Shown in pieces: positions 1 to 64,000 of a stretch of 64,000 bases of DNA. The notes beneath the pieces were generated by a model. That model was not told where the DNA came from. It worked only from the letters and a program-made list of their open reading frames with translations, and ran no database searches. A program made the translations under genes and the position numbers. How positions within the stretch are numbered: position 1 is the stretch's first letter; every line of letters begins with the position of its first letter. This DNA is from a virus, in the IMG/VR virus record IMGVR_UViG_3300032053_000042, positions 12,124 to 76,123 of that record. One strand, given 5' to 3'.

Positions 1-59
1 TTACCCTGTGCAGCGCATTGGTCTAGTAAGCTGATAGGTGAAGCAATTCCGCAAAGCAT
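1..59 (-). CDS. N-terminal fragment of a gene running off the window (MLCGIASPISLLDQCAAQG...); product unknown, lies next in the 7-deazaguanine operon
   Basis: ATG at 59-57 preceded by GGAAGGAG RBS, just after the stop of the QueD-like gene; frame open to the window edge. Confidence 0.5.
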   Translation of the reverse strand, partial: MLCGIASPISLLDQCAAQG

Positions 60-60
60 G

Positions 61-405
61 TTATTCTCCTTCCTTCAGATCAGGCATATATATCGCACCA
101 CACATACCGTCTTCCGAGACTCTAGCTCCTGTGCAAGTCAGGTCAAGATCTAGTGCATACTCATACAAGAACTTAGCCATAGTCTCGCAGCTAGAGCCCT
201 CATTGGCGTCCAAGAAGCTCATCAGCTGCTGTCTACACTGCTCTGCGAGTTCGAGGAACTCAATCTCTCTGTCGTTAACCACGACGATGTTTACCAAGAA
301 CACGAACTCATGCATATGAAGCTTCGACAGATATAGGTACTTCTCAGGAGCGGAGGCCCACCTGTGGAAGCCTATCCACTTTCCAACGACTTGTAGGATG
401 ATCAT
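61..405 (-). CDS. QueD/PTPS-like T-fold protein (divergent phage type)
   Basis: GFHRW...HMHEF...DREIEF...SCETMA...VSEDG pattern of phage 6-pyruvoyl-tetrahydropterin-synthase-like proteins; likely start at 405 (ATGA overlap with upstream stop). Confidence 0.65.
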   Translation of the reverse strand: MIILQVVGKWIGFHRWASAPEKYLYLSKLHMHEFVFLVNIVVVNDREIEFLELAEQCRQQLMSFLDANEGSSCETMAKFLYEYALDLDLTCTGARVSEDGMCGAIYMPDLKEGE

Positions 406-743
406 TTCGGTCCCTCCGTCTCCAGGCGGTGCTCCTCTTGACGACGATAGGCCCACATCATTGCGCAATAGTTCATGATATCCAGCAGTTCGTCGTCGAT
501 CTTTTCCTCGAGGCCAAAGTACTGAAGCTCGGTAGCCTCTTTACGCTGGAGCATAGAAACTAGCCGAGCGCACTTATGAAAGATCATAGTAATAAAGGAC
601 TTCTCACCAAAGCACATCTTCTCCCAGGGAAACATAGCTGCATCGCGTACTACAGAACGATTCGATACGATCTTGTGCGCCTCTTCCAAAGCCCTGTCGA
701 AGTTAATCCAGAACATGTCCAGATCTTGTTGTCGCTTACTCAT
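402..743 (-). CDS. Nucleotide-modification-associated domain 1 (Nmad1/DUF1599-like) protein
   Basis: KCARL...IDDELLDIMNYCAM helical motif; sits among DNA-modification genes. Confidence 0.6.
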   Translation of the reverse strand: MSKRQQDLDMFWINFDRALEEAHKIVSNRSVVRDAAMFPWEKMCFGEKSFITMIFHKCARLVSMLQRKEATELQYFGLEEKIDDELLDIMNYCAMMWAYRRQEEHRLETEGPK

Positions 744-763
744 GTTTCTCCTTTCTACTGTAT

Positions 764-1246
764 CTACTCATACCAACGCATTAACCACTGGTCCGGAGTA
801 CGATCGCCTTTATGATGATTACACATCCAACAGGCTGCTACTAAATTACTTGCTGTCGTGTCACCTCCTAACACTAGTGGCACTACGTGATCGATCACTC
901 TGTAGAATCGTGCGCTGTCTTTAAGGAAAAGTCGACCACAGTAGAAGCACTTGCGCTTTCGAAGTAACTCGCCTAGCTCTTCTCGAGTTAACTTCATTAC
1001 TCGGTTAGCTTGTTTAGTTCGGTACACGAGCCCACTCCATATGGTAGTCACTTTCCCTGTAGGAGTCGCACGATACTTTTTACCTTTGCTAGCAACCGCT
1101 TCAGCTGCTACGCACTTCTTACAAAGGGTCTGCTTCCTATCTTCCGCTATTTCAGAAGGTCCAAAGTCAAGCCTCATCAACTTCTTCTGACAGCGAGGAC
1201 ATATCTTAGATAGATACTCATCCTTCCAAGATCGCTTACATGGCAT
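764..1246 (-). CDS. HNH endonuclease with N-terminal Zn finger
   Basis: CFYCG...IDHVVPLVLGG...SNLVAACWMCNHHKG. Confidence 0.9.
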   Translation of the reverse strand: MPCKRSWKDEYLSKICPRCQKKLMRLDFGPSEIAEDRKQTLCKKCVAAEAVASKGKKYRATPTGKVTTIWSGLVYRTKQANRVMKLTREELGELLRKRKCFYCGRLFLKDSARFYRVIDHVVPLVLGGDTTASNLVAACWMCNHHKGDRTPDQWLMRWYE

Positions 1247-3122
1247 CTAACCAACTCCTTCCTGTAGCTGCGTGCACCTTCAAAGGCGCGTCCAACTTAT
1301 AAGGGCTCACCATAGCTTCAGAGACTAGCTTTGTAGTCGCTTCAACCTCGTCCACAGGTACCTCGAGTAATAGCTCATCATGAACTTGTAGAACCATACG
1401 ACTATGCAGACCCGAACGCTGTAGCTCTCGATCTACAGTAATCATCGCTATTTTCATAATGTCTGCAGCCATTCCTTGGATCGGCATATTTATGGCCGCT
1501 CGCTCTGCCGAGCGACGTAGACCGGGAGGCGTATTAGAGCTCGGTAACAGCTCAGGAAAATAGCGCTTACGCCCGAGCAACGTTTGCACATATCCATGAG
1601 CCCGAGCGTACTGCACTGTGTTACGAAAGTAATCTCGTACTCGAACAAAGCGTGAGAAGTAAGCCTCAATGAATTGTCTTGCCTCCTGTACGCTTCGTTC
1701 TGTACGTTCTGCTAGTCCTTGCTCGGAGATACCGTACATAAGCCCGAAATATATTCGCTTCGCTAGGGTACGCTGTGCATAAGTCACCTCCTTGAGTGGG
1801 ATGTTAAAGAGCTCCGATGCGGTACTAGTATGTACGTCAACTCCTGCAGCAAAGGCAGCTAGTAACTTAGGATCCTGCGTGATGTGCGCCAAAATACGTG
1901 GCTCTATTTGCGTATAATCACAACTCAGTAGTACGTGACCTTCTGGTGCTATAAACGCACCTCTGATTCTACGGCCTAAGTCTGTGCGCGTTGGTACCTG
2001 CTGCAAGTTCGGATGGCTCGATGAAAGCCTTCCGGTACGAGTACCAGTCTGATTTAGTGAAGTATGTACACGCCCTGTGCTAGGATTAACTAGTAAGGGT
2101 AGAGCGTCGATGTAGGTAGTCATCAACTTGGATAGCTGGCGCTGTTCCAGGATAGGTCCAATGATCGAATGCTTACCCTTTAGGAATGTCAGGACTCGGA
2201 TACTCGTCGAGAAGTCGCCACGATATCCCGACAGACCTAGCTCACCAAAGAGCACCTTACCTAACTGCACAGGTGAGTTGATATTAAACTTATGGCCAGC
2301 TATTTGATGGATCTGTTCTTCGGTGTTCTTTAGCTCCTGTCTCAATTCTACTCCCATCGTTCGTAGATAGGGCTGATCAATAATCATCCCATACGTCTCC
2401 ATACGCTTGAGGACCTGTATTAGAGGCATCTCTATCTCATTGAACAGTCTACGTTCTGGCTCCTGCTCGACTAGAGGTTGGAGTGCCTGCATCAAGCGTA
2501 AGGTCATATCGACATCGGCGCAGGCGTAGCGAGCTACTCTAGTGGTACTAATCAGATCCATACCATAGCCAGGACCTAGAAGCTCGTCGATCGATGTCAT
2601 TGTACACCCCAGGCGTCGAAGAGCCTGGTCCTTCAGGCCTAGGTGATGTGCTACTGACTCGACCAGCCATGCAGCGATCATAGTATCGAACACAGGCCCT
2701 CCTAGAGGTAGGCCATGTCTTTCGAGAATTTTCATGTCGAACTTGATATTGTGTCCGACCTTACCGATGCCCTCACTAGCTAGTACAGGCCCAAGACGAG
2801 CCTGTACTAGCTCAAGGGAAAGTTGCTGACCAAGATGTATCAGCGTACTGTGCCCGACTGGTAGATAGAACGCAGTCCCTGGCTCGCGCGATAGGGAGAT
2901 GCCAACTAGCTTATCGATCATGGCATTAGTACCTGTGGTTTCGGTGTCTACAGCTAGCCCCTGTGCTCCACGTAAGTACTCGAGTAGCTGGTCCAAGGCT
3001 TGCTCAGTGTCTACTATTTGGTAGGCACCAAACCCTCGGATGTCGCTTACGTCGTTGGGCCACAAGGGCAGCTGGATATAGCCCTGGCGAGACATCTTAA
3101 GCTTATTAGGTCGCTTGGCCAT
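1236..3122 (-). CDS. polA: DNA polymerase family A (3'-5' exonuclease plus polymerase, no 5' nuclease)
   Basis: Exo I DTETT, HNIKFD, YACAD; motifs TGRLSS, DYTQIEPR, KRIYFGLMYG, QVHDEL; start at MAKRP or 3137. Confidence 0.95.
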   Translation of the reverse strand: MAKRPNKLKMSRQGYIQLPLWPNDVSDIRGFGAYQIVDTEQALDQLLEYLRGAQGLAVDTETTGTNAMIDKLVGISLSREPGTAFYLPVGHSTLIHLGQQLSLELVQARLGPVLASEGIGKVGHNIKFDMKILERHGLPLGGPVFDTMIAAWLVESVAHHLGLKDQALRRLGCTMTSIDELLGPGYGMDLISTTRVARYACADVDMTLRLMQALQPLVEQEPERRLFNEIEMPLIQVLKRMETYGMIIDQPYLRTMGVELRQELKNTEEQIHQIAGHKFNINSPVQLGKVLFGELGLSGYRGDFSTSIRVLTFLKGKHSIIGPILEQRQLSKLMTTYIDALPLLVNPSTGRVHTSLNQTGTRTGRLSSSHPNLQQVPTRTDLGRRIRGAFIAPEGHVLLSCDYTQIEPRILAHITQDPKLLAAFAAGVDVHTSTASELFNIPLKEVTYAQRTLAKRIYFGLMYGISEQGLAERTERSVQEARQFIEAYFSRFVRVRDYFRNTVQYARAHGYVQTLLGRKRYFPELLPSSNTPPGLRRSAERAAINMPIQGMAADIMKIAMITVDRELQRSGLHSRMVLQVHDELLLEVPVDEVEATTKLVSEAMVSPYKLDAPLKVHAATGRSWLDAM

Positions 3123-3123
3123 G

Positions 3124-3447
3124 TTATCGCTCCACATCCGGAACGTAGACTAGATGGCCCTTCGACATATCTATTAGGACGCTACGCGCTGGCCAGCCGT
3201 ATATGAGAATAGCATAGTCACCTTCAATACCATCGACTCCGCCAAACCCTTCATCTAGTACTTGGTATGAAACACCCTCCGGAGCAGATAGAATTATCCT
3301 TCCTTCGCTCTCTGTAGGAGGTGTAGTCGTAACGTGCACTATTCTTCGTTCAGGCCACTTGACTGGCTTACAGCTATCTCCTGGGCGAGGGCTAACATGA
3401 ATGACTCCTGGCAGTTCGTGTAAATACTTATTAAGAGCGTCGCTCAT
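3124..3447 (-). CDS. hypothetical protein
   Basis: ORF with GGAGG RBS, tightly packed between folE and polA. Confidence 0.6.
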   Translation of the reverse strand: MSDALNKYLHELPGVIHVSPRPGDSCKPVKWPERRIVHVTTTPPTESEGRIILSAPEGVSYQVLDEGFGGVDGIEGDYAILIYGWPARSVLIDMSKGHLVYVPDVER

Positions 3448-3450
3448 TCG

Positions 3451-4062
3451 CTACCTCCGTAGGCTGGACTGATGAACGAGACTCATGAACTCGTTACGAA
3501 CTGCTACCTTTGAGAAGCACCCACGAAAGCCACTAGTGACTGTGAGATGCCCTGGACGCTCCACTCCACGAATGGCCATGCACATGTGCTCAGCTTCGAT
3601 CATTACTCCTACGCCATGCGGATGTAGCTGCTCCCACATAAACGTCGCGATCTTAGATGTTAGATCCTCTTGTATGGATAGTCGATGGGCGTAGTGGTCT
3701 ACAATACGAACTATCTTACTGATACCGCACACCGATAGCCACGGTAGATAGCCTACATGAGCATAGCCTACGTACGGTAGGCAGTGGTGTGCACATATCG
3801 ACGCGAACTGGATATGAGTGACAGTTACCATTCCTGGGTCGTCACCGCGTCCTACCGGGAATACTGTAAAGTCGATGGGTTCCTGCTGCTTGGATAGGAA
3901 CTCGATCATAGCGTCCGCAGCTCGCACTGCTGTGTTTTTGCCACTGGGACCGCTACACATAGCGGGAATCTCTTCAATCTTGTATCCCAGAGCGTAGAGA
4001 AAGTCCTCGTAGGCCTTAATAGCTGCACCACGAGCGATACCGAGCGTTGGTTTGATTGTCAT
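3451..4062 (-). CDS. folE: GTP cyclohydrolase I
   Basis: SICAHHCLPYVG, GISKIVR, IQEDLT, EAEHMCMAIRGV Zn-binding motifs. Confidence 0.95.
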   Translation of the reverse strand: MTIKPTLGIARGAAIKAYEDFLYALGYKIEEIPAMCSGPSGKNTAVRAADAMIEFLSKQQEPIDFTVFPVGRGDDPGMVTVTHIQFASICAHHCLPYVGYAHVGYLPWLSVCGISKIVRIVDHYAHRLSIQEDLTSKIATFMWEQLHPHGVGVMIEAEHMCMAIRGVERPGHLTVTSGFRGCFSKVAVRNEFMSLVHQSSLRR

Positions 4063-4532
4063 AAGTATAGCTCCTGTGGTACATCGACCTCCACCCAACA
4101 GTCAGGGGTCTCCGATATTCGTACCATTACAAGTCGAACTGGATGGTAGACTTGCATCCTTGCCCTTAGCATGGTGATAATCTCCTTAGCCATATTCTCA
4201 GCCGTTGGTGACTGAGAATGAAACTCGATGCAGTCGTTTAACAACTTATGATCGTAGTGAGCCTTTACCACCTCGAAGAGCCCCTTTAGTACACTGAAGT
4301 CTATAACCATTCCGTTCTTCAGAGGCCCTGCGACGCATACTTCGATAATGTAGTTGTGTCCATGCACGTTCCCGCAATGTGGATGACCTGGCAAAAAGTG
4401 TGCACAGCTGATAACGAAGCGCCTCCATACTCGTACCTCAGAAGCCTTTGTGTACCTTACTTCTTCCTGTTGCATCATAAGTGTTCCCAGCGAGATTGGT
4501 GTCTTTGAAGTCGACTCTGATACTTGTTCCAT
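4059..4532 (-). CDS. queD: 6-carboxy-5,6,7,8-tetrahydropterin synthase
   Basis: CAHFLP...CGNVHGHNY, GMVIDF, DHKLLND, PTAENMA, ISET. Confidence 0.93.
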   Translation of the reverse strand: MEQVSESTSKTPISLGTLMMQQEEVRYTKASEVRVWRRFVISCAHFLPGHPHCGNVHGHNYIIEVCVAGPLKNGMVIDFSVLKGLFEVVKAHYDHKLLNDCIEFHSQSPTAENMAKEIITMLRARMQVYHPVRLVMVRISETPDCWVEVDVPQELYL

Positions 4533-4544
4533 GTTTCTCCTTTC

Positions 4545-5171
4545 CTACCTTATTCCAATGAACTTATGTAACTGGACGCTCAAACGCCAGTTCTTCTTGA
4601 TACACTCCTCGTAGCACAGCTTAGTAGCCGAGGAATCTTGGCTCTCGGGCTGCAAGCAGATCGTTGCGTGTCCACGAAGAATGTGCTGGAGGTGGTCAAT
4701 AAGAAACTGATTTACCAGGTCGAGATCCTCCTGAAAGCCTACGACAAACTTCAGCTCATCCGCCGTAAGTAAATTCGGGATAAGTATCCTGTTCCCGCCA
4801 GGAACATTAAGCTTAGGCGAGATGCAAACCCAGTCTATCCCACGAGGAATGGGAAGAGTACCGTTCGTTTCCAGAGCGGTGTTCCTCCCGATTGCATTTA
4901 GCTCGCTACACAGCTCGTCGAGAGGTTGCATGGTTGGCTCTCCTCCCGTGATCATCACCCACTGGATACCTGGAAACTCTTTAACCTTCTCCACGATGGT
5001 TTCCACGTCCATTGCTACTCCACCCTTAGACCAAGTATACTTGGTATCGCAGAAACTACAGGTCAAGTTACACCCTTGCATTCGTATGATAACCATAGGA
5101 ATGCCTGTATTACACCCCTCTCCCTGGACGGCACTGTAAATCTCGTTAATCTGATAGTAGAAACTAGGCAT
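4545..5171 (-). CDS. queE: 7-carboxy-7-deazaguanine synthase (radical SAM)
   Basis: EIYSAVQGEG, GCNLTCSFCDT, ITGGEP, LETNG, SPK, WRLSVQLHK. Confidence 0.95.
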   Translation of the reverse strand: MPSFYYQINEIYSAVQGEGCNTGIPMVIIRMQGCNLTCSFCDTKYTWSKGGVAMDVETIVEKVKEFPGIQWVMITGGEPTMQPLDELCSELNAIGRNTALETNGTLPIPRGIDWVCISPKLNVPGGNRILIPNLLTADELKFVVGFQEDLDLVNQFLIDHLQHILRGHATICLQPESQDSSATKLCYEECIKKNWRLSVQLHKFIGIR

Positions 5172-5185
5172 GTTCCTCCTTTACT

Positions 5186-7669
5186 TCACTGGACGTCTAA
5201 TGTAATCTCACTGAAAGGGCGTAACCTCTTCGGAACATCTAAGCCCTCAAGCTCGGCCTGCTCTACCTTCACTCCTACGCATCGCTGAGTACGTGATCCC
5301 GTGCCGATGTATTGCTCTGGCATTATGTAGGAGCCTTGAAGTTCTCGAAGCTGCGATCGCACGGCTTGAATTTGCAACAGTATACGCCCCTCTCTTCGGC
5401 GTTTAGCAGCCCACCATCCCCATGCGCCAGTTAGGTGGAACCATAAAATGTTCTGCTGTACGTCGTAGTACAGGAAGTATGCTGGCATTGGTGGAATCTG
5501 GCTGGCATAGGCGACCACGTCCTCGATAAAGTCGTCGACCAGGATTCGGGTACGTCCTGAAGTCGAGCTCACTAAGGTCCGCTCAAGGATATGTTTCCAC
5601 GTCTCGCCTAAAACTTCCATCTGTGTTCCATTATACTCCATTGCGTGCGCGTTATACATCTTCAGGCCACACAGGACCACAGCTAGGTTACGTCGTATTC
5701 TATCAGGCATCGACATTGGTAGCAGCATCTGAAGATCAGCAAGAGCTGTATCGAACATCAACTTCACCGAGCTCGAGGTCTCCCGAAGAGTTCGCTGGAT
5801 ATAGCGACCTGCAAAGTCTACAAGGCGTAGACGCGTCAAGGCTAGGAAGGCCTTATACGTTGCACTACCCTCCTGACAAGGACCTAAGCTCATATTCACT
5901 ACCACAGAGCGCTCTCGTATTGCAGGATCGCTAAAGGCGTCCTCTCCATCCACACTAAAAGGAGCGTCAAGATCGTAGCTTTGTGTCGTCTGATCAGGCC
6001 TACCACGAGAGTCTCGACCTACGTCATAAGCGCGTCGTGCTACATCTAGGAACTCTTCTTGGCCGTGAGCTGCTGTATCTCTGAACTCCCCGAAGGAGAT
6101 AGGTACAGCATTCGTACTAGCCATCATTGACAGCAGCACGAACATCCGTGTCTTCGACGGGTAAGCTCTTGGCTCCTTCCAGCCTACGAGAGGCTGTAGA
6201 ACTCGTAACAAGGTACTTGACTTTCCACTACCTTGTGTTCCATAGACGTTAAGGATAGGAAACCTCTCTCCAGCTTCCTGCAGAAGCCCTTTAATCGGTG
6301 CAGCGAAGAACCATCCTACCATAGGTGCTATTACTTCCAGGTAGTTGATCTGTGGAAGGAGCTCGGTTATGGCCTTTACAAGCTTTCTATACTCATCTGC
6401 TGGTGGAAAGGTATATACTACACTAGGAGTCTCTCTACCGCTGGAGAGAAAGACATATGGAGCTTCGTCACTAGGATACACAGTCTCCGCATCGAACACG
6501 CATTCGGGAGCGACCCATAGGTTCTCGTGCCGTCCTATGACTGATACTCCATGTGCGTGTGGTAAGCCAATATCATATAGCTGATCCATAAGATGAGGTA
6601 GCCAAGCTTTTACCTCTCGATCGCTAGCTAGCCACTGCCACGAAGCTACGTGCAGATGCCTTCCTAACGCGTTTACACTATTGAACGCCGACTTAGGAAG
6701 CGCTACGCCTGACCATGTAAAGTTATGTGAGGTGATGTCACCCAAGATCTGATCCTCGCTATCGTTGCCGTCGACCTTAATCAGCTTACGTGGCTTGAAG
6801 ATAAAGGTTGCGACCTTCATAACTCCCTTGGAGGTCTTGTAGCATAGCTCTCCATCCTGCTCTATGAAGTCTGCCACTGCAGCTACCTTTGGTTTCTGTA
6901 GTCGTGCAGACTCAATTGTACGGTCTAGGTACTGGTCTCCTCCACGCTCTGTATATCGATCTCCTACAGGTAATATCTGAAACAGGGTGTGGATACCGCT
7001 CTCAGAGACACTCACATGTAGGAACTCCTTTACTGCCCAGAAGTCCCTCTCGCTGCGAGACTTAAATCCTTGATTGCCGCCTTGCCAAAGCTTCTTAACT
7101 ACGAGCTTGGATAGCGTCGTCAGAGCCAACACATCCGAGGCCTTGTAGATAGCTCTCTCGTTCGTAGACTTCATTGTCACAGGTACTGGGTGTTCAGGGA
7201 CCTTATAGTTAGTAGTACCAGGCACCCGTAGTATCCACTTTGCGTTGTAAGTCCTTCCGCCTGCTCCAGCTCCGTGCGCCTGCCATAAGGCTCTCATTAG
7301 TTCGCCAGCTCTCTCGGAGTCAACAGGTTCAATCAAGTTCCAGTATAAGTGATATCCGTGCCCACTCGCTACCTGATAAGTAAATGGAACAGGTGGACTT
7401 CCGCACAGCTTGTCTAGCTCGCCCTCAGGAAAGTCCTTTGAGTCCAGGTCTAGCCACACCACGGGAACCCTGGTAACTTTTTCTACGTCCGTTAAGGCTC
7501 TTGGCGCCACACCGAAGTACGCATCGCCCTTTTCCTCGTTCATTGAAGCTGCAATAGCTAAGGCTTCCGGTACGCTTCGGGCCAGCCTACGCCTGTGAGG
7601 GGTAGGCGAGAAGACGAGAATCCCTTCCTCAGCTGTTAGGTCGCTGAAGATCGCTTCCAACAGTCCCAT
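5186..7669 (-). CDS. Primase-helicase (RepB-like AEP primase N-terminus, P-loop helicase C-terminus)
   Basis: WLDLD, SGHGYHLYW, LRVPGTTNYK; Walker A GTQGSGKS. Confidence 0.85.
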   Translation of the reverse strand: MGLLEAIFSDLTAEEGILVFSPTPHRRRLARSVPEALAIAASMNEEKGDAYFGVAPRALTDVEKVTRVPVVWLDLDSKDFPEGELDKLCGSPPVPFTYQVASGHGYHLYWNLIEPVDSERAGELMRALWQAHGAGAGGRTYNAKWILRVPGTTNYKVPEHPVPVTMKSTNERAIYKASDVLALTTLSKLVVKKLWQGGNQGFKSRSERDFWAVKEFLHVSVSESGIHTLFQILPVGDRYTERGGDQYLDRTIESARLQKPKVAAVADFIEQDGELCYKTSKGVMKVATFIFKPRKLIKVDGNDSEDQILGDITSHNFTWSGVALPKSAFNSVNALGRHLHVASWQWLASDREVKAWLPHLMDQLYDIGLPHAHGVSVIGRHENLWVAPECVFDAETVYPSDEAPYVFLSSGRETPSVVYTFPPADEYRKLVKAITELLPQINYLEVIAPMVGWFFAAPIKGLLQEAGERFPILNVYGTQGSGKSSTLLRVLQPLVGWKEPRAYPSKTRMFVLLSMMASTNAVPISFGEFRDTAAHGQEEFLDVARRAYDVGRDSRGRPDQTTQSYDLDAPFSVDGEDAFSDPAIRERSVVVNMSLGPCQEGSATYKAFLALTRLRLVDFAGRYIQRTLRETSSSVKLMFDTALADLQMLLPMSMPDRIRRNLAVVLCGLKMYNAHAMEYNGTQMEVLGETWKHILERTLVSSTSGRTRILVDDFIEDVVAYASQIPPMPAYFLYYDVQQNILWFHLTGAWGWWAAKRRREGRILLQIQAVRSQLRELQGSYIMPEQYIGTGSRTQRCVGVKVEQAELEGLDVPKRLRPFSEITLDVQ

Positions 7670-7671
7670 AG

Positions 7672-8598
7672 CTACGCCAACGTTCGAAGTCGCTGGTTGA
7701 TACGCTCACAGAGTTCTAGGTTGGTCTGTGTTACTTGAGCTGTATAAACCCATGCCGCAAGTCGAGCTGCCTTGCTATGAACGATATCCAGCTTCAGGAC
7801 GTCTCCGTCTAGCTCTGAGCAATCAGTCTCTATCATAACTATAGGAGCGTTTCCATCCTCTTCGAATCGCTCTGGAGGTAGCTCAGCCTTAGGAGTCATC
7901 CAGGCGACGCAGCTCTCCCTCGTCCTAGGATTGGTCATCCATGAAGTATCCGGTAGTGGTAGGCTGAGCGCCTCCTCTACCGTCATCATACGATCGCCGT
8001 GCATAGGCGGTGACCATACGTTCTTTTTGCCGCTCCCAGCAGTCCAGCCCAGATAGGTTTCCTGGATCGCCTTCAGATAGACCTGGCCTGTTAAGCGTGC
8101 ATCCTGTGCTACGTATTTCAATACGCGCTTTTGTTCCTCGAGGCTTTTACGCCATAGAATAGGAGCCATGGCTCCGCTCAGGCCTCCTAGCTTTCCTCCT
8201 AGATCAGCGCCCTTAGCGGCGGCATCTAGGCCGATCATAAAGCCTTTAGTACACAACATTAGGAACGCTGGGTCGATGCTGTGCAAAGCCAGACTTCTAC
8301 AGTCGTCGAAGAGTCCACTCTCTTGAGCTAGGATAGGCCAGTCGAAACCTGTACCGTTCCAGGTAACGATGATGTCGCCTAGATGCCAGCGCTCCAGTAG
8401 TAGGTTAACGAGCGCAACGGCTCCGAACTTCTCAATCTGTAGTGCGTGCATCCCTCCTTCTTCTAGAGGCTCACCATATGTTACTGTAGCTGCTCCACGT
8501 TCGGAGCTCCACAGAGCGGCGCAGATGATATGAGTGCCCGACAGATCAGTTGTAGCCTCGCACGACGTTTCAATGTCAAAGCCTATGACGTTTGGCAT
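7672..8598 (-). CDS. DnaQ/RNase H-like 3'-5' exonuclease
   Basis: FDIET, TWNGTGFDW, YVAQD (Exo I/II/III). Confidence 0.8.
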   Translation of the reverse strand: MPNVIGFDIETSCEATTDLSGTHIICAALWSSERGAATVTYGEPLEEGGMHALQIEKFGAVALVNLLLERWHLGDIIVTWNGTGFDWPILAQESGLFDDCRSLALHSIDPAFLMLCTKGFMIGLDAAAKGADLGGKLGGLSGAMAPILWRKSLEEQKRVLKYVAQDARLTGQVYLKAIQETYLGWTAGSGKKNVWSPPMHGDRMMTVEEALSLPLPDTSWMTNPRTRESCVAWMTPKAELPPERFEEDGNAPIVMIETDCSELDGDVLKLDIVHSKAARLAAWVYTAQVTQTNLELCERINQRLRTLA

Positions 8599-8999
8599 GA
8601 GTCTCCCTTGTCTACTAGCTTAGCGAAGAAGTCGTCAAGCGCCTGGCGTAGACCAGGCCGCATTACCACAGCATGAGAGGGAGAGTTCTCTATACTAGGA
8701 CTAATAGCTCCTAGAATAATCTGTATGGTCCAAAGCGACGCCGTGAACATCAAGGTCTGTACGCTGTCACAGAAGAGGGCCACTCTACTCCATACTTCCG
8801 CAAGTGCCCCTTCGGTAGGATGTCGCCAGACAATCTGTAAGTAGAAGAAGTGGTTATCCGGTACCGCCTGAATGTTCATGACGATGTCGCCTCTGACTTT
8901 ATTGTCGACCTTAACTTCACTGACCCAGCTCGTCTTGTCTGCCTGTATGTTCCATAGAATTGCGAGATCGGGTCCGAGTGTAGGTTCTGATTGCTCCAT
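8583..8999 (-). CDS. hypothetical protein
   Basis: ORF with GAGGAGG RBS, overlaps the next gene. Confidence 0.6.
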   Translation of the reverse strand: MEQSEPTLGPDLAILWNIQADKTSWVSEVKVDNKVRGDIVMNIQAVPDNHFFYLQIVWRHPTEGALAEVWSRVALFCDSVQTLMFTASLWTIQIILGAISPSIENSPSHAVVMRPGLRQALDDFFAKLVDKGDSCQTS

Positions 9000-9014
9000 A
9001 ATACCTCCTCATAA

Positions 9015-9084
9015 GGGCTTAGGACTAGTCTTGATGGTTTGTGCTAACCTTAGCTGTTCCAGAGCAAGCTCTAGCCCTAAGCCC
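9015..9084 (-). ncRNA. intergenic structured RNA element (long closing stem around a multibranch interior)
   Basis: GGGCTTAGGGCTAG...CTAGTCCTAAGCCC 14-bp stem (one G-U) enclosing two small hairpins. Confidence 0.4.
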
Positions 9085-9121
9085 GAGTATTAGGCTACTG
9101 GCTAGTACTAGATAGCAAGAC

Positions 9122-9637
9122 CTAGAAGATCGAGTCGGTCTTAGCCTCGGCGACTGGATCGTCGGCGCCCGCAACACCTCCGTCTGAAAACGGAGCCGCA
9201 GGATCTGTCGTCATCTCGGCAGGTACCTTGTCGATAGACATGACTTTCGTTACACGATTGCGAAGCTCACCTTCGTAAGTCTGTGTTCCGATTCGAACTC
9301 CACAGGTCTGGTCGAGAAGGACCATCGGATTTAAGTGGACCGGACCTTTGAGATCCGACATCGGAAAGCCTAGTCCTACCAAGACGCTCTGGAGGATTCC
9401 GCGAGCCTGGCCTTGTAGCGAGACCACGAAGAACTGCTTTCGGCCTACATACTTTGCTGGACCGAGCAGCTCGAACGTGAAGTACAGAGCTGGAGCCCCA
9501 CTACTCGCGGAGTTCTTAACGTTGACCTCGTCTACCCGCGCGGGATAGATTCCCTCTGGGATTAGTCGAGTCTCCTCTACCCCGGTGAAGTCAATATCGA
9601 CCGCGCCATCGGTGTCAATGATTGTATCTTGTGGCAT
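9122..9637 (-). CDS. DUF669-type single-stranded DNA-binding protein
   Basis: IDFTGVEE..LIPEGIYPARVDEV...YEGELRNRV, acidic tail ending DSIF; adjacent to Sak4-like ATPase. Confidence 0.8.
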   Translation of the reverse strand: MPQDTIIDTDGAVDIDFTGVEETRLIPEGIYPARVDEVNVKNSASSGAPALYFTFELLGPAKYVGRKQFFVVSLQGQARGILQSVLVGLGFPMSDLKGPVHLNPMVLLDQTCGVRIGTQTYEGELRNRVTKVMSIDKVPAEMTTDPAAPFSDGGVAGADDPVAEAKTDSIF

Positions 9638-9726
9638 TGTTGTCTCCTTTTCTAAACGATTATAGATTCGCAACGCTGTTCCATCCCTAATACAAGTCGC
9701 TCAGAACAAAATAACCACCTCCTTTC

Positions 9727-10509
9727 CTAGACCAGCAGGACAGCATCGTCCGTCCGAGTAGCAGGTAGCTCGGTGCAGGGGCCGACTAGTGCTGTGTAGA
9801 TTTTGGCCATCGTTGGGTCCACTAGCGTAGAGCCGAGCTTGCCTTCCGGAGAACGGTCCTTAGCGGTAACGCCGTCGTATGATTGGACTTGTAGCCAGCG
9901 ACTAACTGTTGGTGCACGTCCTGGTACAAGAGAAGCTACGGACTTCGAGTTCAGATAGTAGACACCATCAAAATAGCGACCTGTACGGAATGACAGTTTT
10001 CCGGCCATATCAGGGTCGATGGACAACACTCGTCCAGTCTCACCATCAATCAGAGGCTGGTCGTTAGCTGTAGCGATAACGTGCACTGTGGCGTGGCCAT
10101 CGATATAACGGAGTAGTTTCAAGATGCGATCGTGTCCCGTCCTAAAGTCGTTCCGACTAGGAGTGTCCTCATGGTTGCCCTTAGCCTGCTGTACACGTAG
10201 TATAAGAGCGTGCAGCTCCGATAGAGAGTCGATGATCACTGTCTTAATCTTACCTGGACTAGCAATAACGTTCTGAAGCGCCACTAGGTCTGCCTCAGAC
10301 ACCCCTGTGCAGACTCGAACGCGTCCCGTTTCAATAAAGGTTTTGATAGAGAGCATTCCACGCTCCGTCGCGAACCAGTAAATGGGACAAAGCTCTTTCA
10401 CCAGTGCCGCTGTAGCCGCTAGGTAGGTCTTTCCTGAGCCAGAGCGGCCATACAGTAGGACCTTGAGTTTCCAGTCGGCGAACATTTTACTTGTGTCCAA
10501 CACAGGCAT
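9727..10509 (-). CDS. Sak4-like / AAA_24 ATPase (recombinase)
   Basis: LLYGRSGSGKT Walker A, VIIDSLSE Walker B, AKDR. Confidence 0.85.
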   Translation of the reverse strand: MPVLDTSKMFADWKLKVLLYGRSGSGKTYLAATAALVKELCPIYWFATERGMLSIKTFIETGRVRVCTGVSEADLVALQNVIASPGKIKTVIIDSLSELHALILRVQQAKGNHEDTPSRNDFRTGHDRILKLLRYIDGHATVHVIATANDQPLIDGETGRVLSIDPDMAGKLSFRTGRYFDGVYYLNSKSVASLVPGRAPTVSRWLQVQSYDGVTAKDRSPEGKLGSTLVDPTMAKIYTALVGPCTELPATRTDDAVLLV

Positions 10510-10578
10510 CTACTTCCTCCTTAGTGTACAACTATACGACTACGTGATCACAGCTACATAGCTTCCACGTCTCCTCTA

Positions 10579-11631
10579 TCATACGTCCTCCACTAGACAC
10601 TCTCGAGCTAGCTTGTCCTCATGCAGCGATAGGAACCTTGGGTGCCTGTATGCCCCGTCGCGTGTAATCTCCATTGCTGTAATCCTCATAACCTTACCCA
10701 CGAGAGCTTCAGCGGTCTTAGAGCTAAAGCTAGCTCGTACATCTTCCGTCATTCCACTACAGGTGCCAAGACGAACTAGTCGACCTGTACGGTTGTACTT
10801 CCCAAAAACGACCGCTCCAATCCATTGATTGTACCAGAGCTTTGTTACAGCATCACCGCCCTCCCAATACAACCAATTATTGGCGTCCTTACCAGTATAC
10901 TCTCTTGTAGGTGGCTCGAAGCCCATTATAACGACGTCGTCGTCGAACTCGGCTTTAACTTTAAGCCAGCACCAAGCGGGACGCTTCCCAGGATAGTATA
11001 AGCCACGACGACTCTTGAGCACAATACCTTCACGCCCCGCAGCTAGCTCCGCGTCAAGAAAAGCTCGCTTATCGGTCTTGACTACCTTGACGACATGAAC
11101 CAGCTCGGACTCAATGGTCCTAGTAATAGAATCTAGATAGGCCCGACGTCCTTCCCAGGGTACTCCTATCATCGACGCTCCCTCGATGGTACGTAGTATG
11201 TCGAAGACCATATAATGCAGCTGAGTCTTCTCCTGACGCCGAACTGCCTCGTCGGCCTCGCATCCTACAACACTTACTACATCCTGTGCCTTTCCGCCTA
11301 GAACAACGATCTCTCCATCGAGAATGAGCTTACCTAGGAACAGATGCAGCTTCATATCCTCGAGTGAGCCTGCGTAGAGCTCCTGGACAATAGGCCTTAG
11401 TTGTGCAGTCTTCTCAACAGGCCAGCCTGTGGGTTCTCCATCGACTACCTGTATGTGTGTCGAAAAGAACCTACCGTCGATATACAAGTAACGGCATCCA
11501 TCCCATTTGGTCTCCGCGATGTAGTCTGTACCATCCAGGGCCTCGTCTAGTTTAGTCATGTGGCCTGGATTGTCCTTATTAGGCTTACAAGGCTTCATTA
11601 CTTCTAGAACGCTCTTTAGCGGATATGTCAT
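10579..11631 (-). CDS. ATP-dependent DNA ligase
   Basis: ETKWDGCR, LDGEI, VFDIL, EGIVLK, WLKVK, RHPRF. Confidence 0.92.
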   Translation of the reverse strand: MTYPLKSVLEVMKPCKPNKDNPGHMTKLDEALDGTDYIAETKWDGCRYLYIDGRFFSTHIQVVDGEPTGWPVEKTAQLRPIVQELYAGSLEDMKLHLFLGKLILDGEIVVLGGKAQDVVSVVGCEADEAVRRQEKTQLHYMVFDILRTIEGASMIGVPWEGRRAYLDSITRTIESELVHVVKVVKTDKRAFLDAELAAGREGIVLKSRRGLYYPGKRPAWCWLKVKAEFDDDVVIMGFEPPTREYTGKDANNWLYWEGGDAVTKLWYNQWIGAVVFGKYNRTGRLVRLGTCSGMTEDVRASFSSKTAEALVGKVMRITAMEITRDGAYRHPRFLSLHEDKLARECLVEDV

Positions 11632-11653
11632 AGCCCTCCTTTCACTACCACTA

Positions 11654-12034
11654 CTAGTTAATCTCTCCTAGTGCACATCCGTCTTTGCCTAAACCAACCT
11701 CTTGAGCTGCAGCTGGCCATAGATCCACGTAGCCACTGATCCCGTTGGCTAGTCTATCTACCACAGTAACAGTCACCTCACGACGAGCCTGAATGTCGCC
11801 ATTGCACTCGTGCAGCACAGTGATGTGTAGGACGGTGCCTAGCGGAACGTCATTCGAGGCGGCTCCAAGATACTCGTAGTTCACTACTTCTGGTGCACCT
11901 ACTGGCGTTACCCTGTGCCAGCTCGCTGCGTGGCGTCTCCAGGTGAATTCGTCATCGATACCATAAGTTGTAACGGTCACAGGCACAGATGCAATATGTA
12001 GCGCCAACAGTAGCGCAATAAGACTTGAAGGCAT
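11654..12034 (-). CDS. Secreted RlpA/DPBB-like (lytic transglycosylase-like) protein
   Basis: hydrophobic N-terminus; TVVDR...VDLWPAAAQEVG resembles the DPBB motif. Confidence 0.55.
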   Translation of the reverse strand: MPSSLIALLLALHIASVPVTVTTYGIDDEFTWRRHAASWHRVTPVGAPEVVNYEYLGAASNDVPLGTVLHITVLHECNGDIQARREVTVTVVDRLANGISGYVDLWPAAAQEVGLGKDGCALGEIN

Positions 12035-13044
12035 TACGCATCTTCCTTGTAATACTCGCTCACGCTAAACTCTTCAAGCATATCGTTGTAAAGCTGCCCG
12101 CTGAATCGAGCTCGACATAGCTCCGTGAACTCGCATCCTGGACACGTTCGTAAGGCGTCTTGAGGGTATATAGCTGGCTTGTTAATGATCTCGCCCACGA
12201 TTGCTTCTAAGCTATGCTCGAAGATCTGTAGCTGCTCGTCCGAGTAAGTAATCAAGTAGCGCCGAAAGAAAAGGTCTTTCGGTAGAAGACTAACGAACTC
12301 GGCATAGTCATCTGGATCGAGTCCCTTAGCTCGTACCAGTGCTAGATAGGCCTCAGGAGTCGAACGAAGGTTGCGTCGCTTCGCCAGCTGGCCCGAAGCC
12401 AACACCTCAGGCTTCGTGGGCGGTACCTTGTACAAGAAGTTATACATGATCCCTTTGATGAAACCTACGTTTGCTAGAGCTGGATCTTTTCTCGCAGCCC
12501 ATACGTAAGCCTGACCCTGGTACGCCATCGCCACTAAAGGCTCAGCAGGTATTCGAGAGCTGGTCTTGTGCTCAAGTAGCCACAAATCCCCACGAAGGTC
12601 TTGGACAAGGCCGTCTGTCTGTCCGGCGAAATCGTACGTTGACCGAGTTACTTTTAGAGGCACCTCAGGCATAATCACGGTGAAGTGGTCGTGGCCCGGC
12701 GCCCAGAGGGCATAATGATTGAGAACATCCATCCCTAGCTGCGCAAATTCCTTTAGGTCCTCTGGGACGTAGCCTAGCTCCTCTTTGATATGTCCAAGGG
12801 ATCTTAGTACTTCTGAGGTGTAGGCACCTCGTAATGAAGCTGCTGCACGAGTACTCGAGCCTGCACCGTAGTAAGCAGCAAGTGCATAGTGTACCATTCT
12901 CCCGAGCCACATATGTTTGCTAGGCTTGGCCGGAGCTAGGCTCTGTCGTAGCGGAGAGGTAAAGTCCCACTTCGCACGACAATTTAGATATGTGGCCACG
13001 TCGGATATGTGAATGACTGGCCGCTCGGCGTCAGTTTGTGACAT
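12034..13044 (-). CDS. PD-(D/E)XK Cas4-like exonuclease
   Basis: ISDVATYLNC, GRMVHYAL, GQTDGL, LEHKT, QAYVWA, CPGCEFTELC. Confidence 0.85.
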   Translation of the reverse strand: MSQTDAERPVIHISDVATYLNCRAKWDFTSPLRQSLAPAKPSKHMWLGRMVHYALAAYYGAGSSTRAAASLRGAYTSEVLRSLGHIKEELGYVPEDLKEFAQLGMDVLNHYALWAPGHDHFTVIMPEVPLKVTRSTYDFAGQTDGLVQDLRGDLWLLEHKTSSRIPAEPLVAMAYQGQAYVWAARKDPALANVGFIKGIMYNFLYKVPPTKPEVLASGQLAKRRNLRSTPEAYLALVRAKGLDPDDYAEFVSLLPKDLFFRRYLITYSDEQLQIFEHSLEAIVGEIINKPAIYPQDALRTCPGCEFTELCRARFSGQLYNDMLEEFSVSEYYKEDA

Positions 13045-13474
13045 CTTGTACTCCCATAGGGAAGAGTGTCGATTGTATAATAACAATCTTGTCGTCACTA
13101 CCTGCTACATCCTCAAGCGATTTATGAAAGCTACGAGCCTGCAGTACGTCTTCTGGTACCACAGGGGCTGCATCAGCAAGGGCGATAAGCTCGTCTGCCA
13201 GCTGCCGTAGCTTCTCTACGTTCAGGTAGTACAGAACTCGCTTCGGTTCCACGTTGTGTTGGAAGACTAGACCTACGTCGATGAGCGTGCTCATGTGATG
13301 CCACAACCCTAACGATCTTGGTAGAAGGTCAGCCAGTTCTGTTGGCCGCCTAGGTCCATCAGTCAGAGCCAGCAAGATTCGCACTCTAGGATCGCTACCT
13401 AGAGCTGCAAAGCCCTTGATATCGATAACATCGCTAACAGTCTCTGTATCTGTGTCGAATACTTCGTCTGTCAT
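13031..13474 (-). CDS. ArsR-family winged-helix regulator
   Basis: ALGSDPRVRILLAL...TELAD...HHMSTLIDVGLV...YYLN. Confidence 0.75.
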   Translation of the reverse strand: MTDEVFDTDTETVSDVIDIKGFAALGSDPRVRILLALTDGPRRPTELADLLPRSLGLWHHMSTLIDVGLVFQHNVEPKRVLYYLNVEKLRQLADELIALADAAPVVPEDVLQARSFHKSLEDVAGSDDKIVIIQSTLFPMGVQDVTN

Positions 13475-13484
13475 TCTCTCCTCC

Positions 13485-13778
13485 TTATCGTTTCGCTCGT
13501 GTCGTTAGTAGCTGCATTGAGATCACCGCGTACCAGGCGTCGCTTGGGTCTAGTAGTTCGACTTCACCAGAGTCGCCTATGTACTCGATTGGAAGCCCTA
13601 GTTGTAGTCGTTCCTTAACAGATAATCCTGCGAGCCCTTCTGTGTCTTGCTGAACCTGTCGTATCTGTACCTGTATCTGAGGCACCTTGGGGCTCTGATG
13701 AAACCACCATTCTCGATTCCACCATACTACAGCTACGACCAGAATGAGAACGAGGAGGAGGCCTCCACAGACAGCCAT
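13485..13778 (-). CDS. hypothetical membrane-anchored protein
   Basis: start MAVCGG after AAGGAG; N-terminal hydrophobic helix. Confidence 0.55.
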   Translation of the reverse strand: MAVCGGLLLVLILVVAVVWWNREWWFHQSPKVPQIQVQIRQVQQDTEGLAGLSVKERLQLGLPIEYIGDSGEVELLDPSDAWYAVISMQLLTTRAKR

Positions 13779-14599
13779 TACTCCTTCACTCCGAAGGCTT
13801 GGCTCAACAGAGCCTCGATACCTATTTGGCCCTCGACAGTACTTCGTATTCGTGCTCCTCGTACTTCGTTCCACAGAATGAAGCTTGCTAGCTTGACCGG
13901 ATGTACATCGGCCTTCGCTGCCGCTCTCTTCAGAGCTACCTTAAAGTCTGCAGAAGTCTGCACTAACTTTCTCTGAGGCGCTTCGTAGCCATGAAGTCGC
14001 ATACAGTACCCCTCGAACGCTTTCCACAGTGGTGTACCTACTAGAACTGATAGGTCCACTATAGCCATCGCCTCAAGAGCTCGATAGATAGCCTCGTAGG
14101 CGTCACATTCCCTTCCATTACAAACTCGCTGTAGCTCTTCCATATACATCTTGTGGGCGAAGTCGAACACCCAAGTAAGAATAGGATGATCTCGAGCGCT
14201 TTCGTGTGCCATTGGTACTCGTAGTTCCAAGCCTGGAAAAAGCTCAGGTGCAGCTTGGAGTGTAGGTAAGTTCTCCTGAAGAATGAAGTTACCCACAGAG
14301 TCAGCTAGATTAGCGTTGTACATTGTAGTAGCAAGGCGTGTTAGTAGTCTTGCAGCTCTTGGAGAAATAATGATAGAACGTCGAGTGCCTCTGAGCCTAA
14401 GCTCGTCTTGGAGCCAAGCTAAGGCTTCATGTGCTCCTGCGTCTAATACTTGGTAGTGCTCAAGGATCAAATAATCGGCAATGACATCCATTGATACAGG
14501 CCAGCGCTTCTTAATAGTTCGCTGCGTCATCAAAAGTTCGGTACGTACGTCGTCTGCTAGTCTTAGAGTACCCACGATCCTCCTCCTCCTCTCGTTCAA
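13778..14599 (-). CDS. hypothetical protein
   Basis: 273-aa ORF co-directional with its neighbours; start uncertain. Confidence 0.6.
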   Translation of the reverse strand: MNERRRRIVGTLRLADDVRTELLMTQRTIKKRWPVSMDVIADYLILEHYQVLDAGAHEALAWLQDELRLRGTRRSIIISPRAARLLTRLATTMYNANLADSVGNFILQENLPTLQAAPELFPGLELRVPMAHESARDHPILTWVFDFAHKMYMEELQRVCNGRECDAYEAIYRALEAMAIVDLSVLVGTPLWKAFEGYCMRLHGYEAPQRKLVQTSADFKVALKRAAAKADVHPVKLASFILWNEVRGARIRSTVEGQIGIEALLSQAFGVKE

Positions 14600-14602
14600 G
14601 AT

Positions 14603-14700
14603 AGAGCGGTGTCGCGACTCGAACGCGATGTCAGACGCTGGGAGTCCGACCTAGGAACTAGCGGGGTCTAGTCCTAGTGCACGCCTTGCAAGCACCGCTC
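14603..14700 (-). tRNA. non-canonical tRNA-like RNA (8-bp acceptor/5-bp T stem, long variable arm, aberrant anticodon arm)
   Basis: GAGCGGTG/CACCGCTC acceptor, TCGCG-TTCGAGT-CGCGA T arm, 7-bp variable stem, 10-bp anticodon-position stem with a 6-nt loop; no encoded CCA. Confidence 0.65.
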
Positions 14701-14709
14701 GTACATCTG

Positions 14710-14934
14710 TTAGTGTTTCCGATTCCACATACACGACCAGGTCTTTGTGCGTCGGTCGTACTGTGGGCACGTCCGGATGGACCAGCATTCAGTAACCGTT
14801 ACAGGCGCGTCGTGTTCGGACTCTTGATAGCCTATGCCTAGATTGTAACGGTTGTAGTGGCAGCCTGGACACACCTTCTCCTTCATCATAGCGATGAAGG
14901 CCTTCGAGCCCTTTCGGATACGTGGTTTCTTCAT
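14710..14934 (-). CDS. small Cys-containing hypothetical protein
   Basis: ATGA-coupled to the upstream gene; CPGCH...C...C. Confidence 0.55.
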   Translation of the reverse strand: MKKPRIRKGSKAFIAMMKEKVCPGCHYNRYNLGIGYQESEHDAPVTVTECWSIRTCPQYDRRTKTWSCMWNRKH

Positions 14935-15299
14935 CCTCGAATGCCCTTAGCAATGATAGCCGGAAGGACGTTGTCGACGCGATTGTAGACCTCGCCATCA
15001 GAGCCCCTTGGCTTGACTAGGACGACCAACGTACATTGCTTCCCAAGTAGCTCGTCCGTGTCCAGCGTCTTAGGAAGGCCACCGAGAATAGCTTGGACCC
15101 AGCGACCTAATTTACTTTTCGACGAGAGTGTGGTACCTGTCCAAGCTCGTAGCTCCGTTCGTGTAGGGTTGTTAAGGACAAAGTCGAACTGCAGTTCTGG
15201 TCCATACTTTCCTTCTGTGGCAGTAACCGCGGTAACGGTTGCGGGATACTCGCCCATTGGTATAGACTCAAATACTCGTTGTTGTAGCTTGACTCCCAT
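14931..15299 (-). CDS. second DUF669-like OB-fold SSB-like protein
   Basis: IPMGEYPATVTAV...LLGKQCTLVV...YNRV parallels 9122-9637. Confidence 0.6.
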   Translation of the reverse strand: MGVKLQQRVFESIPMGEYPATVTAVTATEGKYGPELQFDFVLNNPTRTELRAWTGTTLSSKSKLGRWVQAILGGLPKTLDTDELLGKQCTLVVLVKPRGSDGEVYNRVDNVLPAIIAKGIRG

Positions 15300-15342
15300 G
15301 GCGTTGCCTCCTTCTTTTGAGTTTTGATGAGCTTGAGCTTCA

Positions 15343-15588
15343 TTACCAGTTCATCCTGCTGATTATCGCGCGAGACGCCCGTAGCTTTCTGTCTGCGGTC
15401 TCGACGCTCATAGTCTTGTACTGTGTACACGAGAATGAGCGTCTAACGCGCAATACGTCAACCATGTACTTACAGTAGCGTCCTGGCTTGTCCACGACAC
15501 CTCGCAGACGATGTACGCACTTCGCACACAGTTGCTGCTTGACGCTCTCGTACCACTTCGGCGTCTTCGGTTTAGCCTTGGCTTTCAT
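15343..15588 (-). CDS. small basic Cys-containing hypothetical protein
   Basis: GGAGGTGAGG RBS; CAKC...C...C. Confidence 0.55.
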   Translation of the reverse strand: MKAKAKPKTPKWYESVKQQLCAKCVHRLRGVVDKPGRYCKYMVDVLRVRRSFSCTQYKTMSVETADRKLRASRAIISRMNW

Positions 15589-15719
15589 ATCCTCACCTCC
15601 CTTCTATACTATTCGAACACGTTATCTCGAGCCAGCGATAAGCGTAACCACGACAGCGATCACGCATAGCAAAATGACTGTAAAGCCACCTATGTCGGCT
15701 ATTGTCGCTAGTAGGCGCA

Positions 15720-15932
15720 TTATATCCTCCGCACAGGCTGTTCGTCGTCAATGTACCCACCAGGTGCGCGATATCGACGCTGGAGCTCGTGAACGACTTC
15801 TGGCCACTCTCGCTCAATCTTTTCCAGGTTGTCCGTGTCGGCCCTTCGAATGAGAGCGAAGAGGAGCCCATAGAATGGAACATCCTTCGCCGCTAGTTCT
15901 TGCGAGACCGTGTAATCGTAGTGTGAAGCCAT
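15720..15932 (-). CDS. hypothetical protein
   Basis: start MASHY coupled to the upstream stop; ALIRRADTDNLEKI. Confidence 0.55.
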   Translation of the reverse strand: MASHYDYTVSQELAAKDVPFYGLLFALIRRADTDNLEKIEREWPEVVHELQRRYRAPGGYIDDEQPVRRI

Positions 15933-16162
15933 TACGCGTACGTCTCTTCGTCCGTGATAGGCTCTTGAGGAGCGTCTCCTGTTGAGCCCTCGCTCTCGCA
16001 CTTCGTGAGCCAGGCCTCGATTGACGATCGGCGGAAGCGCCAAGTCCGGCCCATCTTGATAGCTGGAAGCTTGCCGCTCTGTGCCCACACGTAGATGGTC
16101 GTGGGTTTCATTCCCAGCATTTCGGCGACCTCTTTAATGGTTAGTAGCTCCTTCTTTTCCAT
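15932..16162 (-). CDS. HTH_17 / excisionase-like DNA-binding protein
   Basis: LLTIKEVAEMLGMKPTTIYVWAQSGKLPAIKMGRTWRF. Confidence 0.88.
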   Translation of the reverse strand: MEKKELLTIKEVAEMLGMKPTTIYVWAQSGKLPAIKMGRTWRFRRSSIEAWLTKCESEGSTGDAPQEPITDEETYA

Positions 16163-16203
16163 TATCTCTTTCTCCTTTCTCTTGCTACTCGGTCTCGACA
16201 CAA

Positions 16204-16244
16204 CCGACGACTGTGGATTCGAACCACGGCGCCGTAGTCGTCGG
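16204..16244 (-). ncRNA. tRNA minihelix-like element (acceptor plus T arm only)
   Basis: CCGACGACT-ACGGCGCC-GTGG-TTCGAAT-CCAC-AGTCGTCGG: 9-bp and 4-bp stems around a canonical T loop, intergenic. Confidence 0.55.
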
Positions 16245-16252
16245 ATGCGCAG

Positions 16253-16573
16253 CTACTTCAGTGCTACTACCTGGTCGTTGACCACGATGGTCTGTGGCAT
16301 GACTACACCCAGGGACCTTTCGACTGCGGCGATCACACGTTCTTGTTGCTCGATAGCTGTCTCGAGCGCCTTGACCAAGGCGGCTTCAGGGCAATTACTA
16401 AGCAGCTTAGTCTGGCTGTTCGCGACCACAAGGTCCCACACATCCAACGCCGCCTTAGCTCGCTCCATAGCCGGATGCGTCTGCAGTTGAGCCTGTGCAC
16501 GTCCTAGTACGGCCTTCAGATTGGTCAGCATGATATCCGCGTCCTCACGTCTCTTTGCTAGATTCACACTCAT
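16253..16573 (-). CDS. hypothetical coiled-coil protein
   Basis: AAGGAGG RBS, start MSVNL. Confidence 0.6.
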   Translation of the reverse strand: MSVNLAKRREDADIMLTNLKAVLGRAQAQLQTHPAMERAKAALDVWDLVVANSQTKLLSNCPEAALVKALETAIEQQERVIAAVERSLGVVMPQTIVVNDQVVALK

Positions 16574-16898
16574 TATTGTTACCTCCTTTCGTAAGCTCGA
16601 TTTCCACGACAAGAGCGTCGATTGATAAGCCTGCGTCTCGAACTCGTTCCTCGAGTAGTGTCAGCTGAGGCACGAACTCGTACACTTCGAGAAGAGCCTT
16701 ACTAGCCTGTTGTAGAGTTGTAAGCAGAGCTGCGTTACGCACGCGAACAGCGTCTGCCTGTGCGTCTTTCCACAGAGTCTGGAACTGCTTTATCGCAGAA
16801 GGTATTCCTCCGTGCCTCCACGTGGCAGCTAGTCGACGCTGCCAGTAGTTCCTCAGGTCGTCCCCGACTAGCACAGGTGCAGGTGTATTAGTTGCCAT
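16545..16898 (-). CDS. hypothetical protein
   Basis: overlapping operon packing; GAGGAG RBS. Confidence 0.6.
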   Translation of the reverse strand: MATNTPAPVLVGDDLRNYWQRRLAATWRHGGIPSAIKQFQTLWKDAQADAVRVRNAALLTTLQQASKALLEVYEFVPQLTLLEERVRDAGLSIDALVVEIELTKGGNNNECESSKET

Positions 16899-17148
16899 CT
16901 GTGGACTCCTCGGTCTCTAGCTTCTCGGTCTCTGGCTCAGGCGTAGGCGTCGGCTCAGGCCTAGCCAGGTTCGTGGCTTCACGTACTTGCAAGCCTATGT
17001 TGTAGCCGTGTTGCCAAGCGTTATCCCAGGACTTGTAGAACTCGGCCATAGCCCGGACGATACTAGTGTTAAGCCACGCGTGTCGAGTAGCTTGCCAGTT
17101 AGCTTGTCGCTCAACTCTATCAGCTTGCGGTAGTTCGTGCTTCGGCAT
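16888..17148 (-). CDS. hypothetical protein
   Basis: AGGAGG RBS; PEPTPTPEP tail. Confidence 0.6.
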   Translation of the reverse strand: MPKHELPQADRVERQANWQATRHAWLNTSIVRAMAEFYKSWDNAWQHGYNIGLQVREATNLARPEPTPTPEPETEKLETEESTDGN

Positions 17149-17150
17149 AC

Positions 17151-17663
17151 TTAGCCTCCTTTCTCTTCGAGTGCTTGTACATACTCGTCGTAGATCTGCT
17201 TACCCACGTGCTTCTCAATGCCTGCGTGCTCCTCAATGTCCGTAGGACGGTGTGAGAGACTTTTCATTAGACGCTCTACTCGTGGAAATGGTACATTGGA
17301 ATCTGGAGCTAGAACTCCCTGTGTCTCTTCCATATCGAAATGCAGCTCGTTTCGCATTGCCGCCCGAATGAGTCCAGCATGGTACCGCATTCCAGAAACG
17401 TCAAGAGCCTCAAGGATATTGAGTATCATCTTGACAGTGTCCTTGAACGAGTAGGTGTTCATAGGCCACCAGCTGGACATCACCCGGAGATTGAAGTCGT
17501 TTAACCACAGGCAGATGTGATGGTGGGCCTTACGGATATCCGCCTTCGCTAGGTGGCTCACTTTCTTGTCTTCGATCATCCTAGCCAAGTAGTCGCGAGT
17601 CTGACGGAAGGCGTACATTAGTTGAGCCTGCTGTGGCTGAAGCTGAGGTTCTACTCCTAACAT
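17151..17663 (-). CDS. hypothetical protein
   Basis: GGAGGAGG RBS; operon packing. Confidence 0.6.
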   Translation of the reverse strand: MLGVEPQLQPQQAQLMYAFRQTRDYLARMIEDKKVSHLAKADIRKAHHHICLWLNDFNLRVMSSWWPMNTYSFKDTVKMILNILEALDVSGMRYHAGLIRAAMRNELHFDMEETQGVLAPDSNVPFPRVERLMKSLSHRPTDIEEHAGIEKHVGKQIYDEYVQALEEKGG

Positions 17664-18409
17664 GGATTCAATACCTCCTCCGCTCGCTTAGCCTGCTCTT
17701 CCATTAGAGCTCTTGCTGCAGCTACTAGAATCTCAGATGTACTCGCGAGTCGATACTCGACGACGTCCTGGTCGCCTACCGTACGGTTTATCTGGACGTA
17801 TAGCGTAGGCGTCCAAAGGAATGTGCCATCGCATCCATCAGGAACGATGTGGTCCATCCAGTCGTCGTCCTCGTTGTCGTCAGGATCTCGCATATCGTTA
17901 CATTCGGCTCCGTCTGCACAGTGTAGGCAGCCTTCGTCGCTAGGACAAGGCCATAGGAAACCTTCGTCGCCTGGGCGTTTGGGCTCGCTTGGTGCTAGCT
18001 CAAGTACAGGCCCAACGTAGGTCTGAGCCGCCCAGCCACCGGCGACACTGAACGCGTTACTGATAGCCTCTAAGGCGTCGTGGACTATCTTGTTAAGTTT
18101 GTCCCATATGTTAGGCTCTGGTACAAGCTCGTGTTGCTGGTCGTCCAGATTGCATTCACCAGCACCGTGGCACTTTGTACAGGCTGCGTCACAGGCCGCT
18201 TTGTCGTCCGTGAATTTCTGTAGCGCCACGATGTACTCATCTGGTAGGTTTGGTAGCGAAGCCTCAGGGTCTTCGTCTGGATGCTCCACAGGCTGTCTAG
18301 CTAGAGGGACATCATTGATGAGTTCTGTTAGAGCACACTCGCCTACGTCGTCACATTCGTCACAACTTCCGTCGCAGTCTTCTCGTTCTGGCTCTTGTTT
18401 TGCTGTCAT
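17657..18409 (-). CDS. acidic Cys-rich hypothetical protein
   Basis: three four-Cys clusters ending CxxCxxxxEC; GAGGAGG RBS. Confidence 0.65.
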   Translation of the reverse strand: MTAKQEPEREDCDGSCDECDDVGECALTELINDVPLARQPVEHPDEDPEASLPNLPDEYIVALQKFTDDKAACDAACTKCHGAGECNLDDQQHELVPEPNIWDKLNKIVHDALEAISNAFSVAGGWAAQTYVGPVLELAPSEPKRPGDEGFLWPCPSDEGCLHCADGAECNDMRDPDDNEDDDWMDHIVPDGCDGTFLWTPTLYVQINRTVGDQDVVEYRLASTSEILVAAARALMEEQAKRAEEVLNPC

Positions 18410-18455
18410 TGTCTTGCCTCCTCTCTTCTACTAGTACTATTACTATTACGACCAT

Positions 18456-18549
18456 TGCAGGCGTCGGGATTTGAACCCTTACTACATTATTTTAAGTCTT
18501 CTCCTCGCCGCTCGGCTTGAGGACTAGGAATATGCCTAGTGGACCTGCA
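18456..18549 (-). ncRNA. degenerate tRNA-like element
   Basis: TGCAGGT/GCCTGCA acceptor-like stem, GGG-TTCAAAT-CCC T arm, two internal hairpins; intergenic. Confidence 0.4.
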
Positions 18550-18580
18550 CGAAACCCGTCGTGCTCGCGCCTGCTCGTTA

Positions 18581-18736
18581 CTAATGAAACCGACCTATGG
18601 CCACTGCTAATCGAATGAAGGCGTAGAGGATAGCCACTACGCCAAGCGCTATAACCACGAACCACAGACATCCAACACAACTTACACAGCCTTCGTAAGG
18701 TCGTGGGTCGTCGCCACAGAGCTCAGGGTTAGTCAT
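18581..18736 (-). CDS. small membrane protein
   Basis: MTNPEL start coupled to the upstream stop; single hydrophobic helix. Confidence 0.5.
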   Translation of the reverse strand: MTNPELCGDDPRPYEGCVSCVGCLWFVVIALGVVAILYAFIRLAVAIGRFH

Positions 18737-19029
18737 AATGGTCCCTCCCAGGTCCTCGCCTCGGCTATACCTTGCTCGAGAAGGTCTATACACTCTTTAA
18801 CCCAAGTAGGGGTCTGTGCCAACGGCTGCCGACGCTCAATTTCGTTTTGCACAATCTCATGTACCTCGTCGTTTCCTCGCTCGAGTATGTCGGCTAGCTG
18901 CTTAAGGGGAGCCTCTCGAATAGCTCTCGTAAAGAGCTCTCGCTGTCCATCTGGAGTGAGGCTCTCCACGATCTTGCGTGTCCAGGACCACAGGTAGTCG
19001 TGCATGAACTCTGACGCACTCTTGCTCAT
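18733..19029 (-). CDS. hypothetical protein
   Basis: ATGA coupling; ends WEGPL. Confidence 0.6.
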   Translation of the reverse strand: MSKSASEFMHDYLWSWTRKIVESLTPDGQRELFTRAIREAPLKQLADILERGNDEVHEIVQNEIERRQPLAQTPTWVKECIDLLEQGIAEARTWEGPL

Positions 19030-19427
19030 AATGGTCCCTCCCAGTGTGCTCGTTTCCAGTCTTCGAGCTGTAGGGTAAGTTCACGATTACGTGTTTCGAG
19101 TTCACAGCGCTGCCGAATGAGCTCGTCGATTCGAGCGTACAGATTGACCACACCCGTGTGGATGTCCAGCTCAGCCTTTGTGGCCGGATGATAGCGCGTT
19201 TCGGTACCGAATACTTCGCACACCATATAGATTCGATCGTCTGGTTGTGGCACAGGTTGTGGTACAGGTTGTGGCCTATTAAGTACTCGTCGGAGAACTT
19301 CGTTGCTTTTCTGTAGCTCGCCTATGGTATACTCACGACTTCGTAGCGTATCAGTCAGCTTGTCCAGCTGGTCACGTAGTACAAGGTTGTTTAGGGCGTC
19401 GTTGTAGAAGCTAAGTGCTGGGCTCAT
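19026..19427 (-). CDS. hypothetical coiled-coil protein
   Basis: AAGGAGGAG RBS; ends WEGPL. Confidence 0.6.
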   Translation of the reverse strand: MSPALSFYNDALNNLVLRDQLDKLTDTLRSREYTIGELQKSNEVLRRVLNRPQPVPQPVPQPDDRIYMVCEVFGTETRYHPATKAELDIHTGVVNLYARIDELIRQRCELETRNRELTLQLEDWKRAHWEGPL

Positions 19428-20374
19428 GACTCCTCCTTGATATTGGTACAGCACTCGTTACACACTACTTTCCCATGTACCACCCTAGACCACCCTCTAC
19501 TGTTAGGCGCTTCACTGGTCTTGCCGCACAAGACGCACGACAACCTTTGGGTGTTAGCGTATACTCTTGACGCCTGCCCAAGGCAAGCTACGCACATGTT
19601 TCTGTTACCTGCCTGTGTTGCAATCCAACCTAGCGTCTCTCCTTCGGGGATTGGTAGTTCGCAAACCCGACATATTCTACTTGTGTCGTCAATCCTGGAG
19701 GCAGGCTCATCGTGCTCCATCTCGTCGAGCATTCTGTATTCTTCTTCCGTTGGTGTCTTCGTACATCCAGGCGGCGGTACGATGTACTTTCTCATCCCTA
19801 GCTTGTGCGCCGCTGCCTCGATTTGAGCGTCGGTGGCTTGGCCAAACATTTCTGCGTTAAAGGCAGATGGTTTGAGCCATACATACAGCGTCTCGCCTGG
19901 CTCGCTAGTCGAGGCCAGCTTGGTAGCCTCGTCTAGACAGCATAATCGGTCACAGGCTTCACGAAGGGTTAACAACTTCGCTTTATAATTTACCAGTACC
20001 TGGACAATTGCCTGGTGAATCTCATTGGACGATTGGGCTGGCTCAGGTGTAGGCGCTGGTCGAAAGGCTTCTTCGATACGATGCTCGATCTCCTTCACAG
20101 CCCGCTCTCGGAAGGAGACGTCGTGCATGTCACCACGTGGAGTGTAGGCATGTGAAGCATACGTCACAAGTTCCCAGATAGACATATCTGTGATAGGCTT
20201 ATCGGATAGCGATAGCGTTTGCGGCTGATAGCCCCAGATAGTACGGTTACGCCAGTCTTCGAGTGCTTTGATTCGCTCCTCCTGAGCACCAAGACGCACG
20301 TCGCGCTCGTTTAGAGCCTCTGCGACCATCCGGTTAATAGTGTTGACGAGCTTTTCTGGGTCGAAGTCTGTCAT
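19424..20374 (-). CDS. hypothetical protein with C-terminal Zn fingers
   Basis: CRVC...CVAC, CVLC...CNEC. Confidence 0.65.
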   Translation of the reverse strand: MTDFDPEKLVNTINRMVAEALNERDVRLGAQEERIKALEDWRNRTIWGYQPQTLSLSDKPITDMSIWELVTYASHAYTPRGDMHDVSFRERAVKEIEHRIEEAFRPAPTPEPAQSSNEIHQAIVQVLVNYKAKLLTLREACDRLCCLDEATKLASTSEPGETLYVWLKPSAFNAEMFGQATDAQIEAAAHKLGMRKYIVPPPGCTKTPTEEEYRMLDEMEHDEPASRIDDTSRICRVCELPIPEGETLGWIATQAGNRNMCVACLGQASRVYANTQRLSCVLCGKTSEAPNSRGWSRVVHGKVVCNECCTNIKEES

Positions 20375-20458
20375 TGTATCCTCCTGCTCTTTCTATGGGT
20401 ATTGATTTATCGTAACATTCTCTGCATCGATAAATGTTTCCATCATAACAACTAAATG

Positions 20459-20887
20459 TTACAATGACATCTGGCATACTAAGCACCTTTCCCCACAATC
20501 TGCACACCTACCTGAAGGAGTAGACTCTGACTGTGGTGCAGGCGTAGGTTCGGTAGGCTTGGACTCGACTGAAACTCGCTGGAGCGCTTCCATAGCAGTT
20601 TGTTGGGCCTTCTCGGCCTCGACTTTAGCCCACCACTCGTCGTTCAACTCGAGTAGACGAGCCTGGGTCATTTCGCCTCTGCTCTCGCCCTCACCAATGA
20701 ACTGTACCTGATAGCCACCGAAGCGCTTGTGCCATTCTACTTGACGCTCTGGACGATGAGCTTCTAGGTCGCCTTTGGCAAAGCCTCCATCGCTGCACAG
20801 GTGGTTGGCTAGGCCTTCACCTGTCTCAGCGATAAGAGTGTAGAGTCCTTCGCCAAGGTCGTCAGGCCCAAGGATGTATAGTTTCAT
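20459..20887 (-). CDS. hypothetical protein
   Basis: GGAGG RBS, ATGA coupling. Confidence 0.6.
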   Translation of the reverse strand: MKLYILGPDDLGEGLYTLIAETGEGLANHLCSDGGFAKGDLEAHRPERQVEWHKRFGGYQVQFIGEGESRGEMTQARLLELNDEWWAKVEAEKAQQTAMEALQRVSVESKPTEPTPAPQSESTPSGRCADCGERCLVCQMSL

Positions 20888-21240
20888 CGCTGTCCTCCAG
20901 TTTCCTGTGGCCTGTGGGCCCGTAGTAAGCGCAGGTATGAGATGGTCTCACGAACTCTAGGCAATTGAAGCTCTGTACCTAGGTCTTCCCAGACGAGCTG
21001 GAACTTAGGGTCGTTGGAGACGATGCGCGCTAGGCCTTCCTGGTTATGGTACAGTAGACGCGTTGAGTATCTTGGCATCTCCTTGATAGAAGTCGGCCAA
21101 GTCTGCTGGCGACCACACAGAGCTTGCCAGGCTAGATAACGCGCTTGGCTAGGGGACTTTGCAATGACCAGCTCTTTGACTGTCGAGAATGTCTCGCGAA
21201 CTAGGTACAGGTTAAGGTTAAGGCCAGAGTTGAGTTTCAT
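20884..21240 (-). CDS. hypothetical protein
   Basis: ATGA coupling. Confidence 0.55.
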   Translation of the reverse strand: MKLNSGLNLNLYLVRETFSTVKELVIAKSPSQARYLAWQALCGRQQTWPTSIKEMPRYSTRLLYHNQEGLARIVSNDPKFQLVWEDLGTELQLPRVRETISYLRLLRAHRPQETGGQR

Positions 21241-21821
21241 TTTGAAACTCCCTGGGAGCCTTCCATAGTATCCTGTGCGACCTCTGCGCGTTCGATGTGC
21301 TCGCTGGTTGCTGCTTGCTCTCGTGCAATCAGTTCACGATCGGCCACACAGGCCATGCAGGTAGCGCGCAAGCCGTCGTCTTCATATGCGTCGACTTCGA
21401 AGGCACTAATAGGTTTGGCCTGGCCACAGGCGGCGCAGTGTTTGACTAGCTCGATGCCCTCTGCATCCGCTTTTGCCCATCGGCGTTTGAACTTGAACAG
21501 GAACTGGTACTTTCGTGAAGCTCTAGATGGTGCGTCTTCTCCTTCCTTCGAAATGAATCCGCCTAGCACAGGTGCAGACTCGGTCTTGATAGGAAATACG
21601 TCTTGGAGAACTCGTACGTCGATAGCGTTCTGAGCTTTCTCCATAAAGTAGCAGACGATACAGGTGTCCTCTAGGCCGTCCTCGATTAGGTTACTGATAG
21701 CGAACTCAGTAACGGGCTTTGCGGTTTGACAGAGAACGCACTGCTTAACTACTACTTTATCCTGTGCTCCAGCCTCGCGCCGCTTTCGTTGCAGCTCAAT
21801 GAGTTGAGTACTATTTAGCAT
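21237..21821 (-). CDS. tandem Zn-finger protein
   Basis: two copies of KxCxxCxxAKPxxxF...DGLxxTCxxC; first gene after the promoter at 21985-22013. Confidence 0.7.
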   Translation of the reverse strand: MLNSTQLIELQRKRREAGAQDKVVVKQCVLCQTAKPVTEFAISNLIEDGLEDTCIVCYFMEKAQNAIDVRVLQDVFPIKTESAPVLGGFISKEGEDAPSRASRKYQFLFKFKRRWAKADAEGIELVKHCAACGQAKPISAFEVDAYEDDGLRATCMACVADRELIAREQAATSEHIERAEVAQDTMEGSQGVSK

Positions 21822-21836
21822 TGTTGAGCCTCCTTT

Positions 21837-21868
21837 CGTTCGTTCGTTCGTTCGTTCGTTCGTTCGTT
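21837..21868. repeat. (CGTT)8 microsatellite abutting the RBS of 21237-21821
   Basis: eight perfect CGTT copies. Confidence 0.9.
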
Positions 21869-21984
21869 CTCGGCCCGTACACGACTATCGATTTCACGCC
21901 GAGCCTGCTTGTGCGCCCCTCGAATAGCGAATTAGCTTGATTAGGGCCCGTGCGCGTGCACCCGAACTAACTTAAACTGTCCTT

Positions 21985-22013
21985 ATTATACATTATTTCA
22001 AACCAAAAGTCTA
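21985..22013 (-). promoter_or_regulatory. sigma70-type early promoter P1
   Basis: TAGACT-17 bp-TATAAT; spacer ends AAATAATG as in the related copies. Confidence 0.75.
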
Positions 22014-22505
22014 CGTACCAACGAGGCAATTTCGAGTTTTCGCGCAGCGCAAAATGTATTTGATTTTTAGGGTAGTAGGATGTCAACTTAAATAGTAGGG
22101 CGACACAGTTGGTGTATGCTGGGCACATCTATATGCCATACTCTAGTCGGCTGAAGCGTTCAAGGATATGGATATGTGTGTTATATCACTCTACTTGCCA
22201 CATTTTGACTTTAGATGCCATACGGCGTTATCTAGTGTACGTGGCCCAGGATTGCACAGGTGGTTAGCATTGGCACTCTGGAATGGCATCAAAGGGTTCG
22301 GTCGAAAGCCACCAAGTATAAAATACCGCAAGGACTTGGCAACGGGCGTTATCGAGTGAGCTTTCCGTAATGCCATGTGGATCCTACATGTCCCAAAGTC
22401 TAGACATAATAGGTCTAAATTAGAATAGTGAGTATAAAGGGGTCCCCCTATATACACGCTTTTAGAACCTACAAAATCTATTTAGTTGAGGGTTCGAATC
22501 TAGGA

Positions 22506-22550
22506 ATATACATACATATATACACATATCTATATATATATATATCTATA
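22506..22550. repeat. alternating TA-rich tract in a ~1.2-kb non-coding region
   Basis: atatacatacatatatacacatatctatatatatatatatctata. Confidence 0.7.
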
Positions 22551-23011
22551 TCCTTATATGCTTACTAGTGGCGCTCTGGTGATTGTAGCGATTGGCCGTG
22601 TATGTATGTGTGAAAACGTATAAAAAACAGCAAGGGCAATCCACGGCTCCGAACCTAAGTTATAGCTCCATTCGATTTGAGTCCTCGGTGAATTGTAGAT
22701 GGGATCAATGAAGTTCGCAATTTTTGGAAAGTGGACTTGTCCATGATCTTTCCCTTTTGCGATTCTTATACACCCTGTTGGCACCCTGTTGGTCTCGGCG
22801 CCTTTCGTGTTCGGGTGGACAAACTCGCTATACCCCTTCCATAGGCGACTCGCCCTGGGCTTGCCTACGGTACCAATCATGAAAGACATGCACTGTGATG
22901 TGCCCAGAAAGAGTACATACTCCGTGTTACCCCGTGGGCGCCCTGTATCAGGCGTTCGCGCACGAGGACTGACCTAGGGCTCTGACGTGAACTGGCGCTT
23001 CGTACATCGAC

Positions 23012-23048
23012 AAAGGAAAAGGCGCCAGCCAATTTCTTGGCTGACGCC
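23012..23048 (-). terminator. intrinsic terminator
   Basis: GGCGTCAGCCAA-GAAA-TTGGCTGGCGCC followed by TTTTCCTTT, after the gene at 23070-23546. Confidence 0.7.
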
Positions 23049-23069
23049 CTACCTCTCTGAGGCGTCGGA

Positions 23070-23546
23070 CTAGAGCTTGTTGAGCAAATTGCTGAAGTCC
23101 GCTGGTACTGCGGGCTCGGTGGTCACGACGGTCTCACCGGGCTCGTTGTCGTCCTCAGCGTCTTCAATCTCTGTATCGCCTGCTGGGTTAGCCGCGGCCT
23201 CGGCTAAAGCCTTCTCGGTCAGGCTGGCGATAATCGCGTTCAAGACCTGGATGGTAGTAGCCTGGGCAGGTCCTACGGCGATCAGATCCTGTACGAGTTT
23301 CTTGGTTGCACGTGCGTGACGAAGCTGGGTGCCAGAGCTGACACCGGCTGCACGAGCCTCACCGCGCTCGGGCGGGACGAACTTGGCCAGAGAGGCCTCT
23401 TCGAGTAGCAGATGGCCCATCTCATCGCGGACCCACGCAATACTGCCTGCGTGGACGTACTGACGAGTTCGCGCTGTGCTGCGACCGATCTTGGTGGCTG
23501 CCTGTCGTAGCGTAACATAACCTTGCTTACCTGTAGCTGCTGACAT
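23070..23546 (-). CDS. Xis/MerR-like HTH protein with acidic tail
   Basis: YVTLRQAATKIGRSTARTRQYVHAGSI; similar to 28924-29352. Confidence 0.65.
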   Translation of the reverse strand: MSAATGKQGYVTLRQAATKIGRSTARTRQYVHAGSIAWVRDEMGHLLLEEASLAKFVPPERGEARAAGVSSGTQLRHARATKKLVQDLIAVGPAQATTIQVLNAIIASLTEKALAEAAANPAGDTEIEDAEDDNEPGETVVTTEPAVPADFSNLLNKL

Positions 23547-23682
23547 AGTTGTGTAGCCTCCTTCGTGTGTACTGTAACTTATGGTAGCCTGGCCTTGCTG
23601 ACCAGCGAGCCTCGAACCAGAAAGCGTGTGCGTTTATTTCATTGATGCCCTCCTTTTGCTTACTGTTCAATCTTACCTATAT

Positions 23683-23711
23683 AGCATACAACATTTCAGA
23701 TTGAAAGTCCA
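23683..23711 (-). promoter_or_regulatory. sigma70-type early promoter P2
   Basis: TGGACT-17 bp-TATGCT, upstream CGTTGTTACG shared with P5. Confidence 0.65.
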
Positions 23712-23804
23712 CGTAACAACGTCGATTTTTCGGATTTTGCGTAGCGCAGTATTTCAGGTTATTAAGGTGCTACCACAAACTCACCTAGCGCCTTCCATAT
23801 GGTC

Positions 23805-24008
23805 CTAGCGATTAGCGGTGTAGCAGTTGAGCCCGAGCTTGACCTCTGGCCGCCCAGGAACTGGGACGTTACCACTAGTGGTGGCAATCATCAGCGACTT
23901 GCCAGAGCCGCTAGGGGTCTTGGCAACTTTGTCGAGCTCTATCTCGATGATGAGCTTCGAGCCTTGCAGGGACATCTTGATGTTGCTCTGTGGTGTAAGT
24001 GTTTCCAT
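23805..24008 (-). CDS. small beta-rich hypothetical protein
   Basis: AAGGAGG RBS, start METLT; SGSGKSLMIATTSGN...LGLNCY. Confidence 0.65.
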   Translation of the reverse strand: METLTPQSNIKMSLQGSKLIIEIELDKVAKTPSGSGKSLMIATTSGNVPVPGRPEVKLGLNCYTANR

Positions 24009-24171
24009 GTTACCTCCTTTCGTTAGGAATCGAAACTCGCGTAGCGCCTTCCATATGGGCAAGCCTCTGACTTCCAGGCACGCCCAGCCCCTAGCCCTAA
24101 GGTCCTGTCCGTTCAATCTAGGTGGCGCGTGTATGGGCCCCTCGCTAGGAGAGGCCCATCGTATCCGACGC

Positions 24172-24396
24172 CTAGGCGACGTAGAAGCTGGTCATCCAGC
24201 GTTCGTGGATCAGGTGCAAGACGTCCGGACCATCCCATCTGGTGATAGCACCGTGACCGTATTGTTGCGCGTCAATCGCCTTATTCAGAAGGCGGTTGCG
24301 CTGAACTCCTAGAGTAGCAGGCGGAGCCCAGCTTTCCACGAGCTTGAATCCATCGATGACTCGGAAGATCTGGTAGCCTTTGAATGGTTTGCACAT
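24172..24396 (-). CDS. hypothetical protein
   Basis: AAGGAGG RBS. Confidence 0.55.
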   Translation of the reverse strand: MCKPFKGYQIFRVIDGFKLVESWAPPATLGVQRNRLLNKAIDAQQYGHGAITRWDGPDVLHLIHERWMTSFYVA

Positions 24397-24545
24397 GTTA
24401 GCGGGTTTCCTCCTTCAGTATCTCACCACAAGCTTGGCAGACCTTATATGAGTGGTGCCCACTGTGGAGCCACTTGTAGCTCGTGTGTGGACAGGTTTGA
24501 CGCTCCATCGACGCGCCCTGGGCCTTCTTCGTGGCCATGACGAAC

Positions 24546-24809
24546 TTACGACGATAGCTGGTTCGCGTGCTCACTCTGTGCCTCCTTAACTGTTGTGATG
24601 TCGACGCTTACGCACTGGCCTGTGGTTGGGTGGGCCATTGTAGCACAGGAGACCCTACCGTCAGCCTTGGTGCACCAGTTGATCTTGTAGCCCTTAGCCT
24701 TCAGGGCCTCGACTAGCTGGTCAACCACGGTGTAGGCCTCGGCTAAGGTTGTGACCTCCTTGAGCTCGTTGCCTTTCGTACCTGTGGCATGAAGACGTAC
24801 TTGGATCAT
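24546..24809 (-). CDS. hypothetical protein
   Basis: AGGAGG RBS. Confidence 0.6.
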   Translation of the reverse strand: MIQVRLHATGTKGNELKEVTTLAEAYTVVDQLVEALKAKGYKINWCTKADGRVSCATMAHPTTGQCVSVDITTVKEAQSEHANQLSS

Positions 24810-24810
24810 G

Positions 24811-25080
24811 TTACCTCCTTTCTTCGTGGGTTTCTGAGCGCGCTTCGATAGCGATGGCCAGTAGCTCGTTGGTCGAGAAGTCGTGAGGAGCTACTTCTAG
24901 TATGGCCATATGTACGACTATTTCTTCGAGTACTCCTTTAGGGGAGTTACGAAAGCCGAGATGTAGATGCTGGTACTCCTTGTAGTAGGCAGCATAGAAC
25001 GCGTCGAACTCGACTGCGTACGTGGCAAGGATGCTACGTGTGGCGGTCCACGGCTTTCTAGGAACCTGTGGTAAGTTCAC
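24811..25080 (-). CDS. hypothetical protein
   Basis: GTGA coupling with the upstream gene, GAGGAG RBS. Confidence 0.55.
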   Translation of the reverse strand: MNLPQVPRKPWTATRSILATYAVEFDAFYAAYYKEYQHLHLGFRNSPKGVLEEIVVHMAILEVAPHDFSTNELLAIAIEARSETHEERR

Positions 25081-25427
25081 TTAACTCCTCGGTAGCCCAG
25101 GCTCTGTACGACAAGAGCAGCCTGTGTAATAGCAAGCTGCTCGACGTTCAGTATCTTCTCTTTCGACTTAGCTGTAGTCGTACGCCACCCACCACAGTAG
25201 AACATGTTACGGATGCACCCGGTTTTGAGGTCTAGTAAGCGTACGCGGTCCCAACCGTAGCTGTGCCTGTATGTACCATCCTCTTGTCGCGTACTCCACT
25301 TCCGGATAGCCACAAACTTGTAGCCTCGTTTCGTAGCGCGCTGGATGTACTTCTCCAGTTCTGCTTGTAGGTCCTTTTGGTACTGCTCACCTTCGGACCA
25401 CCCTTCATGACGCTGTAGCTTACTCAT
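25077..25427 (-). CDS. early paralogue family member 1 (unknown function)
   Basis: RHEGW...LEKYIQRATKRG...DRVRLLD...FYCGGW. Confidence 0.7.
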   Translation of the reverse strand: MSKLQRHEGWSEGEQYQKDLQAELEKYIQRATKRGYKFVAIRKWSTRQEDGTYRHSYGWDRVRLLDLKTGCIRNMFYCGGWRTTTAKSKEKILNVEQLAITQAALVVQSLGYRGVK

Positions 25428-25540
25428 GCTGCTCCTTTTCTGGTCTCTGGTTTGTGAGAACACGACACATAGTAGGAAAGAGATGGGTCACATTCATGTA
25501 CGCTCCTTTCTAATACTCACTATCCAATCGTTACAAAGTT

Positions 25541-25569
25541 AGTATACATTATTTTGGGAAAAAAGTCCA
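25541..25569 (-). promoter_or_regulatory. sigma70-type early promoter P3
   Basis: TGGACT-17 bp-TATACT, spacer ending AAATAATG. Confidence 0.7.
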
Positions 25570-26132
25570 CCAACCTCGGCATGTTCCGGTCAGCGTGGTT
25601 TTCTTGCAGAGGAACAAACTATAGCGCTGGTTCCAGCCGGGCCTTTTCTTGGTACCACAAACTCTGGTAACTGTTCCACCGGGGCGGATTGTGGGTACGT
25701 GAGATCTAAGCGCTATAGACTCTTGAGCTGGTTCCAGCGGGACCAGAAAGTGGGCACGACAAACTCAAGCGCTGGTTCCACCCGGACCTGAATCTTGTCA
25801 CCTGGAAAGTTGGTACCTACGCAAGGGATCCGAGGGGCGAGGTGAGCGTTATGGAAGCCCTAGGCTATCTGGGAGTATAGGTCGAGACGCCACAATAAAG
25901 TGCACTAGCTACTCTAGGGCATCGTTTTGTACCAAGCGATCTAACTATGTTGCTAGTTCCAGCGGCGGGAGATCCGGTCACCACTTGCCAAGGCGCTGGT
26001 ACCTGCCGGTACGGGACTTTGGTCCTACTTTTAGGAATGTTGAAAAAGTGGTACCAACGAGGAGGCGGTTTTGGTACCAATAACGCCAATTGGATGGTAC
26101 CAACTTGGAAGCGAGGAAGGGTCCGGTAGCAG

Positions 26133-26164
26133 AAGGCCGCCTAGGTCAATTCCTAGGCGACCTT
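26133..26164 (-). terminator. hairpin, probable terminator
   Basis: AAGGTCGCCTAGGAATTGACCTAGGCGGCCTT just after the stop of 26183-26611. Confidence 0.55.
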
Positions 26165-26182
26165 AGAAGTGGTTAGTCGTTA

Positions 26183-26611
26183 CTACTTAACCTCTTCTGG
26201 AGGTATACATTCGATGCAAGTACCCTTGGTGCAACCTTCGCAAGGTTCGTCTGGATTAGGGCCAATCGCTCCTAGGATCTTCTTTGACCAGGCCCTCGCT
26301 TCGTCGTGCCGTTTCTCCAGGTACTTATGAAGCTTGACTAATCCTTCAACGACTATAACTTCGGGTTGCTTCCGAACCAGGTTCCCGTAGTAGTTCTGGA
26401 CAATCTGTTGGCAGTAGCGAAGTATTCGTACGTTCTCGGGTGTGGGAATACTAAGCGCCTTGTCCATGGCTTCCTCTTGTTCTCGTACGTAGGTATAGAA
26501 CTGCTTCATTGCTTCTGTTCCTGATAGCTGCTCCACAAATAGCTCGATCAATTGTTGGAGCTCATGCTGCATGGCCGATATTCTTGTCGTTTCGCTCATT
26601 CCGGTTTCCAC
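26183..26611 (-). CDS. hypothetical helical protein with C-terminal Cys cluster
   Basis: AAGGAG RBS; CEGCTKGTCIEC. Confidence 0.65.
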   Translation of the reverse strand: METGMSETTRISAMQHELQQLIELFVEQLSGTEAMKQFYTYVREQEEAMDKALSIPTPENVRILRYCQQIVQNYYGNLVRKQPEVIVVEGLVKLHKYLEKRHDEARAWSKKILGAIGPNPDEPCEGCTKGTCIECIPPEEVK

Positions 26612-26671
26612 GTTCGTTTGCTCCTTTTGTTTGGCCTGGGCGACTTTTGGTCACCCAGGCTTTGGTTAAGG

Positions 26672-27037
26672 CTAGTTAGCCGCTGGGAACATCTTATGGA
26701 TCTCTTCTTCTAAGGTTCCTGGAAATAGTGCTTCGGCACCTCCTTCGTGCCTACGAACTAGGCCTGCCATTCTAGATGCGTCTGTTGCTGGTAGGTCCTT
26801 TCCGGCTTTGCTCCATCCTCCGCAGTAGAAAAGGTTGCGCTGGATTCCGGTCTTGCAATCCAAAAGGCGCACTCGATTGGTGTGGTGCGGACGATAGTGG
26901 TCATAAGAAATGGTATTCCAAGTCTTAACCACTACAAAGTACCAACCTCGTTTACTTGCACGCAGAATATACTTGTCCAGTTCTGGCTGCAAGTTTTCCT
27001 TGAATACTCCTACAAACCATCCTTCTTCGCGCTCCAT
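26672..27037 (-). CDS. early paralogue family member 2
   Basis: REEGW...LDKYILRASKRG...NRVRLLD...FYCGGW. Confidence 0.7.
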   Translation of the reverse strand: MEREEGWFVGVFKENLQPELDKYILRASKRGWYFVVVKTWNTISYDHYRPHHTNRVRLLDCKTGIQRNLFYCGGWSKAGKDLPATDASRMAGLVRRHEGGAEALFPGTLEEEIHKMFPAAN

Positions 27038-27148
27038 GTTCGTTTGCTCCTTTGTTCTAGTGCACACAATGTTTGGGACATGATCTTGGAACCAATTTAA
27101 TAGTGTTATTAACTTATTGGCTTATCCTTTCTTAACTATTATATAGGT

Positions 27149-27177
27149 ATTATACATTATTTCCGATAAAAAGTCAA
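27149..27177 (-). promoter_or_regulatory. sigma70-type early promoter P4
   Basis: TTGACT-17 bp-TATAAT. Confidence 0.8.
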
Positions 27178-27410
27178 CGAACCTGTGCTAGTTCTGGACA
27201 GAGTAAAATATGATCAGATCAACAAACTCTGGTAGCTGTTCCAGAGGGTCATGGATTTAGAACCAAGTAACAGCGTAACAATTTATAATGGATATAGAAG
27301 TTGATACCACTTGCCATATCGTTGGTACCAACACATGGAGAAGTTGTTGGCGAGTAGTAACAGGATTTGATTCTTATATTTTGCTGAGCGCGTGCCGACA
27401 CGTTGTTACG

Positions 27411-27439
27411 TTGACTTTTAGTTTGAAATAATGTATACT
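27411..27439 (+). promoter_or_regulatory. sigma70-type early promoter P5 (divergent from P4)
   Basis: TTGACT-17 bp-TATACT, spacer ending AAATAATG. Confidence 0.8.
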
Positions 27440-27580
27440 ATATTTAGATTAACATGAAGTTAATCAACTTAATAGTGTTAAGAAAGAGAGTGACAATAAG
27501 TTTAGTAACAAAACATTTTCTCAAGTCATACAGTTCTTGTAGAGTCGAAAGAGTCACAACAGAACAGAGGAGAGCACAAA

Positions 27581-27901
27581 ATGCAGTTCGACAAAAAGAT
27601 CTTAACAGAGTTACAAGAGAAGTCAATAAAGTTCTATCAGCTGACAAAAGAGCAGATAGTACAGTGGTCAACTAAAGAAGCAGGTAGCTGGATTGCACAT
27701 CCTGAAACAGTAGTTGCTGCTTATGCTGCTGAGAGAAATAATGTTGACTTCATCGTTATTGCACAGTTCGATGATAATGCTTTCATGGTCTTCACTGAAG
27801 GTGTCAACATTCAAGAAGAACTCTGTTATGAAGAGTACGATGAGTTAGTTGCACTGAATCAGTGGTACGTAGTAGTTAATGAGTACTTTCTCAGTAACTA
27901 A
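27581..27901 (+). CDS. small acidic protein, single-gene early unit (candidate DNA mimic / anti-defence)
   Basis: GAGGAG RBS; 18 D/E vs 7 K/R, no basic residue after position 52; own promoter and terminator. Confidence 0.7.
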   Translation: MQFDKKILTELQEKSIKFYQLTKEQIVQWSTKEAGSWIAHPETVVAAYAAERNNVDFIVIAQFDDNAFMVFTEGVNIQEELCYEEYDELVALNQWYVVVNEYFLSN

Positions 27902-27924
27902 GTAACTGTAGAGCAGAGTTAAGA

Positions 27925-27966
27925 AGAGTACAGAGTTGAGCAATCGATTCTGTACTCTCTTTATGT
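27925..27966 (+). terminator. probable intrinsic terminator
   Basis: AGAGTACAGA...TCTGTACTCT stem then CTTTATGT. Confidence 0.6.
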
Positions 27967-28575
27967 CTGTTACTAATTGCCATCGAGCGATAGATTCGTG
28001 AGCTGGTTCCAGCGAGAAATTATCTTGACAATTGAAAAGATGTTAATCGATATTGAAAGATTGAAACTCTAGTAGCTGTAGAGGTTGTTGGTGACAATTG
28101 CCAAGCAACCTGTGGGACTGATAACTCTGATCCTGGTTCCAGCGACGGAAGTTCTTTAGGACTCGGAATCGTGCTGATTCAAAAAGTGGTTCCAGCGCAG
28201 GGTGTCTGAGTTGACTTGATTTCGATGGTAATCGAACTAGATATCTAGATAGATTGAGACCAGCGATGATCGACTGGTCCCAATGAGTATAATAGTACTA
28301 GCTGATCTTGGCTGGTTGGCAACCTGTGGGACAATAAACTATGGAGCTGGTTCCAGTGATGATAAAGAAGTTGTTGAGATGATTATGAGGGTGGTTCCAG
28401 TGATGAGTGAAATAGTGTTAATAGAGATGTTAGTGATTGTGAGGGTGGTTCCAGAGGGTATTGTGATGTTGCGCGTCGTCGAAAAAACAACAAAAAACAA
28501 TAACTAGCTAAACCCGACCAAACAAAAACCTAAAATAAAATAAAAGAATATAAAAAATGTGAAAAATCTTTGATC

Positions 28576-28760
28576 GGATTACTTCGAGGATACTTTGAGT
28601 AACTGGATTACTTCGAGGATACTTCGAGTAACTGGATTACTTCGAGGATACTTCGAGTAACTGGATTACTTCGAGGATACTTCGAGTAACTGGATTACTT
28701 CGAGGATACTTCGAGTAACTGGATTACTTCGAGGATACTTCAAGTAATTGGGTTACTTGT
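28576..28760. repeat. tandem array of 29-bp units (6 copies plus a partial)
   Basis: GGATTACTTCGAGGATACTTCGAGTAACT at 28576, 28605, 28634, 28663, 28692, 28721; no spacers. Confidence 0.95.
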
Positions 28761-28771
28761 AAAACTCCCTA

Positions 28772-28800
28772 TTGACAATTTTTTTGATTGGGTATATAAT
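28772..28800 (+). promoter_or_regulatory. perfect consensus sigma70 promoter
   Basis: TTGACA-17 bp-TATAAT. Confidence 0.85.
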
Positions 28801-28923
28801 GATCGTGTCGGCCAGGATAGCAAAAAAAGATTGGGGTGAAAAAAATATAATAGACCGTAAAGCAATTAAAAAAGCGTATATGGCGCACAAAAACCGTGTC
28901 TAAACAGTAAAAGAAGGGATAAA

Positions 28924-29352
28924 ATGTCAGCAAACATCAAGAAGGCGTTGGAAAATGCTAAATCAACGCAATCTAGCACAGCAAAAACGCCTGCGGTTGA
29001 CGTAACAAGGTTTGTTACCATCAAACAAGCATCGGTATTACTTGACAGAAGTATATATCGGACAAGGCAATTATATTGGGACGGACATTTCCCATCATCA
29101 GTAAAGCCAGAAAAAGAAGTCTATTTATTAAAAATAGAAGTCTTGGCCTGGAAAAAGATAATGGACGGTCGAGCGGTCAAAAACGACACGCTCGATGATA
29201 GCAGGATGGGCAAGCGAGTAGTATTTGCTTGCGAAACGGTAAATTTGTTGGTAACACAAGATACATCGCTAGGCAAGGAACTCCAAAACATAATAGCGAG
29301 TATTTTGGTAGGATATATAAAAGAAGGTCAAAGTATGATAAAAGAAAAGTAA
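28924..29352 (+). CDS. Xis/MerR-like HTH protein
   Basis: FVTIKQASVLLDRSIYRTRQLYWDG; similar to 23070-23546. Confidence 0.65.
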   Translation: MSANIKKALENAKSTQSSTAKTPAVDVTRFVTIKQASVLLDRSIYRTRQLYWDGHFPSSVKPEKEVYLLKIEVLAWKKIMDGRAVKNDTLDDSRMGKRVVFACETVNLLVTQDTSLGKELQNIIASILVGYIKEGQSMIKEK

Positions 29353-29441
29353 TAACAATAAATAAATAGAGCTAGGTCGGCAGGATTACGCCTAGCTCTC
29401 ATAATATAGAGTCAAAGATAATAGAATATGGGAGAAGGATA

Positions 29442-29654
29442 ATGTACACGTTAAAAGAGGCCTCAGAAGTAACTGGTATCAGTATCTATCGGATTAGAGC
29501 AATGGTATTGTCAGGAACGATAACAGGCGCAGTAAAAGTAGGTAATACCATAATGCTTACGGAAAAGACGGTCAGATACATATACAACGTACAAAAAGCG
29601 GTTCGGATATACAATCAAGTAATATCCGATGGTAAGCAAGGGAGAAACCAATGA
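29442..29654 (+). CDS. HTH_17-like DNA-binding protein
   Basis: MYTLKEASEVTGISIYRIRAMVLSGTITGAVKVG. Confidence 0.7.
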   Translation: MYTLKEASEVTGISIYRIRAMVLSGTITGAVKVGNTIMLTEKTVRYIYNVQKAVRIYNQVISDGKQGRNQ

Positions 29655-29962
29655 ATATCGCAACATATACCCAAACCTATAGAAATAATAGGAATGGATG
29701 GGTAGGAACGGAATTAGACCGTATAGAGCTTTGGAGTAACTTGATGCAATATGTAGAAAAAGCAGCCAAACGTGGAGTATGCTATACGGTAGGTATGCAA
29801 TGGCACGTACACACGGGAGAAGGTACATATAGACCTATAACCTATAATTATGTAGAATTGTTGGCAATGTGGGGTGAAGGTGTAGTAAACCGTATTATAC
29901 TACGCTGTTACATATATATTATAGGTGATATAGTAGTAAAATGGAGTAGAATATATAGATAA
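29651..29962 (+). CDS. early paralogue family member 3
   Basis: RNGW...LMQYVEKAAKRG...WH...NYVELL. Confidence 0.6.
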   Translation: MNIATYTQTYRNNRNGWVGTELDRIELWSNLMQYVEKAAKRGVCYTVGMQWHVHTGEGTYRPITYNYVELLAMWGEGVVNRIILRCYIYIIGDIVVKWSRIYR

Positions 29963-30062
29963 TATAGAATAGATAGATAAACAGAGCGTAGTATAATCAG
30001 CGATACTACGCTCTCATAGAATAGGTTGATGTAGTAATCAGTAGTAATAAACAAGGAGAAAA

Positions 30063-30407
30063 GTGAAAGTTGTAAAAGAGAACTCAAAGCGTCATAACGG
30101 ATGGGATGCGGATGTAGAATATGGGAAAGAACTTGTATGTAAACTCATATTATACATAGATAGAGCAAAAAACAGGGGTTATACCTACTCTATTATAAGC
30201 AAATGGCATACACACGTGAAACGTCAAGTACGTGGAATAGAGTATAGAGGAATTTGGCATTATACTACTAGTGTTGACAAAGAGGTAATTATCTATAACA
30301 GAGTAGAATTAGTTGACAGGTGTACAAAAAAACACGTTAAACTGTTTTTCTATACAGGCGGTAGCAATAATACAGGTAATATGACAGGCAGATGGAAAAG
30401 ACAATAA
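30063..30407 (+). CDS. early paralogue family member 4
   Basis: RHNGW...LILYIDRAKNRG...WH...NRVELVD...FYTGG. Confidence 0.65.
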   Translation: MKVVKENSKRHNGWDADVEYGKELVCKLILYIDRAKNRGYTYSIISKWHTHVKRQVRGIEYRGIWHYTTSVDKEVIIYNRVELVDRCTKKHVKLFFYTGGSNNTGNMTGRWKRQ

Positions 30408-31001
30408 AATAATAATAAATAGGTAAACAAATAGAGCGTAGTATAATCAGCGATACTACGCTCTCATATTATCTAACAATAATAGAATAAGATACAAAAC
30501 CGCAGTTAAAATGACGGCCGTCGTCTATAAAAAGATAATTAAATATAATTAAATATAATTAAAATATAAATAAGAAAAAAGAAAGCAGAAAAAGTGTTGG
30601 GTTGGGGAAAAACAAACATCAAAGATAGTGGGAGTATGCACATTATCTTTTCAATGCTACCAATCACATCAGACTACCGAACTTTTACACAACTTTACCA
30701 TACTATCCATCTACATGCAACCCTCACCCTGGAATACGGCCCACCATATCTACGTTACCTAATTTTCCAGCAATGTTTAGGTCGTGTACGACGCTAGTAC
30801 CATTCTAGGAGTGGGCCCATACGAGTTTGAAATTGTCTGAAATTGCTGAGAAAACAGGATAGAAGAAACGTGCGTCCCCCCGGAATTTGGCTTTTCTTTT
30901 GTGTTGGTTTGATGTACGGTATCAGTGTAAATATACTAAAACGTGCCGAGATTTAGGAGGTCGTCTGTGCCTACTCGTATCCATCGAACCAAGCTTGCCT
31001 A

Positions 31002-31952
31002 ATGCTAGACATCGCCACACTTAGGCAGCGTCAGAGCTTACCTTTGGAAGCAAAGGTCATGATGTCTCTACACAAGATCAGGGAATGGTACGACCGCTGG
31101 CGTGGTCAAGTGTACGTTGCGTACAGCGGCGGTAAGGACAGCACAGTACTACTTCACCTAGTACGACAGTTTTACCCAGAAGTTCCTGCAGTGTTCAACA
31201 ATACGGGCCTAGAGTACCCAGAAATCTTGGAACAGGTACGTGGCACAGAAAGCGTTGTATGGCTAAGGCCGAAGTACTCATTTAAGGAGTGTTGCACCCG
31301 ATGGGGTTTTCCAGCAGTAAGCAAAGAGGTATCTGACAAGGTACAACGTATCAGGAACACGAAGGACGAGCAGCTAAGGCAGCTATGGATGTACGGCAGG
31401 AATGACCAGGGAAGAACGACGATATTACGATTAAGCGATAAATGGCATTTTCTATTGCAGGCCCCGTTTAAGATAAGTCCTAATTGCTGTATACATCTAA
31501 AGAAGAATCCAGCTAAGCATTATGAGGGAGAAACCGGCTTGTGGCCGATGTTAGGTACACTAGCAGAGGAAAGCCTAGGACGCACAACGGAATACCTCCG
31601 CTTTGGTTGTAATAATTATACTAATAGCCGACCTAAAAGCACTCCGTTAGGCTTCTGGACAGAGCAGGATATACTACAATATATTACACGGGAAGGGCTA
31701 AAGATTGCAGCAGTTTATGGCGACATAGTAGAGACCGATGGCCGTCTTCGTTGCATAGGCGAAGACAGAACTGGATGTATAGCGTGTCCCTTTGGTTGCC
31801 ACGCTGGAGTACAAAACAGTTTTCAACGAATGGCCATAACTAAGCCGAAGTTACTTAACTGGATACTCGATGACCTAAGTATGCGACAAGTTCTTGACTT
31901 TACTGGAATTCCCTACACGGCACAGGATGTAGGATCTGAAGCTACATACTAG
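31002..31952 (+). CDS. PAPS-reductase-family (PP-loop, Fe-S) protein
   Basis: YSGGKDS PP-loop, NTGLEYPE, CCIHLKK, PLGFWTEQD, RTGCIACPF. Confidence 0.88.
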   Translation: MLDIATLRQRQSLPLEAKVMMSLHKIREWYDRWRGQVYVAYSGGKDSTVLLHLVRQFYPEVPAVFNNTGLEYPEILEQVRGTESVVWLRPKYSFKECCTRWGFPAVSKEVSDKVQRIRNTKDEQLRQLWMYGRNDQGRTTILRLSDKWHFLLQAPFKISPNCCIHLKKNPAKHYEGETGLWPMLGTLAEESLGRTTEYLRFGCNNYTNSRPKSTPLGFWTEQDILQYITREGLKIAAVYGDIVETDGRLRCIGEDRTGCIACPFGCHAGVQNSFQRMAITKPKLLNWILDDLSMRQVLDFTGIPYTAQDVGSEATY

Positions 31953-31967
31953 AGGTAACGTGTTATT

Positions 31968-32462
31968 ATGTCATTCATCAACACCCGCACACAGTGGATC
32001 GTATTAGACGAGACGCAGTTCCAGCAGCTGCTGGGAGGGAGCGTTATAATGCCTGCATTTAATACGCGACAGCAACAAGTAGTTCTAGATAGTATCCAAT
32101 TCACGCAGCTACAGGCGGTTCTAGCGTCCACGGCGGCCGCAGTTATAGCTGCGGCTGCACCCAAGCTACTAAGCGTCGAGACCGGAATCATAGCCAGTCC
32201 TATACAGTCGCAGGCAGGGGCAACGCAGTTAAATGATTATTCTACAGTACATGAAATATCGGTGTGTGCAACTGTTGGTGATGCCGTTAGACTCCCTCCT
32301 GCAGTTGCCGGTAAAATGGTCATTATCTGCAACAAAGGCGTAGAACAAGCGCAGGTTTGGCCTGCGATCGGAGACCAGCTTGACCCTAACAGTCCAAACG
32401 TGGCATCTAATTTTGTGCAATTTATTGCCGTAGACGATACACAGTGGTATTCGAGCAAATAA
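31968..32462 (+). CDS. hypothetical protein, possibly virion-associated
   Basis: internal repeat NTRxQxxVLDxxQFxQL; C-terminal AVRLPPAVAGKMVIICN module like that in 63679-63999. Confidence 0.55.
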   Translation: MSFINTRTQWIVLDETQFQQLLGGSVIMPAFNTRQQQVVLDSIQFTQLQAVLASTAAAVIAAAAPKLLSVETGIIASPIQSQAGATQLNDYSTVHEISVCATVGDAVRLPPAVAGKMVIICNKGVEQAQVWPAIGDQLDPNSPNVASNFVQFIAVDDTQWYSSK

Positions 32463-32550
32463 TTTGCCGTTAGTAATACGCTATGGAATTATATATACGA
32501 TACGGTTACATTAGTCGTATCAGAATAATAGTGTTTAGATAGGTGATAAG

Positions 32551-33072
32551 ATGGAATGGTCCCTAATGCAACGCAAGTACCAACTCTGGCTAGCGGTTCC
32601 TAGCAAGAACCGCCCACGCAACCTTCGAAACCGCGAAGAGGTCGCCAAGGCTCTCGGCGTCGACGTCGACACCTTGCTGGTTTGGGAGGCTAGCGCTGGC
32701 TTCTGGGACGACACGTTCTCAATCGCTCGTGCCCTTATCGGCCACCGTCTAGCCGACATTCTCGAAGCTAACGCACGCGAAGCAGTACGTGGCAGTGTTA
32801 CTGCCATGAAGCTCGCTTATCAGGTGTTGGGCGTAGCAAGTGAGAAGATTGAGCACAAACTGTCTATGGAAGACGATCAGCTAGTGATTGTCATGCGTAA
32901 CGCACCAGATAGTGCCCTCACCAAGCCACCTGCCCAGGCTTCTGGCACTGCACCTGTGCAGCCGAACACCGACGCTGCGGTAGCCGCAGCGATCGCGTCC
33001 GGCCTGATCACAGGTCTAGTCGGCTCTACTATACCCAAGTCCACATCAGAGTCGGACGTGGAGACAGAATAG
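32551..33072 (+). CDS. terS: terminase small subunit (HTH type)
   Basis: EEVAKALGVDVDTLLVW HTH; A..GSVTAMKL; upstream of TerL. Confidence 0.7.
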   Translation: MEWSLMQRKYQLWLAVPSKNRPRNLRNREEVAKALGVDVDTLLVWEASAGFWDDTFSIARALIGHRLADILEANAREAVRGSVTAMKLAYQVLGVASEKIEHKLSMEDDQLVIVMRNAPDSALTKPPAQASGTAPVQPNTDAAVAAAIASGLITGLVGSTIPKSTSESDVETE

Positions 33073-33073
33073 A

Positions 33074-34023
33074 TGACAAGCTGGGGCGATCCAGGTAGCT
33101 TGCCTTATACGGCCTACACGAAGGCCCCTATGATCGCCTCTGGGCCCAAGCTGGCCCATAACGCGCCCCGCTTCCTAATCACGCCAACCTATGAAGGCTC
33201 AGGCCAGGCTGCACACCCCGATGTCCTATATGACTCTCAAGAGCAGTGGTACTGGATGGCTATGACGCCCCTACCGCAGGAACAACCGACATTCGAGAAC
33301 CCTTCGATACTGGTAAGCACTGACGGCAACAATTGGTTGCCACCTGTGGGTCTTGAAAACCCGATCGACGAGCCCACAGCAGCGACCTGGACCGGTGCAC
33401 CTGTGGGGCACAACTCTGATCCAGACCTGGTCCTGATTCCCAGCCCACGAGAGTTCGTCTGCTTCTGGAGATGGACCGACCAAGTCGAGCGCGAGATAAT
33501 CTACTACTCCTGCTCCTCTGACGGTATCAAGTGGTCCCATAAGGTACCTCTCTTCCGCTCTCAACGCCTCAAGCGATCGATGCTATCACCTTCTGTCGTA
33601 TATAGATTTGGCCGCTGGGAGATGTGGTATGTAAGTGCGGTCACTAGTTGCCACCAATTATATCATCGATACTCCCACAACCTTGCTAGAGGATGGTCTG
33701 ATGCACAGGCGTGTACGCTACCAAGGCCAGACTGGCTTGAGCCTTGGCACGCAGACGTAATCTACGACTCGAAGGACGAGGTATACGTAGCACTACTTCA
33801 GAATCGGCGAGGCTTGTTCCTCGCTAAGAGCCGTAATGGCACCCTGTGGAACCTACCAAGCTCAGTCCCTGTGCTAGAGCCTTCTGAGCGTGGGTGGGAT
33901 GCCTCCCTGATTTATCGGTCTACACTGCTCAGGCGTCGGGATGATTATGATTGTTGGTACTCGGCTCGCGGCCTTGACGGCTCTTTTCATATTGGCAGGA
34001 CCTCAATTCCGCTGATAGCGTAG
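33074..34023 (+). CDS. five-bladed beta-propeller glycoside-hydrolase-like protein
   Basis: HPDV...YWMAMTP...ENPSILVSTDG..W, HNSDPDL, SSDGIKW, SPSVV, WDASLIYRS, WYSA. Confidence 0.65.
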
Positions 34024-34029
34024 ACGCGT

Positions 34030-35592
34030 ATGCCTAAAGTATTCATAGCGAATCCTACACAAGAGCCTTTTCTCCTAAGCGATGCACGCTTTTTGGGCTT
34101 CTTCGGTGGAATTGGCAGTGGTAAGACCGCAGCAGGGGCGATAAAAGCAATACAAAAGTTACGAGACGGCGACGGAATTATCGTAGGTCCGGACTACCCT
34201 CACTTTTGTAAATCGACCTGGGTGGAGGTTGCGAAATGGCTTCCATGGTCCCGGGTAACGAACAGAAATCTTCAGCATCCGCACACCAGTGAGAAGGTAC
34301 TGAAGATTCAGACGGCACAGGGTGAGCGTAGGATCTATTACGGAGGGATGGACGACGCCGCGGCCTGGGCTGGTCCTAGCGTCAATTTTGTTTGGGCCGA
34401 TGAGTTTCGACGCAAGCCCACTCGCCAACATTTCGATGTGCTCGCTGGACGTATTCGCGTCGGGCATAACCCACAGTTATGGTTAACAACTACACCGAAA
34501 GCCACGTTACGTGGGCAACAGCACTGGCTGCACGAGGTTTTTGTCCAGAAGAAGTTCGATCCGGAAGTTCTAAAGGCTTTTGCAGGTGCCAATCAGAAGT
34601 TAGTTGAATACTTTACGGCTCCTACTAGCGAGAATGCTGAACACCTAGACTCATTGTACTTGGCGAGCCTGAAAGGTCTATACTCAGGGAAGTACGCAGA
34701 CCAGGAGCTCGGGGGCGAATTTATTGACTTCGAAGGTCTAGTCTTTGCCAACTTCGACGAGGATAATGGGAACGTCAGCGTAGCTGCAGACTACACACCT
34801 GGAGTGGCTATCGAATGGGCGGTCGATAATGGTTTTACGGAGGGCCATCCTCTAGTAATCCTGTTAGCCCAAACGATTCCACCGTTCGTTAACATATTCG
34901 CAGAGTACGTAGCAGTACGTGAACAACAGGAAGTGTGTATCGCTAAGGCTCTCCAGATGGGTTATCCACTCCCATCTGTAGCAAGAGTGGACTCGTCAGC
35001 ACCAGATTTGATTCAACGCCTGTGGGATCGAGGTATTGAGACCGCACAGGGCTCGCACGACGTAGATGCAGGTATCTCTCATTTGCGATCGTTTATTCGG
35101 GATGGTAAGGACCAGGTCCATATTCGCTTTCATCCGCGTTGCACGTTCTCGATTGCAGAGATCCAAGCGTATTCGTACCCGGATGCCGTGGAATCAGGAA
35201 TTTCGATATCGTCGGACAAGGCTGCGAGGCCGATGAAGGAATCGGACAATGCAGCAGATGCACTTCGTTACTTGGTTTGGCCTAAGCAACTGGCGACGTT
35301 AGAGGCTTCGGCCGCCAGAGGCGATGTAATTCGTATACAAACTGGGAGGCCTAGTACACAGGGCCAGCAGCAACAAGTCCCGGCGCGTGGGTCTGTACCC
35401 TCGTTAACGCCGGTGACGTTGCAGGAGCAGGGCAGACCTGCGGCCACAGGGACGCAACCTGATCCTACTCCTACAGAACCACTGCGAGCACCTGTGGAAC
35501 GACGTACCGGCTGGTCAATTTTCGGCGGACCACGGAAGCCGAAGCCTCAGCGGATCAAACGCGACGCAAGTCGTCTTCCGCCCGGATGGTAA
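34030..35592 (+). CDS. terL: terminase large subunit
   Basis: GGIGSGKT Walker A, VWADE Walker B, LTTTP, AVDNG, DNAADALRY. Confidence 0.93.
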   Translation: MPKVFIANPTQEPFLLSDARFLGFFGGIGSGKTAAGAIKAIQKLRDGDGIIVGPDYPHFCKSTWVEVAKWLPWSRVTNRNLQHPHTSEKVLKIQTAQGERRIYYGGMDDAAAWAGPSVNFVWADEFRRKPTRQHFDVLAGRIRVGHNPQLWLTTTPKATLRGQQHWLHEVFVQKKFDPEVLKAFAGANQKLVEYFTAPTSENAEHLDSLYLASLKGLYSGKYADQELGGEFIDFEGLVFANFDEDNGNVSVAADYTPGVAIEWAVDNGFTEGHPLVILLAQTIPPFVNIFAEYVAVREQQEVCIAKALQMGYPLPSVARVDSSAPDLIQRLWDRGIETAQGSHDVDAGISHLRSFIRDGKDQVHIRFHPRCTFSIAEIQAYSYPDAVESGISISSDKAARPMKESDNAADALRYLVWPKQLATLEASAARGDVIRIQTGRPSTQGQQQQVPARGSVPSLTPVTLQEQGRPAATGTQPDPTPTEPLRAPVERRTGWSIFGGPRKPKPQRIKRDASRLPPGW

Positions 35593-35613
35593 AGGGAGAT
35601 AGAAGGAGGGAAC

Positions 35614-35913
35614 ATGAGTCTCGAAATTCTTGTCGACATATTGGCTATAATCGTGATTGCTATGAAGGTTGTGGACGCTCTCTTCAAGCCGTTGTTCCTC
35701 AAGTTGAAGATCGACTTCTGGTGGCTACTCTACGTGGGTATAGCGGTAGGCGCCTTGATCGGATGGGGTTCTGGGCTAAACGCTTTTCCTGCGATAAAGG
35801 CGTACCCTTGGGTAGGCCAATTATTGACAATCTGTCTTTGTGGTGTGGGCCCATCGGTTCTTTACGATCGCCTGGATAGAGGCGACATCGCTCGGCTACC
35901 ACGTAACCCATAA
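35614..35913 (+). CDS. holin-like membrane protein
   Basis: 99 aa, three hydrophobic segments, charged C-terminus. Confidence 0.55.
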   Translation: MSLEILVDILAIIVIAMKVVDALFKPLFLKLKIDFWWLLYVGIAVGALIGWGSGLNAFPAIKAYPWVGQLLTICLCGVGPSVLYDRLDRGDIARLPRNP

Positions 35914-35927
35914 ACGGAGACGAGTAA

Positions 35928-37274
35928 ATGCCTGTAGTCGATCCCAAAGACCTAACTAGTCTGAGCGTCCAAGAGCGAGCATTGGAGGAATTCCGTACCA
36001 ATGCCCCCATAACGTGGCGTATTGCCTCCATGGCAGACGATATGCCTGCTTACGGCTCTCCTGAACGCGATATCGCCTTGGATAAGTTCTGGAAAACTGA
36101 GCCGATCCTAGCTGGGGCCATTTACTCTATGGCAGCCAAGATCGCAGCACTGGACTTCAGGCTGAAGGGTCCACGCCGTCTTGTGAAGAAGTACAAGCAG
36201 CTCCTCATGGCTGCCGATTTTGGTATCGGCAATGGATGGGTCAATTTTGTGTTCAAAGTGGCCCAAGACATGCTCACGCAGGATAATGGAGCTTTCATCG
36301 AGCTACTTCGTAACGACGGGGCAAGTCCATACACTGCTGTCCAGGGTGTAGCTCATATAGACTCCCAGAGATGCACCCGCACTGGGAACCCTATGGTACC
36401 TGTGCAGTACCAGCCCTACACTAAGCCCGTTCGTCAGCTACAGTGGTACGAAGTTATCGCGATGTCGGATATGCCATCTCCTCGTGAAGAGATGTACAAC
36501 AGAGGTCTATGTGCCGTTAGCCGCGTGTTACGAGCTGCCCAAACGATGCGCGACATCTCGGTGTACAATCGACAAAAGCTAGCTGGTAAGCGTACACCAG
36601 CGATAGCGTGGGTTAACGGAATCTCACGAGACTACGTTAAGGCTTGCATTGACAAGGCCATAGAGGATCAGCTTAGCCAAGGCGATACACTCTATTCGGG
36701 ACCTATTATCATCGCTTCGATGGACGCCTCTGTACCTGTGCATGCTGAGCTTATGGAGCTTGCCGGGTTACCGGATAACTACAGCGAGGACACCGCGCTA
36801 AAATGGTATATTGCGACTTTGGCTTTGGACTTTGGCACGGACTATACGGAATTCAGCCCTTTACCCGGCGGTAACTTAGGGTCAGCTACTCAAGCCACTG
36901 AGATGGCTGCAAGGGCTCGTGGCAAGGGTCCTGGAGCGATGCTACAGCAGTTTGAGTTTGCTTTCAATTACTGGGTCTTGCCAGAGAGCTGCGAGTTTCA
37001 ATTTGCTAGTACGGATGCTACAGCAGAGCAGCAACGTATTACTCAGAGGAGGGAGCGTGCACAAGAGCGAGCTATACGTATCCAGTCAACAGAGATTACA
37101 CCTTTACAAGCTCTTGAGCTTGCTGTGGCTGATGGAGACGCTCCCGACAGCTTCTTAGCACCAGGAGAGGATACAGTCGACAGTCGCATTGATGCGGTAT
37201 TAAAAGAGCTAGGTGGCGTGCATAGTAAGCTTGCTAACGTACAAGACCGACTATCGTCCCAGGTGGAGGAGTAA
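35928..37274 (+). CDS. portal protein
   Basis: position after TerL; DMLTQDNGAFIE, IAALDFRL; 448 aa. Confidence 0.8.
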   Translation: MPVVDPKDLTSLSVQERALEEFRTNAPITWRIASMADDMPAYGSPERDIALDKFWKTEPILAGAIYSMAAKIAALDFRLKGPRRLVKKYKQLLMAADFGIGNGWVNFVFKVAQDMLTQDNGAFIELLRNDGASPYTAVQGVAHIDSQRCTRTGNPMVPVQYQPYTKPVRQLQWYEVIAMSDMPSPREEMYNRGLCAVSRVLRAAQTMRDISVYNRQKLAGKRTPAIAWVNGISRDYVKACIDKAIEDQLSQGDTLYSGPIIIASMDASVPVHAELMELAGLPDNYSEDTALKWYIATLALDFGTDYTEFSPLPGGNLGSATQATEMAARARGKGPGAMLQQFEFAFNYWVLPESCEFQFASTDATAEQQRITQRRERAQERAIRIQSTEITPLQALELAVADGDAPDSFLAPGEDTVDSRIDAVLKELGGVHSKLANVQDRLSSQVEE

Positions 37275-37852
37275 TGGCCAATCCTAGTTACACTTACGCT
37301 GGTGCTGCTGGCGCTGGCTTGCAAGTTGTTTTTAAGGCGATCGTCCCCCGATCGTGGTCGCTAAAGCACGTGATACCGGAGATGCTAGCAGAGCTTGATC
37401 ATATTGCTTTCCAGACGTTCCAGAAGTTTCGCGATGTGACAGCCACGTGGACCGAGGTTGTACTATTCACGTTCGCACGAAGAGTGTATCCTGGAGCACA
37501 GACCGCATCGATCAAGATTACGACGGACAACCTGATCTTTGGCCTTGTGAACGGTGGAGTAGAGGCCCACTCTATTGAGCCTAGGGAGTCAATGAGTAAG
37601 CGTAATCCTGCTTATCCTAGCGCTCTATCCGCTCGAGCACAAGGGTCGTATCGAGCTAAGACATCTCCTGGACGTCTGTCTTCTGGTCCAGGAGGCCCTT
37701 CAGGGCCTATAATCTATAGGCCAGGGGTGTGGCATCCGGGCTACCCAGGAAGAAACTTCGTTGAACAGATCGCAGAATGGTCAGAAGGACAAATGGACCT
37801 GAAGCTACCCCAGGCTATTGAGCGTGGAGTAGATAAAGGGATGATACAGTAG
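37274..37852 (+). CDS. HK97 gp10-like neck/virion morphogenesis protein
   Basis: VNGGVEAHSIEP...VWHPGYPGRNFV pattern. Confidence 0.55.
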   Translation: MANPSYTYAGAAGAGLQVVFKAIVPRSWSLKHVIPEMLAELDHIAFQTFQKFRDVTATWTEVVLFTFARRVYPGAQTASIKITTDNLIFGLVNGGVEAHSIEPRESMSKRNPAYPSALSARAQGSYRAKTSPGRLSSGPGGPSGPIIYRPGVWHPGYPGRNFVEQIAEWSEGQMDLKLPQAIERGVDKGMIQ

Positions 37853-37876
37853 TTTAGTTATGGTATGGAGGCCAAC

Positions 37877-39454
37877 ATGCCCTATACAGTAAGACACGAC
37901 GGCACGGGCGATAAGTCTTGGTGTGTTTATAAGAAGGACGGAGGCGAGAGTAAAGGCTGTAGCGCTACTCGAGCTCAGGCCTATGCACACGTAAGAGCTA
38001 TGTACGCCGGAGAGCACTCAAAGGCCGACGAAGAGAGCCTTCAGGAGCGTCTCAACAAGATTCGCGCCGCCTTTGAGGAGGCAACTAAGCCTCCACCGAG
38101 TATATCCAATCCGGATGCGCCAACCTACACGTCCCTGTGGATCGTAGACACGTTCGAGACTTACTTGGTAGTCAAGTGCTGGGCGTCGGACACCTACTGG
38201 AAGGCAGGTTATACTATTAAGGACGACGTGGTCGAGATTCAGTCAGAGGACGAGTGGATCGAACTCGAGATGAAGTACGTTCCTGTAACTAGCTCGGAAG
38301 AGAAGGCTATTGAGCCCGTAGTTGAACCTGTGGTACTCGAACCGCCGATGGACCAGTTCTATACGAAGGCGCAGGCTGATGGAAGGAAGCGGTGGGTAGC
38401 AGTATCCTCGACGGCTTTCCTAGACGGCCACAAGGAAATTGTGTCGCGCGAGGGAGTCGATAAGGGTATTGAGAGAGCAAAGAGCACAGGAGCAGGCCCA
38501 CTGGTCTTCTGGCACGACGGTAGAATTCCCCTTGCGGACTGTGACTTTCAGATGCGCGTTGACGCCTGCTTAGTAGAGTCGGGCCTGTGGGACGACACTC
38601 CTCAGGGCATTGCAGCGGCGAAGTCGAACGAGGAGCATCCTGAGAACTGGGCTATGAGTATCAAGTTTCTAGGCTACAAGGCTGAGCCTGCAATTATCAA
38701 TGGTACGAGTGTACGCGCCGTATGGAAGGATATCGGGTTTGTCGAGAGATCCATCCTACCGGCGAATAAGCCAGCTACGAGGTTCTCGTTTATTCAGACA
38801 AAAGCAGAAGGAGATGGAGGTGCAGCTATGAAGGACGAACAAGCAAAGGCCTTGACTGATCTTCTAGGAGAAGACTTGGCCAAGCAAGTGATCGCGAAGG
38901 TGGACGCTACTAATACCGCAGCTGCGGCTACTGGGGCCGTAACTAAGGAGATTGGAGCTCCAGCACTAAGCGACGTACTGAAGAGTGTTACGGATTCTTT
39001 GGTTACCCCGACCACGCCTATAGCGTCAGTCCCTGTGGATTCAAACGCTCCAGTGCAGGAGCAGATCGCGAAGGCAGTGGCGGCAGTCGTAGGTGTCACT
39101 ACACCTGTGGTAGAGAAGGCTGCGGCAGGCAACTACGTGTGCCCCGAGTGCGGCAAGAAAGCGAAGCTAGCAGAAGATGGTCCTGCTCCTAAGTGTGCAG
39201 CCTGCGACAAGACCATGAAGCTTGCCCCTGTGGCGAAGGAAGCAGACGTCGACGTGGTCATGATACTTAAGGAGCTTCAGACCACTGTGCGAGGTCTTGC
39301 GGATGAGGTACAGGCACTTAAGAACGGCGAAGTGCCCCGCGTTGTTAAGGCCGGGCCCCCGGATTCTACGACACCGGCAGCTATTGTACCTACTCAGCCA
39401 GAAACACCAGCTGTGATCAAGAGTATGGCGGCACAAATCTTTAAGGTGGCGTAA
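37877..39454 (+). CDS. prohead protease/scaffold protein
   Basis: DGHKEIV, LVFWHD, MSIKF, ERSILP then Ala-rich tail; directly upstream of the capsid gene. Confidence 0.7.
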   Translation: MPYTVRHDGTGDKSWCVYKKDGGESKGCSATRAQAYAHVRAMYAGEHSKADEESLQERLNKIRAAFEEATKPPPSISNPDAPTYTSLWIVDTFETYLVVKCWASDTYWKAGYTIKDDVVEIQSEDEWIELEMKYVPVTSSEEKAIEPVVEPVVLEPPMDQFYTKAQADGRKRWVAVSSTAFLDGHKEIVSREGVDKGIERAKSTGAGPLVFWHDGRIPLADCDFQMRVDACLVESGLWDDTPQGIAAAKSNEEHPENWAMSIKFLGYKAEPAIINGTSVRAVWKDIGFVERSILPANKPATRFSFIQTKAEGDGGAAMKDEQAKALTDLLGEDLAKQVIAKVDATNTAAAATGAVTKEIGAPALSDVLKSVTDSLVTPTTPIASVPVDSNAPVQEQIAKAVAAVVGVTTPVVEKAAAGNYVCPECGKKAKLAEDGPAPKCAACDKTMKLAPVAKEADVDVVMILKELQTTVRGLADEVQALKNGEVPRVVKAGPPDSTTPAAIVPTQPETPAVIKSMAAQIFKVA

Positions 39455-39512
39455 CACGCTCGATGTTCGATGTGCGACGAGTTGTAGATATACTGTTCAA
39501 TTAAGGAGAGAA

Positions 39513-40946
39513 ATGAAGCAATCAGTTAATGATCTGGTCCTTCAGCTGCAAGGGCTGTTGCAGCAGAAAGACGCCACAGGTGTACCGAATGCACAGATGT
39601 TGCACGGGCCAGGCGGTCTTTTTAGTACGTTCGGGATCGACAACGTGGTCGTTAATGCACACATGACGCCACGAGGCATCGAGGGTATGCTTCCTGTGCT
39701 GCCTTCCGTGTATCTTAATCCCCTCTTTACCTTTCTCACGGGCTTCGAAAGCGACGGCGGTAGCGAACCTAGCGGCCCTTGTGATACCTGCCCTGGCGGG
39801 GTGATCGAAACCTGTCACCAAACAGCTACTTTCGGCCGCGTCTGCCGTAGCAGCCAGGAGATCGAAGTTAACGAGATCGTCAACATGATCAACCGTGGTG
39901 AGACGACCCCGTTGCGGCTCTTAGGTGAGGTACTAGGTCCTGGTGGTCTAGCCCCTAAAGACAACCTAGACGTTACCGGTTGGATTAACATGGTTCTCCA
40001 GGCACAGATGGTGCTGATCTCGATCTTGTTCCAGCGTGCTCTGCTCCCGATGGTCTGGACTGGTAATCCGGCGAACAACACCCTCGGTGGCTACGCTGAG
40101 TTCCCAGGACTGGACATGCTGATCGGTACTGGTAAGATCGACGCTATCACAGGTGTAGCCTGCGGCGCCTTGGATAGCGACGTGAAGGACTTCGGCTATA
40201 ATCCGATGTACGGCGCCGACCCGGATATCGTGCGGTACTTGAGCACGATGGAATGGTACCTGCGTAACAACGCACGGGGTATGGGTCTGGAGCCAGTTGA
40301 CTGGGTGATCGCGATGAGGCCTGAGGCGTGGTTCGAATTGACCGAGATCTGGCCGATTCGATACAACACGGGTCTTGTCTCTCTAGCTATGCCGAACCAA
40401 TCGTTTATCATGGTTAACGGACGCGACAATACGGCCGAGCGGGATCGTATGCGCGAGCAAATGCGTATACCGATCAACGGTAACTGGTATCCAGTGATCG
40501 TCGACGACGGTATTGACGAGCAGACCCAAGCCGACAACGCTCTTATCCCACAGGGCGAGTTCGCTTCGAGCATCTACTTTATCCCGTTACGTGCCCGCGG
40601 AATGACCACGGTCTATTGGGAGACCAAGGACTATCGTGGTATTCCAGGACAGCTCTCTGTTCTACAGCAAACGAACCCCTACTGGATCAGTGATGGTGGA
40701 AGGTACCTCTGGACTTTAGAAAAGCTCACATGGTGCTTTTTCTTGATGGGCAAGATTGAGCCCCGAATTATCTTACGTACACCTCAACTTGCAGGTCGCA
40801 TCCAGAACGTACGCTACTCACCGTTACAACACCTAAGGTCACCTTTCCAGGACTCTGGATACTTCAAGAAGGGCGGCAACGAGAGCTACGACGCGCCGAC
40901 CTATTACTCGGAGTGGAATGCCAGGAGCCCCAGCGAGCATAACTAG
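39513..40946 (+). CDS. major capsid protein
   Basis: position, 477 aa, AAGGAG RBS; WTGNPANN...EFPGLD capsid-like motif. Confidence 0.8.
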   Translation: MKQSVNDLVLQLQGLLQQKDATGVPNAQMLHGPGGLFSTFGIDNVVVNAHMTPRGIEGMLPVLPSVYLNPLFTFLTGFESDGGSEPSGPCDTCPGGVIETCHQTATFGRVCRSSQEIEVNEIVNMINRGETTPLRLLGEVLGPGGLAPKDNLDVTGWINMVLQAQMVLISILFQRALLPMVWTGNPANNTLGGYAEFPGLDMLIGTGKIDAITGVACGALDSDVKDFGYNPMYGADPDIVRYLSTMEWYLRNNARGMGLEPVDWVIAMRPEAWFELTEIWPIRYNTGLVSLAMPNQSFIMVNGRDNTAERDRMREQMRIPINGNWYPVIVDDGIDEQTQADNALIPQGEFASSIYFIPLRARGMTTVYWETKDYRGIPGQLSVLQQTNPYWISDGGRYLWTLEKLTWCFFLMGKIEPRIILRTPQLAGRIQNVRYSPLQHLRSPFQDSGYFKKGGNESYDAPTYYSEWNARSPSEHN

Positions 40947-40976
40947 TCTAGTGTAACAAAGGAGGGCTCAAACCTT

Positions 40977-41678
40977 ATGACTGAAATAACATGGCCTACA
41001 GTAGTAATACTAATAGTGACCTACGATAGGCCACAAGAAATCCGAGCAACGATCCTGGGACTGATACACCATCTGTCTTACAGAGGTCAGCTCCTGTACG
41101 CAGTCTGTGACGACGGATCACCTGAAGGATATTTACAAGGTATCCACGAAGCCTTTCCGGACTTACAGATTGCGTTCTCGACGACGAAGAGACAGGGTTG
41201 GGGCGCCAATGTCAACGTAGGTATACGGACTCTAGTTCATAAGAATTATTGCTTCCTTACTGAAGACGATCAAGTAGCACTCACGAAGATTGACCTTACT
41301 AGTGGTGTGGCTCTACTAGAAGCGCTTCCAGATCTTGGCGCGATCAGATATGATGGAGTTGCAGGTCATGCACTAAACCTCGAGTTACGAGAGGCCGAGA
41401 CCGCTATAGGTAGAATGAACTACCTGAGGATTCTCAAGTCCTCGCCGCACCTGAACGTGTACTCAAATCGACCTCACCTGGCAGCTCCGCGCTTCCATGA
41501 GGTATACGGTACCTATTTAGTCGGAAAGACGTTAGGCCAAACAGAAGAAAGCTTTGCCCATAAAGTGAGGGACCAAGAGGGACCTGACATAGGCTGCTTA
41601 ACCGATGGTATTGCACTAGCCTTCGACCATATCGGGAAGAGCCGGCAAAACACCACGGAGGACGTACACCATGACTGA
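40977..41678 (+). CDS. glycosyltransferase family 2
   Basis: VILIVTYDRP, DDGS, GWGANVN, TEDD. Confidence 0.85.
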   Translation: MTEITWPTVVILIVTYDRPQEIRATILGLIHHLSYRGQLLYAVCDDGSPEGYLQGIHEAFPDLQIAFSTTKRQGWGANVNVGIRTLVHKNYCFLTEDDQVALTKIDLTSGVALLEALPDLGAIRYDGVAGHALNLELREAETAIGRMNYLRILKSSPHLNVYSNRPHLAAPRFHEVYGTYLVGKTLGQTEESFAHKVRDQEGPDIGCLTDGIALAFDHIGKSRQNTTEDVHHD

Positions 41679-42273
41679 CGTCGTACCTTGGGACGAGGGA
41701 AATGTTGCGAAGGCTATTGACACGTACTGGCTTACAAGCCCAATGGAAATAGAGTGGCGACGCCTTCTTATCGAGGATATGAAGCAAACGGTATTTACAG
41801 AACCAAGACCTTATCCAATCCTAGAGGTAGGTTGTGGTAGTGGTCTAATCTACGAGGCGATGGAGCTAGCAGGCTTAACGACTCCAGAGCTGTACGTGGG
41901 TGGAGATGTCAGTAAGTCAATGTTGGAGCTTGCTCGGTCTAGGTACGATGCTACCTTTCAAGAGCTCGACGGGCTTAAGCTACCATTCGAGGACCGCTCA
42001 CAGGAGAACGTGATTTGTGTTAGCGTACTACAGCACCTACCAGACTACCAACAGGCGTTACTTGAGCTATTAAGGGTTACGCGTAAGCGTCTGTACATAG
42101 CCCTGTGGATGCGTGACAGCGCTGGGGATGATATCCAGTTCGGTGGAAAGTTCTTTAACAACACATATTCGCTACGGCTTTTTAGTAAGCTAACGCAGAG
42201 TAAGCAGCCTACCATACGACACCTATACCTCTCGAACTATTCTGTGCTCTTTGTACAGAAGGAGCGAAAGTGA
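41671..42273 (+). CDS. class I SAM-dependent methyltransferase
   Basis: ILEVGCGSG, GDVSKSML, LPFED, VLQHL. Confidence 0.9.
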   Translation: MTDVVPWDEGNVAKAIDTYWLTSPMEIEWRRLLIEDMKQTVFTEPRPYPILEVGCGSGLIYEAMELAGLTTPELYVGGDVSKSMLELARSRYDATFQELDGLKLPFEDRSQENVICVSVLQHLPDYQQALLELLRVTRKRLYIALWMRDSAGDDIQFGGKFFNNTYSLRLFSKLTQSKQPTIRHLYLSNYSVLFVQKERK

Positions 42274-42812
42274 ACTACGCGGTGGGTGGGAGAGTGCGAT
42301 TACGACCAGTAGAGATTAAAGACGATGAGTACATCGTGCGGTGGCGGAATACCGACCGCTTAGCTTTTTTCGATCAGACTGTAGTCACACCTGACACCCA
42401 CCGTCTTTTCGTGGAGAATCGCAAGTCTCACGATCTCGTATGGATGGTCGAAGCAGGTTCGTGGACTGTGGGAATGGTTAGTCTGACAGTCGACGTAGTC
42501 AATGCTACCGCCGAGTTTGGTAGACTGTACATCGCTCAGGGCTTTCGTAGGCAGCGACTGGGTACAGAGGCTTCTTACACCGCTCTCGCCTATGGCTTCG
42601 AGCTACTACGTCTACAATCGATCTGGCTGCTAGCCCGTTCGGACAACAAGGAGGTTCGGCGGATGTACGATAACATGGGATGGTGTGCTGAGCTAGCAAA
42701 GCTCGACGTGATTCGTATGACGTACAAGAATACGTACTGGGCTCTAGAGGGTCGTAATCGTTTTATGAGGGACTTTGGAGTAAACCTTGATCCGCATCTT
42801 GACACTATTTAA
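42270..42812 (+). CDS. GNAT N-acetyltransferase (PseH/RimJ-like)
   Basis: LRPVE..D...IVRWRN, AEFGRLYI, RRQRLGT, N..VRRMY..MG. Confidence 0.85.
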   Translation: MNYAVGGRVRLRPVEIKDDEYIVRWRNTDRLAFFDQTVVTPDTHRLFVENRKSHDLVWMVEAGSWTVGMVSLTVDVVNATAEFGRLYIAQGFRRQRLGTEASYTALAYGFELLRLQSIWLLARSDNKEVRRMYDNMGWCAELAKLDVIRMTYKNTYWALEGRNRFMRDFGVNLDPHLDTI

Positions 42813-43431
42813 TAAAGCTCAGCTCGTACTAGAGGCCATAGCTAGCGTGGAGGCACAGACTCGACGCGATTATATCCACTTTGCAAGACCAGATACTTAT
42901 CGTGCGCGCGATGGCAGATATCCACCGGCAGTCTATTATAATGAGATGGCAAGAATAGCTCCGATGGAAGATTACATTAGTTGGTTATCGGATGATGATC
43001 TTTTGTTCCCTAATTACGTAGCTGATCTAGCAGGACATCTAGACGCGCATCCTGAGATCGATTGTGTATATGGTGGTAGCAAGCACGTTCTACACGAGCC
43101 ACCACAGGAGGATAGACTGATACGAAACCTTCCGCAGCAGTGGCCGTTTCCATTGTTCAACGCCGAGCTTTCACCCTTTTGTCAGATCGACGGTGGACAG
43201 TTTATGATTCGACGGTCGGGCCTGGAGAAGATTCCGTATCCGTGGTATCCTGAGGACGCTGCAAGTGCGAGTGGATGTGATGCAATCTTTATGCGTAAGA
43301 TCTCGCAGTACTTTCCGATGTATCCGATACCGGTCTTCGTTATGACTAATCGGGCGACTTCTGCTAGTTGCCACACTGTGGCAGTTCGTGGACATCTAGA
43401 GAAGGGCGTTGGATGGAAACCTTATGGGTGA
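42787..43431 (+). CDS. glycosyltransferase family 2
   Basis: AIASVEAQT, YISWLSDDD, IDGGQFMIR. Confidence 0.8.
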   Translation: MIRILTLFNKAQLVLEAIASVEAQTRRDYIHFARPDTYRARDGRYPPAVYYNEMARIAPMEDYISWLSDDDLLFPNYVADLAGHLDAHPEIDCVYGGSKHVLHEPPQEDRLIRNLPQQWPFPLFNAELSPFCQIDGGQFMIRRSGLEKIPYPWYPEDAASASGCDAIFMRKISQYFPMYPIPVFVMTNRATSASCHTVAVRGHLEKGVGWKPYG

Positions 43432-44086
43432 TGTAACGGCTGTAATAGTCAATCTGAATACGGTTGAGCTTACAAAGATAGCAGTAGAGAGCTTAGTTCG
43501 AGCCTATCCAGATATAGCTCTTATCTTGATAGACAACGGCTCAGTAGATGGCACGACGCAGTACCTACAAGAGCATTGCTCAGATAGAGAGAAGTCTAGA
43601 GCACTTTTCTTGCATCACAACATTGGACATGGACCTGCCTTGCATCTAGCTACGAACATGATTGGTACACCGTATTTCTTTACGATGGATTCTGACTGTG
43701 AGGTTCGTGCACCTGGCTTTCTAGAGTCTATGATACAGTACTTCGATGACGGGTCAGTGTACGCTGTAGGGGACCTACTATACGTTCGATCAGAGGATGC
43801 AGAGGATCCTTCGAGAGAGTTTAGAAGCTGGCCTACGTACGTTCCATACATATCACCCCACGCTGGTTTATATCGAATGAGCTTTTACAGGACAACCTAT
43901 CCGTTCATGCACCATGGAGCTCCACTACTGTGGAACATGATAGGAGCACGATCACGCGGCTGGATGTGTATAAGCTTTCCGATACAGGAGTACGTAGCTC
44001 ACCTAAGAGCCGGTACACGTAAATTATACGACGCTAGCCAACGAGAGTGGAATATTGTAGCTGGACGACTTCCGGTAGGATGGTAA
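43424..44086 (+). CDS. glycosyltransferase family 2
   Basis: IDNGSVD, NIGHGPAL, MDSD. Confidence 0.85.
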   Translation: MGDVTAVIVNLNTVELTKIAVESLVRAYPDIALILIDNGSVDGTTQYLQEHCSDREKSRALFLHHNIGHGPALHLATNMIGTPYFFTMDSDCEVRAPGFLESMIQYFDDGSVYAVGDLLYVRSEDAEDPSREFRSWPTYVPYISPHAGLYRMSFYRTTYPFMHHGAPLLWNMIGARSRGWMCISFPIQEYVAHLRAGTRKLYDASQREWNIVAGRLPVGW

Positions 44087-44088
44087 TA

Positions 44089-44697
44089 ATGTTCAATCAC
44101 GATGCAGTCTTTCACTCAACTTATCGAGGAGTACCGATAGTTAAGCTTCCGCTAGACCTGTGGGTCTACCAGGAACTAATGTCGAGACTAGGAAATGTTC
44201 GCTGCGTCGTGGAGATTGGAACCTTTCAAGGCGGTAGTGCACTAGCTCTATACGATATGATGTGTGCGATCAATCAGTGCGAGGATAATCTAGTTGTTAC
44301 GATTGACGTTAAGGCAGATGTCCATAGTGATCTTGTCCTACACAACCCACACATTATTCGCTTAGTAGGTAATGCTGCCTACCCCAGCACAGTAGTGAAG
44401 ACATTCGAAGAGTGCGCAGCTTACGCCGACGAGGTTATGGTTATAGATGATGGTAGTCATTTACGCGACGAGGTACTAGCCGCCTTATGCCAGTATCGTG
44501 TATTAGTAGCTGTGGGTGGATACTATATCGTCGAGGATACGATCTGTCATCATGGTATGGAGGTAGGACCTATTCCTGGTCCCTACGAGGCAGTTCAAGA
44601 GTTTCTACGTACCAACGACGACTTTGTAGTCGACGCCACCTGTGAGAAGTTTGGACTGACCTATAATCCGTCAGGGTTCCTGAGGAGGGTTCGATGA
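44089..44697 (+). CDS. CmcI-family (rhamnosyl O-methyltransferase-like) protein
   Basis: KLPLDLWVYQE, VEIGTFQGGSA, VIDDGSH, YIVED, GPYEAV.EFL. Confidence 0.85.
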   Translation: MFNHDAVFHSTYRGVPIVKLPLDLWVYQELMSRLGNVRCVVEIGTFQGGSALALYDMMCAINQCEDNLVVTIDVKADVHSDLVLHNPHIIRLVGNAAYPSTVVKTFEECAAYADEVMVIDDGSHLRDEVLAALCQYRVLVAVGGYYIVEDTICHHGMEVGPIPGPYEAVQEFLRTNDDFVVDATCEKFGLTYNPSGFLRRVR

Positions 44698-45755
44698 TTC
44701 CACTGCTCCGACCGTCTTGTACCGATGCTGAGATTGAGGCAGTTACGAAGGTAATGCGCTCTGGTTGGTGGGGTATGGGAAAGGTCTGCGAAGAGGTTGA
44801 GGCTTTCCTAAGTAACTACTACGACTACGCGCACTGTGTAACGACCAATAGTGCCACAGCGGCGTTACATTTAGCCTTACTGTCACACAACATAGGTCCA
44901 GGAGACGAGGTTATCGTTCCGGCCTTAACCTTTATCAGTACTGCTCTAGCTGTAAGCTACGTTGGAGCCACACCGGTGTTCGCAGATATTGATCCTAGGA
45001 CCTTATGTATTGATATGGCTGATGTCGAGCGTAGAATAACTCGACATACCAAGGCCATTATTGCGGTGGACTATGCAGGATATCCAGCGCTGGTCGAGAG
45101 ACCAGAATATCCATTTCCGACTATTCAGGACGCGGCACACTCCTGTGGAGGAGTAGGTTACGGTGATGATATTTGCTTGAGCTTTCATCCAGTTAAGAAC
45201 ATAGCTACCGGTGATGGTGGAGCGATTATAACTAACGGCGAAGTGCGAGCTAATCGACTTCGAGCTTTACGTTGGTGCGGCATCGATAAAAGTACTTGGG
45301 AACGTACTACTACTCGGTACGGTTGGGATTATGATATCAACGAGATGGGATTTAAGTGTCACTGGAATGACATACAGGCGGCCATTGGGCTGGTTCAGCT
45401 ACACAGAATGCCAGAGCTTCTAGCTCGTCGGCGAGCAATTGCTAAGATGTACGATGAGGGTTTGTTGGGTCTTTGTCAGTTACCGTTAGACCATCCGAAG
45501 CATACGTATCATTTGTATCCGATCAGGGTAGACGCAAGAAAGAGGAATCGAACTATTCAGCACCTTCTGTCGAAGGGGATCAGCGCTGGAGTGCATTATA
45601 AGGCTCTTACGGAATATCCGATGTACCACCAAGCCACCCCACCCGTTACGGATTATACGTGGCATCGACTAATAAGCTTACCGATCTTCTTCGATATGAC
45701 GGACGAGCAGGTTAATCTAGTTATCACGACTCTAAGGGAGGTCCTTGATGGCTGA
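44694..45755 (+). CDS. DegT/DnrJ/EryC1/StrS nucleotide-sugar aminotransferase
   Basis: NSATAALHLAL, GDEVIVP, QDAAHS, SFHPVKNIATGDGG (PLP lysine), GVHY, LISLP. Confidence 0.95.
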   Translation: MIPLLRPSCTDAEIEAVTKVMRSGWWGMGKVCEEVEAFLSNYYDYAHCVTTNSATAALHLALLSHNIGPGDEVIVPALTFISTALAVSYVGATPVFADIDPRTLCIDMADVERRITRHTKAIIAVDYAGYPALVERPEYPFPTIQDAAHSCGGVGYGDDICLSFHPVKNIATGDGGAIITNGEVRANRLRALRWCGIDKSTWERTTTRYGWDYDINEMGFKCHWNDIQAAIGLVQLHRMPELLARRRAIAKMYDEGLLGLCQLPLDHPKHTYHLYPIRVDARKRNRTIQHLLSKGISAGVHYKALTEYPMYHQATPPVTDYTWHRLISLPIFFDMTDEQVNLVITTLREVLDG

Positions 45756-46974
45756 CATAGATACCCTGAGGGAACGTATTCCTTGGCTATTTGGGCTTGG
45801 AGGCGAGCTTCTACTCATCGCCGATAAGCCTGGACGTAACTCCCTAACCGCTTCCTTAGCGAAAGAGGGCTATCGAGTTACACTTCTGGAGCCGAGACGT
45901 AACTTTGCTCGGGGAGCGGAGCGTAGTAAGGCGTTTACTAGGATTCTACAGGGGCTTCCTTACGATATTGCCGCTATAGCATCTATGCAAGGCCTGCAGT
46001 GGGATATAGTATTATGGTACCATCGAATGGATGTAGTCTCGTATGAGGAGTTTGTGCGTAGCCTATCGCAGCTCCAGCTCGTTACTAGAAAGGTAGTCGT
46101 GGTAGGAGATCCACACCATACACGTTTCGCTAAAGATCTAGGATTGCACGACTTTCATCTCGTAGGTGATCTAGGTATATGGTATGGAGGACAGTGGCCT
46201 TTACCAAGGCCGGCTGGGGTGGTGTCTGAGGTGGTACCTGAGGTAGCACCTGTGGTACAAACTCCCGAGCTTGTTCCATCCCTTGCAGAACTAGGTCAGG
46301 TTACGGCGATTGTGGTTGGCTTTAACACGAAGGCTTTGACCAGGAACGCAGTAGCCACGCTGAGGCAGGCCTATCCTAAGTTGTCTGTAATTCTGTTGGA
46401 TAACGCGTCGTCTGACGGATCTACACCAGATGTGGCACGACTAGCTACAAGTTATAACGTACAACCTGTACTAAACGGCACGAATATCGGCCACGGGCCC
46501 GCATTAGACCAGGGTATTCGGATGTGCAATACGCCCTACATTCTACTTTTGGACTCTGATTGTGTCGTGCATAAAGCAGGCTTTATCGAGGCTATGCTAG
46601 CTCGATTCGCGGAGGATTCTAAGTTGTATGCGGTGGGCTGGTTGCGCACTGTAGATCGCTATTCCGGGGTACCTTTGGAGTGGCACGTAGTACAACCGTC
46701 TTCAGCTCAATTCTGCCAATACGTGCACCCCAGCTGTGCCCTAATTGACCGAGCGAAGTACTTAGGTCTCCCATCGGCCTTTCATCACGGAGCTCCTATG
46801 CTACAGAATATGCGAGGAGCGGTGGATGCGGGCTATACCTTGGAAGACTTTCCTGTTGGCGAGTTCGTTGAACATCTAGTCGCAGGTACGCGAAGGATCT
46901 ATCAGGGAAAATGGAACCCCCTAACGAACGAGGCTCGTGGTACGTGGCGAGCTACTGATAAGCTACCGATCTAG
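45748..46974 (+). CDS. degenerate methyltransferase-like domain fused to GT2
   Basis: C-terminal LDNASSD, NIGHGPAL, LDSD, HHGAP paralogous to 43424-44086; N-terminal Rossmann-like remnant. Confidence 0.75.
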   Translation: MADIDTLRERIPWLFGLGGELLLIADKPGRNSLTASLAKEGYRVTLLEPRRNFARGAERSKAFTRILQGLPYDIAAIASMQGLQWDIVLWYHRMDVVSYEEFVRSLSQLQLVTRKVVVVGDPHHTRFAKDLGLHDFHLVGDLGIWYGGQWPLPRPAGVVSEVVPEVAPVVQTPELVPSLAELGQVTAIVVGFNTKALTRNAVATLRQAYPKLSVILLDNASSDGSTPDVARLATSYNVQPVLNGTNIGHGPALDQGIRMCNTPYILLLDSDCVVHKAGFIEAMLARFAEDSKLYAVGWLRTVDRYSGVPLEWHVVQPSSAQFCQYVHPSCALIDRAKYLGLPSAFHHGAPMLQNMRGAVDAGYTLEDFPVGEFVEHLVAGTRRIYQGKWNPLTNEARGTWRATDKLPI

Positions 46975-47016
46975 ATCTTCTGGAGGGCTGCTCAAAACTG
47001 GAGAAGAGGAGGATTT

Positions 47017-49656
47017 ATGAGTTTGAAGGTCTTTATGCATCCTGAGCCAGATACGAAGCCTGAGGCCATAGGTAACGGAATACAAATGGTCGTCCAGGCG
47101 ATGTATAAGCATTTACCTACTATGGACATTGAGCTGGTGTCGTCACTAGACCATGCCGACCTTTTCGCGTCACACGTAGACTCGCCCTTTAGAGTGCCAG
47201 ACGTACTACACACACATGGACTCTATCCCACAGGTGAGATGGAGATGGGCGGGTGGGCTTTTGAAGTTAATGCCAGGGTTATCACGAACGCTAGACAGGC
47301 TCTGGCCGTAACGGCGCCTTCAACGTTCGTGGCGGATATTTTTGCTCGTAATCTAGGCTTTAGACCAAAGGTAATAGGTCACGGAATCGAGCCAGGCGAA
47401 TGGCCTGAGCCTTCTCGACGTAACGAGCTGACAGTTCTATTCAATAAGAACCGCGCAGGGGACGTATGCTCAGCTGAACCTGTTGAGCGTCTAGCACAGC
47501 TACGCCCGAACGTAAAGTTCATGTCGACGTTCGGTACTAAGCGTCGTAACCTTGAAATCACAGGTGCAATGCCACATCCTGCAATGAAAGAGTTGTTATA
47601 CAAGTGCGGGATATATTATGCGCCAACCAAGGAGACCTACGGTATCGGCATTCTAGAGGCCATGGCTGCGGGAATGCCTGTACTAACGTGGGACTGGGGC
47701 AACAATCCTGAGTTAGTACGACATATGGTCGATGGATACATCGTCGAGCCCTACGACTATACTGGTACCGCTAAAGGCCTTGACTGGTGTATTGAGCACT
47801 TCAGCGAGCTTACGGGGCATGCTCGAGTACAAGCCTTAACACACTCTTGGGAGGGACCGATAGCTTCATACGCTGCCCTTTATCGACAAGCGTATGCTCG
47901 CAAGCTTGCTAAGGGCCCGTTAGTATCAGTTGTGATTCCTTGTTACAATTATGGTAAGTACGTAGCCGAAGCCATACAGTCCGTGAAAGATCAGACCCTT
48001 ACAGATTGGGAGTGCATCGTAGTAGACGATGGCTCAACTGACGACTCTTTTGAAGTAGCCAAGAAGGCCACGCAGGACGATCCTAGGTTCACAGTAATAA
48101 CGCAGTTGAATGCAAAGGTAGCAAATACACGCAATCGTGGGGCCACTCGTGCTCAAGGTAAGTACCTGTGCTTCCTGGACGCCGACGACTATATGCTACC
48201 AAGGTGCTTAGAGATCCTAACAGCCGCCTTACTTAAGGACCGAACCGCTGGTATTGCCTATGGTAGGCTCAAGGAGCTCACAGATAAGGGACTAGAGGCT
48301 GGCGTCTCAAGCTGGCCTAACGACTTTAACATGACGCAGCAGCTCGCTCAACGGAATCAAGTACCGTCGTGCTGCTTGATTGAGACTAGAGCGTTCTTTC
48401 GAGCTGGTGGCTTTCGTTCTCACACTATACCAGCAGAGGATGCCGAGCTGTGGACTAGAATTCCTCTTCTAGGCTTTAACGTGATCAAGGCTACTGACGA
48501 GGCTACGTATGTTTATCGAAAGCATGGTACAAACGCTACACTAGTTCATCCAGGGATGCCTCCATGGACGGCTTGGCTTCCTGCAGCTCATAAGGGAGTT
48601 CAGCCTATTGCTAGTGTGGCTCCAGCTGCGAAGCAATCGCACCCCGTGTTCAACTACGACAGACCTTTAGTAAGCTTCGTCACACCTGTGGGACCTGGAC
48701 ACGAGGCTCTTGTAGGTGATGCAATTGAGTCGGTTTGCGCACAGATAGACCCTAGGTGGGAGCATATCATTATCGACGACACAGAGGGAGGTAGTCTACA
48801 GGAGTATGGCGTTATTCCATATGCTATGAGATATCCTCACCTTAAGTGGCTACGTAGTTCAAAGCTTCACAATGTTAGTGCGGCACGTAACGCTGGTGCT
48901 AGGATGGCTAGAGGTAGGTTCCTGTGCTTCCTAGACGCTGACGACATGTTATTCAAGGAGTTCGTACGCGATACTCTACCAATGACTATGGAGCGAGCTA
49001 AGCCTCTAGTTTACACCGACTGGATTGAGCTTCCTGAGGGTACAGTACACCAGGCGGAGAACTGGGATCCAAAGGCGCTTCAGCAACGATCTATAATGGC
49101 TGTAACCTTTCTGCACGAGAAGAGCGCCTTTACGCTCGTAGGTGGGTTCGACGAGTCCTTGGACATGTGGGAGGACTGGGATTACACAGTACGGCTTTCC
49201 TTCCTAGGCTATCAAGGTATACACGTACCCAAGCCTTTGTTCAGCTATAGCTACAATACTGGGAAGAGGCGAGAGGAAAGTCTGGAGAAGGCCAAGCAAG
49301 TAGTTAAGAGCGACGCTCGAACACCTGTGGAGACTCAGGTACCAGCACAAGTTATAGCACCACCGCCTGTGGAGGATCCTCGATTCGCTATACATAAGGC
49401 GATACGACCACCTGCGGTTCCTCGGGCACAGGTGCAAGAGAACATGACGATTATCCAGCCTAGGTTGACTCGGCCTGGGCAAGCTAATAACGTAGGAGTA
49501 CGGTATATTGGAACAGTAGCAGACACTAGGCTCTATCGAGCTCCGAGTGGGAGGAGATATCGATTCGGTTCCGGTGTACACCAGGTACAGATGGTAATGG
49601 CCGAGGATGTTGCGCATTTTAAGGCTATGTCTGGCCTATTCGAACTTGTATCATAG
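47017..49656 (+). CDS. multidomain glycosyltransferase GT4-GT2-GT2 with small C-terminal domain
   Basis: ETYGIGILEAMAAG (GT4); VSVVIPCYN/DDGS/FLDADD; second VSFVTP/FLDADD/EDWD; Pro-rich linker and ~55-aa tail domain. Confidence 0.9.
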   Translation: MSLKVFMHPEPDTKPEAIGNGIQMVVQAMYKHLPTMDIELVSSLDHADLFASHVDSPFRVPDVLHTHGLYPTGEMEMGGWAFEVNARVITNARQALAVTAPSTFVADIFARNLGFRPKVIGHGIEPGEWPEPSRRNELTVLFNKNRAGDVCSAEPVERLAQLRPNVKFMSTFGTKRRNLEITGAMPHPAMKELLYKCGIYYAPTKETYGIGILEAMAAGMPVLTWDWGNNPELVRHMVDGYIVEPYDYTGTAKGLDWCIEHFSELTGHARVQALTHSWEGPIASYAALYRQAYARKLAKGPLVSVVIPCYNYGKYVAEAIQSVKDQTLTDWECIVVDDGSTDDSFEVAKKATQDDPRFTVITQLNAKVANTRNRGATRAQGKYLCFLDADDYMLPRCLEILTAALLKDRTAGIAYGRLKELTDKGLEAGVSSWPNDFNMTQQLAQRNQVPSCCLIETRAFFRAGGFRSHTIPAEDAELWTRIPLLGFNVIKATDEATYVYRKHGTNATLVHPGMPPWTAWLPAAHKGVQPIASVAPAAKQSHPVFNYDRPLVSFVTPVGPGHEALVGDAIESVCAQIDPRWEHIIIDDTEGGSLQEYGVIPYAMRYPHLKWLRSSKLHNVSAARNAGARMARGRFLCFLDADDMLFKEFVRDTLPMTMERAKPLVYTDWIELPEGTVHQAENWDPKALQQRSIMAVTFLHEKSAFTLVGGFDESLDMWEDWDYTVRLSFLGYQGIHVPKPLFSYSYNTGKRREESLEKAKQVVKSDARTPVETQVPAQVIAPPPVEDPRFAIHKAIRPPAVPRAQVQENMTIIQPRLTRPGQANNVGVRYIGTVADTRLYRAPSGRRYRFGSGVHQVQMVMAEDVAHFKAMSGLFELVS

Positions 49657-49665
49657 GAGGGCGCT

Positions 49666-49938
49666 ATGCCGTGTCGCAATTGCCGTCAGAAGGCACAAGC
49701 TAAGTTCTATGCAGGAGTGAAAATCAAACGGCTCGTCAACGAGCCTAACACGGATCCCGCTTCCGAGGATGAGTTCGTTGTGGAGTTTCTTGGATCTGGA
49801 ACCAACGAAGTGAAGTACCGTGGACCAACTGGTAAAGCATATCGCTTTGCTGCTGGTTCGAGCGCTGTGCAGAAGATATGTGAGACCGATGCGCTCTTCT
49901 TTAATCAGCTGTCCATGTTTAGGGTGCATGCGGCATAA
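49666..49938 (+). CDS. small putative head-associated protein (homologous to the GT C-terminal domain)
   Basis: GGAGG RBS; YRGPTGKAYRF matches YRAPSGRRYRF in the upstream GT. Confidence 0.6.
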   Translation: MPCRNCRQKAQAKFYAGVKIKRLVNEPNTDPASEDEFVVEFLGSGTNEVKYRGPTGKAYRFAAGSSAVQKICETDALFFNQLSMFRVHAA

Positions 49939-49950
49939 CAGGAGTTCGAA

Positions 49951-51135
49951 ATGGGAATCGCAAGCACTGAAACTCTGTTGAGTCTGGACCAGTACGCGGA
50001 AATAATGGGCATCCCGCCCTCACATTTTAACCAAGCTGTCTGCGTCGATTATCCTGATGTCGACAGCTGCCATAGCATATGGTACCAGTATAGTTGGATG
50101 AGCCCGGGCAAAGCTTCAAGGGAGGAGCTAGCTCGAGCAATTGCACAGGCTGAGACCATGATTGCTCAGCTAATGGGTGTGTGGCCTGCACCTAAGTGGC
50201 TTACAGAGGACACGCAGCCCTATCCACGGCAGCGAATGCACCAGAATAGCTTCGTAGAGTACTATCCTGCAATGTCCACAGGGCGACGTAAGACTGTTGG
50301 AACACGATGGACTCATTTCATCGCAGGCGGACGTCGAGCAGTGGCTTCTATCGCAGCAGGTGTGACTGTAACTTATCCAGCTGCACCACATCTAGGTAGC
50401 GGTACGGCCTCGATATCAGTCGCTTATGTAGGTACTGCAACGGCTAACGAGATTGCAGTCTTTTCCTCTACGAACACGTCGCCTAATAAGCAGATCAGGC
50501 ATCTTGAGGTCACTATAGCTAGTGGAGTACTTACGATTCGTGGACGATCAGCACAGTTTCTCTTGCCAACTCTGTGGGAGGATGAAGCTCTTATCGACGG
50601 TGACGACCTTACACAGTACCTAACGACCGTGAACATCTATAGGGTGTACAACAGTGCAATCGATAACGCTGAAGCTCCTGTCGAGTTTGGCTGGCAAGCA
50701 GCCGACGCCATCGACTTACTCAAGGGCTATGGTACCTTGCAGGTCTGGGATGCTCGAGTAGGTATCGTATCACCTATACCTGCAGTGTGGAACGCTACTA
50801 CGCTCGAGTGGGATGCAAAAGTGTTCTGTCCTGGAGATGAGCCGCATACAATGCAGCTGTTTTACAAAGCTGGTTGGACTCTTGATCCTCAAGGCCGAAT
50901 GTCGGAGCCTGTGGCGCGAGCAGTTGCAGCGTTAGCCACAGCACTCTTATCGGCTCCGGTGTGCGGATGTAGTCAGGCCGAGAAAATGTCCATATGGTGG
51001 CAAAGTTATCCCAGTAAGGACGAGCCGACGAGTTATCGGCAGATAGAGTGTCCGTGGGGTGCCCGACGTGGTGCTTACGAGGCTTATAGAGTACTAAGCA
51101 CGTTTTGGGGAAGTGCGGGAAGTATTGGTCTTTAG
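49951..51135 (+). CDS. head-tail connector/adaptor
   Basis: AIAQAETMI, YKAGW...ARAVAALA adaptor-like pattern; position. Confidence 0.6.
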   Translation: MGIASTETLLSLDQYAEIMGIPPSHFNQAVCVDYPDVDSCHSIWYQYSWMSPGKASREELARAIAQAETMIAQLMGVWPAPKWLTEDTQPYPRQRMHQNSFVEYYPAMSTGRRKTVGTRWTHFIAGGRRAVASIAAGVTVTYPAAPHLGSGTASISVAYVGTATANEIAVFSSTNTSPNKQIRHLEVTIASGVLTIRGRSAQFLLPTLWEDEALIDGDDLTQYLTTVNIYRVYNSAIDNAEAPVEFGWQAADAIDLLKGYGTLQVWDARVGIVSPIPAVWNATTLEWDAKVFCPGDEPHTMQLFYKAGWTLDPQGRMSEPVARAVAALATALLSAPVCGCSQAEKMSIWWQSYPSKDEPTSYRQIECPWGARRGAYEAYRVLSTFWGSAGSIGL

Positions 51136-51170
51136 TTAAGTTGGTTCTTAGTTAAGAAGGAGCAATTGAA

Positions 51171-52649
51171 ATGGATCAACAGACGGGCTTCGGGCGCGTT
51201 TTTATACAGGAAAACGGCGCAAATCCAGGTAACCCCTATTCCTATCAAGGATGCGGGAAGCTTGGAGGCTTTACTGAACCTCAGGGAGGGATCACAGCAA
51301 TTAAATGTCCTTCCGCAAGTCAGTACGATGAGTTTGAAGTTGTAGGCAGTGTAAGAGGCGAAGCGGGTCTACCTACCACCTCGCTGATTATTCGCCTTCA
51401 ACCTCGACTCCGCATGTTACGTATGAAGTGTGCATTTGACATTCAGGCCCACTACGGCGAATGCACCAGTCCATCAGATTTCCACAAGTGGACTCAGATC
51501 GTCGCTTTTGAGCAAGCACGATTTACTCAGAAGAGTAGTGGCGAGCTGACAGCTATGGAAGAGACGGAACGCGCCACTGTCCTAGTCACAGGGGACATCA
51601 CGGCCCAGAGGATCTGGTACGTCGAAACCATGACTCTGGCCGAGGTTGCACCGACAGAAGTAACCGACGAGGTCGTTGGTGTAGCCATGGATCCCCGTGT
51701 GATGTGCGGCACCTGTGGTGTTCCATCCGATGGGACACAACGGATGTTCGCAGTTGTGAAATCTCCGACAGCGACGTCCCCGGGTCTACCAGCAGAACTA
51801 CTGGTATCTGAGGACGGCGGAGGTACTTGGACTCAGTACGTTATCAATACGCTTGGTCCTAGCGATGACCCATCGGGTATCGCGATCGTGGGTAACAACG
51901 TGGTGATCGTCTCGAACGACACAGGTAGTCTCCACTACGCCGATATGGATGATCTATCGACCTGGACTGAAGTGACCGTAGGATTCGACGTCCTAGGGCC
52001 TCCGAATGCAATTTTCGCCTTGAATACCACGGCAGTGTGGATCGTAGGCGACAGCGGCTTTGTCTACTTCACCGAAGACATTACGTCAGGTGTGACAGTG
52101 CAAAGCACTGGTGGTGCGGCTGGTAATCAGGACTTATACGATGTACACGCAATGAGTGTGAACGTGGTCATTGCCTGTGGCGCCGCTAGTACGGTGATCT
52201 ATTCAACCAATGGTGGAACTACTTGGGCCGCTGTTGGTGGAACCGGCTTACCGGTGGCTGTATCCTTTAGAGCTTGCTGGGCCCGCACGACTGTCTGCTG
52301 GCTAGTAGGTGGTGCTAATGGACGCCTCTACTATACTAAGGACGCTGGACTGACGTGGACTGAGAGTAGCTTCCCAGGAAGCGGTGCAGGAGCGGTATAC
52401 GACATCGTGTTCTGCTTGCATCCTTCAAGCCCATTTGGATTTATGGCTCATACACCGGTTGCAGGACGAGGTAGGATCTTGCGCACTTTGGACGGTGGTA
52501 ATACTTGGCACCTGCTTCCTGATGGTGGCGGTCTTACTCCCGACAACGATCGTATCGTGTGCCTGGCAGCGTGTGGAGATCCTAACATAGTCTTAGCCGG
52601 AGGCCTTGGCGCTAACGGTGTGGACGGGATTCTCATAGTCGGGTCCTGA
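51171..52649 (+). CDS. major tail tube protein with C-terminal beta-propeller (BNR/YCF48-like)
   Basis: upstream of chaperone and TMP; Asp-boxes SEDGGGTW, STNGGTTW, TKDAGLTW, TLDGGNTW. Confidence 0.65.
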   Translation: MDQQTGFGRVFIQENGANPGNPYSYQGCGKLGGFTEPQGGITAIKCPSASQYDEFEVVGSVRGEAGLPTTSLIIRLQPRLRMLRMKCAFDIQAHYGECTSPSDFHKWTQIVAFEQARFTQKSSGELTAMEETERATVLVTGDITAQRIWYVETMTLAEVAPTEVTDEVVGVAMDPRVMCGTCGVPSDGTQRMFAVVKSPTATSPGLPAELLVSEDGGGTWTQYVINTLGPSDDPSGIAIVGNNVVIVSNDTGSLHYADMDDLSTWTEVTVGFDVLGPPNAIFALNTTAVWIVGDSGFVYFTEDITSGVTVQSTGGAAGNQDLYDVHAMSVNVVIACGAASTVIYSTNGGTTWAAVGGTGLPVAVSFRACWARTTVCWLVGGANGRLYYTKDAGLTWTESSFPGSGAGAVYDIVFCLHPSSPFGFMAHTPVAGRGRILRTLDGGNTWHLLPDGGGLTPDNDRIVCLAACGDPNIVLAGGLGANGVDGILIVGS

Positions 52650-52768
52650 CCTGAAATTGAATAGGAGATCGTGAAGCGTTGATTTAACATACTAGGTAGC
52701 CTGGTCGGTCCAGAATGAGCCCTCCTCCGACTGGGCTACCTAAACCTACTGGAAGGAAGGAGAAGGGC

Positions 52769-53317
52769 ATGACAGACAATATCGATTCGATGGTAGAGAA
52801 GGTCCTTAGTGAGACCTCTGGTCCTGAGGAAGATTTCCGGATATTGCATCTAAGTAATGGAGCCACCGTCAAGCTGACTCCCCCACCTACGATGGCCATT
52901 CAGTCATTTAGACAAGCGCATACCAAGCCACGGCCGCCTATGGTTACAATTACACAGGATGGCCGAACTTGGGATGAAGCAAATCCAAATGACCCGTCGT
53001 ACAAAGAGTCCGTAGACGACTACAATCTCGAGTCAGGCGAGGCTATGATTCGACTAATGTTATGGTCGTCTTGTGAAATCCAGCAACTACCTCGAGGAGT
53101 TAAGCTCTACGAAGAGGACCTTGACTGGGCTGATGAGATCTCGGAGCTTTTGGGAGTCGAAGTACCAACTAGTCCTAGACTACGTAAGGTCGCCTGGTTA
53201 CGCTATCGAATCTTTGCAGCTCCTAAAGATTTCGAGAAGATGCAAGACGTCTTAGCTCAGCTATCGGGTACGCCGGAGGAGGCTATTAAGGCAGCCCAGG
53301 CTACCTTTCGCCGCTGA
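52769..53317 (+). CDS. tail assembly chaperone (G)
   Basis: position between tail tube and TMP; AAGGAG RBS. Confidence 0.75.
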   Translation: MTDNIDSMVEKVLSETSGPEEDFRILHLSNGATVKLTPPPTMAIQSFRQAHTKPRPPMVTITQDGRTWDEANPNDPSYKESVDDYNLESGEAMIRLMLWSSCEIQQLPRGVKLYEEDLDWADEISELLGVEVPTSPRLRKVAWLRYRIFAAPKDFEKMQDVLAQLSGTPEEAIKAAQATFRR

Positions 53318-53543
53318 GCTAGACGAGATACCTGTTCGTGAGTGGATTGGGACTTCTGGAGGGTTATCCTACAGCTCGGACTTTGAGGCGAGAGAGGCTG
53401 CTAGGTTCGTGGGTAGACCGTACGCTCATGCCGATGTAGCTTTTGTAGACCTTCCCTTAGTCGAGCGTGCAAGTATCATAGCACACTATAGAACTCATAA
53501 CGACATTGAGTCGGCTGTGGTTAAGAGGGCGGAGAAAAAGTAG
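53307..53543 (+). CDS. tail assembly chaperone extension (T), reached by a probable +1 frameshift
   Basis: 78-codon open +1 frame with no ATG, entered at ACC TTT CGC, ending just before the TMP start. Confidence 0.7.
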   Translation, partial: FAAELDEIPVREWIGTSGGLSYSSDFEAREAARFVGRPYAHADVAFVDLPLVERASIIAHYRTHNDIESAVVKRAEKK

Positions 53544-53549
53544 GCAGCG

Positions 53550-56500
53550 ATGGCTAAGCAATTCATGCAGATTGGCGTCGATCTTAGCGTACGTAACTTT
53601 GCGCAGGCTCAGTCACAGTTCAGTCGAGCTGAGAGCATGGTTAAGGCGCTAGGTGACACCACAGGCACTATAGCCACTGAGTCCCAGCGAATGACTCGTG
53701 CTCTAGGTGCTGCAGGTATCGCCTTGGGCATCGTTGGGGCGGCTGCTCTTGGGGCCGTAATACCTATGGACCAGCTAGCAGACACGCTGGAGCGCACCAC
53801 GTTTATGGGTAATCGCGTTGCTGCCTCCATGGGTATAACTACTGATGCTATGGCGATTGAACGAGAGGAGCTTAATAAGCTAGATGTCGCTCGAGGCATT
53901 AGCTATGGCGTCATGAACAGCATGATCCTTCAGGGCGTCGACTACGCTAGAGCTAGTGATCTAGTCACAACTGCTATGGACCTAGCCGCGTTCAGTGGTA
54001 TAAAAGTCACACAGGTCATCAACGATCTTACTACAGCTGTAGACAACGCGAGTACAAGAACGCTGCGACAGTACAGAATTACAGCCAGTGCTGAAGTAGT
54101 CTTTGCATCCTATGCACGCGCTCATGGACTAGTAGCAACCGCACTAACTGAGGTTGAAAAGCGCCAGGCCGTCTTAAACTACATCCTAACAGTTGGTACG
54201 AGAGTTGCTGGAGACTACAACGCTTCTCTACGGACCTCGGATGGCATTACAATGCGTCTAGGTCTACGGTTGCAGCGTCTAGGCGAAATTATAGGTGCGA
54301 GCGTTAGCCCGATTATCGATAGCGTCATTAAGGCGCTTACTAAGCTCGTAGAGACCTTTATAGCTCTACCTCCAGCTATTCAGGATACCATAGGAAAGAT
54401 GCTTCTCCTCGTAGGCGTGATTGGCGTGGTATCTATGGCTTTTACGTTCATGCTACCTGCTCTGAAAGTTGTTATAACCGCTTTTGGTGCTCTACCCGCT
54501 CTAATATCTAATACAACTGTAGCTATGGCGGCGGCTACAACTGCTGGTGCGAAGTGGGGCGTCTTTATAGCCGGTATGGGTACTCAGCTAGCCAGGCTAA
54601 AAGCATTGCTTATAGCTGTTGGTCCTTGGATAATAGCTATTGGTTCAGTTGTCCTTGGAGTCGCTGCAATTGTTAGCATGTATACTACCTCCGCTAAAGC
54701 AACCGACGCGTTCAACGCTGCCTTGGATAGGTCTGACAAGCTTACTAAGACTTTCACAAAGGATCTAGGAGCTGCGGCGGACGCTGCAGAGACCGATCTA
54801 AAGCGCGCCTTGGAGGGAGTAACCGACGCTCTGTTCGAGCTCGACAACCAGTTGCACGCTCTAGATGCAGCCCTGTGGCCCTTCGAGGACGCTCTGACCC
54901 GAATTAAGGCACAGTCAGACCTTATCATTATTCCCCTTGAGCGTCAACAACGAGTTCTTGAGCGTCAGCTTGATGCGGTCAACAAGATGGCGGATGCTCT
55001 AGATAGGGCCTTGCAGCCTTATGAGGACGCTCTTACTCGGGTGGAAGCTAAAGCAAATCTTATTACTATTCCCCTTCTTCGTCAGCAGCGAATCCTTCAG
55101 CAGCTGGTCGACACAATAACTAGACAGCTTAGCGAGCTGGATAAAGCCCTGTGGCCCTTCGAAGACGAGCTTACTCGAGTTCGGGCAGCAGCGGATCTCA
55201 TTACTATTCCTCTGCAGCGACAGGAGCGAATTCTTCAGCGGCAGGTTGACGCGATTAGAAGGGTGGAAGAGGCTGAGCAGCGACGAGCTGAAGCTGCTAT
55301 TAAGGCTCTACAAGACCAAGCAGACCTTATGCAGCTGATCATCGACGCCGACAGGGAGCGGCTCGAAGTTATTGATCATGAGATCTTCATGGAGAAGATA
55401 CGTAACCAGATTTTGGGTCGAGTTGCCTCAGCTAAACTTATTACAATGAAGTCCTCGTCGAGAGTCCTTACGGATCAAGTCGATCAAGAGGAGTTAGCTC
55501 TTAAGAAGACCCAGGACCTCGTGACAGCTGAACAAAAGCGCTGGGACGAGCGGCAAGCGGCACTTGAGGCTCAGCAGCAAGTTATTCAAGATCAAATCGA
55601 CCAGCTACGAGAGATGATACAGCTAGAGCTCGATAAGGTCACTTATGCACAAGAAGAACTAACTCTACGACAAGCCATACAAGTAGAAGCTCGGCTAGCT
55701 CTTCTTGAACAACAGCGACTCCTTCAGTACCAGATAGATCAGCTACAGGTAATAATACAGCTGGAAGCCGATAAGGTCACCTACGCCCAAGAGGAGCTAG
55801 CTCTACAACAAGCGATGCAGGTGGAGGCTCGACTAGCTGTCCTTGCTCAACAGCAGCTTCTTCAAGACCAGATCGACCGGTTAAAAGAGACGATCCAGCT
55901 GCAGAAAGATAAGATAACTTACGTAGAAGAGGAGCTGGCGCTACGACAGGCCGCACAGGTCGAGGAGCGACTAGCTATCCTGGCACAGCGACGTTACTGG
56001 GAAGAAGAGCAGCGACAGCTCAAGCACGCTCTTGAGCTCGTTGAGCGAGTTAAGGCAGCTGCAGCCGAGACTGCGGCTATAGCAGCCGAGATTACACCGG
56101 CGCTCGAGCTACCCGAGCCACCCATTAGCGAGGCTGGTACAATTAAGCTACCCTGGTACGCGGAAACCCTAGCTCAAATCGTAAGCTGGACGAAGTTTGC
56201 CATATATGATATCAAGCAGCTCTTTCAGGGCAAAGGGCTTATCAAGGACTGGCTTGTACAGGCTAGTCAGGATATCATTGACTGGGTAGTGACGAGCTCG
56301 CAGGACATCCGAAACTGGGGCTACAAGGTCCACGTTCTCATTAGCGACGCGACGTGGAAGGTCATTGACGCCATCAAGAACTGGACTACGCAGGCTGGCA
56401 CAGATATCAAGAACTGGGTTACTCAAGCTGGCATAGATATTAAGAACTGGGGTATCCAGGCTGGTATCGACATCAAGAACTGGACTGTGCAGGCAGGTAA

Positions 56501-57050
56501 GGATATTGCTAGCTGGGCTACTACAGCCGCGGCAGACATCAGTAACTTCTGTAGCGTCGTTCTTACTACCCTCACCACCTGGATCTCCGAGACCGCTACT
56601 ACAGTGTGGAACGATGCTAAGAGTATTGGATCGAGCATAATCAACGGGATTCGTAAGGGTATTGAGGACGCTTGGACTGCTATCACAATTGGAGTAGGAA
56701 AACTACCAGGGTTACTTATCGACAAGATTAAGAAAGCCATTGGCTGGGGATCCCCTGCAAGGAAGTTCGTCCCAATTGGCGCTTCGATAGCTGATGGAAT
56801 TGCTCTAGGGTTCCAGAACAGGCTGCTAGCGTGGACGCGTAAGATGGGTCCGCAGATGCAAATGGTAGTGTCAGGATTTGATCGACAAGTAAATGCTACT
56901 ATACCTGTGGGAGGCTCGAACGTCTACAACTACTATGGTAACACCGACTCGGGGCCACGTATTAACGTTGAGGCACAGTACTCTAGGCCGCAATCCACAG
57001 CAACTATTAGAGACGACATCGGCCTCTTAATGGCTGTAACGCGTCCGTAG
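53550..57050 (+). CDS. tape measure protein
   Basis: 1166 aa, helical, hydrophobic segment, 46-aa and 11-aa (IKNW) repeats. Confidence 0.9.
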   Translation: MAKQFMQIGVDLSVRNFAQAQSQFSRAESMVKALGDTTGTIATESQRMTRALGAAGIALGIVGAAALGAVIPMDQLADTLERTTFMGNRVAASMGITTDAMAIEREELNKLDVARGISYGVMNSMILQGVDYARASDLVTTAMDLAAFSGIKVTQVINDLTTAVDNASTRTLRQYRITASAEVVFASYARAHGLVATALTEVEKRQAVLNYILTVGTRVAGDYNASLRTSDGITMRLGLRLQRLGEIIGASVSPIIDSVIKALTKLVETFIALPPAIQDTIGKMLLLVGVIGVVSMAFTFMLPALKVVITAFGALPALISNTTVAMAAATTAGAKWGVFIAGMGTQLARLKALLIAVGPWIIAIGSVVLGVAAIVSMYTTSAKATDAFNAALDRSDKLTKTFTKDLGAAADAAETDLKRALEGVTDALFELDNQLHALDAALWPFEDALTRIKAQSDLIIIPLERQQRVLERQLDAVNKMADALDRALQPYEDALTRVEAKANLITIPLLRQQRILQQLVDTITRQLSELDKALWPFEDELTRVRAAADLITIPLQRQERILQRQVDAIRRVEEAEQRRAEAAIKALQDQADLMQLIIDADRERLEVIDHEIFMEKIRNQILGRVASAKLITMKSSSRVLTDQVDQEELALKKTQDLVTAEQKRWDERQAALEAQQQVIQDQIDQLREMIQLELDKVTYAQEELTLRQAIQVEARLALLEQQRLLQYQIDQLQVIIQLEADKVTYAQEELALQQAMQVEARLAVLAQQQLLQDQIDRLKETIQLQKDKITYVEEELALRQAAQVEERLAILAQRRYWEEEQRQLKHALELVERVKAAAAETAAIAAEITPALELPEPPISEAGTIKLPWYAETLAQIVSWTKFAIYDIKQLFQGKGLIKDWLVQASQDIIDWVVTSSQDIRNWGYKVHVLISDATWKVIDAIKNWTTQAGTDIKNWVTQAGIDIKNWGIQAGIDIKNWTVQAGKDIASWATTAAADISNFCSVVLTTLTTWISETATTVWNDAKSIGSSIINGIRKGIEDAWTAITIGVGKLPGLLIDKIKKAIGWGSPARKFVPIGASIADGIALGFQNRLLAWTRKMGPQMQMVVSGFDRQVNATIPVGGSNVYNYYGNTDSGPRINVEAQYSRPQSTATIRDDIGLLMAVTRP

Positions 57051-57058
57051 GAGGCAAG

Positions 57059-57961
57059 TTGATCACCGAACGTTTCCAAATTGTCACCGCTGGCGGTCGT
57101 ACGTTGAACCTCCTATATCCGACTGCGCTACAGTCCATAAGTGGCATTAGCTTACCAGGTACTCGGGACCGTGTGGCCCGTAGCCCGTTCCAGGATGGCG
57201 ATACTTACCTCGGAGCTCTGGTCGAGCCTAGAGTACTAAACATTGCTATTGCTATTAAAGGCTGTACGCGTGGAGATCTTGGCGTTCTACGACGTCAGCT
57301 ATCAACCACGCTTAACCCTCGCTCAGCCCCTTTACAGCTGCGGGCCTTCTTAGAAGACGACACTAGGTTCAGGCTGAAGGGTCTATCTTGTCAAGGACCT
57401 ATCGAGGGAAATATAGTTTATTCGGGTGATGCTCTAGCACAGACTATAGGAGTTCGGCTAGTTGCGCACGATGCGATCTGGTATAGCGACGCAGTGCATG
57501 CCTCGATACTCACTTCGACAATAAAGTTAGCTTTAGTGTTTCCTGTGACCTTTGGAACCGGTGGTGACGTTATCTTTGGGGCGGCTTTCGTGTCGTCGCT
57601 ACCTGTGGATGCACAGACGTTAGGGGATTGGGACGCAGCGCCCATTATTACTCTTCCCGGTCCTATGGCTAGTGTGAGAATTACGAATACTACGACCAAT
57701 GAAGAGATCAAGCTTAACTACAATATCGCTGTAGGCGAGGTAGTTTACATAGACACAACGCCGGGGGCTAAAGATATCTACAACAATTCAGGTACCAAAC
57801 TAGTTCAGTATCTTGCCGATGGAGACTTCACGTCGTTTCACTTGGAGCCCGATTCTAATATTGCTCCAGGCGGGCACAACTGGATTACCATACGAGGTAC
57901 CACCACAGGTGCAGCACCAATTGTAACGATTAGTTGGTATGACCGCTACACAGGGATCTAG
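57059..57961 (+). CDS. distal tail protein (Dit)
   Basis: follows TMP; DGDTYLG..VEPR, AHDAIWY, L.PGGHN pattern. Confidence 0.8.
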   Translation: MITERFQIVTAGGRTLNLLYPTALQSISGISLPGTRDRVARSPFQDGDTYLGALVEPRVLNIAIAIKGCTRGDLGVLRRQLSTTLNPRSAPLQLRAFLEDDTRFRLKGLSCQGPIEGNIVYSGDALAQTIGVRLVAHDAIWYSDAVHASILTSTIKLALVFPVTFGTGGDVIFGAAFVSSLPVDAQTLGDWDAAPIITLPGPMASVRITNTTTNEEIKLNYNIAVGEVVYIDTTPGAKDIYNNSGTKLVQYLADGDFTSFHLEPDSNIAPGGHNWITIRGTTTGAAPIVTISWYDRYTGI

Positions 57962-57970
57962 GAGGCTATA

Positions 57971-58777
57971 ATGACTGAAATGTCGTACCCGTGGGATGGA
58001 GTGGACTTGGGTGACGCAGCCACTTATGCACCTTACTTTGCTGAGGATTGGCACCAAATGTATTCAGACATGCTCGCGATGGACGGCTCTTATGGCGTTT
58101 TTATGCGTGCGGGCAACGCCCTTGAAGCTACCCTCACTGTGAATGACACTCCTTGCATCGTCGACACGGGCTCGGCGCTTGTTGCCGGCCAGTTCTATCG
58201 TAACACAGCGGCTGTGTCTCTCACGATCCTACGAGAAGTGGCACTTACAAGGTACGACCGCGTCGTAGTACGGCGTACGTGGGCAACGAAGCTTTCTAGG
58301 CTAACGTTAGTAGCAGGTGTTCCAGGTGCTGGTGTACCTGTGGCCTTGGAAACGACACTCAACGTACTGTATGACATTCCTATAGCTATCATCCAGGTCC
58401 CCGCAGCTGGTAATATGATTATCACCGATGACCGTGTGTATCGAGGCTTCCCCGATGTATCCGATCGTCAAGGTGGTAGTGCCACAGCCTGGAACACTGC
58501 TGGTACTACGACACGAAAGACCGGTGCAGTTCGTATACAGTGTGGAGAGATAACATGCGCTGCAGGTGGCTCTTTCGGCGTGACGTTTCCTGTGCCGTTC
58601 GCACAGATTCCTTTAGTGTTTCTGACCACAGATGGAAACGTCTGGAATACCGCATGGATTGGTAGCTGTACTGTGAACGGCTGTACTGGTGGTATCCTTG
58701 AGCACACCCTAGCAGGATTTTTCCACGCTAGCGCGAATGCCAAGACCGTAGCCTGGCTTGCAATAGGTCAGGAATAG
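57971..58777 (+). CDS. minor tail protein with gp53/H-type-lectin-like C-terminus
   Basis: RYDRVVVR, YDIPIA, IQCG...VTFPVPF...WLAIG. Confidence 0.7.
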   Translation: MTEMSYPWDGVDLGDAATYAPYFAEDWHQMYSDMLAMDGSYGVFMRAGNALEATLTVNDTPCIVDTGSALVAGQFYRNTAAVSLTILREVALTRYDRVVVRRTWATKLSRLTLVAGVPGAGVPVALETTLNVLYDIPIAIIQVPAAGNMIITDDRVYRGFPDVSDRQGGSATAWNTAGTTTRKTGAVRIQCGEITCAAGGSFGVTFPVPFAQIPLVFLTTDGNVWNTAWIGSCTVNGCTGGILEHTLAGFFHASANAKTVAWLAIGQE

Positions 58778-58789
58778 GAGGGAGGCATA

Positions 58790-59623
58790 ATGACAGAGCG
58801 ATCATGGCCTTGGGACGACACCTTTGCAGGCGACGCTCTTGCTATGGCTCCATATCTGGCCGACGACTGGACCATAATGCTCGATGATATACTAGGCCGT
58901 GGAGGCTCCTATGGAGTATTCCTAGGTGCAGGTAACGGTCTAGTTGTTACGACTAGTCCTGGAAATACCTCTCCGTGTATCATCGACACAGGTGCGGCAT
59001 TCGTAGCAGGCCAGTACTATCGTAATACAGCTCCTGTGAGTATTGCAATTCCCTACGCGTATACCGCCATAAGATACGATCGCATCGTGGTACGACGTAC
59101 CTGGAGTACTAAGCAGGCTCGTCTAACTCGACTTCCTGGAATAGAGGGAGCGGGGGTTCCTGCTTTAGTACAAGATTGGGGTAACATATACGACGTGCCA
59201 GTAGCTATTATAACGGCTATGAATCTTTATCTCGGGGGAGGTGTTAACTCCACGTACGCTACAGATGATAGAAAAGATCGAGGCTGGCCTGATCTCATAC
59301 ATCGGCAAGGAGGCGATCCAACTGATTGGAACGTAGCCGGGACGACTAACTATAGAGTGCTCAAGACTCGTATCCAGTGCGGGAACAAAATATGCGTTTG
59401 GGCTAACGGTCTGTTCACTGTGACCTTTCCTACGCCTTTCTCAGCTGTACCACTGGTATTCCTAACTACAGACTGCGGTACGAGTATAACAGCTTACATC
59501 GACACCTGTACCGCTAACGGCTTTACTGGCGGGTTTGTGTGGCACTTTTCAAACCCCGTGACTCCGCACGCTATAGGAGCAGGCTATAATACGACTAGTT
59601 GGCTTGCTATAGGACCAGAGTAA
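58790..59623 (+). CDS. minor tail protein, tandem paralogue of 57971-58777
   Basis: RYDRIVVR, YDVPVA, IQCG...VTFPTPF...WLAIG. Confidence 0.7.
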   Translation: MTERSWPWDDTFAGDALAMAPYLADDWTIMLDDILGRGGSYGVFLGAGNGLVVTTSPGNTSPCIIDTGAAFVAGQYYRNTAPVSIAIPYAYTAIRYDRIVVRRTWSTKQARLTRLPGIEGAGVPALVQDWGNIYDVPVAIITAMNLYLGGGVNSTYATDDRKDRGWPDLIHRQGGDPTDWNVAGTTNYRVLKTRIQCGNKICVWANGLFTVTFPTPFSAVPLVFLTTDCGTSITAYIDTCTANGFTGGFVWHFSNPVTPHAIGAGYNTTSWLAIGPE

Positions 59624-59624
59624 A

Positions 59625-60758
59625 ATGGTACTAGGACCGCTTCAAGCTGCATACCAAGTGTGGCTTCTCGATCATTCAGGCAACAGGATACAGCTGCTCG
59701 AGAATTTCGAGAAACTTGAGTTCATTCTTGCTGTAAATAGCGAGGGTGCACCAGGCTGGGGCAGCTATCGAATAGAAGGGGAGGTTACTAAGCTACCTTA
59801 TGCCGACTTTCTATTAGATCGGATTGTAAGTATTCAACGCAAAGCTCCAGGTATGGCCTGGCGTACCGAATTCGAAGGTCTCCACAGACGGCCTGAATTC
59901 TGGTACGACGAAAAGGATACCGAGTGGTACAGATCTTCAGGCACTGATCTGAAGGCCCTGATGAAGCGTCGCATCGTTATACCGGCTACAGGCCAAGCCT
60001 TCTTGACTTACACAGGACCGTTCACTGACGCCATGCGAAATCTTGTACGTACCCAAGCGAGCTTGTTGGCACCTGTGGCACGCCGACAGTGGCACGTGAT
60101 GGTCGAGAACGACACTGGAGAGGGAGCTATCGTTACCTACAGTGTTCGAGACGATCAACTGTCGACTGACCTAGAGGAGTTAACAGGTCTAGGAGCCTCG
60201 TTCGACGTTGAGCGCGTAGATGACTACTACTGGTTCAGAGTGTACTACCCTAGAAAGGGAAAGGATCGTAGAGTTGATAATCCTGACGGCAACGTACCTG
60301 TGGTCTTCTCGATCGTTAACGGGAACATGCAGGAACCCTCCTTTGTCGACGATCGTCTAGGCGAGGTCAACGTTGTGTACGTGGCAGGAGAAGGTGCTGG
60401 TGCCCTAAGGGAGATTGTTGAGCGTAGCAGCCTGTGGGTGGCCGAACTTGACTCGCCGTGGAATAGAATCGAGGGCTTTCTCGATCAAAGCTCGCAGACT
60501 AATACGGCGGTCTTAAACGCCTTAGGTGATGCCTACTTGATCGAGAATCGGGAGCAGATTACTTTTAGCTGTAAGGCTGTACCAACTGTTCTATGCCTAT
60601 ATGGAAGGGACTGGGATGCCGGCGATCTCGTAACAGGGATTTACAGAGGCGTCTCATACGATCTTGGTATTGACCAAGTGCAGGTCACTCTCGACGTTCC
60701 CCAAGGCGAGGTTATTATTCCGACATTTCGATGGATACCAGGAGTACTACTCCCATGA
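59625..60758 (+). CDS. siphovirus Gp37-like baseplate hub (Tal-like) protein
   Basis: NVVYVAGEGAG..R, RIEGFLD, YGRDWDAGDLV. Confidence 0.75.
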   Translation: MVLGPLQAAYQVWLLDHSGNRIQLLENFEKLEFILAVNSEGAPGWGSYRIEGEVTKLPYADFLLDRIVSIQRKAPGMAWRTEFEGLHRRPEFWYDEKDTEWYRSSGTDLKALMKRRIVIPATGQAFLTYTGPFTDAMRNLVRTQASLLAPVARRQWHVMVENDTGEGAIVTYSVRDDQLSTDLEELTGLGASFDVERVDDYYWFRVYYPRKGKDRRVDNPDGNVPVVFSIVNGNMQEPSFVDDRLGEVNVVYVAGEGAGALREIVERSSLWVAELDSPWNRIEGFLDQSSQTNTAVLNALGDAYLIENREQITFSCKAVPTVLCLYGRDWDAGDLVTGIYRGVSYDLGIDQVQVTLDVPQGEVIIPTFRWIPGVLLP

Positions 60759-61546
60759 CGCCGAATACTAGTGAGACTCTCCTTCAAGTACTTAAAGCCG
60801 ATAGAGCACGTATTAGAGCTCTAGAGTCTCGTAATACGTCACTAGCTCTTCTACTGAACGACTCGGGTGTGGCACTAGTACATGGAGATATTGTCATTCT
60901 GAGCGACACTGTAAATGAGGCTGTGGAGATCTGTGTTGGACCGATTCCCTGGATTATTGGAGGAGGAGGAGGAGGAGGCGTAGGCTATACGGCAGGACCT
61001 GATATCGATATTACTGGCGTAACTATATCTCGCGAAGGTACAGATGTACTGTTATTCTCAGGTTCCGCTGCTCTGTTACTAGATTATCCAGCCTTATTAG
61101 TTGGTCTACTCGCGGCGGCTGGCGCGTCTATAGCGGGCGATGTTATCGAGATGCCAGCCGGAACGATTGTTGGAGATTTCGCAGTGCCAGCCGGGGTGAT
61201 GCTGCGGGGGAGAGGCTGGCAGAGCATCCTGGACGGCAGATTAACGCTTGGAGTGGGTGCAGGCGCTGAGCACCTAAAAGTATTTCAGGATGTAGACACC
61301 GCCGACGATATCATCGGTATAATTGGTCCGGCCACAGGAGAGGCTACGATTCGAGACGTTCAGGTATCACTTAACCAGGCCGGGGCGGGCAAAGCGCTGG
61401 GGCTACTCTCCAACGGGGGAACATTGCGCGCCTACGAGTGCGAGGTATGGGTTAGCGGCGCAACGGGTAGCGTCTGGGGCATTGCGGCTGTAACAGGGGG
61501 GATTGTCGAGATGAATCAAGGACAAGTAAGGGCGTGGTGGATATAG
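60755..61546 (+). CDS. tail protein with Gly hinge and beta-helix-like region
   Basis: RIRALE start, G7 hinge, AGDVIEMPAG...LRGRG. Confidence 0.6.
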   Translation: MTPNTSETLLQVLKADRARIRALESRNTSLALLLNDSGVALVHGDIVILSDTVNEAVEICVGPIPWIIGGGGGGGVGYTAGPDIDITGVTISREGTDVLLFSGSAALLLDYPALLVGLLAAAGASIAGDVIEMPAGTIVGDFAVPAGVMLRGRGWQSILDGRLTLGVGAGAEHLKVFQDVDTADDIIGIIGPATGEATIRDVQVSLNQAGAGKALGLLSNGGTLRAYECEVWVSGATGSVWGIAAVTGGIVEMNQGQVRAWWI

Positions 61547-63682
61547 ATGGGTTGGCCTAGCAAGATTTACTGCGCTACCAAGACGCTGGGCGTGTACTAT
61601 ACGGGCACGTTTAATGGCACCGACCAGCCCACCTGGGTGGCAGTGAATGGCGGCCTGCCAGCGACCGATGTGAGACAGTTCGCATTAGACCCGTTTACGC
61701 CAGAAACCAAGCAGTATTGTCTTTTGGAGGCATCGAGGGATTTGTACCGGCGCGACAACGGCGGCAACTGGGCGAGCGTTCTCACGAGTGCAGCGGCAAT
61801 AATTTTATGTGGGGTGGAAAGAGGTTGGCTAGAACTGTTCTGCACCGACCCATCGGTGCCTGGTAGATTGTGGACGAGTTTAAATCACACATCTGCCGCC
61901 GGTGGTCACTGCGCCCTATTCGCCTTATGGTCTGATGATTATGGCGCTAACTGGTCGGCTACGGTGCAGATATATTATGAAGGATGGTACGATGTATTTG
62001 CTGGCATATCCGGCCCCCAGTCCTATGGCGATTTTGTGTGCATTGGTCACCAGATTCAGTCTGGCGCGGACGCAATTGAGGTTAGCACGGATAAAGGCGC
62101 GACATGGACGCTAGTAGGCGTACATTCATTATCGGGCAGGTTTCAGCCTCTCTCGCTCAATGCCTTGCAACCAGACCGAGTATATCATATGGATGGCTAT
62201 GTAGATAACACTTGTACGGATTATCATTTAGCTAATCTCGATGTTTTTAATCGACCGGACGCTATCTGGTTTTCGGCAATAGCCGCAGGGCATCATCGCG
62301 CAATCGGGCATGGCGGCGAAATTGATGCTACGGTAGATAGTTGGGCAAATAAAACTTCGGGCGGTGCGGTCGCGCCAGTACCAGTCAGCTTTGCTCCCTG
62401 GGCAGGTGCAGATGAAGATCAGATGATTGTCGGGCTATTAATCCATGACGACCCAGGGCAACCCGATGACAACCCACACGTTATTGGCTGCCTGTATGGT
62501 GAAGCAGACGTTACGGCAACAGGGATTGCTGGTACCAATTGTGAGACAACCCCGTTTACCGATAGCATCCCAGATACGTGCGGCGGCGTAAGTATTTGGG
62601 GTGTTCAGGGAGTATTACAAGCGGCGAGCGAGGAACCTGTACCTGATGACGACGAGGTAATTGATGACCCTCCGATAACGCTTGATGGCATTGCCTACGT
62701 GCAGGCCGTAACGATGCCAGGATATACGGGCGATAACCGAGGTGAGCCGTTGCCAGGGGATCGTAGTGCCTGGAAGACCGACACTGAGCCACACGGCCAG
62801 TTACATGCTCAGGATATAACCCATGAAGAGGCAAAGTACCACCTACCCTACTGGGATGCGGCTAACGGCGAAGCGCCGATATTCAATAGTACTACAGGAT
62901 TCTGGGAACCTGCCGACGTGCTCACGCCCGCTGAACACACAGCCATTGGCGACGGGGCGCCTCATCACGCGGAGGTGACGTTGGCGGCCAGTGCAGCAGT
63001 GTTGATGGATTTGGCGGGGCAAGCCATATCACTGGATGTTCAAGATGCTAAAAAGGCGTTGATGGGGCCTGTATCTGGAGCGGCGGCAGCGCCTACATTC
63101 AGGGTGTTGGCAAATACCGACCTGCCAGACCCGTTGGGCTTTGCATTGGCAGCAACACCACTCACCATCGCGGCGGGAGCAGTAACGGTTACTCGCAGTC
63201 TACATACTCTCACCAGTCAAGCTGGATTGGCCGATGACCTGGATACCATCACTGCGGCGGGTGATAGGACGTTACTTTTATTGCAGGCTACAGCAACCCA
63301 TACCATCACCATCAAACACGGCACGGGGAACATATCGCTCAACGGCGCGGCGGACTTTGTATTGTCGGGGGAGAAGACATTATTATTGTTTTGGAATGGT
63401 ACGAAGTGGGTTGACGTAGGAGCGGGTGGCGGAGCGCTAGCGGACCACGACCACTCAGGACATGCAGGGGATGGCGGAACATTTGACGCGGCCAATCTTA
63501 CGAGTGGGGCGTCAACTGATGGACAGGTACTGACTTCGGATGGCGCAGGCGGCGCGGCATGGGAGACTCCCCCAACAGTCACGACCTATTGGGAACCCAC
63601 GATTGCAGTTGTGGCTGCGGGCGACCCGCACCTTATATTCACAGGTGACGATGATATTGTTATGGTCGAGGTGCCGATATGA
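61547..63682 (+). CDS. tail fibre / receptor-binding protein
   Basis: N-terminal Asp-box propeller (SDDYGANW, STDKGATW); fibre motifs AAAPTFRVL, DHDHSG, GQVLTSDG. Confidence 0.7.
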   Translation: MGWPSKIYCATKTLGVYYTGTFNGTDQPTWVAVNGGLPATDVRQFALDPFTPETKQYCLLEASRDLYRRDNGGNWASVLTSAAAIILCGVERGWLELFCTDPSVPGRLWTSLNHTSAAGGHCALFALWSDDYGANWSATVQIYYEGWYDVFAGISGPQSYGDFVCIGHQIQSGADAIEVSTDKGATWTLVGVHSLSGRFQPLSLNALQPDRVYHMDGYVDNTCTDYHLANLDVFNRPDAIWFSAIAAGHHRAIGHGGEIDATVDSWANKTSGGAVAPVPVSFAPWAGADEDQMIVGLLIHDDPGQPDDNPHVIGCLYGEADVTATGIAGTNCETTPFTDSIPDTCGGVSIWGVQGVLQAASEEPVPDDDEVIDDPPITLDGIAYVQAVTMPGYTGDNRGEPLPGDRSAWKTDTEPHGQLHAQDITHEEAKYHLPYWDAANGEAPIFNSTTGFWEPADVLTPAEHTAIGDGAPHHAEVTLAASAAVLMDLAGQAISLDVQDAKKALMGPVSGAAAAPTFRVLANTDLPDPLGFALAATPLTIAAGAVTVTRSLHTLTSQAGLADDLDTITAAGDRTLLLLQATATHTITIKHGTGNISLNGAADFVLSGEKTLLLFWNGTKWVDVGAGGGALADHDHSGHAGDGGTFDAANLTSGASTDGQVLTSDGAGGAAWETPPTVTTYWEPTIAVVAAGDPHLIFTGDDDIVMVEVPI

Positions 63683-63999
63683 CGCTGCCTAATTACAACT
63701 TTGTCAGTCATAGCATAACCAATCTAGGGCATAAGGCTGTACGAGTAGAAGTGCTATCGTACATCGCCACGCTGACTGATGAGGTGATTGTTGCAAACAA
63801 AGCCACGGCCATGTCTGTGACGCTTCCGGCTGCTACTGGCAGCGGCAAGCCGTTTACGATTGCCAGCATCAATATCGGGCCGGTAACGCTGGCTTGTAAC
63901 GGTGCAGAGACAGTTAACGGAGATGCAACGCAGACGCTTTACCAGTGGGAGTCTATGCAGGTGGTTGATTACGCGGCTGGCGTTTGGGTTGTGGTATAG
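63679..63999 (+). CDS. small tail-fibre-associated protein
   Basis: VTLPAATGSG...ETVNG...W module; ATGA coupling. Confidence 0.55.
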   Translation: MTLPNYNFVSHSITNLGHKAVRVEVLSYIATLTDEVIVANKATAMSVTLPAATGSGKPFTIASINIGPVTLACNGAETVNGDATQTLYQWESMQVVDYAAGVWVVV

Positions 64000-64000
64000 G

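Follow-up and report, generated by a model that had tools for sequence, protein, structure and literature searches.

A putative early transcription unit of an uncultured phage purged of GG/CC dinucleotides

Phages with DpdA systems, such as CAjan and iggy, carry genes for deazaguanine precursors, and their known enzymes read G-containing words of 2-3 nt. The motifs are GA and GGC for the CAjan DpdA (PMC7544227) and GA for that of iggy (PMC10484667); neither paper mentions motif-free zones. Phages also avoid restriction sites and PAMs, with selection removing short duplex words that are read by host nucleases (PMC12174588, PMC4246573). In the known cases, including depletion of the CC PAM, this avoidance is weak and genome-wide (e.g. 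CC 8.27% versus 8.74%). Morons and accessory hotspots of tailed phages consist of self-contained promoter-gene-terminator units, with alternative cargo in sister strains. Counter-defence genes can also occupy the leading region of a genome, as do T7 gene 0.3 (Ocr) and those of the T5 first-step-transfer region. Neither of these regions is known to ban a dinucleotide.

The locus described here, an island of DNA almost devoid of GG and CC, resembles each of these in part. As in the DpdA phages, deazaguanine-precursor genes are present and the banned word is on the scale of those that the known enzymes read, but no DpdA or QueC was found in this phage. As in restriction-site and PAM avoidance, a short duplex word has been removed by selection; here, however, the purge is total and covers one 584-nt unit, while the word is normal elsewhere. 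The island shares with T7 gene 0.3 and the T5 first-step-transfer region a small acidic protein, a strong host-type promoter and a position at the head of an early arm. For its product, however, no similarity to Ocr or ArdA was found, either in sequence or in a structure search with a weak AF2 model, and its charge density is much lower. Like a moron, it is a self-contained unit with alternative cargo in sister strains, but its word ban also covers the shared promoter and terminator. We found no description of such local dinucleotide bans in the papers searched. The island is a new form of motif avoidance, strongly selected and outside any described system.

The stretch analysed (64,000 nt, hereafter the window) comes from a 76,123-bp IMG/VR virus record, an uncultured phage from sediment metagenomes with an estimated completeness of 91%. 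Its leftward arm encodes PolA; FolE, QueD and QueE; a primase-like protein; an exonuclease; a DUF669 protein; a Sak4-like ATPase; a ligase; and a Cas4-like nuclease. The gene order of this replication arm is syntenic with that of the Queuovirinae phage 9g. The rightward arm leads from small early genes through a TerS-like gene to TerL (34030-35592) and the structural genes. The arms diverge at ~27.2-27.4 kb, at a pair of near-consensus sigma-70-type promoters that forms an inverted repeat. The island lies 4.6 kb upstream of the TerS-like gene, and the divergent promoter marks it as what would be the first unit of the rightward arm. The features of the locus are as follows.

27149-27177, minus strand: divergent partner promoter, TTGACT-17-TATAAT, predicted to feed the leftward early genes; outside the purge
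27323-27330, no strand assigned: last TGGTACCA box before the island; such boxes fill the neighbouring spacers, and none lies inside the island
27396-27979, both strands alike: GG/CC-purged island, 584 nt with 8 GG/CC steps; flanking steps at 27395 and 27980
27411-27439, plus strand: sigma-70-type promoter, TTGACT-17-TATACT, of a family of extended early promoters; no GG/CC
27446-27580, plus strand: 5' leader of ~135 nt, from the predicted start site; its sole GG is in the Shine-Dalgarno GGAG at 27569-27572
27581-27901, plus strand: acidic ORFan, 106 aa plus stop; GG/CC count at the theoretical minimum, 7
27925-27968, plus strand: intrinsic terminator, a 15-pair stem AGAGTACAGAG...TCTGTACTCT (27925-27958) and then CTTTATGTCT, a T-rich tail
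28004-28011, plus strand: first TGGTTCCA box after the island

Between 27405 and 27979 there are 7 GG and 1 CC, against ~38 expected from base composition (GG 25.9, CC 12.0). The GG at 27569 belongs to the RBS (AGAGGAGAG). Three more lie in Trp codons (TGG; 27666, 27690 and 27864), two in Gly codons (GGT; 27683 and 27800) and one at 27787, across a Met-Val junction (ATG-GTC); the CC is in a Pro codon (CCT, 27701). Both the number and the positions of these eight steps agree exactly with those given by an earlier, sequence-only reading of this DNA, which had proposed that selection on both strands purged GG/CC from a single-gene early unit. That reading had also stated that the flanking DNA uses GG/CC freely, as it does: outside the island, observed/expected (O/E) ratios are 0.8-1.1 (1.0-1.1 at 26900-27400 and 0.8-1.0 beyond 28100).

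When 575-nt windows were slid across the 64 kb, the O/E ratio was 0.21 in the island, compared to a median of 0.87, a 1st percentile of 0.57, and 0.56 in the next-lowest region. The four longest GG/CC-free gaps in the genome (174, 116, 97 and 86 nt; 76 kb scanned) are all inside the island, and among ten dinucleotide classes scanned genome-wide, GG/CC in the island showed the strongest local depletion. In 100,000 mononucleotide shuffles of the island, the GG/CC count was never below 17. The 263 non-coding nucleotides contain 1 GG and 0 CC, versus 10.3 and 4.7 expected. The GC content of the island (0.36) is like that of the early DNA on either side (0.38 and 0.38), and hence the purge is not an imported composition; the word is odd, the composition ordinary. 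An enrichment of AGAGT in the island is accounted for by its dinucleotide content. Elsewhere in the genome, GG/CC steps tend to lie at more even intervals than under a local Markov-1 model (coefficient of variation, CV, 0.97 versus 1.08; z -7), with the same sign but smaller values in the relatives and 9g (z -1.3 to -5.7). Gaps of >40 nt between steps number 78 outside the island, versus 120 under Markov-1.

The ORF allows a stricter analysis. Its observed GG/CC count, 7, equals the minimum possible for its amino-acid sequence, as obtained by dynamic programming. We drew 20,000 sequences under each of four synonymous controls. Mean counts were 24.0 +/- 3.2 with the codon usage of the genome, 17.2 with that of low-GC neighbours, 20.7 with third-position-matched sampling, and 14.1 (minimum 8) when the gene's own synonymous codons were permuted, the most conservative of the four. 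In every control, 0/20,000 draws reached 7. Considered separately and relative to the neighbours' codon usage, both strands are depleted (GG 6 versus 11.0, P 0.003; CC 1 versus 5.9, P 0.005). We also computed an avoidable ratio, defined as (observed - minimum)/(expected - minimum), which is 0.00 for the island ORF. Among 106-codon windows taken from genes of at least 120 aa in this genome (405 windows), it has a median of 0.88 and does not fall below a minimum of 0.30; across five genomes, the ratio is <=0.1 in 1/2010 windows. Glycine and proline together number 3 in the product, versus 13.8 expected from the phage proteome (P 0.0003), while three tryptophans are kept.

Collectively, the shuffles, the codon controls and the non-coding DNA rule out chance, base composition and amino-acid content, and so bear out the earlier claim of selection on both strands. 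Two of the checks suggested along with that claim, sliding-window O/E and codon-shuffled controls, placed the island at the extreme, and the shuffles were never equally low. The purge is a real feature with sharp limits at those of the unit, and it extends to both strands, to non-coding DNA and to all synonymous choices. The best explanation is that natural selection rewrote the unit to the fewest GG:CC steps compatible with its RBS and protein.

We looked for analogues in other genomes. Whole genomes of four relatives lack FolE and show no codon-level GG/CC purge, and in phage 9g, whose deazaguanine system is complete, none of the dinucleotide classes has a purged island. Terminase relatives in IMG/VR are all distant (45-49% identity, none above 49%), and the JGI terminase contigs, at 94%, 83% and 64% identity, end short of the slot. 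One segment of a relative, G003 31417-32050, has the same O/E ratio as the island (0.21), but it was rejected as an analogue; the genome is 39% GC, and the segment encodes a coiled coil within a tape-measure-like protein of 958 aa. This segment has 1 Gly/Pro/Trp in 210 aa, and 7 avoidable GG/CC sites remain in it, versus none in the island ORF. O/E alone can thus mislead, and it is the codon-minimum test that separates the two. The GG/CC minima of three further relatives (G001, L004 and G005) are alternating purine-pyrimidine tracts, and that of G002 is a mild depletion only.

Such tracts occur in distant relatives at L003:8600-9230, L004:2350-2900 and G005 58800-59100 (L085:18800-19100). They are 300-700 nt in length, GC-rich and Z-DNA-like (CGCGCG/TGTGTG), with an alternation index of 0.70-0.77, compared to about 0.5 for the genomes; the maximum in the window is 0.62, and no such tract is present there. 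Those of L003 and L004 are ~1 kb upstream of the terminase. Their GG/CC O/E ratios are 0.2-0.3, under a rule unlike that of the island.

By its signals, the island reads as a complete monocistronic early transcription unit, composed of promoter, leader, 106-aa ORF and terminator. The same framing had been put forward in the sequence-only reading, and it stands: a near-consensus sigma-70-type promoter and an intrinsic terminator bracket the ORF. The limits of the island match those of one transcript within about 50 nt. Two paralogous copies of the promoter, at 27179-27137 and 25570-25535 (both on the minus strand), contain 2 and 3 GG/CC, respectively, compared to 0 in the island copy. The leader has modest structure (MFE -27.6 kcal/mol, z -2.6), and the terminator stem contains zero GG/CC. 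Rfam gave no match within 25000-31500.

Several other elements are seen in this part of the genome. The box TGGTWCCA has 30 exact matches in the window, versus 3.3 expected (both strands). Most are clustered in non-coding spacers of the early region (25628-28453) and bracket the island (27323, 28004), and the TGGTTCCA form is nearly always on the plus strand. At 28547-28778, a 29-bp unit (GGATTACTTCGAGGATACTTCGAGTAACT) is repeated in ~6-8 tandem copies, which end at a perfect promoter, TTGACA-17-TATAAT (28772-28800), for an HTH-like gene (28924-29352); this array may be an iteron or operator array. A 60-nt block with a perfect bidirectional terminator hairpin (AGAGCGTAGTAT...ATACTACGCTCT), likewise GG/CC-free, occurs twice, 450 nt apart (29983-30014 and 30433-30464). 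Four diverged paralogues, at 25080-25427 and 26675-27037 on the minus strand and 29651-29959 and 30063-30404 on the plus strand, lie in separate early units on both arms. They share 22-46% identity and the pattern GW...L..Y..A..RG...W...V.L, and mid-GC and AT-rich versions exist. Farther away, the genome has two family-A DNA polymerase genes (L002:8844-11162 and window 1236-3137, both on the minus strand), one of them fused to an N-terminal uracil-DNA-glycosylase-superfamily domain. An 879-aa protein of the structural module (window 47017-49656) has glycosyltransferase domains of GT4 type and two of GT2 type.

Contigs from four other sediment runs were aligned to 26600-28600. No variant was found at 27215-28016 in any of these runs. 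The right flank (28017-28183) differs by ~3.5%, a minor form differs at 27186-27218, and the left flank is near-invariant, with 2 differences in 562 nt. As the left flank is almost as invariant as the unit, this pattern reflects mosaicism and is no proof of a special constraint on the unit. In runs X3 and X4, the leader is common up to 27580 and is then followed by a different ORF (MKLIIVHEAE...; ATG AAG CTG ATC ATT GTT CAC GAA GCA GAA...). A contig of run X6 enters the terminator at 27924 from different DNA, and further contigs carry only the promoter. These junctions suggest that the unit sits in a swappable slot. Both features by which morons and accessory cassettes are recognized, an own promoter and terminator and cargo that varies between related genomes, were found here. 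Two 30-nt glimpses of alternative cargo are both GG/CC-free, while 5/6 junction sequences outside the slot have GG/CC. This is suggestive of purging in the alternative cargo as well (roughly P 0.001-0.02, from two 30-nt stretches). Exact-pattern scans of IMG/VR for the start of the alternative ORF, the promoter family and the leader gave no match.

The product of the ORF has 18 D+E (17%) and 7 K+R, the count of acidic and basic residues noted previously, with a pI of 4.26 and a net charge of -11; it contains two Gly, one Pro and three Trp. An identical protein is encoded on two other contigs. Homologues were found neither in Pfam, PHROGs, phage records (tblastn) or IMG/VR, nor among 5.8 billion clustered proteins and 1.84 billion representatives. 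ESM Atlas holds the same sequence, with a model (pTM 0.77) that supports a real folded protein; its structural neighbours (TM 0.43-0.64) are immunity-type proteins, DUF6678 and PepSY-like proteins, which are leads only. A single-sequence AF2 model is weak (pLDDT 57). When this weak model was used to search solved structures, the best Foldseek match had E 0.37 and the best VIA-align match Z 4.1, and no DNA mimic was listed.

The sequence-only reading had taken the product for a candidate anti-CRISPR or anti-restriction DNA mimic, an idea for which our searches gave no support. There is no homology match to a known Acr family in Pfam, PHROGs, the 5.8 billion clusters, the 1.84 billion representatives or phage records. 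The operon lacks an Aca-type HTH gene, as the unit is monocistronic with its own terminator and the closest HTH gene (28924-29352) is served by a promoter of its own, at 28772. No homologue was found, nor a solved-structure match to the weak AF2 model, and the acidity is moderate; that of Ocr and ArdA is well above the 17% D+E seen here. The labels anti-CRISPR, anti-restriction and DNA mimic are guesses. A role in early host takeover or in counter-defence is probable for this product of what would be an exchangeable accessory slot.

Three deazaguanine genes were identified.

3451-4098, minus strand: FolE (PF01227, 5.7e-47)
4059-4532, minus strand: QueD (PF01242, 2.8e-31)
4545-5171, minus strand: QueE (Radical_SAM, 2.5e-15)

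No DpdA/TGT was detected with PF01702 in the 91%-complete genome, whereas 14/14 control genomes matched. PADLOC found no DpdA among 10 candidate proteins, and the DpdA of 9g, used as a query, had no match in the genome. Two DpdA candidates, an 827-aa protein (solved-structure search) and a 316-aa protein (tblastn), also gave no match. Because the genome is 91% complete and DpdAs are divergent, these searches do not prove absence. For QueC, PF06508 matched only the PP-loop of a PAPS-reductase-like gene, at 10 bits, below the cut-off. Hence the earlier suggestion that the phage has its own deazaguanine system has half a basis: FolE, QueD and QueE were detected, DpdA/TGT and QueC were not. The phage might produce a 7-carboxy-7-deazaguanine-type base or rely on an unrecognised transglycosylase; alternatively, the gene could be in the missing part. 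The PAPS-reductase-like PP-loop protein is encoded at 31002-31952, directly upstream of the packaging genes; its best defence-library matches are BrxP (1.3e-15), SspD and DndC, and it could be part of a second DNA-modification route.

What reads the word? The ban is equally strict for GG and CC and seems to extend to the promoter, which is not transcribed; for these reasons, we infer a reader that acts on double-stranded DNA. Our preferred reading, plausible although we hold it with some reserve, is that this duplex reader of GG/CC is tied to the phage's own guanine modification. The phage would make a 7-deazaguanine precursor through FolE, QueD and QueE, and the likeliest reader would be its own motif-specific guanine modification, or a factor that distinguishes modified from unmodified G. 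The unit would then be the sole part of the genome almost without modified sites and would behave the same whatever the modification state of the DNA. In favor of this reading, the known DpdA words are 2-3 nt in length (PMC7544227, PMC10484667), FolE, QueD and QueE are present, and the left arm is syntenic with that of 9g. FolE and the purge also go together, although in a comparison of one genome with both against four relatives with neither. A number of observations weigh on the other side. The enzyme that would insert the base into DNA is hypothetical, and a GG-specific one all the more so, because no DpdA/TGT or QueC was detected. We know of no GG-specific DpdA. Phage 9g has a full deazaguanine system and is without a purged island. 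Other early units, with promoters of the same family and, at 28772, a perfect consensus promoter, use GG/CC freely, and hence early expression alone does not demand a purge. Moreover, eight GG/CC sites remain, so the unit is not fully invisible.

A broader version of this modification reading, which we consider possible but rather doubtful, is that some tailed phages keep a dedicated "word-free" slot. Any gene inserted between the common promoter, leader and terminator of this slot would be rewritten without the 2-bp word of the phage's base-modification system or of its reader, and the slot would serve as a modification-blind boot cassette.

The strongest rival explanation places the reader in the host, and we judge it unlikely, though well worth weighing. 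A counter-defence gene that is expressed first would lack GG/CC as the host reads this word as a CRISPR PAM or within restriction sites, leaving few targets or roadblocks on the gene's template before the protein acts. CC is the PAM of type I-F systems and NGG that of type II-A. A strand-symmetric purge is expected of a duplex reader; the strong early promoter at the head of the rightward arm is likewise in line with this explanation, and a small acidic product in an exchangeable slot is typical of accessory or counter-defence loci. However, a cut is fatal wherever it falls, and GG/CC abounds outside the island. Since the word is common elsewhere, protecting 584 nt would help only with stepwise DNA entry or cooperative infection. 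Restriction-type palindromes are not avoided genome-wide, with GGCC present 303 times, CCGG 129 times and CCWGG 206 times, and neither sequence searches nor structure searches with the weak AF2 model matched the protein to Acr, Ard or Ocr.

We regard it as improbable that the word is read in RNA, with the transcript kept free of GG/CC, for instance as protection from a defence that modifies or cleaves RNA, or from a shut-off nuclease of the phage that acts at GG sites (e.g. Shine-Dalgarno-like GGAG). The match between the island and a single transcript, to within about 50 nt, fits this idea, as does the finding that the RBS has the only GG apart from the codon-forced sites. Yet this would take independent bans on two RNA words, GG and CC, each of which is at its minimum. 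Besides, GG/CC is also absent from the ~50 nt before the inferred start, promoter spacer included, unlike in the paralogous promoters, and the leader shows no selection for lack of structure (z -2.6).

Equally hard to credit is an explanation in which this phage has no reader at all, the cassette having been recently imported from a ban-carrying donor, or an unrelated sweep having passed through the population, such that the pattern is a relic of the past. That the gene is an ORFan and its slot exchangeable is compatible with such a history, and the invariance of 27215-28016 in four runs, versus 3.5% difference in the right flank, fits a recent transfer or sweep; but the left flank is almost equally invariant (2/562 nt). 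The promoter comes from the local paralogous family and yet is purged, and GC content is equal to that of the neighbours. The exact theoretical minimum and the GG/CC-free terminator would also need ongoing or very recent selection somewhere. Finally, a composition artefact, in which a Gly/Pro/Trp-poor protein in AT-rich DNA loses GG/CC with no selection on the word, does occur (e.g. G003 31417-32050) but is refuted here by the codon controls, none of which reaches the observed count, by the avoidable ratio of 0.00 with 3 Trp, 2 Gly and 1 Pro kept, and by the purge of non-coding DNA.

As a signature of selection, the full ban of one dinucleotide in one transcription unit is both very strong and very local. 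By implication, some factor in infected cells reads a 2-bp DNA word and must be evaded by one early gene. Should this factor belong to the host, both the counter-defence gene and the way of evasion marked by the unit would be new. Should it instead be the guanine modification of the phage, target motifs could be predicted from metagenomes by way of purged units, which would also mark genes that are needed regardless of modification state. Were the word-free slot to prove true, the banned word would reveal the target motif of the enzyme from sequence alone.

Follow-up and report, generated by a model that had tools for sequence, protein, structure and literature searches.

The segment at 40977-49656 poses the question of what a compact set of glycan-synthesis enzymes is doing inside the head operon of a phage. 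The window that we analysed is a stretch of 64,000 nucleotides (positions 12,124 to 76,123 of IMG/VR record IMGVR_UViG_3300032053_000042); the whole record is 76 kb long and ∼91% complete. The ORF list and Pfam place nine co-directional, overlapping genes (g1 to g9) on the plus strand of this segment, and neighboring genes overlap or are separated by no more than 42 nt, which bears out the tight packing described in an initial annotation of the locus. The domain tally is seven glycosyltransferase (GT) domains, two methyltransferases, one GNAT, and one DegT aminotransferase. The gene content and GT count proposed earlier thus hold by Pfam, with the exception of the "MTase-like" N-terminus of g8, where residues 1-170 have no family match in Pfam, NCBIfam, or structure-sequence searches. 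The DXD motifs, the PLP-lysine motif SFHPVK, and SAM motif I are all intact. Promoter- or terminator-like sites are not enriched in the island, which sits in the head operon with head-completion-like and tail genes downstream, while the replication genes are on the opposite strand. The enzymes are soluble, and they appear to be transcribed together with the head genes. Near-identical contigs from other sediment runs span the junctions from the capsid gene to g3, g4 to g8, g8 to g9, and g9 to g10; because these independent assemblies cross its junctions, the island is not an assembly artefact. One run (X3) covers part of the island, and our statements on it are limited to that part.

The gene directly upstream (39513..40946, plus strand) ends 30 nt before g1 and encodes a 477-aa protein, which its AF2 model identifies as an HK97-fold major capsid protein. 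When the model was searched against the PDB with Foldseek, the top matches were without exception HK97 capsids from phages or encapsulins (probability 1.0, E 4.5e-10), with TM-scores to HK97-type capsids of 0.35-0.46 at a pLDDT of 69. The placement of the island immediately behind the major capsid gene is therefore confirmed. The other boundary had been called a connector. Here o394 (394 aa, 49951..51135, plus strand) is a conserved neighbor 3′ of g9/g10, with a homologue 3′ of the g9-type GT in 28/80 capsid-anchored loci and in most GT-anchored loci. Its Atlas leads to HCP/connector clusters are weak, and Pfam and PHROG give no match, so we describe it as a putative head-completion/connector protein. 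Pfam and PHROG are likewise silent on the capsid protein, the portal candidate o448, o192, o529, and g10. The capsid family has ∼1,976 metagenomic members. Neither megablast (24 kb) nor tblastn with the capsid protein found a cultured-phage relative. The MAGs in which the capsid gene occurs range from archaea and CPR bacteria to Proteobacteria and Chloroflexota, and so wide a spread suggests mis-binned phage contigs; the host is probably not an actinobacterium.

The first eight genes encode transferases and sugar-tailoring enzymes, all on the plus strand. g1 (40977..41678, 233 aa) is a GT2 glycosyltransferase (PF00535, E 6.8e-07, 29.8 bits) with DDG and EDD motifs and homologues in 19/80 related loci. 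It is followed by g2 (41671..42273, 200 aa), a class I SAM-dependent methyltransferase (Methyltransf_11, E 8.6e-16) whose motif I reads ILEVGCGSG, and by g3 (42270..42812, 180 aa), a PseH-like GNAT N-acetyltransferase (Acetyltransf_3, E 9.5e-13). The divergent GT2-like g4 (42787..43431, 214 aa) scores 22.5 bits against PF00535, where the cut-off is 23.3, retains a DDD motif, and matches the glycosyltransferase family phrog_14775 (E 3e-4); g5 (43409..44086, 225 aa) is a GT2 enzyme with DNGS and DSD motifs (PF00535, E 2.8e-18). g6 (44047..44697, 216 aa) resembles CmcI/rhamnosyl sugar O-methyltransferases (PF04989, RMNT_CmcI, E 3.1e-33) and reaches 95 bits, against a cut-off of 400, with the NCBIfam rhamnosyl O-methyltransferase model. 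g7 (44694..45755, 353 aa) is a PseC/ArnB-like PLP sugar aminotransferase of the DegT family (PF01041, E 5.9e-90) that carries the SFHPVK motif; its homologues are nearly all metagenomic proteins. In g8 (45745..46974, 409 aa), the N-terminal domain precedes a C-terminal GT2 domain (PF00535, E 6.6e-17, residues 188-303).

What sugar might g7 and g3 make? The nearest solved structure to g7 is ArnB (E 3.5e-62), and its NCBIfam scores are 266 bits with PseC (cut-off 423.5) and 262 bits with ArnB, both under cut-off; the top NCBIfam match of g3 is PseH at 43.8 bits (cut-off 93.1). That g7 fits best to PseC/ArnB and g3 to PseH implies C4 amination followed by N-acetylation of a UDP-4-keto sugar, in keeping with the amino-sugar logic first proposed for the DegT and GNAT enzymes. 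The pair points to a 4-acetamido UDP-sugar, as judged from sequence, and not to viosamine specifically. The initial annotation had found no NDP-sugar dehydratase in the window, and this extends to the whole 76-kb record, which contains no SDR dehydratase (PF16363 and PF01370 absent), epimerase, or nucleotidyltransferase. A pseudaminic-acid pathway combines equivalog PseC and PseH with PseB, PseG, PseI, and PseF; scans of the island proteins gave no match to PseG, PseI, PseF, or a PseB/ArnA-type dehydratase or decarboxylase. Given the sub-cut-off scores and these missing enzymes, the genes do not constitute a pseudaminic-acid or Ara4N pathway.

The last gene, g9 (47017-49656), encodes an 879-aa GT4-GT2-GT2 protein by Pfam. 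Its first domain (47017..47901) is a GT4 enzyme of GT-B fold (Glyco_transf_4 and Glycos_transf_1) with an E206...E214 (EX7E) motif, and its second (47914..48546) is a GT2 enzyme of GT-A fold (PF00535) with DDGS and DADD motifs, for which the nearest solved structure is the chondroitin synthase K4CP (E 1.9e-27). The third (48670..49296) is a further GT2 domain, read from a second PF00535 stretch, with a PglI match at residues 616-740 and the motifs D640-A-D-D and E719-D720. None of the three catalytic centres varies among 24 diverse homologues. A Pro-rich linker, read from the sequence (49297..49476), leads to a C-terminal module of ∼59 aa and pI ∼11 (49477..49653; iterated HMM, E 1.7e-15) that is related to the product of the next gene, g10. 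The metagenomic data hold at least 1,200 GTs of the g9 type; among cultured phages the full-length triple GT has no counterpart, and single GT2 domains match over at most 24% coverage.

Comparison with relatives divides the island in two. The triple GT is present in 49/50 related viral records and in 13/13 near-complete genomes. In 37/48 loci with enough sequence it follows the capsid gene on the same strand, and the capsid gene lies 5′ of the GT in 55/64 loci; the linkage persists at ∼22% capsid identity (hhalign probability 99.4% and 98.0%). Within the island, g9 alone is conserved and is a clade-wide core gene. The slot between the capsid gene and the triple GT measures 1-9 kb in relatives and has different contents in every one of them, including DegT enzymes, RmlD, CapD-type dehydratases, O-methyltransferases, FkbM, and sulfotransferases. 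SDR dehydratases (PF16363/PF01370; 24/50 relatives) belong to this cargo too. g1 to g8 are the contents of this hypervariable cargo slot. Synteny in related phages thus supports a link between the triple GT and the capsid gene and does not extend to g1-g8, and what had been annotated as one nine-gene system is really a core triple GT (49/50) next to an eight-gene variable cassette.

In relatives, DNA methylases (4 ORFs), DUF1360 proteins, and endolysin domains are found in this slot too, and because of this cargo, position is no guarantee of a structural role. The proposal that the island glycosylates the virion still gives its most probable, if putative, function, but its position counts for less than had been assumed. 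One relative's island includes a C5 methylase. The methylases bring DNA into view as an acceptor: a triple GT held on DNA would add an oligosaccharide before or during packaging, and the variable cassette would diversify the glycan against restriction systems. As a whole we consider this reading unlikely. The core-gene status of g9 would fit an obligatory DNA modification. An HhH domain, which usually binds DNA, lies at the C-terminus of 10/10 long orthologues checked and of 22 of the 120 best triple-GT homologues; it is because ∼18% of the orthologues carry this domain that we keep a DNA-linked role alive.

The other potential anchor is the g10-like module. g10 itself (49666..49938, plus strand, 90 aa) is a free-standing copy, in frame with g9 and separated from it by a single TAG stop; it shares 31% identity over 55 aa with the g9 C-terminus (BLASTP) and matches the module HMM at E 6e-15. 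With the iterated HMM, we find 52 GT-fused and 26 free matches in 66 loci, and the module is either fused to the GT or present in one to three copies immediately 3′ of it. In relatives, the junction that joins the GT to the g10-like ORF is conserved as CGT-GGT-TGA-GG. With a median pI of 8.6 (11.2 in the fused copy), the module is basic, as a DNA tether would be. The AF2 model of g10 has a pLDDT of ∼90 over the domain and predicts four strands, a helix, and a strand. Foldseek, VIA, and profiles against PDB sequences give no confident match to this fold: the best Foldseek hits are PsaD and the GINS B-domain (E 0.26), the best VIA Z-scores are 5.7 for the primase PriS, 5.1 for the YqbF N-domain, and 3.7 for the lambda gpFI C-domain (noise guide ∼8), and Atlas returns hypothetical clusters only, below 0.9. 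For this reason, a docking role for the module is conjecture. An Sso7d-like identity (an SH3-like DNA binder) was considered, but structure searches gave it no support. Alternatively, the module could be a self-primed carrier, or the acceptor in the cytoplasm could be a small molecule or some non-structural protein of the phage or the host, in which case the glycan would be no stable part of the virion surface. The association of the module with the GT, fused or in copies behind it, is compatible with such a role, and the structure searches point to no structural one. However, it contains no conserved Ser, Thr, or Asn, only Y59 and D75 being near-invariant, and an acceptor of this kind would leave the tight capsid-gene linkage unexplained. 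We consider it very improbable, the most doubtful of the readings discussed here.

The decisive question for DNA as acceptor is where the hydroxyl would come from, since we know of no DNA-glycosylation route that does without a hydroxylated base. ThyA (PF00303) is absent from the record and from all 50 relatives (0/51 records) in searches whose positive controls worked, and the record contains no C5-methyltransferase (PF00145). TET/JBP (PF12851) is also absent from the record and from 50/50 relatives, although the control genomes gave no match either. The TGT family (PF01702) has no match in the relatives (0/50); phage DpdA proteins being divergent, we chose FolE as the marker of the 7-deazaguanine pathway. 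FolE is present in the record and in just 1/50 relatives, from which it follows that the universal GT is independent of 7-deazaguanine DNA modification. DNA-glycan clusters have been reported near phage structural genes, with GTs that resemble teichoic-acid/LPS GT-A enzymes (bioRxiv 10.1101/2023.12.21.572611), which speaks for a DNA-directed island. Against this, seven GT domains with amino and methyl tailoring would exceed the mono- to trisaccharide DNA glycans published there, and the genes belong to the head operon, whereas replication is encoded on the opposite strand. The version that survives these searches, in which a GT tethered by the module or HhH glycosylates DNA without a ThyA- or TET-made hydroxyl and the cassette diversifies the glycan against restriction, seems to us quite unlikely; it would amount to a DNA-glycosylation chemistry of a new type.

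A third possibility is that the enzymes remodel the host envelope. Soluble GTs would act on undecaprenyl-linked O-antigen, capsule, or teichoic-acid intermediates, masking receptors against superinfection or keeping progeny off debris. The characterised enzymes most closely related to the GT domains do act on polysaccharides (chondroitin/heparosan synthases, TagF/TarS, TuaG, EpsD/E, and PglI), many O-antigen GTs are without TM helices, and peripheral GTs that lack them can still use lipid-linked host intermediates. PHROG labels of the GTs as "GtrB-like" point in the same direction but are weak, covering ∼100 residues of the nucleotide-binding half of the GT-A fold only. In contrast, GtrABC systems of temperate phages combine a membrane-anchored GtrB with a flippase and a GT-C enzyme. 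None of the island GTs has a TM-like segment, and searches with positive controls found no Bac_transf priming transferase or Wzx flippase; a GT-C enzyme was also not found. An integrase was sought with a positive control and is likewise absent, which makes lysogenic conversion unlikely, and one would not expect a gene for host conversion to occur universally and to stay tied to the capsid gene over such deep divergence. The probability that we attach to envelope remodelling is accordingly low.

Weighing these observations, we favour, by a modest preponderance, a system that glycosylates virion proteins in the cytoplasm, with a core glycan that is conserved and a decoration that varies. Glycosylation of the virion is the most probable function because the enzymes are soluble and seem to be transcribed together with the head genes, because no export, integrase, or ThyA route was found, and because a head-operon parallel exists in the phage Corndog. 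In this scheme, the glycosylation system would be expressed with the head genes, and the core layer would be laid down by g9, which may add three sugars sequentially, or extend a repeat, on a protein of the virion. This acceptor would most likely be the major capsid protein, possibly with tail or head-completion proteins, and the C-terminal g10-like module, also supplied free as g10, may bring g9 to its target. g1 to g8 would form a swappable decoration cassette: g7 and g3 could convert a host-supplied UDP-4-keto sugar to a 4-acetamido sugar, the four single-domain GT2 enzymes could add further residues, and g6 (CmcI-like) and g2 (class I) could O-methylate the sugars. The predicted product is a virion-surface glycan whose core is conserved and whose outer sugars differ between lineages. 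The acceptor, the identity of the sugars, late expression, and docking by the module are our inferences.

To our knowledge, phage virion glycosylation has been shown experimentally in only a few mycobacteriophages, by phage-encoded glycosyltransferases. The lineage described here is large and entirely uncultured (metagenomes contain ∼2,000 sequences of its capsid protein and at least 1,200 of its GT), and what is new is a three-domain GT locked to the capsid gene, with sugar-tailoring genes being swapped in and out of the space between the two. If the virion is the target, a major group of environmental phages would have surface glycans as an ancestral and obligatory feature, one that evolved by a chlorovirus-like logic and would matter for adsorption, for the stability of the particles, and for their recognition in sediments; if instead the target is DNA, the island would represent DNA modification of a new kind. 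In either case, g9, g10, and the capsid protein form a defined enzyme-substrate set that can be expressed without host culture.

Among known systems, those that glycosylate phage DNA, namely T4 alpha- and beta-GT, the clusters with C5-MT, 5mYOX, and GT genes (bioRxiv 10.1101/2023.12.21.572611), and the arabinosyl-5-hydroxycytosine system (PMC13326640), resemble our island in using phage GT-A/GT-B enzymes to build mono- to oligosaccharides, sometimes near structural genes, and an arms race is a plausible driver of glycan diversity there as it is here. They differ in that a ThyA homologue, or else a C5-MT/TET pair, lies beside them and makes the acceptor hydroxyl; neither was found here or in the relatives. 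Virion glycosylation is described for Corndog and two further mycobacteriophages, Myrna and Che8 (Freeman et al. 2023, cited in PMC11600133, PMC12363180, and PMC12619734), and according to PMC11600133 the Corndog enzymes modify subunits of the capsid and the tail tube. In Corndog, a siphovirus, a block of O-methyltransferase and GT genes lies between the portal and protease genes, so both phages keep a soluble sugar O-methyltransferase and several GTs inside the head operon. However, Corndog gp35-38 are four small genes (TylF methyltransferase, GT2-like, and GT25), whereas nine genes make up the island and encode seven GT domains, and amino-sugar synthesis and a fused three-domain core GT are found here and not there. 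BLASTP finds no match between gp35-38 and any island protein at E ≤ 0.01.

In mimivirus, the cluster of R141, L136, L142, L137-L140, L143, and R132 makes polymers of methylated 4-acetamido-4,6-dideoxy sugars on the virion surface (PMC9614988, PMC10117803). Like the island, it unites a DegT-type aminotransferase, an N-acetyltransferase, a methyltransferase, and several GTs (∼five in mimivirus). It differs in having its own 4,6-dehydratase, R141, which this phage is without and 24/50 relatives have, in an acetyltransferase modelled on PglB of Neisseria gonorrhoeae (PMC9614988) in place of a GNAT, and in its target, which is fibrils and not a tailed-phage capsid. The closest parallel to g9 is in architecture only: chloroviruses all encode A111/114R, an 860-aa three-domain GT that has been proposed to build the core of the capsid glycan, and the PBCV-1 capsid glycosylation enzymes A111/114R, A064R, and A061L are soluble and cytoplasmic (PMC9614988). 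A chlorovirus is a eukaryotic giant virus with a double-jelly-roll capsid, other GT domain families, and GT genes that are scattered and do not adjoin the capsid gene. Nevertheless, a soluble three-domain GT of the ∼860-aa class (879 aa here) is lineage-wide in both cases. The other chlorovirus GT and methyltransferase genes vary and yield strain-specific outer sugars, including O-methylated rhamnose (PMC9614988), and the logic of a conserved core and a variable periphery is common to the chloroviruses and to this phage lineage.

The source record, an IMG/VR virus record of 76 kb (~91% complete; the window spans its bases 12124-76123), has a siphovirus-like gene order. DNA polymerase I, a primase-like protein, ligase, exonuclease and a Sak4-like annealing protein are encoded on the minus strand over 1-27 kb of the window, while the plus strand runs from the terminase large subunit (34030-35592) through three conserved ORFs (o448, o192 and o529) to a 477-aa protein (39513-40946) and the glycan-synthesis island, and then to a 394-aa protein (o394, 49951-51135), a BNR-repeat protein, a 200-aa protein, the tape measure (53550-57050), and Dit and minor tail proteins. 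The 477-aa protein has no family match. In a Foldseek search its AlphaFold model, built with 25 homologues (pLDDT 69), hit phage capsids of the HK97 type with probability 1.0 and E about 1e-10, and on this predicted fold the protein is the major capsid protein. About 2,000 unnamed metagenomic proteins make up its family. For o394, which the initial annotation called the connector, we found weak head-completion/connector leads and nothing stronger.

The island starts 30 nt 3' of the capsid gene with eight plus-strand genes (g1-g8, 40977-46974), followed by g9, an 879-aa triple glycosyltransferase (GT4-GT2-GT2, 47017-49656), and g10, a 90-aa ORF (49666-49938). The initial annotation of the nine ORFs and their domains holds; in g8, the ORF and its GT2 domain were borne out, but the N-terminal 170 residues, described as MTase-like, lack any family match. 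The GT2-like g4 scores marginally under the Pfam GT2 cut-off. Neighbouring genes share 4-40 nt or are spaced by at most 42 nt, and the DXD motif of each island GT2, SFHPVK of the DegT aminotransferase (g7) and motif I of the methyltransferase are intact. The arrangement is real, since independent contigs of other sediment metagenomes run across each island junction with few differences. G+C is 0.485 over 42-46 kb versus 0.505-0.54 on the flanks.

We gathered 80 related viral loci with an alignment of the capsid protein, and tblastn across them identified g9 as the sole broadly shared island gene. Whole-record searches located it in 49/50 relatives and in 13/13 near-complete genomes, the lone relative without it being an 18.8-kb fragment. 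Among the 48 loci that extend at least 9 kb downstream, 37 have it 3' of the capsid gene and on that gene's strand; when loci are anchored on the GT, the capsid gene is 5' of it in 55/64, and the apparent exceptions L148 and L163 carry remote capsid homologues at the expected position (hhalign probability 99.4% and 98.0%). All three catalytic centres are invariant among 24 diverse homologues, and cultured phages yielded no full-length g9. The GT4 and GT2-GT2 parts are adjacent separate genes in four relatives (G012, G022, G028 and G029; loci L016, L036, L044 and L045), and some orthologues (P0235, P0239; about 1,190 aa) have an added methyltransferase domain. Apparent co-transcription of the island with the head genes and the tight, deep linkage of GT and capsid gene favor, with moderate confidence, a system in which the core triple GT and a variable tailoring cassette glycosylate virion proteins in the cytoplasm.

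The interval from the capsid gene to o394 spans 1.0-8.9 kb in 28 loci closed on both sides; that of the source phage, at 9.0 kb, is the largest. Pfam analysis of 117 ORFs from the relatives' intervals, with the triple GT left out, returned sugar genes (Methyltransf_24, 9; DegT, 8; SDR, 6; GT2, 5; sulfotransferases, 5; RmlD, 3; CapD-type dehydratase, 2; FkbM, 2) together with DUF1360 (11, probably ORFs of about 100-120 aa after long GT forms), four DNA methylases of N6/N4 and C5 types, and M23/GH25/SH3 endolysin domains. Since slot size and gene content vary among relatives, g1-g8 are a cassette specific to the lineage, sitting in a cargo hotspot that is general and not glycan-only. The MTase-GNAT-DegT trio also occurs 3' of the GT in the very divergent loci L148 (15299-17568) and L150, with DegT 54-56% identical, which suggests that this amino-sugar trio moves between phages as a unit.

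The closest solved structure to g7 is ArnB (E 3.5e-62), and its NCBIfam scores are near-equal, 266 bits for PseC and 262 bits for ArnB, both below the equivalog cut-offs; the GNAT g3 scores best, under cut-off, with PseH, and the CmcI-like g6 with rhamnosyl O-methyltransferase. The set does not make up a complete Pse or Ara4N pathway. At the sequence level, the tailoring enzymes point to C4 amination and N-acetylation of a UDP-4-keto sugar, plus O-methylation. The dehydratase reported missing from the window is missing from the entire record, in which we found no SDR dehydratase, epimerase or nucleotidyltransferase; SDR dehydratases are present in 24/50 relatives' records, and the hand-mapped ones lie within the island. 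A PAPS-reductase-like protein is encoded 5' of the terminase (31002-31952; phrog_424, E 8.5e-43). Given this gene and the sulfotransferases of the relatives' cassettes, sulfur/PAPS metabolism may be tied to glycans in the lineage. The nearest relatives of the g9 GT2 domains are chondroitin and heparosan synthases, GalT1, TarS/TagF-type enzymes and PglI, all sugar-chain extenders.

The C-terminus of g9 consists of a Pro-rich linker and a ~59-aa module resembling g10. An iterated HMM recovered 78 matches to this module in 66 loci (52 GT-fused, 26 free); some genomes hold two free copies and one fused, and in L020, with no GT in the slot, it lies in the ORF directly 3' of the capsid gene. The module was modelled with high confidence (pLDDT about 90), with no significant fold match. 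Among the 120 best g9 homologues, 41 bear the module and 22 (about 18%) a C-terminal helix-hairpin-helix (HhH) domain, placed after the module in 14 of the 22. The HhH (PF14520, 27-40 bits) lies at the very C-terminal end (e.g. P0153, P0158, P0179; 21 GT ORFs, loci L002-L170) and occurs in related loci solely as a GT fusion, never in another ORF. These fusions, the basic g10-like module and the DNA methylases in the same slot would suit a DNA-linked role, and DNA-glycan clusters near structural genes have been reported by Pyle et al. (bioRxiv 10.1101/2023.12.21.572611). Gene content speaks against the known routes to glycosylated DNA: a ThyA homologue is found in 0/51 records, and the source record contains neither a C5-methyltransferase nor TET (a TET search of the relatives returned no match, nor a positive-control match). 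We regard DNA as an unlikely acceptor. FolE, a marker of the source phage's 7-deazaguanine genes, occurs in just 1/50 relatives, so the universal GT is independent of that modification. Remodelling of the host envelope is slightly less probable again: no island GT has a TM-like segment, and searches with positive controls found no priming transferase, flippase or integrase. Another cytoplasmic acceptor is the least likely reading.

A TAG (49654-49656) separates g9 from g10. Where a free g10-like ORF abuts the GT, it is in frame behind a single stop in 6/6 lineages (the source phage, L003, L004, L006, L011 and L015); the five relatives have CGT-GGT-TGA-GG in common as its context, and downstream of the stop the sequence is Pro-rich and linker-like. 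Such junctions suggest either programmed UGA read-through, which would yield the GT in a short and an extended form, or recurrent switching between fused and split states through changes at the stop.

If virion proteins are the acceptor, the capsid protein offers candidate glycan sites in its sequon region, a C-x-x-C-P-G-G motif and its C-terminus. The most conserved motif of the family, P-A-N-N-T...G-Y-x-E-F-P-G (residues 186-199), includes an N-x-T sequon and partly overlaps a loop modelled with low confidence (pLDDT below 50, residues 187-194). The C-x-x-C-P-G-G motif is conserved near residue 90 (residues 88-101), and the C-terminal 20 residues are conserved, yet predicted disordered. A 492-aa BNR/Asp-box beta-propeller protein (51171-52649), conserved in 21/80 related loci, precedes the 200-aa ORF and tape measure at the position expected of the major tail protein; a glycan-binding or sialidase-like role in the virion is possible.

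Precedents in other viruses also favor virion proteins as the acceptor. In mycobacteriophage Corndog, a TylF-type MTase and GTs sit between the portal and protease genes, and two reports describe these enzymes as modifying capsid and tail tube (PMC11600133, PMC12363180); a third places mycobacteriophage glycans at subunit C-termini (PMC12619734). The island proteins are not sequence-level members of the mycobacteriophage system. In chloroviruses, the three-domain GT A111/114R is present in all members and is the proposed builder of the capsid-glycan core, with A064R and A061L adding variable, methylated sugars, and the mimivirus fibril-glycan cluster combines an aminotransferase, an acetyltransferase, a methyltransferase and five GTs (PMC9614988). 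Judged from its genes, the island system would resemble the mycobacteriophage and chlorovirus systems in its mode of working.
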